This document shows positions 1 to 32,000 of a DNA stretch of 32,000 nucleotides, one piece after another. How positions within the stretch are numbered: position 1 is the first letter of the stretch; each line of letters opens with the position of its first letter. The stretch is from Pseudidiomarina andamanensis. Its GTDB lineage: Bacteria > Pseudomonadota > Gammaproteobacteria > Enterobacterales > Alteromonadaceae. Both the position numbers and the translations under genes were made by a program. The notes below the pieces were generated by a model. That model ran no database searches and was not told where the DNA came from. It worked only from the letters and a program-made list of their open reading frames with translations. Location of the stretch: assembly GCF_009734345.1 (NCBI RefSeq), contig NZ_CP032551.1, positions 1,860,001 through 1,892,000 on the forward strand. Direction: 5' to 3'.

Positions 1-81
1 TACCAGCAGTACTATCAAGCCAATGCCAAAGTAATTGAGACCGGTTCCACCATTCTCGATACCATTTTGCAGTTACGCTAA
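1..81 (+). CDS. flgK: C-terminal end of hook-filament junction protein FlgK (5' part lies outside the window)
   Basis: Frame +1 is open from nt 1 to TAA at 79-81 and reads YQQYYQANAKVIETGSTILDTILQLR*, which looks like the C-terminal D0-type helix of axial flagellar proteins. flgL follows 23 nt downstream, the usual flgK-flgL order. Confidence 0.7.
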   Translation, partial: YQQYYQANAKVIETGSTILDTILQLR

Positions 82-104
82 ACGGACAACGCGGAGTATA
101 GATC

Positions 105-1301
105 ATGCGAATTAGCACACTCACCATGTACAACCAAAGCGTGTCATCGATGAACCGGCAACAAACCGAATTCATGAAAATTGGGCAACAAATTGCCAGT
201 GGCAAGCGTATCGTGAATATTTCTGATGATCCGCAAGCAATGACCCAAGCGATTAACATTGGTCAATCGAAAGCTGTTTCAAGTCAGTTTAGCGATGCCC
301 GTGTGGGTGTCCGTAACGCGCTCTCGCAAGAAGAAAGTGTATTGAATTCAGTGAACGACGTGTATTCACGAGCAAAAACCTTGATGGTGCAGGCTTCGAG
401 CGACACGTTGTCTGACGCCGACCGCGCTTCAGTTGCAAGCGAATTGCGCGGGTTGTATGAGTCATTGATTGGTTTGGGCAACACACGAGACGGCAATGGC
501 CGGTATTTATTTGGCGGTTATCAAGATGACACCGCCCCCTTTATTCGTGATGTAAATGGCGATGTGAGTTACGTTGGGCACGCAGAGGTTCGTGAGCAGC
601 AGGTTGATGGCGATCGTCGTATGGCGGTTGGCCATTCAGGCGACGATATATTTCGTTCAGTGCACAGTAGTGCTGGCTACCTTGCCGACGCAGGCTTGAC
701 TAACCAAGGCACGCTGCAGTTTAACGGTATTAATATCGTTGATTCGAATCATCCTGATTTCGGCTTAGCGTACGATATTGAGTTTGCTGATAATGCCGGC
801 CAAATGCAGTATCGCGTTAATGGAGGAGCCTGGGCTGATTATAACGACCCGACCACGGTTGCTTTGGGTGGTATTGAAGTCGAGTTAGAAGGCGCTCCAG
901 CTACTGGTGATACACTTCGTGTAGCACGAGGCCAAGATAATAATATGGATATTTTCCGAACGTTTGAGAAGGCATTAGCAGTGCTTGATAACGCAGCGGT
1001 AACGGATGCGCAAAAATCGCAACGCGTGAATACCTTACGTACGGTAATGCGCGAGTTTGATAATGGAATGGACAACGTATTAACCACCCGCGCGGAAGTT
1101 GGTGCACGACTGAATGAATTGGATGCCTTAGATACGATTGGTAGTAATCGTACGTTGGCGTACGAACAGGCGTTATCTGATCTCGTTGATTTAGATTATG
1201 TTGAAGCGGCATCGCAATATAGTGTGCGAATGGTTGGTTTGCAGGCGGCACAGAAGGCGTTTGTAGATATGAAAGACATGAGCCTGTTTAAGTTCCTTTA
1301 A
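105..1301 (+). CDS. flgL: Hook-filament junction protein FlgL (HAP3)
   Basis: 398-aa ORF. It has a flagellin-like N-terminus (MRISTLTMYNQSVSSMNRQQ...DDPQA) and a flagellin-like C-terminal helix (...YSVRMVGLQAAQKAFVDM). GGAG lies upstream of the ATG, and the gene sits directly after flgK. Confidence 0.9.
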   Translation: MRISTLTMYNQSVSSMNRQQTEFMKIGQQIASGKRIVNISDDPQAMTQAINIGQSKAVSSQFSDARVGVRNALSQEESVLNSVNDVYSRAKTLMVQASSDTLSDADRASVASELRGLYESLIGLGNTRDGNGRYLFGGYQDDTAPFIRDVNGDVSYVGHAEVREQQVDGDRRMAVGHSGDDIFRSVHSSAGYLADAGLTNQGTLQFNGINIVDSNHPDFGLAYDIEFADNAGQMQYRVNGGAWADYNDPTTVALGGIEVELEGAPATGDTLRVARGQDNNMDIFRTFEKALAVLDNAAVTDAQKSQRVNTLRTVMREFDNGMDNVLTTRAEVGARLNELDALDTIGSNRTLAYEQALSDLVDLDYVEAASQYSVRMVGLQAAQKAFVDMKDMSLFKFL

Positions 1302-1305
1302 GAAC

Positions 1306-1333
1306 CGTTATTCGTTAATCGTTATTAGTTATT
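1306..1333. repeat. Four tandem heptamers CGTTATT CGTTAAT CGTTATT AGTTATT in the convergent flgL/fliR spacer
   Basis: Read directly from nt 1306-1333. The spacer is only 44 nt (1302-1345) and shows no obvious hairpin terminator. Confidence 0.6.
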
Positions 1334-1345
1334 CGGAAATACAGT

Positions 1346-2125
1346 TTACATGGTGAGGAGGACTTGCTCGACCATGTCGAGGCCTAGGCGGAATAGGCGC
1401 TGTAAATAGCCGCCTAGTTCTGTTGTTAGTACCGTCATTAGTACCAAACCGAGTGTTAGTGACATCGGGAAACCGACCGAGAAAACAGTGAGCTGCGGAG
1501 CAGATCGGTTCAAGATACCGAGGGTTAGGTTCACAATGAGCAGCGCGCCGAAAACTGGTAACGCCAGTAAAATTCCCGAACTAAATACCACCATTCCGAA
1601 GCGCGCGACTTGATTAAACGCGTCAGCATTCAAACCAAGTGTGCCAATTGGCAATAACTCAAATGAACGAGCTAGAATTTCCAGCATAATCAAGTGCCCA
1701 TCAATAGCTAGAAACATTAAGATTGCAAAGGTATAGAACACGCGCGAGAGAATCATCGTGTTCGCACCGCTATCAGGCGAAAAGAAGGTGGCAAAGGCAA
1801 GACCCATTTGTAAGCCAATATACTCACCTGCGGCCTGTACGGCAGCGAAAACAACCTGAACAACAAGCCCTATAGTCACGCCGATGATGATTTGCTCGAC
1901 AATAATGCCGAAGCTAGCCCATGAAAATAACGGAATATTCGGCAATGGTGGCAAAACCGGCGCAATAATAACGCTAAATATTAGAGCTAAGCTAATTTTA
2001 ACTTGGTTTGGAATGCTGGAGTGGCTGAATACTGGCGCTATCAGCAATAACCCAGTAAAGCGGCAGAATGGCCATAAGAATAAGCTAATCCATTCCTGAA
2101 GTTGCGCGAAGGTGACCGTAATCAT
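1346..2125 (-). CDS. fliR: Flagellar export gate protein FliR
   Basis: 259-aa polytopic membrane ORF. It is the last gene of the fliPQR series, 11 nt after fliQ. Confidence 0.9.
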   Translation of the reverse strand: MITVTFAQLQEWISLFLWPFCRFTGLLLIAPVFSHSSIPNQVKISLALIFSVIIAPVLPPLPNIPLFSWASFGIIVEQIIIGVTIGLVVQVVFAAVQAAGEYIGLQMGLAFATFFSPDSGANTMILSRVFYTFAILMFLAIDGHLIMLEILARSFELLPIGTLGLNADAFNQVARFGMVVFSSGILLALPVFGALLIVNLTLGILNRSAPQLTVFSVGFPMSLTLGLVLMTVLTTELGGYLQRLFRLGLDMVEQVLLTM

Positions 2126-2136
2126 GCGCGACTCCG

Positions 2137-2406
2137 CTATTGAATCATGGACGGAATATTGGTGAATAACCGCGTGGTGAAATCAATAATCAATTGGAGC
2201 AAGTAAGGACCAATAAGTACTAGCACGGCGAGTACGCCGAGAATCTTCGGAATGAAGCTCAAGGTCATCTCGTTAATTTGTGTGGCGGCTTGAAATAGGC
2301 TTATCAGAAGACCAAGTAGCAACGCAGTGAGTAGCAACGGGCCAGCTAGGTAGACACAAAGTAGCATGGCTTGGTAGGCAATAGTCATGACCGTTTCAGG
2401 TGTCAT
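2137..2406 (-). CDS. fliQ: Flagellar export gate protein FliQ
   Basis: 89 aa. MTPETVM...LLISLFQAATQINEMTLSFIPKI... is nearly the canonical FliQ sequence. Confidence 0.95.
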   Translation of the reverse strand: MTPETVMTIAYQAMLLCVYLAGPLLLTALLLGLLISLFQAATQINEMTLSFIPKILGVLAVLVLIGPYLLQLIIDFTTRLFTNIPSMIQ

Positions 2407-2415
2407 TGGTGCCCC

Positions 2416-3159
2416 CTACACGTAAAAACTGGCTGCGAGTGAGCCAATCAGTAACTGCCAGCCATCCACCAGCACAAACAACATGAGTTTGAACGGTAAT
2501 GAAATAGTTGCCGGAGGCACCATCATCATACCGAGCGCCATTAAAACGCTGGCTACAACCAAATCGATAATCAAGAACGGGATAAAAATAGTAAAACCAA
2601 TTTGGAAAGCAGTTTTAAGTTCGCTAGTCACAAATGAAGGCACCAACACATGAAACGGCACGTCTTGTGGCGTCGCAATAGGGCCAACATCAGCAAGATT
2701 GGCGAATAGTGCCAAATCAGGCTCGCGAGTTTGGGCGAGCATGAACTCACGTAATGGCCCAGATGCGAGTTCTAAAAACTGTGGGAAATCGATATTGTCT
2801 TGACTAAATGGCAACCACGCAATGTCGTAAATTTGGTTGAAAACCGGTGCCATGATGAAAAATGTCAAAAACAGCGCAAGCCCCAATAAAACTTGGTTAG
2901 GTGGCGCCGATTGCGTCCCCATGGCTGTTCTTAACAGGCCAAAAACAATGATAAGTCGCACAAAGCAGGTCATCATTAGGATAACCGCTGGTAAAAAAGT
3001 AAGGCTCGTTAAAAATAGTAAGGTTTGCAGCGACAATGACCATTGCTGGCCACCATTTTCGGTTGGTTCAACCAAAACACCAGGAATTGACTGAGCTAAC
3101 GCGTCAAGAGGCAACCAAAACACGGCTACAGTCATGATTATTAACCAAATACGACGCAT
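2416..3159 (-). CDS. fliP: Flagellar export gate protein FliP
   Basis: 247 aa with an N-terminal signal-like segment and the conserved FliP C-terminus ...[27 protein letters not shown]. The start overlaps the fliO stop by 1 nt (TAATG). Confidence 0.95.
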
Positions 3160-3530
3160 TACTTGGCCTCTTCAGATGGCGCTGAGGTGTTTTTATTTAG
3201 AGCTTGTTGTAACCGCGCGGCAAAGCTATTTAATTGCGGTTCTGGACGTTCTTGGGCTGGCATTTCATGTAGCTTAGTGACATGGCCAGCAGCCACGCCA
3301 AGTACCAGCCAGGTATCGTTGATTTCGACAATGACCACGCGTTCGCGCTGACCAACAGCGACTGAACCGACAACGTTGAGCAACTTCGAGTGGCCTAATG
3401 ACGTGCCATTGAGTTTACGGAAAAGCCAAGCACACAGCAGAATAATGCCAATAATTAAAATGAGTACTAGGGTCACTTGGCCAAGCAGAGCGAGGCCGCT
3501 ATCAACTTCTACTGTGGTTGGTTCGTTCAT
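3159..3530 (-). CDS. fliO: Flagellar biosynthesis protein FliO
   Basis: 123 aa with a single TM ([17 protein letters not shown]). It lies between fliN and fliP and shares an ATGA overlap with the fliN stop. Confidence 0.8.
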
Positions 3531-3931
3531 CGGTTTAACTTTTGTACTCGTTCTGAAGGCGTCACAATCTCGGTAATTCGAATACCGTATTTGTCATCTA
3601 AAACAACCACTTCGCCTTGGGCTATTAAATAACCGTTAATCAAAATATCCATCGGTTCGCCGGCTAAACCTTCAAGTTCTACCACCGAACCTTGGGCTAA
3701 TTCTAGCAGTTGTTTAATGGTAATGCGGGTACGACCTAATTCCACACTCAATTTCACCGGAATATCCATGATGATATCCAGCTCATTCATTGAGCTTGCT
3801 TGCGCCGTGTTCTCTAACGGTTTGAATACGCTATTGGCATTTTCATCTGGCGCTGCGTCTGCTTGTTCTTCCAATGCATCTGCCCACGGGTCTTGCTCGT
3901 TATCTGGGTTTACTTTGTCTTTATTCGTCAT
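3527..3931 (-). CDS. fliN: Flagellar motor switch protein FliN
   Basis: SpoA-type C-terminus IPVKLSVELGRTRITIKQLLELAQGSVVELEGLAGEPMDILINGYLIAQGEVVVLDDKYGIRITEI. I place the start at the internal ATG (3931, MTNKDK...) because GAAGGAG lies 7 nt upstream. The longer track ORF (to 3985) would overlap fliM heavily. Confidence 0.9.
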   Translation of the reverse strand: MTNKDKVNPDNEQDPWADALEEQADAAPDENANSVFKPLENTAQASSMNELDIIMDIPVKLSVELGRTRITIKQLLELAQGSVVELEGLAGEPMDILINGYLIAQGEVVVLDDKYGIRITEIVTPSERVQKLNR

Positions 3932-5039
3932 CAGAGGGCTCCTTCGCACGCAAAGGGGTAAAAATACCGCCTTTATTTCGTTCACGCATAAGTGAATGCG
4001 GGAATCGATGGTTTTCGAGTAATCGCTTCACCTTGAGTGCGCGATTGTCATTGAGACTGCCAAATTCACATTCCATGATTGGCAAGGCATTCACCGTTGC
4101 AGTTACCGTTTCGGGCAACTCAATTGGGAGTACATCGCCGGGTTTAAGTGACATGACTTGTGGAATTCGCATCGGGATATCAACAAAGTTGGCGATAAGC
4201 TCGACGCTTGAGGCCTGCAGTTCATGGGTAATGCGCTGGCGCCAGGCTTTATCGTTACTGTTGCCGCCGATATCTGCACGCAAGTTGGTGAGCTTGTCAC
4301 GCAATGGCTCAACCATGGCGTAAGGCATACAAATTTTGAAGTTGCTATCGAGGTTACCCACTTCCAAATGAAATGTGGTAGTGACAACGATTTCACTTGG
4401 TGAGCTAGTAATCGCTGCAAATTTCGGCTGCATTTCTGAGCGAACGTAGCTGATTTCAAGCGGATGTACCGCACGCCACGACTCTTGGTAAGCATCGATA
4501 GCCAGGTTGAGCACGCGGTTAATGATACGTTGTTCTGTGCCGGTAAACTCGCGCGCTTCGTTGCGGGTCATAAAGCGGCCATCGCCACCAAACAGGTTCT
4601 CGACGATCATCGATACAAGCGCATGCGGGAATACCACAAGTGCGCTACCGCGTAATGGCTTCATCGAAATAATATTTAAGTTGGTTGGCGTTGGCGTGGC
4701 ATCAGCAAAGTCACTGAAGCGTTGGTATTTCACCGACTCAACAGAAATATCAGCGTTACGGCGCAACAAGTTAAACAAGTTCATACGAAATTGACGGGCA
4801 AAGCGTTCGTTAATGACCTCTAGGGTATGTAAGCGTTCACGGACAATGCGCGCCTGCGAACCTGGGTCAAACGGCTGTTGCTTCACTTTGCGTTTTGGCT
4901 TTTGCGCCAACGCATCGACTCCAGCATCTTGGCCAAGGGGAGCCGTAGTCTGGTCATCGATATCAACATCATCTTCGGGTGCAATACCCGCCAATAATGC
5001 ATCAAGTTCTTCTTGTGACAGTTGGTGTCCGTTACTCAT
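3921..5039 (-). CDS. fliM: Flagellar motor switch protein FliM
   Basis: 372 aa. It carries the N-terminal CheY-P-binding-type peptide LSQEELDALL, then FDPGSQARIVRERL, GGDGRF and a C-terminal SpoA-like region. Confidence 0.95.
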   Translation of the reverse strand: MSNGHQLSQEELDALLAGIAPEDDVDIDDQTTAPLGQDAGVDALAQKPKRKVKQQPFDPGSQARIVRERLHTLEVINERFARQFRMNLFNLLRRNADISVESVKYQRFSDFADATPTPTNLNIISMKPLRGSALVVFPHALVSMIVENLFGGDGRFMTRNEAREFTGTEQRIINRVLNLAIDAYQESWRAVHPLEISYVRSEMQPKFAAITSSPSEIVVTTTFHLEVGNLDSNFKICMPYAMVEPLRDKLTNLRADIGGNSNDKAWRQRITHELQASSVELIANFVDIPMRIPQVMSLKPGDVLPIELPETVTATVNALPIMECEFGSLNDNRALKVKRLLENHRFPHSLMRERNKGGIFTPLRAKEPSDDE

Positions 5040-5082
5040 GTGTTCTCTTTACGTTGTGCTTGTTTACGCCATTGCTCAATTA

Positions 5083-5574
5083 TTATTGAACAATAAACTC
5101 AGTAAACAGTACTTCGTTAATGGCTAGCTCTTCATCACCTTGATACGGAGCGCTGAGTGAATCCATAATGCTTTTAGCTAGAATCTTTTTCCCTTCAGAT
5201 TGGGCAATTTTCTCGGCTTCTTGACCCGATAAAAGCACCAACAAGCGGTTACGAACTTGCGGCATATTCTTCATGAGAGTCGCTTTCACTTTTTCGCTAG
5301 GCACTTCAAGCGTTAACCCGGCGTAAAGTAGACGAGGACCAAACTGATCGCTTTGCAAGTTTACAGTAAACGGCGAAATTGCCACAAAAACCGGATCGGT
5401 CGGTTCAGGCTCGGCTTGAACAGCACCTACGGCAGAGGCAGCTGCTAAGTTACGCGTATCCCATAACAAATAGGTGTTGAGGCCAATTAAAACCAACACT
5501 AAAACCAAGATGATCAGCATAACTGGGGAGTTATTATTTCTAGGAGCTGCTTGAATGTCATTTTTACGCGCCAT
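5083..5574 (-). CDS. fliL: Flagellar basal-body-associated protein FliL
   Basis: 163 aa with one N-terminal TM (VMLIILVLVLVLIGL). It lies between fliK and fliM. Confidence 0.85.
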   Translation of the reverse strand: MARKNDIQAAPRNNNSPVMLIILVLVLVLIGLNTYLLWDTRNLAAASAVGAVQAEPEPTDPVFVAISPFTVNLQSDQFGPRLLYAGLTLEVPSEKVKATLMKNMPQVRNRLLVLLSGQEAEKIAQSEGKKILAKSIMDSLSAPYQGDEELAINEVLFTEFIVQ

Positions 5575-5608
5575 TTCTTTATCCTTTAACTAGTTACCAA
5601 CTTACGCC

Positions 5609-6829
5609 CTAAGCAAACGTATCGACTTGACCGTTATGAGCGGCGGCAGTATGCCGAGAATTTGAGCCCATGTCAGTATTCTCGGCCGATTCTGAATTTT
5701 CTACAGTGTTTTCGCTGGTATTTTGTTCATTTTGTTGTGAGTTGGCAGCCCATTGCTGTGCCTGTTGACGCGCTTGTTGCTGAGCAAACTGTTGGCCTTG
5801 GTCGCTCACTTGTGAATCACCTAGTTGAATACCTTGGTTGGCGAGGGCTTCGCGTAAGTTTGGCAAAGCTTGTTCTAGCGCACCGCGAACCTGTTGGCTG
5901 TGCGTCAAAATATTCAGCTGCGCAGTGGTATCATCCATGCGCAACTGTACCTGCAGAGGGCCAAGCTCGGCTGGGTGCAAACGTAACGTCATTTCATTTT
6001 GATTATGCATGACCATCTGTAGCACGTTTTGCTGTAACTGATTGGCCCAAGCTTGACTGCCAACTGGTGCCGCAAGTGATGCCGTGGCTGCTGTCGTGCT
6101 CGGAGTTGTCGGTGCAGCTTGTGTTAATTGAGCGGATTGAGTCACTGGTGTTTCAATCATAATCACACTTGCGGTCACGCTTGAAACCGGTGTTTGCACT
6201 GCGCGAGCGGTTTCTAGCTGAGTTGAATTAACCGAATTCAACTCAGGTGTAAGCGGCGCGATTGGGTTACGAATTTCAGGTTTTGCTGGTTCCGACATAG
6301 CAACAGGAGCAGATGCTGCGAGTTGATCGAGAGGTTTTGTCGACACGGCATTGTCATTGATAAGTGTTGCGGCGGTGCTCGTATTCGTCTCGTTGGCGAT
6401 GACTGCTGAAACAGGCGCAGCTATTACTGCTGGGCGTTGTAGTGGCGTTTTCCCAACTGCGTTAGCCACAATCGCCTGTACTGATTCACTTGCCGCAGCG
6501 GGCTGTGCCGCTTGCGGTTGTTGCAAGGCTTGTTGCTGCTGTAACTGCGCTAAAATTTGAGCAATGGCTTCAGGGTTTAAATCGGCTTGCTCTAACAGCT
6601 GTTCTTGCTCGCTGGTATTTAAGTTTTTCGCCAGTTGCTGCAACTGAGCTTCTGTTGTTGCAGAGTCTAGTTGATAGCCGTTTGTACCCGCTGGTGAACC
6701 AGTGTGGTTCGACAATGCGGCAAAGAGAGCGGCGAAACCTGAAACCGGTGCGTTGGTATCAGTCGATGCAGCCGAGCCTTTGTTAGTGGCCGGTGTGGTA
6801 GTCATTAAATTATTAAAATTAACCATCAT
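5609..6829 (-). CDS. fliK: Flagellar hook-length control protein FliK
   Basis: The central region is rich in Q, A, T and P. The C-terminus has the Flg_hook-type motif LRLHPAELGPLQVQLRMDDTTAQLNILTHSQQVRGALEQALPNLREAL. The start is placed at the ATGATG (6829/6826) preceded by AAGGTGAG. The track ORF start at 6859 would overlap fliJ. Confidence 0.8.
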   Translation of the reverse strand: MMVNFNNLMTTTPATNKGSAASTDTNAPVSGFAALFAALSNHTGSPAGTNGYQLDSATTEAQLQQLAKNLNTSEQEQLLEQADLNPEAIAQILAQLQQQQALQQPQAAQPAAASESVQAIVANAVGKTPLQRPAVIAAPVSAVIANETNTSTAATLINDNAVSTKPLDQLAASAPVAMSEPAKPEIRNPIAPLTPELNSVNSTQLETARAVQTPVSSVTASVIMIETPVTQSAQLTQAAPTTPSTTAATASLAAPVGSQAWANQLQQNVLQMVMHNQNEMTLRLHPAELGPLQVQLRMDDTTAQLNILTHSQQVRGALEQALPNLREALANQGIQLGDSQVSDQGQQFAQQQARQQAQQWAANSQQNEQNTSENTVENSESAENTDMGSNSRHTAAAHNGQVDTFA

Positions 6830-6845
6830 ACTCACCTTTTTTCTC

Positions 6846-7292
6846 CTAACGCAGCCCACGCTGGCGCATGTACATGGCTAACGACAGCTCATCAGCTAGC
6901 TTCTGTTCGCGTTTCACTGCAACTTTCACCTCGGCTGCCTGCTTACGGTCAGCTAAAGTTTCATATGACGCCAATTTACGTTGTTTGGTTTGCCAAAATT
7001 GCTGGCTTTTATCTACTTTTGTTTCTTGATCAACTAACGCATTTTGTGCTCGCGCCACGGCGCTATCTAAGCTCGCTAAAAACTGGCGATAGTTGGTCAG
7101 TAAGTGGCTTGCGATGCCGCATTGCATTTGTTGCTGAAGCTGCAATGCATAGTCGTTTCGATATTGCTGCAGCGTTTGTAACTGCTGCGCAATTTTGTGT
7201 TTGTTTTGGCGCTCTTCTGCCAATAACTTGGCCGCTTCATTACGTGCTTTCTCAGCTTGTTCAGTTAAGTGGGCTAAAACAAATCCATTCAT
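6846..7292 (-). CDS. fliJ: Flagellar export chaperone / stalk protein FliJ
   Basis: 148-aa protein rich in charged residues and Gln, predicted coiled coil. It lies between fliI and fliK. Confidence 0.8.
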   Translation of the reverse strand: MNGFVLAHLTEQAEKARNEAAKLLAEERQNKHKIAQQLQTLQQYRNDYALQLQQQMQCGIASHLLTNYRQFLASLDSAVARAQNALVDQETKVDKSQQFWQTKQRKLASYETLADRKQAAEVKVAVKREQKLADELSLAMYMRQRGLR

Positions 7293-7294
7293 GT

Positions 7295-8662
7295 TCAGGC
7301 TACTCCAACTAATTCAGTTAAGCGCTGCTGAGACTGTGCAATCGGCGCTTGTTCCGACATTTTTTGCTGCAAGTACGCTTCCACTTGCGGAAATTTTTGT
7401 ACCGCTTGGTCAAGTAACGGGTCGTGACCTGGGCTATAAGCGCCAACGCTAATTAAGTCACGATTGCGCTGATACACTGAGAACAATTTTTTCAATCGCT
7501 GCGCTTGTTGCTGCTGTCCTAGCGTGGTTACCGATGGCATGACACGACTAATCGATGCTTCAACATCAATGGCTGGGTAATGGCCGCTCTCTGCCAAGTG
7601 ACGCGACAAGACGATGTGACCGTCAAGAATGGCGCGGGTTGAATCAGCAATCGGGTCTTGTTGGTCGTCGCCTTCAGTTAACACGGTATAAAACGCTGTA
7701 ATTGAACCACCACCACGCACACCGTTACCTGCGCGCTCAACTAGCGCTGGAATTTTCGCAAACACACTGGGTGGATAGCCTTTCGTGGCTGGTGGTTCGC
7801 CAATGGCTAAGGCAATTTCGCGTTGCGCCATAGCAAATCGTGTCAAAGAATCCATGATCAGCAATACGTGCTGACCTTTGTCACGGAAATCTTCTGCTAG
7901 GCGTGTGGCGTATGACGCGCCTTGTAAACGCTGCAATGGTGATGAGTCAGCTGGTGCTGCGACGACTACTGAGCGCGCCATGCCTTCTTCACCAAGAATA
8001 TGGTCGATAAACTCTTGAACCTCACGACCCCGCTCACCAATCAAACCAACCACAATCACGTCAGCTTTGGTAAAGCGTGCCATCATACCGAGTAACACTG
8101 ACTTACCAACACCGGAACCTGCGAAAAGACCCATGCGTTGGCCGCGACCAACACTAAGCAGGCCGTTGATAGCGCGAATACCCACATCAATTGAGGTATC
8201 AATAGGGGCACGAAGCATTGGATTGATGGTTTTGGTTGCCAAATAGCCGTATTCAGCCTGTTTCGGTAACGGTTTGTTATCGAGTGGGCGGCCGCTACCG
8301 TCAAGTACACGTCCCAATAAGCTATCGCCCAGTGGAAAACGGCGGCTATCATTGTGACCATCGTTGAGTGGCATGACACGAGCACCAGGCACTAGGCCTT
8401 GAACCGCATCCAAAGGCATTAAATAAGTTACTTCACCAGCAAAACCAACCACTTCTGCTTCAACAAGAGCTTCGCCATGTTGTGGCATCTCAATTACACA
8501 ACTGCTACCTACAGGCAGTTTTAAGCCAACAGCTTCAAGTACCATGCCGGTGGCACGCATTAATCGGCCGCACATATACCACTGCGGTAAGTGCTGCAGA
8601 CGCTGGTTGACACTGTTGAGTGTCACCTGCCATTGATGCAATTGCTGCTGGGCGTTAGCCAT
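7295..8662 (-). CDS. fliI: Flagellum-specific ATPase FliI
   Basis: Walker A GSGVGKS and Walker B region [13 protein letters not shown], giving an F1-beta-like core. The start is placed at MANAQQQ (8662), which overlaps the fliH stop. The track ORF extends to 8716. Confidence 0.95.
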
Positions 8663-9347
8663 GGCGTCCTCGTAGTTGGTGCACAATGCGTTGCCAACGG
8701 GTCTCGATAGTGGCATCGAGCTCGCCGTTAGCGCTAATTAAACGGCATCCGCCGCGTTCAAGACGGTCGTCAGCTCTTAACTTCCAGCCTACCGTGGCAA
8801 TTTCTTGTTCTAAGTGCTGTTTGACTAGCTCTAAATCTTCAGGGTTAAGCAGTAACACCGGTTTGTCGGTGAGCATTGGGTCTTCGTGTAAAATAGCTCG
8901 AATTAACTCTAAAACTTGCTCAGGATTTACTGCTAACGCTTCACCGGCCAGCTGCCGGCCGACGGTTAATGCCAGTTGCAGTAAACTTTCTGATAAATGC
9001 GCGTCCATCCCCTGCACAGCGGTATCTGCTTCTTTAATCAGATCAGCAAGCGGTGCTAATGCGGCTTGTAGCTGCCCGTTATATTCAGCTAGGCCTTCTT
9101 CACGACCCGCTTTTAAACCCTCTTCATGTCCTGCTTGATAACCTGCCTCGCGTCCTGCTTTTAAGCCTTCTTCATAAGCTTCTTGGCGCGCTTGTTCCCG
9201 CAATTGACGCAGTTCACTTTGTTGATCGAACTGCGCTTGCTCTGCTTGTTGCTGCTGTGAGGCATCGCGTCGCTGCTTGGCAGACAACGGTTCCATATTC
9301 CAGCTACGCCACTGATTGTTCGTATTAGACGAAGGCATCATCACCAC
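8655..9347 (-). CDS. fliH: Flagellar assembly protein FliH
   Basis: 230 aa with a charged N-terminal half containing repeated AxxxG/GxxxG segments ([27 protein letters not shown]). It lies between fliG and fliI. The exact start is uncertain by a few codons. Confidence 0.85.
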
Positions 9348-10353
9348 TACTCAACACAATTTCACCCGAGTCGGCCAAACGACGCACCACTTGCAGAATA
9401 GCTTTCTGCTCGCTTTCCACTTGTGAAACACGAATTGGCCCACGGGTTTCCATTTCTTCGCGAATAAGCTGTGCGGCGCGTTGCGACATATTGCGTAAGA
9501 ATTTCTCCACCAAGGCATCGTCGGCACCTTTGAGTGCCACCACCAATGACGTGGTTTCGATCTGGCGTAGCAGTACTTGAATACTGCGGTCGTCGAGATC
9601 CATAAGGTTTTCAAACAGGAACATCTCGTCGACTATTTTCTGTGCCAACTCGTCGTTGTATGCGCGAATGTTTTCAAGCGCGGTGTCTTCTTGGCCAGCA
9701 CTAAGCAAGTTAAGAATTTCCGCAGCCGTGCGCACACCGCCCATTTTGCTGCGTTTCAGCGACTGACCATCGAGCATGCCGCCGAGCACTTCGGTGAGCT
9801 CTTGCAACGCCGCTGGCTGCACGCCGGTAAAGGTGGCAACGCGCAATACCACATCGTTGCGCAGGCGTTCGTCAAATAACTCCAACACGCCAGCTGCTTG
9901 CGCACGGTCTAAGTGAATCAATATGGTTGCGATAATCTGCGGGTGCTCGTCTTTGATCATCTCCGCCACTTCTGGCACATCCATCATGTTCAGCGCATCA
10001 ATACCAATGCCGCCAACTTTGTGCTCGAGCACATCTTCAATCAGTGTATTGGCGCGATCTGACCCCAGTGCTTTCGTGAGAACTGAGCGAACGTAATCGT
10101 CGTATTTGTCGAGCGAAGGTGTATTGGCTAAATCACCATGAAACATCTCAAGCACAGCTTTAATGTCGGCATGTGACACATCCGAAAGCTTCGTCATTTC
10201 TTTACTGATTTTCTGAATCTGATTTGGCGGAAAATGCTTGAACACTTCTGCGGCTGATTCTTCTTCCAGCATCAATAACAGCAGCGCCGTACGACGCAAA
10301 CCGGTCATTTCTTTAGCGACACTTTTGTCATGTGCGTTAGACGTGGTCATCAT
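9325..10353 (-). CDS. fliG: Flagellar motor switch protein FliG
   Basis: 342 aa with EHPQIIATIL, MFLFENL and the charged C-terminal torque-helix region. The start overlaps the fliF 3' end. Confidence 0.95.
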   Translation of the reverse strand: MMTTSNAHDKSVAKEMTGLRRTALLLLMLEEESAAEVFKHFPPNQIQKISKEMTKLSDVSHADIKAVLEMFHGDLANTPSLDKYDDYVRSVLTKALGSDRANTLIEDVLEHKVGGIGIDALNMMDVPEVAEMIKDEHPQIIATILIHLDRAQAAGVLELFDERLRNDVVLRVATFTGVQPAALQELTEVLGGMLDGQSLKRSKMGGVRTAAEILNLLSAGQEDTALENIRAYNDELAQKIVDEMFLFENLMDLDDRSIQVLLRQIETTSLVVALKGADDALVEKFLRNMSQRAAQLIREEMETRGPIRVSQVESEQKAILQVVRRLADSGEIVLSSGDDAFV

Positions 10354-12100
10354 CGTTCATCCAATTCTGTAAAATGCGAGCCACTTGGCGCGGATTGGTT
10401 TGTGCGATTTCTTTCGCTTTGGCTAAGGCTTGTGTGTAGTTCTTGTTGTTGCGCTGTTCTGGCCAATGGAAACTATCGCCTTGATCTTCGGCAATGTTCG
10501 AATCATCTTCAGCATCGTAGTTGGAACCATCTTTGCGACGACGTTTCACTACAACTTCTTCCATGTCGTCATCATCGCCAACTACAGCACGAAGCGTGCC
10601 TTTGCCATGCGTTGTTGTGGCATTAGTGGTCGGTGAGACATGCACATAGCGCTTCATAATAGGACGTAGTAGCAATAAGTAGAGCAAGAGGATGCCAATA
10701 CCAGCTAACACATAGCGCACGAGATTTTGCGCAAGTTGCATCACGGCTGGTTGTTTATACCAAGGCTCTTCAATAATGGTTTCTTCGTTATTTACAAACG
10801 GGCTGTTTACCACTTCAATTTGGTCACCGCGCGCTTCTTGGAAGCCCATCGCTTGGCGTACTAGGCGATTAATATACTCAAGCTCTTCAGCACTACGAGG
10901 CACTAATTTAGGGTTACCTTCTTCATCCAGCACCGTGCGGTGGTTAATCACGATCGCTGCGGATAATCGCTCAAGTTGACCACGCTGATGATCGACATGC
11001 TCAACAAAACGGTCGAGCTCGTAGTTCACCACTTGGTCTTGCTGCACAGCGCGAGAGCCTGTGGCCGCAGTCGTTTCAGTCTCATCGCCTTCGGCTGTTG
11101 TTTCGATTGGTGATGGTTCAACGCCCGGCGGTGTATTGGTTAATGCGCCAGGAACGCCCATGGCACCAGCGCCACTGCCTTGTAAATTGGTGTTGCGCTG
11201 AATGCTTCGAATGGCCGCTGTTTCAGCGGTTTGGTTTGGACTATAGCGCTCAGCCGTTGCTTCACGTTTAGAAAAATCAACCTGCGCAACAACCTGCGCT
11301 TTGATGTTGTCGCGACCCAAAATGGGTATCAATATATTTTCAATACGCTGCTGATAAGACTGCTCAACCTGCTGAATGTAATCAAGCTTCGAGCCACTCA
11401 AAGCGTCGTCGCGGTTATTCTGTGAGAGCAGCGCACCATATTGATCAACTACAGTAACATTGTCTGGAGCAAGTTCAGGGACACTGCTTGAGACCATATG
11501 AATAATGGCTTGTACTTGGCCGTCACCAAGTTTGCGTCCTGGGTGTAACGTTAGAATAACCGAAGCTTTCGCTGGCTCGCGTTCACGCACGAATACCGAC
11601 GCTTTCGCCATGGCTAAATGCACGCGCGCTTTTTGCACTGGGCCTAATGATTCCATCGAGCTAGCAAGCTCGCCCTCAAGTGCTCGCTGGAAATTGACTT
11701 GCTCAGCAAATTGACTAATACCAAACGCTTGGTTGTCCATCAGCGAGAAACCAGCATTGCCGCCTTGCGGTAAGCCTTGCTCAGCCATTTGTAGGCGTAA
11801 TTTATGAACTTGGTCACTTGGCACCAAAATTGTACCGGCACTGTTGAGCTGATAAGGAATTTGGCGCGCGTCTAGTTCAGTCACAATGCGACCGCCGTCG
11901 GCTTCGCTTAAGTTGCTATACAACACACGATATTCTGGTGCGCTTGCCCACATCACCAACGCAAACACCAAGCCAATAAACGCCGCACCGCCAATTAGTA
12001 GGGGTACTAAACCGCTTTGCTTCAGCTTATTCAGCCATTGCGGCGGCGCTGCATTCGCCGCTGCTGGACTGTTCATTGTTTGTGCTTGCGTTGCTTCCAT
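10337..12100 (-). CDS. fliF: Flagellar MS-ring protein FliF
   Basis: 587 aa counted from ATG 12100 (MEATQAQ...). It has two TM segments flanking a large periplasmic region (YRVLYSNLSEADGGRIVTELD...). The TTG at 12112 is an alternative start. Confidence 0.95.
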   Translation of the reverse strand: MEATQAQTMNSPAAANAAPPQWLNKLKQSGLVPLLIGGAAFIGLVFALVMWASAPEYRVLYSNLSEADGGRIVTELDARQIPYQLNSAGTILVPSDQVHKLRLQMAEQGLPQGGNAGFSLMDNQAFGISQFAEQVNFQRALEGELASSMESLGPVQKARVHLAMAKASVFVREREPAKASVILTLHPGRKLGDGQVQAIIHMVSSSVPELAPDNVTVVDQYGALLSQNNRDDALSGSKLDYIQQVEQSYQQRIENILIPILGRDNIKAQVVAQVDFSKREATAERYSPNQTAETAAIRSIQRNTNLQGSGAGAMGVPGALTNTPPGVEPSPIETTAEGDETETTAATGSRAVQQDQVVNYELDRFVEHVDHQRGQLERLSAAIVINHRTVLDEEGNPKLVPRSAEELEYINRLVRQAMGFQEARGDQIEVVNSPFVNNEETIIEEPWYKQPAVMQLAQNLVRYVLAGIGILLLYLLLLRPIMKRYVHVSPTTNATTTHGKGTLRAVVGDDDDMEEVVVKRRRKDGSNYDAEDDSNIAEDQGDSFHWPEQRNNKNYTQALAKAKEIAQTNPRQVARILQNWMNDDDHV

Positions 12101-12175
12101 TGGGTATCTCAATTCAATTTGTGCACGGATTTATCTACTGCACATTATGCGTAAGGCAACGCAAGTCAAAGTGGT

Positions 12176-12202
12176 AATAAACGCACTTTTTTATGCTTTA
12201 TT
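12176..12202. promoter_or_regulatory. Imperfect inverted repeat AATAAACGC-N10-GCTTTATT in the divergent fliF/fliE control region (candidate class II operator)
   Basis: Read directly. The half-sites loosely resemble the AAATA(A/G)CG core of enteric FlhD4C2 boxes and have a 10-nt spacer, but the outer AAYGS part matches poorly. Confidence 0.3.
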
Positions 12203-12272
12203 GCTCGCTTCACTTTTGTAATGACTGGGTATAGTTGCTGCAATCAAAGAAGTGGGTGAGAAGGAATTAGCA

Positions 12273-12617
12273 ATGAGCGTACCGGCTATTCAAACCGCAT
12301 TACAGCAAATGCAAATCATGAAGGCGGAGGTTGCTGCACCAGCGGCGGCTAAAGTTAACCTGAATGTACAACCTGGGGTTGAACAAGCGCAAAAGGGCGG
12401 TTTTGCGGGTGAGTTGAAAAGCTCAATTGAGCGTATTAACTCGCTTCAGCAAGCGTCTGCTGCCACTACAACAGCCTTCCAGTTGGGCGATCCGAACGTG
12501 TCATTGAATCAAGTGATGGTCGACAAGCAAAAGGCAGGCTTAGCATTTGAAATGGGCGTGCAAGTGCGCAATAAACTCGTAAGTGCTTACAAAGATATTA
12601 TGAATATGCAGGTATAG
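12273..12617 (+). CDS. fliE: Flagellar hook-basal body protein FliE
   Basis: 114 aa counted from ATG 12273, with GAGAAGGA 8 nt upstream. The C-terminus ...VMVDKQKAGLAFEMGVQVRNKLVSAYKDIMNMQV is typical of FliE. The gene is divergent from fliF. Confidence 0.9.
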   Translation: MSVPAIQTALQQMQIMKAEVAAPAAAKVNLNVQPGVEQAQKGGFAGELKSSIERINSLQQASAATTTAFQLGDPNVSLNQVMVDKQKAGLAFEMGVQVRNKLVSAYKDIMNMQV

Positions 12618-12630
12618 AATTGGACTTGCG

Positions 12631-12650
12631 GAAGAGGCTTATGCCTCTTC
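12631..12650. terminator. Perfect 8-bp hairpin GAAGAGGC-TTAT-GCCTCTTC between convergent fliE and flaG
   Basis: Read directly. It overlaps the last flaG codons and stop. Neither side has a U-tract, so terminator function is uncertain. Confidence 0.35.
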
Positions 12651-12986
12651 ACGCACTAATAATCCACTCATTTCATGCAAATGCTGAGCAATACGCAACA
12701 CTTCTTCGTTTGGTATTTGACGAATCACTTCGCCGGTGTCTTGGCTCACAACTTTCACAATCGTGCGGCCTGACCCATCATCAAACTCAAAATGAATGCC
12801 ATAGTTATTCATGACTTCATTAATCTGTTGAACTGGTTTCACTAACTCGTCTTTTTTTATTTCTCGTTGCGCTTCGCTTTGACGCACTGCAGGTAATTGC
12901 TGCAATACGCGGTCTAGTCGCTGCTTTTCAGCGGCAGCGGTTGTCACCGGCCAATTTGAAGTGGCTTCATTAATTGGGGTAGCCAT
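12639..12986 (-). CDS. flaG: FlaG family flagellar protein
   Basis: 115 aa. The FlaG signature is ...FEFDDGSGRTIVKVVSQDTGEVIRQIPNEEVLRIAQHL.EMSGLL. The gene has its own sigma28 promoter. Confidence 0.8.
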   Translation of the reverse strand: MATPINEATSNWPVTTAAAEKQRLDRVLQQLPAVRQSEAQREIKKDELVKPVQQINEVMNNYGIHFEFDDGSGRTIVKVVSQDTGEVIRQIPNEEVLRIAQHLHEMSGLLVREEA

Positions 12987-13004
12987 AGTGTTATCTCCAA
13001 AATA

Positions 13005-13022
13005 CGAAAATATTTTTCGCTT
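13005..13022 (-). repeat. Copy A of the 18-nt motif AAGCGAAAAATATTTTCG (contains CGAAAA-ATA-TTTTCG palindrome)
   Basis: The minus-strand reading is identical to the plus-strand 14437-14454. It starts about 2 nt after the expected flaG transcription start. Confidence 0.7.
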
Positions 13023-13030
13023 ACATTGGA

Positions 13031-13057
13031 ATATCGGCTGAAAACGTACAAACTTTA
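13031..13057 (-). promoter_or_regulatory. sigma28 (FliA) promoter of flaG
   Basis: The minus strand reads TAAAGTTT-gtacgttttca-GCCGATAT. That is the enteric consensus TAAAGTTT-N11-GCCGATAA with one mismatch, 45 nt upstream of the flaG ATG. Confidence 0.8.
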
Positions 13058-13083
13058 GCCGGTTTTTCTAGCTCTAATCCTTC

Positions 13084-13434
13084 TTACAAAGTCGAAGCTA
13101 ATTCACTGACTTTGTTATATAAATTCATGATGGCAGAAAGTGCAACGCGCTCGCTGTCATCCAATTCCAAATAGGTGTTCTCGGCACGCCGGCCTTCCGG
13201 CTTAATAATATGAGCGTAACGGGTCAACAGATGCTCTAAATTCATCTGAATCATCATCAGTTCCAGCTGAAACTCCTGCTGATAAACCTGATATTTTTCC
13301 TGTTGCTGCGCATCCTTGCTGTTTTCAATAGCGGCTTTGAGTTTGCTTTCCAAAATGAACTCGACCGTTTTTAGCTTAGGTATCACATCATTGATCAGTT
13401 GCTCTGATGTGACGGTTGCGCTTACAGAATTCAT
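13084..13434 (-). CDS. Hypothetical small helical protein (116 aa) between fliC and flaG
   Basis: The ORF has AGGTAGGA upstream and is Q/E/L-rich, with no motif I recognise. Only its genomic context is flagellar. Confidence 0.55.
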   Translation of the reverse strand: MNSVSATVTSEQLINDVIPKLKTVEFILESKLKAAIENSKDAQQQEKYQVYQQEFQLELMMIQMNLEHLLTRYAHIIKPEGRRAENTYLELDDSERVALSAIMNLYNKVSELASTL

Positions 13435-13454
13435 CGCTGTTATCCTACCTGCCT

Positions 13455-13484
13455 ACAAACAAAACAGGCCCCCTAAGGAGCCTG
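13455..13484 (-). terminator. Rho-independent terminator after fliC
   Basis: Minus-strand RNA CAGGCUCC-UUAG-GGGGCCUG (8-bp stem including one G.U pair), followed by UUUUGUUUGU. It begins 27 nt after the fliC stop. Confidence 0.6.
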
Positions 13485-13511
13485 CTATTAAGTTTGGCAC
13501 TAGTTGAGGTA

Positions 13512-14336
13512 TTAACCCAACAGTGACAATACTGACTGTGGTACTTGGTTTGCCTGTGCCAGTACTGAAGTACCAGCCTGCTGCAAGATCTGAGCACGAG
13601 TCATGTTTGATACTTCAACTGCATAGTCAGCATCTTCGATACGTGAACGTGCCGCTGATAAGTTAGTTGAAGTTGTTGCTAAGTTTTCAACTACTGAATC
13701 AAAGCGGTTCAGGGTCGCACCCAAAGTGCTGCGCGAGGTGTCAATTGTTGCCATGGCGGTATCAACGGCATCAATTGCTGCTTGAGCATTTACAGCGCTA
13801 TCAACAGTCAAAGCGTTTACGCCAAGTGTTGCTGAAGTTGCGTCTACAGTAGCGACTTGAATTGAATCATTTGCAGTTGTGTTTGCGCCAACTTGAATCT
13901 GTAATGGTGCTAGAGCGCTTCCGTCAAGCAAGTTTGTGCCGTTGAAGCTTGCGCCGCCAGCAATACGGTCGATTTCCGCAACACGCTCGGTGATTTCTGT
14001 TTGAATTGAAGTACGGTCATCAGCGCTGTTAGTATCAGAAGCTGCTTGAACTGCCAATTCACGAATACGTTGCAAGTTGTCGTTGATTTGGTTTAAGCCG
14101 CCTTCCATGGTTTGCACCATAGAGATACCGTCGTTTGCGTTACGCTGAGCTTGACGCATACCAGTAATTTGTGCAGTCATGCGGTTAGCAATTGCTTGAC
14201 CCGCTGCATCGTCTTTGGCGCTGTTGATACGCAGGCCTGAAGACAGACGTTCCATTGAAGTTTGCAGTGAAGACTGTGACTTCTGGAGGTTTTGCTGACC
14301 GATCAGTGAGGTCATGTTTGTGTTGATAACTGACAT
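13512..14336 (-). CDS. fliC: Flagellin (short form, D0/D1 only)
   Basis: 274 aa. N-terminus MSVINTNMTSLIGQQNL...LSSGLRINSAKDDAAG; C-terminus ...LSAARSRIEDADYAVEVSNMTRAQILQQAGTSVLAQANQVPQSVLSLLG. Confidence 0.95.
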   Translation of the reverse strand: MSVINTNMTSLIGQQNLQKSQSSLQTSMERLSSGLRINSAKDDAAGQAIANRMTAQITGMRQAQRNANDGISMVQTMEGGLNQINDNLQRIRELAVQAASDTNSADDRTSIQTEITERVAEIDRIAGGASFNGTNLLDGSALAPLQIQVGANTTANDSIQVATVDATSATLGVNALTVDSAVNAQAAIDAVDTAMATIDTSRSTLGATLNRFDSVVENLATTSTNLSAARSRIEDADYAVEVSNMTRAQILQQAGTSVLAQANQVPQSVLSLLG

Positions 14337-14394
14337 AGTCTTATTCCTTCTGTTTCCAAATTAGGCTGCCTAGTTTGGCCTGCCGTCGCTAAGG

Positions 14395-14421
14395 GTTATC
14401 GGTGGCTGTAAAAAAACCTTT
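14395..14421 (-). promoter_or_regulatory. sigma28 promoter of fliC
   Basis: The minus strand reads TAAAGGTT-tttttacagcc-ACCGATAA, 58 nt upstream of the fliC ATG. Confidence 0.75.
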
Positions 14422-14436
14422 AGAAATTTTTTTCAA

Positions 14437-14454
14437 AAAGCGAAAAATATTTTC
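14437..14454 (+). repeat. Copy B of the 18-nt motif AAGCGAAAAATATTTTCG
   Basis: Exact repeat of 13005-13022 (reverse complement). It lies between the -35 boxes of the divergent fliC and ycgR-like promoters. Confidence 0.7.
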
Positions 14455-14491
14455 GAATGCCACAACAACGCTTGCTATATTAAGGGCTAAC

Positions 14492-14518
14492 TAAAGGCAT
14501 GAGCGCTTATGCCGATAA
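14492..14518 (+). promoter_or_regulatory. sigma28 promoter of the PilZ/HD-GYP gene
   Basis: TAAAGGCA-tgagcgcttat-GCCGATAA, with a perfect -10 box and exact N11 spacing. It ends 36 nt upstream of the GTG start. Confidence 0.8.
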
Positions 14519-14554
14519 ATGGAATCAGATTATAACTAAGGAAAGGAGCATCGC

Positions 14555-16270
14555 GTGAGCGAGGCCAGTCAACACGCTCAAACGAGCGAAAATGAATTTA
14601 CGCCAATAAATAGCTTGGTTGAACTTGCGACATATTATGACGCATTGAGTCAGCCGGGCGTGGCGGTGTTGACGCTGCTTGGGCCTGCGGAAAAAGATCA
14701 TCCGGTAGTGCTGGTTGAACAACTCGAAGAAGATTACCTCCTTTTTGATCTCACCGCGATTCGTGATGTTGCGCCGCCTCTGCGTCGCGGTGGCAAATTT
14801 ATCCTTTCCGGTTTCACGCCAGGCGGACTCGTCCGCTCAAACCCCATGTCAATTCGTGAATTCACCACGGTTGATAGTCGTTTATTAGCTTACGCTGATT
14901 GGCCCACTGAAATTCATGTGAAGCAACGCCGAGCAAGTTTCCGTGCGAGTTTGCGTATTGGCATGAACGTGGGTGTGCATGTGCGCACCAAAGATAACGA
15001 TAAAGATGAATTAGTCGAGTTGCAGGGCGACTTAAAAGACTTATCGGCGACCGGCTGTTTGGCCGAATTCTTTATGCAAGACGGCGTGTCGCGGGTATTG
15101 CCCGATATTGCAACAGAGATTGAACTGTATTTTCCAAACGGAACATCATTTGAAGTTAAAGCCAAAGTGCGGCATTTGAAAACAGATAATGATCGGCAAG
15201 TTTTGGCGGTTGGTTTTGAGTTTGAAAATGTGAGTCAGCCGCAAGAGCGTGAAATTTGGGGTTATGTACGTGAAATTGAGCGTGAAGCTTCACGTAGCGC
15301 GGGTAACGGGGATAGCCGCAGTGAATCAGAGTTATTCCGCGTTCGTGATGAGAACGATATGAAGTTGAGCCGCCGTCATGGGCATACTTATGCGACACCA
15401 ATGGCTCGGAAAATGGCCCGCATTGCTGGTTATCTTGATAGCCAGATGGTCGTGATGAAGCAAGGCCAAGCGGTGAATTCATCGCAGCTGTCGCTTCATG
15501 CGGACCGAATTTTGGACATGCTCGAAGATGATCGCCAGGAAACCTTGTTTTCAGTGCATTGTATTCATCGCGAATCGCGTTGGGTAAAACACGGTCTTGC
15601 TGTGGCGGTACGTTTAGCGGACTTGTTGAATGCCGCGAAGATGCCGCGCGATTTGCGCAAGGCAGTAGTTGCTGCGGCAATGGTTCATGATCTCGGTAAA
15701 GGGACGCTTCCTCCAGAAATTTGGAAGGCGACCACGCTAAGCACTGATATTTATGAAGAAATGCAAAGCCATGTGGAAGCTATTATTGAGAAGCTTAGTG
15801 GCGTCAAGTGGCTTGCTCCGGTGGTGAGAGACAATGTGATTGCACAAATCAATGAACGCTTGGATGGTTCGGGTTATCCAAATGGATTGAAAGACAAGCA
15901 ACTTGGTCAGTTAGCGCGAGCGGCGGCGGTGGTTGATGCAATTGACGCGGTTCAACGCCACCGACCAGATCGCCCAGCGATAACGCCAGTTGCTGCCGGT
16001 AAGTCAATGCAAACACGGCTGGAGCAGTTTGATGAAGCCTGGGTGAAAAGGTATGTTGCTCACTTTGGCCCACTTCCAATTGGTTCGTTGCTACGTTTTG
16101 AAAAAGGGCAGTTCGGTTGGGTTGTTGGCCTCGATGCCAAAAAGCGAGTCAACCGTATACGTCTTTCACCTCATAAATTGGCACCTGATGATAAGTTAGG
16201 CCCGCCCATTGAAGGCGCTGCTTTGGCCGAATTAGGGCGCATTCGTGACGTTTTAATACCGGAAAGTTAA
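14555..16270 (+). CDS. YcgR-like (PilZN + PilZ) c-di-GMP receptor fused to an HD-GYP domain with non-canonical metal motif
   Basis: GTG start with AAGGAAAGGAG upstream. Residues ~1-250 are collinear with YcgR: RRASFR (125-130, RxxxR), DLSATG (162-167, DxSxxG) and the tail FEFENVSQPQEREIWGYVREIEREA. Residues ~330-520 are HD-GYP: HDLGK (378-382), ERLDGSGYP (434-442) and VDAIDAV. The two His normally preceding E434 are I432 and N433. Confidence 0.85.
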   Translation: MSEASQHAQTSENEFTPINSLVELATYYDALSQPGVAVLTLLGPAEKDHPVVLVEQLEEDYLLFDLTAIRDVAPPLRRGGKFILSGFTPGGLVRSNPMSIREFTTVDSRLLAYADWPTEIHVKQRRASFRASLRIGMNVGVHVRTKDNDKDELVELQGDLKDLSATGCLAEFFMQDGVSRVLPDIATEIELYFPNGTSFEVKAKVRHLKTDNDRQVLAVGFEFENVSQPQEREIWGYVREIEREASRSAGNGDSRSESELFRVRDENDMKLSRRHGHTYATPMARKMARIAGYLDSQMVVMKQGQAVNSSQLSLHADRILDMLEDDRQETLFSVHCIHRESRWVKHGLAVAVRLADLLNAAKMPRDLRKAVVAAAMVHDLGKGTLPPEIWKATTLSTDIYEEMQSHVEAIIEKLSGVKWLAPVVRDNVIAQINERLDGSGYPNGLKDKQLGQLARAAAVVDAIDAVQRHRPDRPAITPVAAGKSMQTRLEQFDEAWVKRYVAHFGPLPIGSLLRFEKGQFGWVVGLDAKKRVNRIRLSPHKLAPDDKLGPPIEGAALAELGRIRDVLIPES

Positions 16271-16299
16271 ATCATTTCTTCGGTAAGTAAAAAAATCTC

Positions 16300-16326
16300 T
16301 AAAGTTGAACAAATTGTCGCCGATAA
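16300..16326 (+). promoter_or_regulatory. sigma28 promoter of the fliD operon
   Basis: TAAAGTTG-aacaaattgtc-GCCGATAA, 93 nt upstream of the fliD ATG. Confidence 0.8.
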
Positions 16327-16419
16327 ACATGAATAGGCGTGTTTTGCGTCGCTTTTTATCGGTTTTGAATTGAATTTATTCATGCAAACTGATTGGTATG
16401 AGAAATAGGGGTTAGCACC

Positions 16420-17778
16420 ATGGCATCAATAGCAGCATTAGGTATCGGTTCGGGCCTCGACCTGAACGGCTTACTAAATCAGCTGGAAGCAGCTGAGCGG
16501 CAGCGCCTACAACCGATCTCGTTACAGCAAAAGAGCTTTGAAGCGAGAATTTCTGCCTATGGCAAGCTACAGAGCGCGTTAACTAAATTTCAAGACGCAA
16601 CTAGCGCTCTCAATTTAACGCCAACATTTAAAGCGACGAAAAGCTCAGTTAATTCTGATGTGCTGACTGTTGCCGCTGCATCGAATACACCGACGGGTAC
16701 CTTCGACGTCAATGTGACGGGGTTAGCTAGAAGCTATAGCATCGCGACTCAGGGAGTTACTGATAGTGCTGCACAAATTGGAACAGGTACGGGAAATGTA
16801 AGCTTAACTCTAGCGAATGGTACAACACATAGTATCGATTTAGCGGATGGCGCAACGTCGTTAGAAGATATTCGAAGTGCCGTAAATAACGCACAAACTG
16901 ATGTTCAAGCTTCAATTATAAATGATGGAAGCGGTAGCCCATATCGGTTGGTTTTTAGTTCCGCAAGCACAGGAACCGATTCTGCTATTGCTGATATCAC
17001 ATTCGGAGGCGCTCTTGCTGGCAATGTGGCGACGGATGTCTCTACTGAAGTGGCTGCATCAAATGCAACGCTTTCGGTCAATGGTGTTGCTATTACTAGT
17101 CAGACAAATGTTGTAGAGAATGCAATTCAAGGTGTAACGCTTTCGTTGGCGAAAGAAGGGCAAGCGCAAGTCAGTATTACGCGTGATGCCGAATCAATTT
17201 CAGGAAATGTGAACGACTTTGTTGCGTCATTTAATGAGCTCCAGCAACTCATTACTGATATGACGAAATACGACGAAGGCTCACAAGTTGCTGGCCAGTT
17301 GTTAGGTGACAGTGGCGTGAGAACGATCGAATCTCGTCTTCGAAACCTGCTGAGTGAGACGGTTGCTAGTCAGTTTACCAAGCTTGGTGATATTGGCATT
17401 TCGCGAGAACTTGGCGGCAAGTTAAAGGTGGATGAAGAAGCGCTCGCAAATGTCGTCCAAAATGACTTGCCAATGTTGCAAGAGTTTTTCGCAGGTACAG
17501 ATACTATAGAAGGCTTTGCCGACAAGGCAAAGACAACGCTGAGTAATCTTTTAGCCGATGAAGGCCCAATCAATAGTCGAATCAAAGGGTTCGAGAGTAC
17601 GCTCGAGCGCTTAGATGACCGTTACTTCCAAGAAGAACAACGAATTGCATCAACAGTGGAAATCTATCGTAAGCAATTCGCACAAATGGACAGCATGATT
17701 GCGAGCATGAATTCAACCAGTGCTTATTTACAGCAACAGTTTGCTTCGCTGAATGCGCAATTAGGCCAAGGTAACTAG
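16420..17778 (+). CDS. fliD: Flagellar filament cap protein FliD
   Basis: 452 aa. The N-terminus is MASIAALGIGSGLDLNGLLNQLEAAERQRLQP, and the C-terminal coiled coil is ...YRKQFAQMDSMIASMNSTSAYLQQQF. Confidence 0.9.
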   Translation: MASIAALGIGSGLDLNGLLNQLEAAERQRLQPISLQQKSFEARISAYGKLQSALTKFQDATSALNLTPTFKATKSSVNSDVLTVAAASNTPTGTFDVNVTGLARSYSIATQGVTDSAAQIGTGTGNVSLTLANGTTHSIDLADGATSLEDIRSAVNNAQTDVQASIINDGSGSPYRLVFSSASTGTDSAIADITFGGALAGNVATDVSTEVAASNATLSVNGVAITSQTNVVENAIQGVTLSLAKEGQAQVSITRDAESISGNVNDFVASFNELQQLITDMTKYDEGSQVAGQLLGDSGVRTIESRLRNLLSETVASQFTKLGDIGISRELGGKLKVDEEALANVVQNDLPMLQEFFAGTDTIEGFADKAKTTLSNLLADEGPINSRIKGFESTLERLDDRYFQEEQRIASTVEIYRKQFAQMDSMIASMNSTSAYLQQQFASLNAQLGQGN

Positions 17779-17789
17779 AGGTAATTATC

Positions 17790-18188
17790 ATGTACGGTAT
17801 GCGTGGTGCAGCAGCTTATGGTCGTGTGGATGTCGAGAGTCATGTGCTTTCAGCAAGCCCGCACAAACTCATTGCAATGTTGTTTGACGGCGTTGAGAAA
17901 CAGATTAAAGCGGCGAAGTTGCATATGCAGAACGGCAATGCTTCAGAGAAAGGCAGCGCCATCGCCAAGGCAACCGATATCGTGCACATGGGTTTAATCG
18001 CTGCGCTAGATAAAGAAAAAGGTGGCGAATTAGCTGAACGCTTAGAGTCTATTTACTTATACGTGAGTGAACTCTTATTGAAAGCGAACTTGAAGAACGA
18101 TATCGCCAAATTAGATGAAGCGGCAGAGCTACTGGAGCAAATTGGTTCTGCTTGGAAAGAGATTCAACCACAGGTTGAAAGGGCGTAA
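17790..18188 (+). CDS. fliS: Flagellin-specific chaperone FliS
   Basis: 132 aa. AYGRVDVESHVLSASPHKLIAMLFDGV...IYLYVSELLLKANL is typical of FliS. Confidence 0.9.
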   Translation: MYGMRGAAAYGRVDVESHVLSASPHKLIAMLFDGVEKQIKAAKLHMQNGNASEKGSAIAKATDIVHMGLIAALDKEKGGELAERLESIYLYVSELLLKANLKNDIAKLDEAAELLEQIGSAWKEIQPQVERA

Positions 18189-18250
18189 GGCACGTGGCCG
18201 CGCAACCACAATTAAAACGTGACTATTTAATGTCGCCGACGGAGGTCATT

Positions 18251-18553
18251 ATGTCGTATCAGACGCTACTGGAACATTCGAACAGAATGCTCGCCAGTGT
18301 GCGCAACGAAGACTGGGAAGCCTTAATTGAAACGGAAGTAGAGTACGTTCGTGAGGTTGAAAAGTTGAGCCACGCCGAAGCCGGAGTTGAGTTGTCTGAG
18401 GACCAGCAACTTAGCAAATTACAACTTTTGAGCACCATCATGGATCAAGATCGCGAGATTCGGGAGCGGTTAGTCGCGCGTCGCACCATGTTGGAGCAGA
18501 CGTTGCTCAGCATGCAGAAAAAGCAAAAGCTCGAGCATACCTATAGCAGTTGA
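18251..18553 (+). CDS. fliT: FliT-like flagellar chaperone
   Basis: 100 aa counted from ATG 18251 (GGAGG 5 nt upstream). SYQTLLEHSNRMLASVRNEDWEALIETEVEYVREVEKL parallels the enteric FliT N-terminal helices. It lies after fliS. Confidence 0.7.
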   Translation: MSYQTLLEHSNRMLASVRNEDWEALIETEVEYVREVEKLSHAEAGVELSEDQQLSKLQLLSTIMDQDREIRERLVARRTMLEQTLLSMQKKQKLEHTYSS

Positions 18554-19377
18554 GTAGCATAACTCCCCTGTTGGATACCTTGGTCCACCAAGTTGCCAAG
18601 CAACGTTCAACGGTGGACCTCCTACCTCGCCACACCTTGCCAGTGGCACCCATTCAAGCAACCGCAAGTACCACTGAATTTAGCCAGGCCGGTCAACAAA
18701 TCGCTAGGCTAATTCAATTAATTCAGTCGTTTCAGCAACAATTGCCGCAGCCTATGCAGTCTTCTCAGCAACACATGGGGGGGCATATCAAACCGAATGC
18801 ACCGTTATTTCCAGCGTCAACGCAGCTCGACACACTGACGCTGATGGGGCGATTGCAGACAATTGTGAAAGACTCAGGATTATTTTACGAAGCGTTATTA
18901 GCCCGCTGGGCCGCTGAGAAAATCCCATTCATGCAGGTACGCCAGCAACCACATAATCTTGGTCAATTTCGAGCAAACTCACCACAAATACAAACAATTT
19001 TAGGTCAACAACTCGAGTTACTTAATTCAGGTATCATTCGCATAGACACTGAATTGTGGCCACAAGCGCATTTGCAGTGGTTGGTGCAGCCTGATGTGAA
19101 TCCTCTGGTACAACGCTGGCGCGATGAACAACGTCGTAAACAAGGAGAAGAACCAGAGCCGCCGGCGTGGACAAGTGAATTGAAGCTAACGTTGCCGCAG
19201 GTGGGAGAGATACGCGCTCAGATGCGGTTGTCACAAAAGCATCTCACAATGCAGTTACAATGCGCGGAGCCATTGGTTGCATCATTGCAAGAAGCTACGA
19301 CGCGATTAATGACGCGGTTGCGGTTGGGAGCTGGCGTAGAAATAGACAATATTCCTGTTTCGAGGTTACCGCAATGA
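18550..19377 (+). CDS. FliK-C-terminal-domain-like protein (275 aa), function unknown
   Basis: Residues ~207-268 (WTSELKLTLPQVGEIRAQMRLSQKHLTMQLQCAEPLVASLQEATTRLMTRLRLGAGVEI) follow the Flg_hook pattern seen in the genuine FliK of this window. The middle contains SGLFYEALLARW. The only start available near the 5' end is a TTG that overlaps the fliT stop (TTGA), so the start is uncertain. Confidence 0.6.
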   Translation: MSSITPLLDTLVHQVAKQRSTVDLLPRHTLPVAPIQATASTTEFSQAGQQIARLIQLIQSFQQQLPQPMQSSQQHMGGHIKPNAPLFPASTQLDTLTLMGRLQTIVKDSGLFYEALLARWAAEKIPFMQVRQQPHNLGQFRANSPQIQTILGQQLELLNSGIIRIDTELWPQAHLQWLVQPDVNPLVQRWRDEQRRKQGEEPEPPAWTSELKLTLPQVGEIRAQMRLSQKHLTMQLQCAEPLVASLQEATTRLMTRLRLGAGVEIDNIPVSRLPQ

Positions 19378-19643
19378 GCGATGACAATTCCAAAGACAAA
19401 AAAGCGGTTGCTTTGCGTTATAAAGAGTTCGAACCTGCGCCAATAGTTGTCGCAAAAGGTGAAGGATTGATCGCGGATAAGATCATTGCCTTGGCAAACG
19501 AACATCATGTGTTTGTGCATGATTCACCAGAATTGGTCGATCTTTTGTCGCAAATTGATCTCGATGAGTATGTACCGCAAACGCTTTGGTTAGTTGTTGC
19601 AGAGTTGTTGATATGGGCAAAGTCGGTGGAAGCAAGCCACTGA
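19374..19643 (+). CDS. Stand-alone FlhB C-terminal (post-cleavage) domain-like protein, 89 aa
   Basis: KKAVALRYKEFEPAPIVVAKGEGLIADKIIALANEHHVFVHDSPELVDLLSQIDLDEYVPQTLWLVVAELLIWA aligns with FlhB of this window directly after its NPTH site (YAVALKYDDSNMGAPRVVAKGTDLVAQRIRELGDEHQVPRLEAPPLARALHMHVDLGHEIPAPLYTAVAEVLAWA). It has no TM segments and no NPTH. The ATG overlaps the upstream stop (ATGA). Confidence 0.8.
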   Translation: MSDDNSKDKKAVALRYKEFEPAPIVVAKGEGLIADKIIALANEHHVFVHDSPELVDLLSQIDLDEYVPQTLWLVVAELLIWAKSVEASH

Positions 19644-19706
19644 TTAACCGTTTTTCACTGCAGTTAGAAAAACAAAAATGCAACATAATATTATGAAGTG
19701 TAGACT

Positions 19707-19724
19707 GTAAAGATTGATCTTTAC
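19707..19724. promoter_or_regulatory. Perfect 18-bp palindrome GTAAAGAT-TG-ATCTTTAC upstream of flhD (candidate operator)
   Basis: Read directly, 80 nt upstream of the flhD ATG in an AT-rich region. It contains a central GATC. Confidence 0.4.
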
Positions 19725-19803
19725 TATTGACTAACAGTGTTAAATTTTGCTAAAGATCGCATCAAGAATCAAAAACAATCAGCAGTGTTGGAGAAATGCT
19801 CCC

Positions 19804-20103
19804 ATGAGTCACAGCAAGACTATTTCTGAACTTCAGGAATTAAACCTCAGTTATCTGATGTTGGTTCAGAAATTAATCGTCGAAGATCGCGATACCGCAA
19901 TTTTCCGATTAAAAATCGACGATGAATTAGCTGATCTCATTGCTGATATGTCCGCGAAAGAATTAACCATGTTGGCGCGCCAACCACAAAGCCTTTTACA
20001 ACCTAATTTGGGTCCGGTAAGTCAGTTGAAAGCAATTTTGACAAACAAACGGGATACCGGAATGCAGGCAACTCATTTAGCGATGTACATGGCGTCAGCT
20101 TAA
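19804..20103 (+). CDS. flhD: Flagellar master regulator subunit FlhD
   Basis: 99 aa counted from ATG 19804 (GGAGA 9 nt upstream). TISELQELNLSYLMLVQKLIVEDRDTAIFRLKIDDE matches the enteric FlhD N-terminal region (...NLSYLLLAQRLI...MFRLGI...). Confidence 0.9.
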   Translation: MSHSKTISELQELNLSYLMLVQKLIVEDRDTAIFRLKIDDELADLIADMSAKELTMLARQPQSLLQPNLGPVSQLKAILTNKRDTGMQATHLAMYMASA

Positions 20104-20123
20104 ATATGAAAGAAGAGTCATAG

Positions 20124-20669
20124 ATGACCGCCAAAAAACTTCTTGAAGAACTCAACCAAGTGCAGCTTGCAATAGAGCTCATTGAACTTGGTGCGCGCTT
20201 GCAAGTTCTGGAGTCTGAGGTGAGTTTAAATCGCGGCCGTTTGGTAAGGTTGTATAAAGAAGTGTCGGGTAAATCTCCGCCCAAAGGGATGCTGCCATTT
20301 TCAACCGATTGGTTCATGACCTGGCAGCCGAACGTGCACTCATCGTTCTTCTATAATATTTACTCAAAGTTGCGTGAAGGGCAGAGATTAGAGCGCATGC
20401 AGGCCTTTATTAAGGCCTACAAACTCTACCAAGAACATATCCAATTAAGCGGCGAAGAAGAAGTTTTAGCTTTAACGAGAGCTTGGACGCTTGTACGCTT
20501 TTTTGAAAGTGATATGTTCCAGTTGTCTAAATGCACCTGCTGCGGGCTTCAATTCGTCAATCACGCCCACACACCAGACGCCGATTATGTTTGCGGTGTT
20601 TGCCAACCGCCGTCGCGCGCAGGAAAACCACTCAAACAAAAAACCTTAAAAATTCGAAAAGAAATTTAA
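20124..20669 (+). CDS. flhC: Flagellar master regulator subunit FlhC
   Basis: 181 aa with LGARLQVLESE, PPKGMLPFSTDWFMTW, LTRAWTLVRFFES and the four-Cys zinc site CTCC...CGVCQPPSRA. Confidence 0.95.
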   Translation: MTAKKLLEELNQVQLAIELIELGARLQVLESEVSLNRGRLVRLYKEVSGKSPPKGMLPFSTDWFMTWQPNVHSSFFYNIYSKLREGQRLERMQAFIKAYKLYQEHIQLSGEEEVLALTRAWTLVRFFESDMFQLSKCTCCGLQFVNHAHTPDADYVCGVCQPPSRAGKPLKQKTLKIRKEI

Positions 20670-20692
20670 GTCTCCCTCTGACGCGCCGATAA
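20666..20692 (+). promoter_or_regulatory. sigma28 promoter of motAB
   Basis: TTAAGTCT-ccctctgacgc-GCCGATAA, with a perfect -10 box and 6/8 match in the -35 box. It overlaps the flhC stop and ends 36 nt upstream of the motA GTG. Confidence 0.65.
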
Positions 20693-20728
20693 AGTTTTTA
20701 GATGTGTTTATAGAAAAAGGAAGCGGCC

Positions 20729-21592
20729 GTGTTAATAGCGATCGGTTTTGTTGTGGTGTTATTGTCCGTGTTTGGCGGCTTCGTGTTAGCCGGTGGTGCG
20801 CTGGGCCCTATTTTCCAACCGCTCGAGTTATTGATTATAGGTGGCGCCGGAATAGGCTCGTTTATTGCGGCGAATAACGGTAAAGCTATTAAGGCTACGT
20901 TGCAATCAGTCAAGCGGTTTAAGCGCTCTACCCAGTACAATAGCGAAACCTACCTAGAACTCCTTGCGGTTATTTACAAATTGCTCAATAAAATGCGTCG
21001 CGACGGTATGTTGGCTGTTGAACGAGATATTGAGAATCCAGAAGAGAGTGCGATTTTCCAAGAGCATCCAGACGTTCTTGAAGACACCATGATGCTGAAT
21101 TTTATTGCCGATTATCTACGCCTCATGATCAGTGGCAATATGAATCCGCAAGAACTCGATGAGCTCATGCTGCATGAAATTGAGACTTTTGAGGCCGAAG
21201 CTGAAATACCTGGTGATGCCTTACATAAAGTTGGCGATGCGATGCCGGCATTCGGTATTGTGGCGGCAGTACTTGGTGTTGTTCGAGCACTCAGTACAGC
21301 CGATGTGCCGCCAGATGTTATGGGTACGATGATTGCTCACGCTCTGGTAGGCACGTTCTTAGGTATTTTGTTGGGTTACGGTTTTATTAACCCATTAGCA
21401 AGCCGCGTTGAACGCCAGGTTGCTGAACTCGTGAAAACGTTGCAAGTGATACGCGTCACACTGTTGGCAAGCATGCACGGATACGCACCGCAATTAGCGG
21501 TTGAGTTTGGGCGAAAAGCGTTGCACACCTCTGAGCGACCAACCTTTACTGAACTAGAAGACCATGTTCGTGGCGCCAAAGCGGAGTCGTAG
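20729..21592 (+). CDS. motA: Flagellar stator protein MotA
   Basis: 287 aa with a GTG start after AAGGAAG. It is a 4-TM MotA/TolQ/ExbB-type protein, with ...HALVGTFLGILLGYGFINPLA in the TM3-4 region. Confidence 0.95.
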   Translation: MLIAIGFVVVLLSVFGGFVLAGGALGPIFQPLELLIIGGAGIGSFIAANNGKAIKATLQSVKRFKRSTQYNSETYLELLAVIYKLLNKMRRDGMLAVERDIENPEESAIFQEHPDVLEDTMMLNFIADYLRLMISGNMNPQELDELMLHEIETFEAEAEIPGDALHKVGDAMPAFGIVAAVLGVVRALSTADVPPDVMGTMIAHALVGTFLGILLGYGFINPLASRVERQVAELVKTLQVIRVTLLASMHGYAPQLAVEFGRKALHTSERPTFTELEDHVRGAKAES

Positions 21593-21594
21593 TC

Positions 21595-22533
21595 ATGGCT
21601 GATGAACATCGCCCGATAATCATTCGACGAAAGAAAATTGTCAAAAAGCACCATGGCGGCAGTTGGAAAATTGCGCTTGCGGACTTTATGACGGCGTTAA
21701 TGGCGTTGTTCTTGGTGATGTGGATTTTGTCGATGTCGAGCGAGAAAGATCGCCAAAGCATTTCGGAATATTTCCGTACACCGTTGTTAGTTTCCATGGC
21801 CGGCGGTGAGCGTTCAAGTAACGCAGCAAGCGTGATTCAAGGTGGTGGCGCCGATCCAACCCACATGGAAGGTGAGCAGGCGCGAATTGATTTGCGACGA
21901 GAATCACGCCCATCTGATGTGCGTCGGCATTTTAACGAAATTCGTCGTCGCGTTGAGGCCGCCATTGAGGCGGACCCGGTATTACGTGCTTTGAAAGCGC
22001 AATTACAGTTCGATGTGACCCGTGAGGGCTTGCGGATCATGATGCTAGATACCGAAACAAAACCCATGTTTGAAGTGGGAAGTGACCGTATAGCACCGTA
22101 TATGGAGCGCTTACTCCGAACCTTAGCGCCGTTGCTGAATGAAATTCCGAACGAGGTTACTATCAGTGGCCATACCGATAGCTTGCCTTATGCTGGTGGT
22201 GAGCGTGGCTATAGCAACTGGGAGCTTTCGGCTGATCGTGCCAATGAATCGCGCAAAGCGTTATTAGATGGTGGTTTTGAGCCCGAACGATTATTACTAG
22301 TGATGGGTGCTGCGGATCGAATTCCGCTAGACGGAACCGAGCCTGATGACCCACGTAACCGCAGAATTACGATTGTGGTACATACCTTTGAATCGGCTGA
22401 ATTTATTAAGCGCCAAGGCTTTTTCCCGCAAGATCAACTAGAGCTTGAGGCTAGCCTAGAACCGGATGTGCGACAACTAAACGAAGAATTTCAGCGTGCG
22501 ACCAACGCAACCGACCAAACAAAACAGAAATAA
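21595..22533 (+). CDS. motB: Flagellar stator protein MotB
   Basis: 312 aa. A single TM carries the invariant Asp (WKIALADFMTALMALFLVMW). The C-terminal OmpA-like domain reads ISGHTDSLPY...NWELSADRANESRKAL...NRRITIVV. Confidence 0.9.
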   Translation: MADEHRPIIIRRKKIVKKHHGGSWKIALADFMTALMALFLVMWILSMSSEKDRQSISEYFRTPLLVSMAGGERSSNAASVIQGGGADPTHMEGEQARIDLRRESRPSDVRRHFNEIRRRVEAAIEADPVLRALKAQLQFDVTREGLRIMMLDTETKPMFEVGSDRIAPYMERLLRTLAPLLNEIPNEVTISGHTDSLPYAGGERGYSNWELSADRANESRKALLDGGFEPERLLLVMGAADRIPLDGTEPDDPRNRRITIVVHTFESAEFIKRQGFFPQDQLELEASLEPDVRQLNEEFQRATNATDQTKQK

Positions 22534-22553
22534 GGGGTTCTAACCCCTTTTTT
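22533..22553 (+). terminator. Rho-independent terminator after motB
   Basis: AGGGGTT-CT-AACCCCT followed by TTTTT, starting at the motB stop. Confidence 0.7.
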
Positions 22554-22577
22554 CGGCCCTTCGCTCTTGCTTGTCAT

Positions 22578-22592
22578 CAGCAATAATTGCTG
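22578..22592. promoter_or_regulatory. Perfect palindrome CAGCAAT-A-ATTGCTG abutting the flhB start
   Basis: Read directly. It ends 2 nt before ATG 22595. There is no Shine-Dalgarno sequence between the terminator and the ATG. Confidence 0.35.
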
Positions 22593-22594
22593 TC

Positions 22595-23737
22595 ATGGCA
22601 GAAGAGCAAACAAACGACCAAGAAAAAACAGAGGAACCCTCCGCCCGAAGATTACAAAAATCTCGGGAAGAAGGTCAGGTTGCGCGATCGCGCGAGCTGA
22701 CCACTTTTGTGATCTTATTCGGTGGTGTTCTGGTGCTTTGGGCGTTAGGAAGCACCATGTACCAAAACCTTGGCTTGGTAATGGAGCAGGCTTTTCTCTT
22801 TGAGCGTTTGCAAGTTTCCGAAGCGGGGCCAATGTTGCAAAACGTGCTAGAGCTCGGTCAGTCTGCGCTGTTCTCGCTATTACCGCTGTTTGCCGTGATG
22901 ATGGTTCTGGCTCTAGTTGCTCCAGCGCTACTGGGCGGCTGGGTCGTTTCAGCAAAAGCGATGGCGCCGAAGTTTAGTAAGCTCAACCCAATTAAGGGCT
23001 TAAAACGAGTATTTTCTACTCAGGCGTTAGCAGAACTTGGCAAGGCGATTGCGAAATCGGTGTTGGTTGGCAGTGTGTTGATGCTGTTTTTGTGGGATCA
23101 GAAAGCAAATTTTCTGCGTCTCATGAGCCTTGAGGTAAAACAGGCGCTAGGTGAAGCCATGAGTATGGCTGCGCTCGCCTGCTTTTTAATGATTCTAACC
23201 TTGTTGGTGGTGGTTGCTTTTGATGTTCCGTTTCAGTTATTCACGCACACCAAAAAGCTGCGCATGTCGAAAGATGAATTGAAACGCGAAAACAAAGAAA
23301 CCGAGGGTGATCCGCATGTCAAAGGTAAGATTCGTCAACAACAACAAGCCATGGCTCGTCGTCGCATGATGACCGAAGTACCCAAAGCAGATGTGATTGT
23401 GACCAACCCGACGCATTATGCAGTCGCATTGAAATATGATGATAGTAATATGGGCGCCCCGCGCGTTGTCGCTAAGGGAACCGACCTCGTAGCACAACGT
23501 ATTCGTGAGCTTGGTGACGAGCATCAAGTGCCGCGCTTAGAGGCACCGCCCTTAGCGCGGGCATTGCATATGCATGTTGATTTGGGGCATGAAATTCCTG
23601 CGCCGTTGTATACAGCTGTAGCCGAAGTTTTGGCTTGGGCATTTCAGTTAAAACGAGCTCGTGAGGGGGCTGCGCTGACGCCGCCAACACCAACCAATAT
23701 TTCAGTTCCTGATGATTACGAGGTACCAGCACCATGA
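22595..23737 (+). CDS. flhB: Flagellar export switch protein FlhB
   Basis: 380 aa counted from ATG 22595. It has the N-terminus MAEEQTNDQEKTEEPSARRLQKSREEGQVARSRELTT, four TM segments and the NPTH autocleavage site (nt 23405-23416). The track ORF begins 24 nt earlier at a TTG. Confidence 0.95.
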   Translation: MAEEQTNDQEKTEEPSARRLQKSREEGQVARSRELTTFVILFGGVLVLWALGSTMYQNLGLVMEQAFLFERLQVSEAGPMLQNVLELGQSALFSLLPLFAVMMVLALVAPALLGGWVVSAKAMAPKFSKLNPIKGLKRVFSTQALAELGKAIAKSVLVGSVLMLFLWDQKANFLRLMSLEVKQALGEAMSMAALACFLMILTLLVVVAFDVPFQLFTHTKKLRMSKDELKRENKETEGDPHVKGKIRQQQQAMARRRMMTEVPKADVIVTNPTHYAVALKYDDSNMGAPRVVAKGTDLVAQRIRELGDEHQVPRLEAPPLARALHMHVDLGHEIPAPLYTAVAEVLAWAFQLKRAREGAALTPPTPTNISVPDDYEVPAP

Positions 23738-25818
23738 AGTTAAGCATGAATGCCCTAGCAGGGAGCTTCAGTTCGGCACGCTTACAGGTTTTAGTTGGGC
23801 CAGTACTCATCCTCATGATTTTAGCGATGATGGTGCTGCCGTTACCACCATTTGCACTTGATTTTCTATTCACGTTTAACATTGCGCTGTCGTTAATGGT
23901 TTTGTTGGTGAGCATGTTCACTGAAAAGCCACTTGAGTTTGCTGCTTTTCCAGCGGTTTTGCTGTTTTCGACCCTGCTACGCTTGTCACTGAACGTTGCT
24001 TCAACCCGTGTTGTGTTAATGGAAGGCCACAACGGTGGCGATGCCGCCGGTAAAGTCATTGAGGCGTTCGGACAGTTCTTGGTGGGTGGTAACTTTGCTG
24101 TTGGGTTGGTGGTGTTCTTAATTCTCGTTGTCATCAACTTCATGGTTATTACAAAGGGCGCGGGGCGTATAGCCGAAGTGGGCGCTCGCTTCACGCTTGA
24201 TGCCATGCCCGGTAAGCAAATGGCTATTGATGCTGACTTGAATGCTGGTTTAATTGGCGAAGAAGAAGCGCGTCGTCGTCGTCAAGAAGTCGCACAAGAA
24301 GCAGAATTCTACGGTTCAATGGATGGTGCCAGTAAGTTCGTTCGAGGCGATGCTGTTGCTGGCATGATTATCATGGTGGTCAACATTATTGGTGGCCTAT
24401 TGATAGGTGTTATGCAACACAACATGAGTGCCGGTGCTGCAGCAGAAACTTACGTGTTGTTAACCATCGGTGATGGTTTGGTTGCACAAATTCCTGCCTT
24501 GATCATTTCAACCGCTGCTGGTGTTACGGTTTCTCGCGTAAATACCGAGCAAGATGTGGGGCAGCAGTTAATCAAGCAACTGTTTGTCAGCCCCAAAGTG
24601 TTAATGCTATCAGCCGGCGTCATTGGCATGCTGGGCCTAGTACCGGGAATGCCCAACTTTGTATTCTTGTTGTTTACCGCGATGTTAGGCGGTTTCGCAT
24701 GGTACTTACACAAGCAGCAAACCGCTGAAAAAATGGCTGCAACGCAGTCTGAGCAAGTGGCGCCCGCGCCGTCATTCAGCGCACCAGAAGCCAGTTGGAA
24801 TGACGTTCAGTTGGTTGATACGTTGGGGATGGAAGTTGGCCACCGTTTAATTTCCTTGGTAGATGATACCCAGCAAGGTGAACTACTTGGCCGCATTAAA
24901 AGCGTTCGTAAGAAGTTCGCACAAGAAGTAGGTTTTCTACCACCAGTTGTTCATATTCGCGATAACCTTGAGTTAAACCCCAACACCTACACCATTACCT
25001 TGAAAGGTGGAGAAATTGGGCGCGCCGAAATTTATCCAGATCGCTGGTTAGCGATCAATCCAGGTCAGGTGAGTGGTGAAGTTGAAGGTATCGACACCAC
25101 AGACCCTGCGTTTGGTCTTCCCGCGAAATGGATTAGTCAAGATCAACGCGAACATGCTCAAATCTATGGGTATACAGTTGTTGACGCGAGTACCGTGGTT
25201 GCGACGCATCTTAACCATCTATTGCAACGTTACGCATCTGACTTGCTCGGTCGTCAAGAAGTGCAACAGTTGGTTGATAAACTATCAGAAGAAAACAAAG
25301 GCTTAGTCGAAGATGTGGTGCCAAAATGTGTTACCGTAACCACGTTACAGCGTGTGCTACAAAACTTGCTTGAAGAAGATGTTTCGATTCGCGATTTGCG
25401 CACTATTTTTGATACGTTGGCTGAGTTTGAAGGGCAGCAAGCTGATGCTCATGAATTGACGGCGCGTGTTCGTATTGCTCTTGGTCGAAATATCACGCAG
25501 AAATGGTTTGGTGGCGAGCGCGAATTGCAGGTGATTGGTTTAGATGTTTCGCTGGAAAATATGCTGTCACAAGCGTTGCAACAAAACAGTTCACTGGAAC
25601 CAGGATTAGCGATGACGTTGCAGGAACAAACTCAAAAAGCACTGCGTCAGGCAGAAACGCTGGGCTTGGCACCTGTGTTAGTGGTGCCGCATCAGTTGCG
25701 CCCGTTATTGTCGCATTTCTTACGCCGTCAGCTCCGTGATTTAGTGGTAATATCGCAAGCCGAAATTCCAGATGACAGAACCATTAAAGTAGTCAGTGTT
25801 ATTGGAGGGTCACAATGA
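23734..25818 (+). CDS. flhA: Flagellar export gate protein FlhA
   Basis: 694 aa, FHIPEP family: ...GNFAVGLVVFLILVVINFMVITKGAGRIAEVGARFTLDAMPGKQMAIDADLNAG.... It shares an ATGA overlap with flhB. Confidence 0.97.
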   Translation: MKLSMNALAGSFSSARLQVLVGPVLILMILAMMVLPLPPFALDFLFTFNIALSLMVLLVSMFTEKPLEFAAFPAVLLFSTLLRLSLNVASTRVVLMEGHNGGDAAGKVIEAFGQFLVGGNFAVGLVVFLILVVINFMVITKGAGRIAEVGARFTLDAMPGKQMAIDADLNAGLIGEEEARRRRQEVAQEAEFYGSMDGASKFVRGDAVAGMIIMVVNIIGGLLIGVMQHNMSAGAAAETYVLLTIGDGLVAQIPALIISTAAGVTVSRVNTEQDVGQQLIKQLFVSPKVLMLSAGVIGMLGLVPGMPNFVFLLFTAMLGGFAWYLHKQQTAEKMAATQSEQVAPAPSFSAPEASWNDVQLVDTLGMEVGHRLISLVDDTQQGELLGRIKSVRKKFAQEVGFLPPVVHIRDNLELNPNTYTITLKGGEIGRAEIYPDRWLAINPGQVSGEVEGIDTTDPAFGLPAKWISQDQREHAQIYGYTVVDASTVVATHLNHLLQRYASDLLGRQEVQQLVDKLSEENKGLVEDVVPKCVTVTTLQRVLQNLLEEDVSIRDLRTIFDTLAEFEGQQADAHELTARVRIALGRNITQKWFGGERELQVIGLDVSLENMLSQALQQNSSLEPGLAMTLQEQTQKALRQAETLGLAPVLVVPHQLRPLLSHFLRRQLRDLVVISQAEIPDDRTIKVVSVIGGSQ

Positions 25819-27917
25819 CCATTAGGCGCTTCCGAGCAGCCAGCCACAAAGATGCGATGCGCAAAGTCCGTGATGCACTGGGCGATGACGCAGTTATTGT
25901 TTCATCACGTAAGACAACGCAAGGTGCAGAAATTTTTGCCATTGGTGAAGCCGATTTGGCAAAGCTTCATGATGCTGAAGATGAGTCGGCAACCACAACA
26001 CCAGATTTTTCCGGCATTGCTCAGCAGTTATTGAGCGATGTTCAAGATATGCGTGCCATGCTACATCAACAGCAAGGCGACAAAGTGCCGGACGACAATC
26101 GTAAACGGCTGTATCGACAGCTTCGCGCAGGGGGGTATAGCGATACACTGAGTCGTCAATTAGTCGCGTTACTGCCGTCAACATTAAATCACTCCAATAA
26201 AACTTATGCTGAAGCACTAAAGTGGCTACAACAGCAAGTTGTCGCACGAATTTCCCACCAGTCAGACATGCAAGTACATGATTGGGAGTTGCTTCAACAT
26301 CAAGGCGTGATGGCACTTGTTGGGCCAACTGGTGTGGGTAAAACCACAACCACTGCGAAGCTAGCTGCGAATTATGTCATGCAACATGGCAACGATAGTT
26401 TGTTGTTGGTGACTACCGATAGCTATCGTATCGGCGCGCAGCAGCAACTAGCGATATACGCCGAGCTGCTTGATGTGCAAATGCACGCATTGGCGGATGG
26501 CGATACGCTAGATTCATTGGCAGAAAAGATGCAAGGCAAGCGTTTGGTATTGGTTGATACCGTCGGCATGAGTCAGCGTGATCAGCGCCTCGCGCAAAAA
26601 ATTGCGGCACTTGGCAGCGCCGAGAATCATGATTCGACGCGTATCGTGTTATTGCTGAATGCAGCGGCGCAACAAGAAACCCTCGATGAAGTAGCTCGTA
26701 TTTATCAGCGTATTGCCAGCGAAAGTGATTTGACTATCCACGATTGCATTTTGACAAAATTGGATGAAACGGCGCGCATGGGTGGTGTATTGGATACCGT
26801 CATACGACATAAACTGACGGTTCAAGCCACTTCATCAGGGCAACGTGTTCCTGAAGATATTCAAGTGCCGGATGTGGAGCAATTGGTTGCGGACTCATTG
26901 ACGGCTGAGGTCAGTCAGTCAGCACTCGCTGAAACGGAGTGGGAGCATGGCGATGAAAAGCTCGAACCGTCGCAAGTATTCGCACACGGCCATTTAATTC
27001 AATCGAGCATGCAGGCGTTGCGCCATCAGGTACCACATTTTCAAGAGCTTGTGCAGGCTTGGAAGCATAGGGTATTGCCTGAAAGCTGGGTCAACACAGC
27101 GTTTCCTGATGAACTCAATATGATTCGATGGGCGGCGCCACAACCGTTGCAAGGTTGGAATCATTTAACACCGCATTTAGGTTTAAGTAAGCAAGGTTTG
27201 CCGTTACTGCCGCCGGTTCTTCACAGCGCTGAAGAACCAGTGTTACCCGATATGGCGTTAGCGCCGGTGCAATTGTTTGATTATCTGCCGCAAACCGACT
27301 TGCTGGGCGTTTTTTCTGAACATCAAACGGGTTGGTTAGCTACGTTGAATCTGAATCACAAAGTACAGGTTCAAGGTCAGTCGCGAGCCGTTAGCGAGTT
27401 GGTCAAAAAACACAGTATTCCCTTAAGTAAGCACACTATTCTTTATCGTGGCGAGCGTCGCCGTCTTGAACTTACCGTTGCTGCGGCAGAATCAGAACAG
27501 ACTCAGCAATTGGTTCAAGTGGTGTATGGCGAGTTACATGGCGGGCCGAGTAAGAACCCAATACAGCGCCGTTATTGGTTAGCTGATGGCCATTGCACAG
27601 CAGAACAAGTGGTTGAGCGTGCGCGCACCATGATGCAGCTGGAAGAATATGCCCGACTGACGCGTCTGGCATGGCGTGCTTTAGGGAAACTTGATTTAGA
27701 CGGCGACACGCAATTGGCTTTAGCCGGGGCATTAGCTGCAGTGACCTTGCACGTTGAATATCATGGCGCCGCGCAGTTTGCTGGGTTAAGAGGCGAGCTT
27801 CTTAGTATTAGTGGCAAGCGCGGTCGCGTTCAAGGTGATAAACTGCTTCCCGCAATTTTGCACGTGATGCATGCCTACGAGTCATTAGTGGCAGCAGGCC
27901 GTGAAGTAGAGGCATAA
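25815..27917 (+). CDS. flhF: SRP-type GTPase FlhF with a long C-terminal extension
   Basis: The N-terminus MTIRRFRAASHKDAMRKVRDALGDDAVIVSSRK is FlhF-like. GTPase motifs are G1 GPTGVGKTTT (170-179), DSYRIGA, DTVGMSQRD and TKLDE, with GQRVPEDI at 342-349. The ORF then continues for a further ~340 aa to residue 700 with no motif I recognise. GGAGGG lies upstream, and the start shares an ATGA overlap with flhA. Confidence 0.85.
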   Translation: MTIRRFRAASHKDAMRKVRDALGDDAVIVSSRKTTQGAEIFAIGEADLAKLHDAEDESATTTPDFSGIAQQLLSDVQDMRAMLHQQQGDKVPDDNRKRLYRQLRAGGYSDTLSRQLVALLPSTLNHSNKTYAEALKWLQQQVVARISHQSDMQVHDWELLQHQGVMALVGPTGVGKTTTTAKLAANYVMQHGNDSLLLVTTDSYRIGAQQQLAIYAELLDVQMHALADGDTLDSLAEKMQGKRLVLVDTVGMSQRDQRLAQKIAALGSAENHDSTRIVLLLNAAAQQETLDEVARIYQRIASESDLTIHDCILTKLDETARMGGVLDTVIRHKLTVQATSSGQRVPEDIQVPDVEQLVADSLTAEVSQSALAETEWEHGDEKLEPSQVFAHGHLIQSSMQALRHQVPHFQELVQAWKHRVLPESWVNTAFPDELNMIRWAAPQPLQGWNHLTPHLGLSKQGLPLLPPVLHSAEEPVLPDMALAPVQLFDYLPQTDLLGVFSEHQTGWLATLNLNHKVQVQGQSRAVSELVKKHSIPLSKHTILYRGERRRLELTVAAAESEQTQQLVQVVYGELHGGPSKNPIQRRYWLADGHCTAEQVVERARTMMQLEEYARLTRLAWRALGKLDLDGDTQLALAGALAAVTLHVEYHGAAQFAGLRGELLSISGKRGRVQGDKLLPAILHVMHAYESLVAAGREVEA

Positions 27918-27924
27918 GTTAAGT

Positions 27925-28416
27925 ATGAGTGATCAGGCAGCAAGTTTGCGGCAGTGGGCAGCCAAGCGTAATGGTGATGACCAGGCAAACGAAGCCGTAT
28001 CAGAAAAAGTATCTGCGACGAAAGCGGCCGATAACCTGGAACAAGTTGTCGTTCTTGGGTTGCCTAAATTGAATGAAGAGTACGCGCTGAAGGCCGCGTC
28101 AGTGTTTCATCGCTGGGCAGAAGATGGTATGAAATGGGTTGGTACTGCTGATAGATGGCGCGTTATTCCGGTATCGATAGACTACCCTGAGTTTGATAAG
28201 TTAGTGGCAAACTACCCGCGTTGGGCAATTTGGGTAGAGGGCGATTTAGATAGCTTTCAACGGGCCTATCGCGCGTTAAAACGAATTCATGAAGTGAATG
28301 GGCCGCAGCGAATTATTGCGCTGCATCCACCGATGGCGCGAAAAGGGCTGTTAGCGAATATCCAAACGGTTGCGCGCCAATATTTCAACATTGATGTTTT
28401 GGTATTTTCGGGCTGA
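27925..28416 (+). CDS. Degenerate FlhG/MinD-like protein (163 aa): activator motif retained, P-loop absent
   Basis: It occupies the position of flhG, between flhF and fliA. The N-terminus MSDQAASLRQW carries DQAxxLR. Where FlhG has (S/T)GKGGVGK after the first beta-strand, this protein reads VVVLGLPKLNEEYA. The C-terminal part (WAIWVEGDLDSFQRAYRALKRI...RIIALHP) loosely resembles the ParA/MinD fold. Confidence 0.5.
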   Translation: MSDQAASLRQWAAKRNGDDQANEAVSEKVSATKAADNLEQVVVLGLPKLNEEYALKAASVFHRWAEDGMKWVGTADRWRVIPVSIDYPEFDKLVANYPRWAIWVEGDLDSFQRAYRALKRIHEVNGPQRIIALHPPMARKGLLANIQTVARQYFNIDVLVFSG

Positions 28417-28421
28417 AAATT

Positions 28422-29123
28422 ATGTATACAGCTGAAGGTAAGTTCAACAAGCACAGTATAATCGAACAGTATTATCCACTGGTTCGGCGCCAAGCGTTTA
28501 GCTTAAAAGTTAAACTGCCTGCAGGCGTTGATGTGGATGATTTGATTCAAGCTGGTGTTGAAGGCTTACTGAGCTGTGTCGACCGTTTTGATCCTGATTC
28601 GGGTGTGGCATTTTCGACTTATGCTCATCAACGTATTCGTGGTGCGATGATTGATGAACTGCGTAGTCGCGATTGGCTCCCTCGCAGTGTTCGGCGCAAT
28701 GGTCGCGAGTTAGAGCAAACCATTCGTAAACTAGAGCAGCGACTTGGGCGCCCGCCCGAAGAACGCGAAATTTCCGCAGAATTGAACATGGATTTGAACG
28801 AATACCATCAATTATTGCTCGATACCAACAATGGCTTGGTTTTGTCATACGACGAAGTGGTATTTGAAACTCCCGGTAATGAAACTAACGATGACGAAGA
28901 TACAGAGCCAGAAACTCAAATTGGCAATGCGCAGCTAAAGCAGCTATTAGTAGAAGCAATTGATATGCTTCCTGAGCGTGAAAAATTAGTCATGACGCTC
29001 TATTATCAAGAAGAACTTAACCTCAAAGAGATTGGCGCAGTACTCGATGTTACCGAATCACGTGTATCGCAGTTACATAGCCAAGCGATCAAACGAATTC
29101 GAGCACGGGTTGCCACCGATTAA
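28422..29123 (+). CDS. fliA: Flagellar sigma factor FliA (sigma28)
   Basis: 233 aa. YTAEG...QRIRGAMIDELRSRDWLPRSVRRN...LLDTNN...LPEREKLVMTLYYQEELNLKEIGAVLDVTESRVSQLHSQAIKRIR is very close to enteric FliA. Confidence 0.92.
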   Translation: MYTAEGKFNKHSIIEQYYPLVRRQAFSLKVKLPAGVDVDDLIQAGVEGLLSCVDRFDPDSGVAFSTYAHQRIRGAMIDELRSRDWLPRSVRRNGRELEQTIRKLEQRLGRPPEEREISAELNMDLNEYHQLLLDTNNGLVLSYDEVVFETPGNETNDDEDTEPETQIGNAQLKQLLVEAIDMLPEREKLVMTLYYQEELNLKEIGAVLDVTESRVSQLHSQAIKRIRARVATD

Positions 29124-29159
29124 CCCAAACAACGTACTCAAAGTACAAGTAGGTGCTTG

Positions 29160-29639
29160 ATGAATAATTATAAATTAGAAATTCGTTGGGGCTTTATTTT
29201 TAGCGTCGCCATGTTGCTGTGGGTGTTGATTGAACGTGTGGTTGGTTTGCACAGCACACTGATTGCTCAGCATGCAATATGGACGAACTTATTCGCGGTG
29301 GCTGCAATTACCATTTATGTACTTGCCTTACGGCAGAAACGTACGCATGAATTAAACGGCGAAATGACCTGGAAACAAGGGTTTATGTGCGGTGTTGGTA
29401 TCACTATTGTAGTGGCCATTCTCTCGCCGCTAACGCAGTGGCTCGCCCATACTTTGGTGTCACCGCACTTCTTCGCCAATATGGTGGAGTATGCCGTAAG
29501 CAGTGGCAATATGACCGAACCTCAAGCGCTCAATTATTTCTCTCTGCAAAGCTACATGATTCAAGCAGTCATTGGTGCCGTTGTTATGGGCGTGATTACC
29601 TCGGCTGTGGTAGCTTTATTTGTGCGAAATAAGAAGTAA
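29160..29639 (+). CDS. Small 4-TM inner-membrane protein (possibly DUF4199-like)
   Basis: 159 aa counted from ATG 29160 (AGGTG upstream), with four hydrophobic segments. The family assignment comes only from overall resemblance. Confidence 0.5.
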   Translation: MNNYKLEIRWGFIFSVAMLLWVLIERVVGLHSTLIAQHAIWTNLFAVAAITIYVLALRQKRTHELNGEMTWKQGFMCGVGITIVVAILSPLTQWLAHTLVSPHFFANMVEYAVSSGNMTEPQALNYFSLQSYMIQAVIGAVVMGVITSAVVALFVRNKK

Positions 29640-29729
29640 CGAAGCGTTAATTTCAAGCAAACACAAAGGCAGAAAATCTATACTGTGCTAAATTGTATGT
29701 AACGTTCAGTTGCAAAAGGGAATATCAGC

Positions 29730-30359
29730 ATGATGAAGAAATTAGCAGTAGCAGTGGCGGTATCTTCGCTTGTGGTTACCGGCTGTGCCAACATGAGTAA
29801 TACGCAAAAAGGCGCGACCATTGGCGCTATTGCTGGTGCCGTTATTGGTAAAGGTACCGGCGATCACGATAAAAGTCGTTATGTATGGGGTGCCGTAGCT
29901 GGCGCTATTGCAGGCGGTGCTATTGGTGCTTACATGGACAAACAAGAACGCGAGTTCCGTGAAGAGTTAGCAGGTAGCGGCGTTCAAGTTATTCGTGATG
30001 GCGACAATATTCGTCTGCAATTACCAAGTAACGTGACGTTTGCCGTTGATAGCACGACTATTGCTTCAAGCTTTGATCCAGTGCTTGTTGATGTTGCGAA
30101 GGTACTTAACCGTTATGAAAAAACCACGATGTTGGTGGAAGGTCATACCGATAGTACAGGTGACGCCAACTACAACCAACGTTTGTCAGAGAATCGCGCG
30201 TTGGCTGTACGTAATCACTTGGTAGGCAATGGTGTTGACCAGCGTCGTGTGACTACTGTCGGTTATGGTGAAACCATGCCGGTAGCAGATAATAGCACTG
30301 CTGATGGCCGTCAACTCAACCGCCGTGTTGAATTGCGAATCGTGCCGAACGAAGCCTAA
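29730..30359 (+). CDS. OmpA-family lipoprotein with N-terminal glycine-zipper region
   Basis: The lipobox is LVVTG|C. Glycine zippers are GATIGAIAGAVIGKGTG and GAVAGAIAGGAIGAYM. The OmpA C-like domain reads VEGHTDSTGDANYNQRLSENRALAVRNHL...NRRVELRIV. Confidence 0.85.
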   Translation: MMKKLAVAVAVSSLVVTGCANMSNTQKGATIGAIAGAVIGKGTGDHDKSRYVWGAVAGAIAGGAIGAYMDKQEREFREELAGSGVQVIRDGDNIRLQLPSNVTFAVDSTTIASSFDPVLVDVAKVLNRYEKTTMLVEGHTDSTGDANYNQRLSENRALAVRNHLVGNGVDQRRVTTVGYGETMPVADNSTADGRQLNRRVELRIVPNEA

Positions 30360-30384
30360 TTCGAAGGTCTTCTGGTAATAAAAG

Positions 30385-30415
30385 AAAAGCCGCTGATGAT
30401 ATCAGCGGCTTTTTT
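30385..30415. terminator. Bidirectional Rho-independent terminator
   Basis: AAAAGCCGCTGAT-GAT-ATCAGCGGCTTTT, with an A-run upstream and a T-run downstream. It lies between the convergent OmpA-like gene and the transporter gene. Confidence 0.8.
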
Positions 30416-30445
30416 GATCGTTTTTATAAAGAGTTTAATAGTGCG

Positions 30446-31594
30446 TTATTCGGCTTTAGATGCTTGGTTTACCAAAAGCGCGATGGCGCCATCGCCGGTC
30501 ACGTTACACGCCGTACCAAAGCTGTCTTGTGCCATATACAGCGCAATCATTAACGCAATGGCGGTTTCACCGAAGCCAAGCATTGAACCCAGTAAACCGA
30601 CCGCAGACATTACCGCACCACCAGGTACGCCTGGCGCCGCCAGCATCACCACACCGAGCATGAAAATAAATGGCAGGATGGCTAAGAATGATGGAATTGC
30701 TAAAGCGCTGTGCAAATACATCACCGCGATGGTGCAACTGACAATCGTAATGGTCGAGCCGGCTAAATGCGTTGTTGCACATAATGGAATCGCAAAGTTG
30801 GCGACATCGTCATTCACTTTATTTGCTTTGGCGCTGCGTAAAGTCACTGGAATGGTTGCAGCGCTCGACATGGTGCCTAATGCCGTAAAGTAAGCTGGCA
30901 GCATGTTCTTAATGAGCGTCACAGGGCTGATACTGGCTTTTAACCCAGCCACCGTAAACATGCTGATGATATACACCCAATGCAGTGCTACAGCGAGTAA
31001 CAAGACGATACCGAATGTTTTAAGCGTACCAAATACGGTGCCTGCGGCAGCCATTTCAGCAAATACGCCAGCAATGTAAAACGGCAATAGTGGAATGATG
31101 ACCTTACCGAGAAGTAACTCAATAATGTCTCGGCCTTGGTCTGAAATTTGTTTGAGTTGTTCTGCGCGAGTTGCGGTGATACCAAGCCCGAAAATAAACG
31201 CTAAAACAAGCGCTGTCATGATGCCAAACACGGGCGGCATGTCGAGAGTGATGAATGGCTCTAAAACCTTAGCATCGGCAGTCTGAGCGGTTTTAGCAGC
31301 GGTGGTTAACATCGGTACGACAAAACTCGCGACAAAATATGCAACGGTACCCGCCACAATGGTTGATAGGTAAGCGATACCCAAGGTGCGGCCAAGCAAT
31401 TTGCCAGAATTCTGTGGTAAACCAGCGATACCACTGGTGATAAAGAACAAAATTAATAACGGAATGGTAAAGAATAATAATTGACCGAATAGCTCTTTGA
31501 ACGTTAATAGTAGTTGGGTGACCCATTCAGGCGTATAGAGCCCAATTAATGTGCCAACGGTAATACCAATGATAAGTTTTATGATTAACCCCAT
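30446..31594 (-). CDS. Dicarboxylate/amino-acid:cation symporter (DAACS) family transporter, SstT/GltP-like
   Basis: 382-aa polytopic ORF with family-typical segments MSSAATIPVTLRS, IPLCATTHLAGSTITI and DSFGTACNVTGDGA. Confidence 0.8.
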   Translation of the reverse strand: MGLIIKLIIGITVGTLIGLYTPEWVTQLLLTFKELFGQLLFFTIPLLILFFITSGIAGLPQNSGKLLGRTLGIAYLSTIVAGTVAYFVASFVVPMLTTAAKTAQTADAKVLEPFITLDMPPVFGIMTALVLAFIFGLGITATRAEQLKQISDQGRDIIELLLGKVIIPLLPFYIAGVFAEMAAAGTVFGTLKTFGIVLLLAVALHWVYIISMFTVAGLKASISPVTLIKNMLPAYFTALGTMSSAATIPVTLRSAKANKVNDDVANFAIPLCATTHLAGSTITIVSCTIAVMYLHSALAIPSFLAILPFIFMLGVVMLAAPGVPGGAVMSAVGLLGSMLGFGETAIALMIALYMAQDSFGTACNVTGDGAIALLVNQASKAE

Positions 31595-31664
31595 GGTGTT
31601 CTCTCTTTTGTGACCCTTGCGGATTTTATAGTGAGGGTAGTGTAAGGCGTTTCACCTAAATAAG

Positions 31665-31693
31665 TGAATCTAAATAGCGAGCAAGATCGTAAC
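31665..31693 (+). promoter_or_regulatory. Possible ECF-type promoter TGAATC-N17-CGTAAC upstream of the ECF sigma gene
   Basis: Read directly. It loosely resembles GAAC-N16/17-CGT autoregulated ECF promoters and ends 33 nt before the ATG. Confidence 0.25.
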
Positions 31694-31726
31694 TTAAGTA
31701 TTACCACAATAAAAAGGGAAATAACT

Positions 31727-32000
31727 ATGTCGTCACCACTTTCGTTGGAGAGGGAGCTTCAGCAAATTGCACTGGGTGACCGAGAAGCGTTCAAGCGCCT
31801 GTATCAGGCAACGTCCGCTAAGCTTTACTCAGTCAGTTACGCTATTGTTCGTCGCGAGAGCGCCGCCGAGGATGCTGTTCAAGACACCTTCATCAAAGTT
31901 TGGCATCGGGCGTCAGATTACAGCGTTACCAAGGGCTCAGTCATGAGCTGGCTAATTAGCATGGTGCGTTATCGGTCAATCGATTTGATGCGTAACCGTC
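31727..32000 (+). CDS. ECF-family RNA polymerase sigma factor (3' part lies outside the window)
   Basis: This ORF is not in the supplied track because it runs off the window. My own translation from ATG 31727 is MSSPLSLERELQQIALGDREAFKRLYQATSAKLYSVSYAIVRRESAAEDAVQDTFIKVWHRASDYSVTKGSVMSWLISMVRYRSIDLMRNR, which has a typical sigma70 region 2 (ECF) pattern. Confidence 0.8.
   Translation, partial: MSSPLSLERELQQIALGDREAFKRLYQATSAKLYSVSYAIVRRESAAEDAVQDTFIKVWHRASDYSVTKGSVMSWLISMVRYRSIDLMRNR

Follow-up and report, generated by a model that had tools for sequence, protein, structure and literature searches.

The 571-aa ORF at the centre of this analysis lies on the plus strand of the window, the 32,000-nucleotide stretch of DNA from a marine Pseudidiomarina analysed here, with fliC on the minus strand and fliD-fliS-fliT on the plus strand as its neighbours. 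The features of the locus are collected in Table 1. Translation is assigned to a GTG start codon, an assignment supported by the alignment of 571-aa homologues from residue 1. Pfam searches of the protein returned PilZ at residues 124-239 (E 8e-11) and HD_5 at residues 350-494 (E 5e-19), plus HD. An earlier note on this DNA had proposed that a YcgR-like module and an HD-GYP domain are joined on one chain; the Pfam domains, together with the matches to PP4397 described below, bear this out. On re-reading from the sequence, the motifs RRASFR (residues 125-130), DLSATG (162-167), HDLGK (378-382), INE (432-434) and ERLDGSGYP (434-442) fell exactly where that note had placed them.

Table 1. Predicted features of the locus and of the 571-aa protein, with window coordinates
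Feature	Coordinates	Strand	Details and basis
Divergent sigma-28-type promoter of fliC	14397..14422	-	Motif match
Sigma-28 (FliA) class-III-type promoter of the ORF	14492..14518	+	TAAAGGCA-N11-GCCGATAA; exact match to TAAA-N15-GCCGATA
Ribosome-binding site	14540..14548	+	GGAAAGGAG, 6 nt 5' of GTG; from sequence
571-aa ORF	14555..16270	+	PilZN-like, PilZ, helical linker, HD-GYP (INE variant), C-terminal beta domain
N-terminal PilZN-like beta-barrel domain	14597..14923	+	About residues 15-123; sequence match to PP4397 from residue 55, Foldseek
PilZ domain	14924..15271	+	Residues 124-239; Pfam PF07238, E 8e-11
Linker	15272..15559	+	Residues 240-335; AF2 secondary structure
HD-GYP domain	15560..16066	+	Residues 336-504; Pfam HD_5 and HD, alignments to PmGH, DvhD and PA4781; key residues E340, H346, H378-D379, K382, H406, I432-N433-E434, G440-Y441-P442, D461, D464, R470, R473
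Codons ATC AAT GAA (ATCAATGAA)	15848..15856	+	I432 N433 E434, in the place of canonical HHE
C-terminal small beta domain	16067..16267	+	Residues 505-571; motif PIGSLxRF..G..xWV; AF2 strands
Sigma-28-type promoter of fliD-fliS-fliT	16300..16325	+	In the 149-nt gap 3' of the ORF; motif match
fliA (sigma-28)	28422..29123	+	233 aa; Pfam Sigma70_r2, r3, r4; end of the flhBAF cluster

In the AF2 model of the protein (pLDDT 84), the linker is made up of the long C-terminal helix of the PilZ domain, a low-confidence segment and two long helices that lead into the HD-GYP domain (helices at 228-251, 282-302 and 309-333). The strands of the C-terminal beta domain are modelled at residues 512-567 with pLDDT >90, and canonical HD-GYP proteins of about 400 aa align into this domain, to approximately residue 530.

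The predicted promoter of the gene, of the form TAAA-N15-GCCGATAA, ends 37 nt 5' of the GTG codon, and its exact agreement with the sigma-28 consensus upholds the promoter that had been proposed from the sequence. When one mismatch was allowed, the sigma-28 motif occurred six times in the window against 0.46 expected, a number reached in none of 100 shuffles; similar motifs were also found 5' of flaG and motA. The proposed position of the gene between divergent fliC and fliD promoters is likewise matched by sigma-28-type motifs on the corresponding strands (Table 1), and FliA, encoded in the same window, is the factor expected to read these promoters. A scan of positions 12900-16500 for sigma-70 promoters and terminators returned nothing beyond chance. 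Across species, 29 of 75 loci had the strict sigma-28 pattern 5' of their orthologue and about 13 more had a TCAAG variant, several genera being represented. Promoter prediction and synteny thus place the gene in the predicted flagellar regulon, with late, FliA-dependent expression.

The N-terminal half of the protein resembles known flagellar brakes in both sequence and fold. Residues 55-247 matched the YcgR-type protein PP4397/FlgZ across both of its domains (phmmer; PDB 2gjg, E 1e-8), and a Foldseek search with the N-terminal half recovered PP4397/FlgZ (E 3e-13), YcgR, PlzD and MotI over about 240 aligned columns, so that its best PDB matches by either route are c-di-GMP-dependent brakes of the YcgR/FlgZ type. 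Over 241 aa the module also shares 37% identity with a free-standing protein of 259 aa that NCBI names "flagellar brake protein". YcgR of E. coli and Salmonella and FlgZ/PP4397 of Pseudomonas have a two-barrel PilZN-PilZ layout with RxxxR and D/NxSxxG motifs, which the window protein appears to share, and every one of its 120 relatives keeps the motif residues R125, R126, R130, S164 and G167. In contrast to YcgR and FlgZ, the window protein carries about 320 additional C-terminal residues (helical linker, HD-GYP and beta domain) and has no Pfam PilZN match: at E<=1 the profile (YcgR_N, PF07317) missed this protein and all of the 20 family members searched, and it did match P0184, a distant member of the same architecture. 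Both ycgR in E. coli and flgZ in Pseudomonas belong to the flagellar regulon and have a sigma-28 promoter, features that are predicted for the window gene as well. One candidate for a natural split, stand-alone orthologue (P0197; 264 aa, 40% identical to the N-terminal half) was rejected, as it represents the first half of a paralogue, frameshifted or split, in Halomonas sp. BC04, where an overlapping HD_5 ORF follows it.

The HD-GYP part aligned in sequence to PmGH (4mcw), V-cGAP3, DvhD and PA4781, and Foldseek with the C-terminal half returned Bd1817, DvhD, PmGH and PA4781. It shares its fold, HD and GYP with the active HD-GYP phosphodiesterases PmGH, PA4781 and TM0186. PmGH H189, H250 and D305 correspond to H346, H406 and D461, the remaining binuclear ligands; D183/K225 correspond to E340/K382, and D308 also has an equivalent. 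Two features of PmGH are missing from the window protein, in which H276/H277 are replaced by I432/N433 and E185 by R342. The earlier note had read INE at the position of the canonical HHE, and this reading stood: in the alignments to PmGH, V-cGAP3, PA4781 and DvhD, I432/N433 lie opposite the HH or MN pair and no His pair occurs nearby, which rules out a shifted HH. What that note had not seen is that the substitution is an invariant feature of the family. Asn433 was present in 120 of 120 relatives, with I, V, A, T or L at position 432 and a constant E434, and a credible HHE was found in none of approximately 77 cluster representatives with the same architecture. E340 was considered as the third-metal ligand (PmGH E185) and rejected, since an alignment with 25 canonical HD-GYPs put it on the D183 column (H-6); the E185 column (H-4) holds R342, which is variable, and the third-metal carboxylate is absent.

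The rest of the site is highly conserved. Among the 120 relatives, H378-D379 and G440-Y441-P442 are invariant. At about 40% identity, complete or near invariance extends to five of the eight metal ligands of PmGH (H346, H378, D379, H406 and D461), to E340/K382, to the GYP motif as a whole and to the phosphate-binding Lys and Arg residues. This conservation argues that the site is constrained and not decaying. HT, HN and HA variants with Lys in the place of D461 were encountered only in more distant branches, at about 25-30% identity, and the deeper branches of the architecture also lose D379 and D461.

Judged from sequence, the gene belongs to a widespread gammaproteobacterial PilZN-PilZ-HD-GYP family. 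Relatives are present in 396 species genomes, and among the carriers is a large group of halophilic and marine gammaproteobacteria that takes in Idiomarinaceae, Halomonadaceae, some Chromatiaceae and Oceanisphaera. The gene is followed immediately by fliD or fliS-fliT in 77 of the 78 species loci examined; in many loci of Halomonas the next gene is fliS. The design is therefore real, strongly conserved and widespread, and in outline it has already been described: PilZ-HD-GYP fusions were listed as early as 2006, and ECA3548 of Pectobacterium atrosepticum has been tested, and is discussed as a YcgR-like PilZN-PilZ protein that carries an inactive HD-GYP (bioRxiv 10.1101/2021.11.05.467447; PMC4212101). 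The novelty implied in the earlier note does not survive these observations. Its own caveat, that the architecture might prove common and already characterised, holds in part only: common it is, and characterisation extends to the tests of ECA3548. Literature searches returned no papers naming PilZ-HD-GYP or YcgR-HD-GYP proteins, and searches pairing Halomonas or Idiomarina with PilZ or HD-GYP gave nothing relevant. Papers on a Dickeya HD-GYP protein were set aside as precedent, that protein being of the REC type.

Two inactive HD-GYP proteins offer the closest comparisons. ECA3548, compared here by its published description, has the same three-part PilZN-PilZ-HD-GYP design and the same replacement of the double His by x-N-E (ANE, against INE in the window protein). 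It reportedly hydrolyses neither c-di-GMP nor pGpG, and its overexpression alters motility and raises cellular c-di-GMP (bioRxiv 10.1101/2021.11.05.467447; PMC4212101). Its HD has degenerated to HT, whereas the window protein and all 120 close relatives keep H378-D379, and the clade keeps D461. The two clusters of HT-, HN- and HA-type representatives that were looked up contained only Halomonas/Billgrantia or metagenome proteins, and ECA3548 was not located in them. The second is DvhD of Desulfovibrio vulgaris (PDB 9RBZ/9RC0), which the HD-GYP part matches directly in both sequence and fold. It likewise has a hydrophobic residue and Asn (MNE) for HH, and it binds c-di-GMP without metal (Kd ~99 nM) but leaves it unhydrolysed (PMC13090378). 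Both proteins have the GK lysine, the GYP tyrosine and the RxxR motif (R470 and R473 in the window protein), and K582, Y621 and R650, through which DvhD contacts the phosphates, are matched by K382, Y441 and R470. DvhD differs in having SQ for HD and N/C for D461/D464, residues that the window protein keeps, and in binding no metal. Its base clamp Y652 corresponds to D472, so that the base-clamping Tyr of DvhD and PmGH (RxYK/R) is replaced by Asp in the window protein. The setting is also different: DvhD is not flagellar but serves a Lap-like adhesin system as a membrane receptor of the dCache-PAS type. A functional analogy can be drawn to YcgR and PdeH (YhjH) of E. coli class III, where a receptor and a phosphodiesterase-type domain are likewise encoded by late flagellar genes with sigma-28 promoters; PdeH, however, is an active EAL enzyme on a separate chain, while the HD-GYP of the window protein is fused to the receptor and probably inactive.

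On balance, we favour the interpretation that this gene encodes a class III flagellar effector of c-di-GMP, with an HD-GYP domain that has a sensing or regulatory role and not a hydrolytic one. The PilZN-PilZ-HD-GYP protein would be expressed late, as a class III product of the sigma-28 promoter, and its N-terminal half would be a complete YcgR/FlgZ-type module with an intact PilZ site expected to bind c-di-GMP. In its bound state this module may act on the flagellar motor, or on a late flagellar component, and so reduce motility; the homology of the module and the gene neighbourhood point to the motor as the target. The HD-GYP domain appears to have lost the double-His ligands (HH to IN) and never to have had the third-metal Glu, and canonical c-di-GMP hydrolysis is for these reasons most likely absent. 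All residues of a mononuclear H...HD...D metal site are retained, together with the GYP tyrosine and the Lys and Arg that bind phosphate, and the domain probably tunes the brake, either as a second sensor of nucleotides or as a regulatory domain. Three functional options had been put forward: a self-resetting brake, a local c-di-GMP sink at the motor, and an impaired HD-GYP turned second binding or output domain. The last of these fits the comparative and literature evidence best, since PmGH carrying H276A or H277A is inactive and neither DvhD (MNE) nor ECA3548 (ANE) hydrolyses; the brake and the sink keep some standing because HD, H346, H406 and D461 are retained. Against the receptor interpretation, DvhD and ECA3548 have additionally lost the HD dyad, which the fliD-linked clade has kept. 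The near invariance of H346, H378, D379, H406 and D461 indicates that a metal site is almost certainly preserved and that some hydrolysis is possible, and the presence of Asp472 in the place of the base-clamp Tyr makes it less than certain that the HD-GYP domain binds nucleotide.

It is thus conceivable, albeit unlikely, that the HD-GYP domain is still an enzyme, with c-di-GMP or pGpG hydrolysed at a non-canonical metal centre built from the retained H...HD...H...D residues and Asn433. On this view the protein would be a phosphodiesterase that is gated by PilZ and associated with the motor, a self-resetting brake or local sink that fuses the roles of YcgR and PdeH. Asn is able to ligate metals, mononuclear HD-domain hydrolases exist, and class III in E. 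coli includes both a brake and a phosphodiesterase. The conservation of five PmGH ligands and E340/K382 is more than a mere scaffold needs, and both non-hydrolysing precedents had also lost HD. However, H276A alone or H277A alone abolishes PmGH activity (PMC4159591), the third-metal Glu is absent with a variable residue at H-4, and the lack of HH in all of the roughly 77 representatives, with loss of D379 and D461 in deeper branches, reads as an early exit from catalysis. We give somewhat less credence still to the specific proposal that H346/H378/D379/H406/N433/D461 constitute an unrecognised, still catalytic HD-GYP metal centre with Asn for His, and that the fliD-linked clade is a PilZ-gated motor phosphodiesterase. 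If true, a single chain would act as a self-resetting brake, clearing c-di-GMP locally and doing the job of YcgR and PdeH together.

Two further explanations involve partner proteins. The degenerate HD-GYP could work through protein-protein interaction and regulate a GGDEF or EAL enzyme as its partner, in which case the fusion would couple flagellar status to c-di-GMP turnover rather than sense a second ligand. Such interaction-based regulation is exemplified by HnoD, which inhibits the REC-EAL protein HnoB, and by RpfG, which recruits GGDEF proteins and a PilZ adaptor. It is also in keeping with the rise in cellular c-di-GMP on overexpression of ECA3548 and with the neighbours of distant members of the architecture, which lie directly after a REC-EAL gene (L080), after two GGDEF genes (L079) or beside a dCache-PAS sensor gene (L081). 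No GGDEF or EAL gene, however, was found in the window or in the conserved neighbourhood of the fliD-linked clade, and a role in surface interaction leaves the invariance of buried metal-site residues unexplained; we consider this explanation rather improbable. The protein might also control late flagellar assembly in response to c-di-GMP through the products of fliD-fliS-fliT (filament cap, flagellin chaperone and FlhDC antagonist), with no braking of the motor. The most conserved neighbours are these genes and not motAB or switch genes, the Halomonas loci with fliS immediately following are of the same kind, and, as there is no clear terminator after the stop codon, read-through into fliDST is possible. 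Yet the N-terminal module shares homology with proteins of the YcgR/FlgZ/MotI type, which are known to target the stator or rotor, and class III genes are commonly clustered without direct functional pairing, which makes assembly control very improbable.

In enteric bacteria, a brake (YcgR) and a separate phosphodiesterase (PdeH) share the task of controlling swimming through c-di-GMP. In a large group of halophilic and marine gammaproteobacteria, one conserved, predicted late-flagellar gene instead encodes a YcgR-like receptor joined to an altered HD-GYP domain. As the literature already contains an inactive HD-GYP linked to a module of the YcgR type, the gain would be incremental and not conceptual unless the domain proves catalytic. 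Knowing whether the HD-GYP is an additional sensor of c-di-GMP, a regulator that depends on metal or an enzyme with residual activity would reveal how degenerate domains of this kind are put to new use and how c-di-GMP control of the motor is wired outside model organisms.

The PilZ-HD-GYP gene lies within an FlhDC-type flagellar cluster that fills nearly the whole window. A first block on the minus strand (flgL, then fliR through fliH, fliG and fliF) is followed by fliE, flaG, a 116-aa ORF and fliC, by the PilZ-HD-GYP gene, by fliD, fliS, fliT and a second Flg_hook-domain protein, and by flhD, flhC, motA, motB, flhB, flhA, flhF, a 163-aa ORF and fliA. The earlier note had placed the gene between fliC and fliD and behind a sigma-28 promoter, and both claims hold: fliC lies upstream on the minus strand, fliD-fliS-fliT lie downstream, and the predicted promoter was recovered in a scan of the window for TAAA-N15-GCCGATA with at most one mismatch. 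Six sites were found versus 0.46 expected, a count reached by 0/100 shuffles, and late flagellar genes stand immediately 3' of five of them. Since fliA is in the cluster, the sigma factor expected for this promoter is encoded 12 kb downstream. When 350 nt upstream of relatives of the gene were searched, the strict motif was present in 29 of 75 loci, with TCAAG replacing TAAAG in about 13 more; motif-bearing loci include Pseudidiomarina, Zobellella, Oceanisphaera, Onishia and Halomonas.

Features of the PilZ-HD-GYP gene, its flagellar cluster and related loci
Feature	Position	Strand	Remark
Sigma-28 promoter TAAAGGCA-N11-GCCGATAA	14492-14518	+	37 nt 5' of GTG; predicted from motif
Shine-Dalgarno GGAAAGGAG	14540-14548	+	5' of PilZ-HD-GYP ORF
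PilZ-HD-GYP ORF	14555..16270	+	GTG start, 571 aa
RRASFR	residues 125-130		PilZ c-di-GMP motif
DLSATG	residues 162-167		PilZ c-di-GMP motif
HDLGK	residues 378-382		
ERLDGSGYP	residues 434-442		
I432-N433-E434	15848-15856	+	ATC AAT GAA, read from sequence
Sigma-28 site, flaG	13057-13032	-	pattern scan
Sigma-28 site, fliC	14422-14397	-	pattern scan
Sigma-28 site, fliD	16300-16325		pattern scan
Sigma-28 site, motA	20666-20691		pattern scan
fliK	5609-6859	-	Flg_hook
116-aa ORF	13084-13434	-	
275-aa protein	18550-19377	+	Flg_hook
flhDC	19747-20669	+	
flhF	25815-27917	+	
163-aa ORF	27925-28416	+	
165-aa ORF	30396-30893	+	
Tandem flagellins	L003 3846-7257		related locus
Tandem flagellins	L016 3042-7012		related locus
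Tandem flagellins	L012 5332-7340		related locus
Split paralogue	L079 6001-7626		Halomonas sp. BC04
Degenerate paralogue	L080 959-3944		
Degenerate paralogue	L081 630-5491		

Other features of the cluster were also recorded. The 116-aa ORF between flaG and fliC has no match in Pfam or NCBIfam; tblastn locates it in the equivalent place in many Pseudidiomarina loci and close to fliC in several from Halomonas. The ORF probably encodes a conserved flagellar accessory protein that has no name. The 163-aa and 165-aa ORFs are likewise without Pfam or NCBIfam matches, and the former sits between flhF and fliA, a slot usually occupied by FlhG/FleN in polar systems. The cluster pairs a master regulator characteristic of enteric-type peritrichous systems, FlhDC, with a GTPase characteristic of polar ones, FlhF. 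The latter has 700 aa, with an SRP54-type GTPase domain at residues 165-360 and some 340 C-terminal residues that match, in part, only the long PRK14723-type FlhF model. The two Flg_hook (FliK C-terminal) proteins are the 416-aa FliK of the fliH-fliK operon and a 275-aa protein directly 3' of fliT, which is kept there in nearly all related loci and weakly matches a YscP-type length determinant. In related Idiomarinaceae, 4-6 flagellin genes stand in tandem 5' of the PilZ-HD-GYP gene, versus the single fliC here.

All motif positions in the earlier note, including I432-N433-E434 (INE) where canonical HD-GYP enzymes read HHE, were reproduced on the 571-aa ORF, which aligns from its first residue onward in homologues of 568-571 aa. 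On this one chain Pfam identifies PilZ (124-239, E 8e-11), HD_5 (350-494, E 5e-19) and HD. In a sequence search of the PDB, residues 55-247 align with the YcgR-type PP4397/FlgZ (E 1e-8) and the C-terminal half with PmGH, V-cGAP3, DvhD and PA4781. Over 241 aa, the N-terminal 260 residues also share 37% identity with a free-standing Microbulbifer protein of 259 aa, named "flagellar brake protein" by NCBI. An AlphaFold2 model (m58afe5a1fb12; mean pLDDT 84, pTM 0.71) was built from a 20-sequence family alignment, and Foldseek against the PDB matched its N-terminal module to PP4397 (E 3e-13), E. coli YcgR, MrkH, PlzD/VCA0042 and MotI, and its C-terminal part to Bd1817, DvhD, PmGH and PA4781. The Bd1817 alignment (PDB 3tm8, 309 residues; about 350 columns, TM 0.56 on target) extends beyond the HD-GYP domain alone, and for this reason the modelled PilZ, long-helix and HD-GYP layout may parallel the DUF3391, helices and HD-GYP of the Bd1817 family.

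The window protein shares 97% identity with its Pseudidiomarina marina counterpart and 95% with the P. donghaiensis one. Of 279 relatives obtained by a word-indexed search, the best 120 without exception combine PilZ with HD_5 at a length of about 550-600 aa; their sources are Pseudidiomarina, Aliidiomarina, Idiomarina, Zobellella, Oceanisphaera, many Halomonas/Billgrantia, Onishia and Halochromatium. In 77 of 78 retrieved loci, the gene is followed immediately, on its own strand, by fliD-fliS-fliT or fliS-fliT, the exception being Zobellella, and Idiomarinaceae loci share the divergent upstream fliC of the window. When 1.84 billion cluster representatives were searched exhaustively with HMMER, 82 clusters scored E<1e-30; 77 representatives were aligned, each 480-660 aa long and bearing a PilZ motif. 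Paralogues were also seen. Halomonas sp. BC04 has, in addition to a fliD-linked copy (P0118), a paralogue directly after two GGDEF-domain genes in which PilZ (264 aa) and HD_5 (315 aa) are encoded by separate, overlapping ORFs; the split is a frameshift or assembly error. Two paralogues that are more degenerate (L080, L081), with HA/HT for HD and Lys for D461, lie outside flagellar clusters, one 35 nt after a REC-EAL gene and the other adjoining a 1033-aa dCache-PAS sensor protein, a placement that recalls the HnoD-HnoB pairing.

At the INE position, the best 120 relatives read INE (86), VNE (16), ANE (12) or else TNE, LNE or ANQ, and never HHE; HHE occurs in just 1/77 aligned representatives, one whose PilZ motif columns are unaligned. 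I432/N433 stand opposite His-His of PmGH, V-cGAP3 and PA4781 and Met-Asn of DvhD, and alignments to these four proteins contain no HH pair at a shifted position, the case raised in the earlier note. Invariant in all 120 are R125, R126, R130, S164 and G167 of PilZ and E340, H378, D379, H406, N433, G438, G440, Y441, P442 and D461 of HD-GYP; H346, K382, E434 and R473 are kept in 119 and R470 in 112. Five of eight PmGH ligands are retained, among them all of the H...HD...D residues with which classical HD domains form their single-metal site. Scored by alignment against published PmGH residue roles (PMC4159591), H189, H221, D222, H250 and D305 are kept as H346, H378, D379, H406 and D461; D183, K225, D308, R314 and K317 as E340, K382, D464, R470 and R473; and G284-Y285-P286 as G440-Y441-P442. 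Changed are E185 (R342, variable), H276 (I432) and H277 (the invariant N433), and H276A and H277A each abolish PmGH activity (PMC4159591). Distant branches (25-30% identity) are more degenerate, with D379 replaced by T, N or A and D461 by K; the T variant gives HT, as ECA3548 is reported to read.

The earlier note had listed, among findings that would speak against it, that this architecture is common and already characterised. It is common, with a relative encoded in 396 genomes scanned at one per species, but characterised only in part. According to a citing paper, PilZ-HD-GYP fusions were already listed at the first description of PilZ. [quoted passage not shown] DvhD of Desulfovibrio vulgaris, described in 2026, has SQ for HD and MN for HH and by crystallography and ITC binds c-di-GMP (Kd ~99 nM) without metal or hydrolysis (PMC13090378). 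Its contacts K582, Y621, R650, Y652, M646 and L577 (PMC13090378) correspond to K382, Y441, R470, D472, V466 and V377 of the window protein. All three phosphate contacts are kept; the base-clamping Tyr is not.

Taken together, we lean modestly toward a late-flagellar c-di-GMP-responsive effector whose N-terminal half would act in the manner of YcgR/FlgZ, and whose HD-GYP would be a constrained domain that regulates or takes a second ligand, non-canonical as a phosphodiesterase and probably holding one metal. This evidence is indirect, the flagellar role being suggested by homology and synteny, and loss of hydrolysis by mutational and structural precedent. ECA3548 and DvhD, the non-hydrolysing precedents, have however also lost HD, whereas the fliD-linked clade keeps it under strict selection, and a non-canonical catalytic centre, making a single-chain, self-resetting brake, is therefore conceivable, if unlikely. 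Slightly less probable is a degenerate HD-GYP that would regulate a GGDEF or EAL enzyme as its partner, for which HnoD-HnoB and RpfG are precedents; the neighbours of the distant paralogues (REC-EAL, two GGDEF genes or the dCache-PAS sensor) lend this some support, but genes of these kinds do not adjoin the gene in the fliD-linked clade. Tight linkage to fliDST would also fit control of late flagellar assembly instead of rotation, which we consider the least probable.

The observation in the earlier note stands, and its interpretation is supported only in part. The window protein is uncharacterised and represents a distinct clade, HD-retaining and fliD-linked, within a kind of protein that has been described before; our literature search turned up no publication on the members of this clade. 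Only a catalytic HD-GYP domain, if true, or a second c-di-GMP site whose role at the motor was defined, if shown, would raise its significance substantially.
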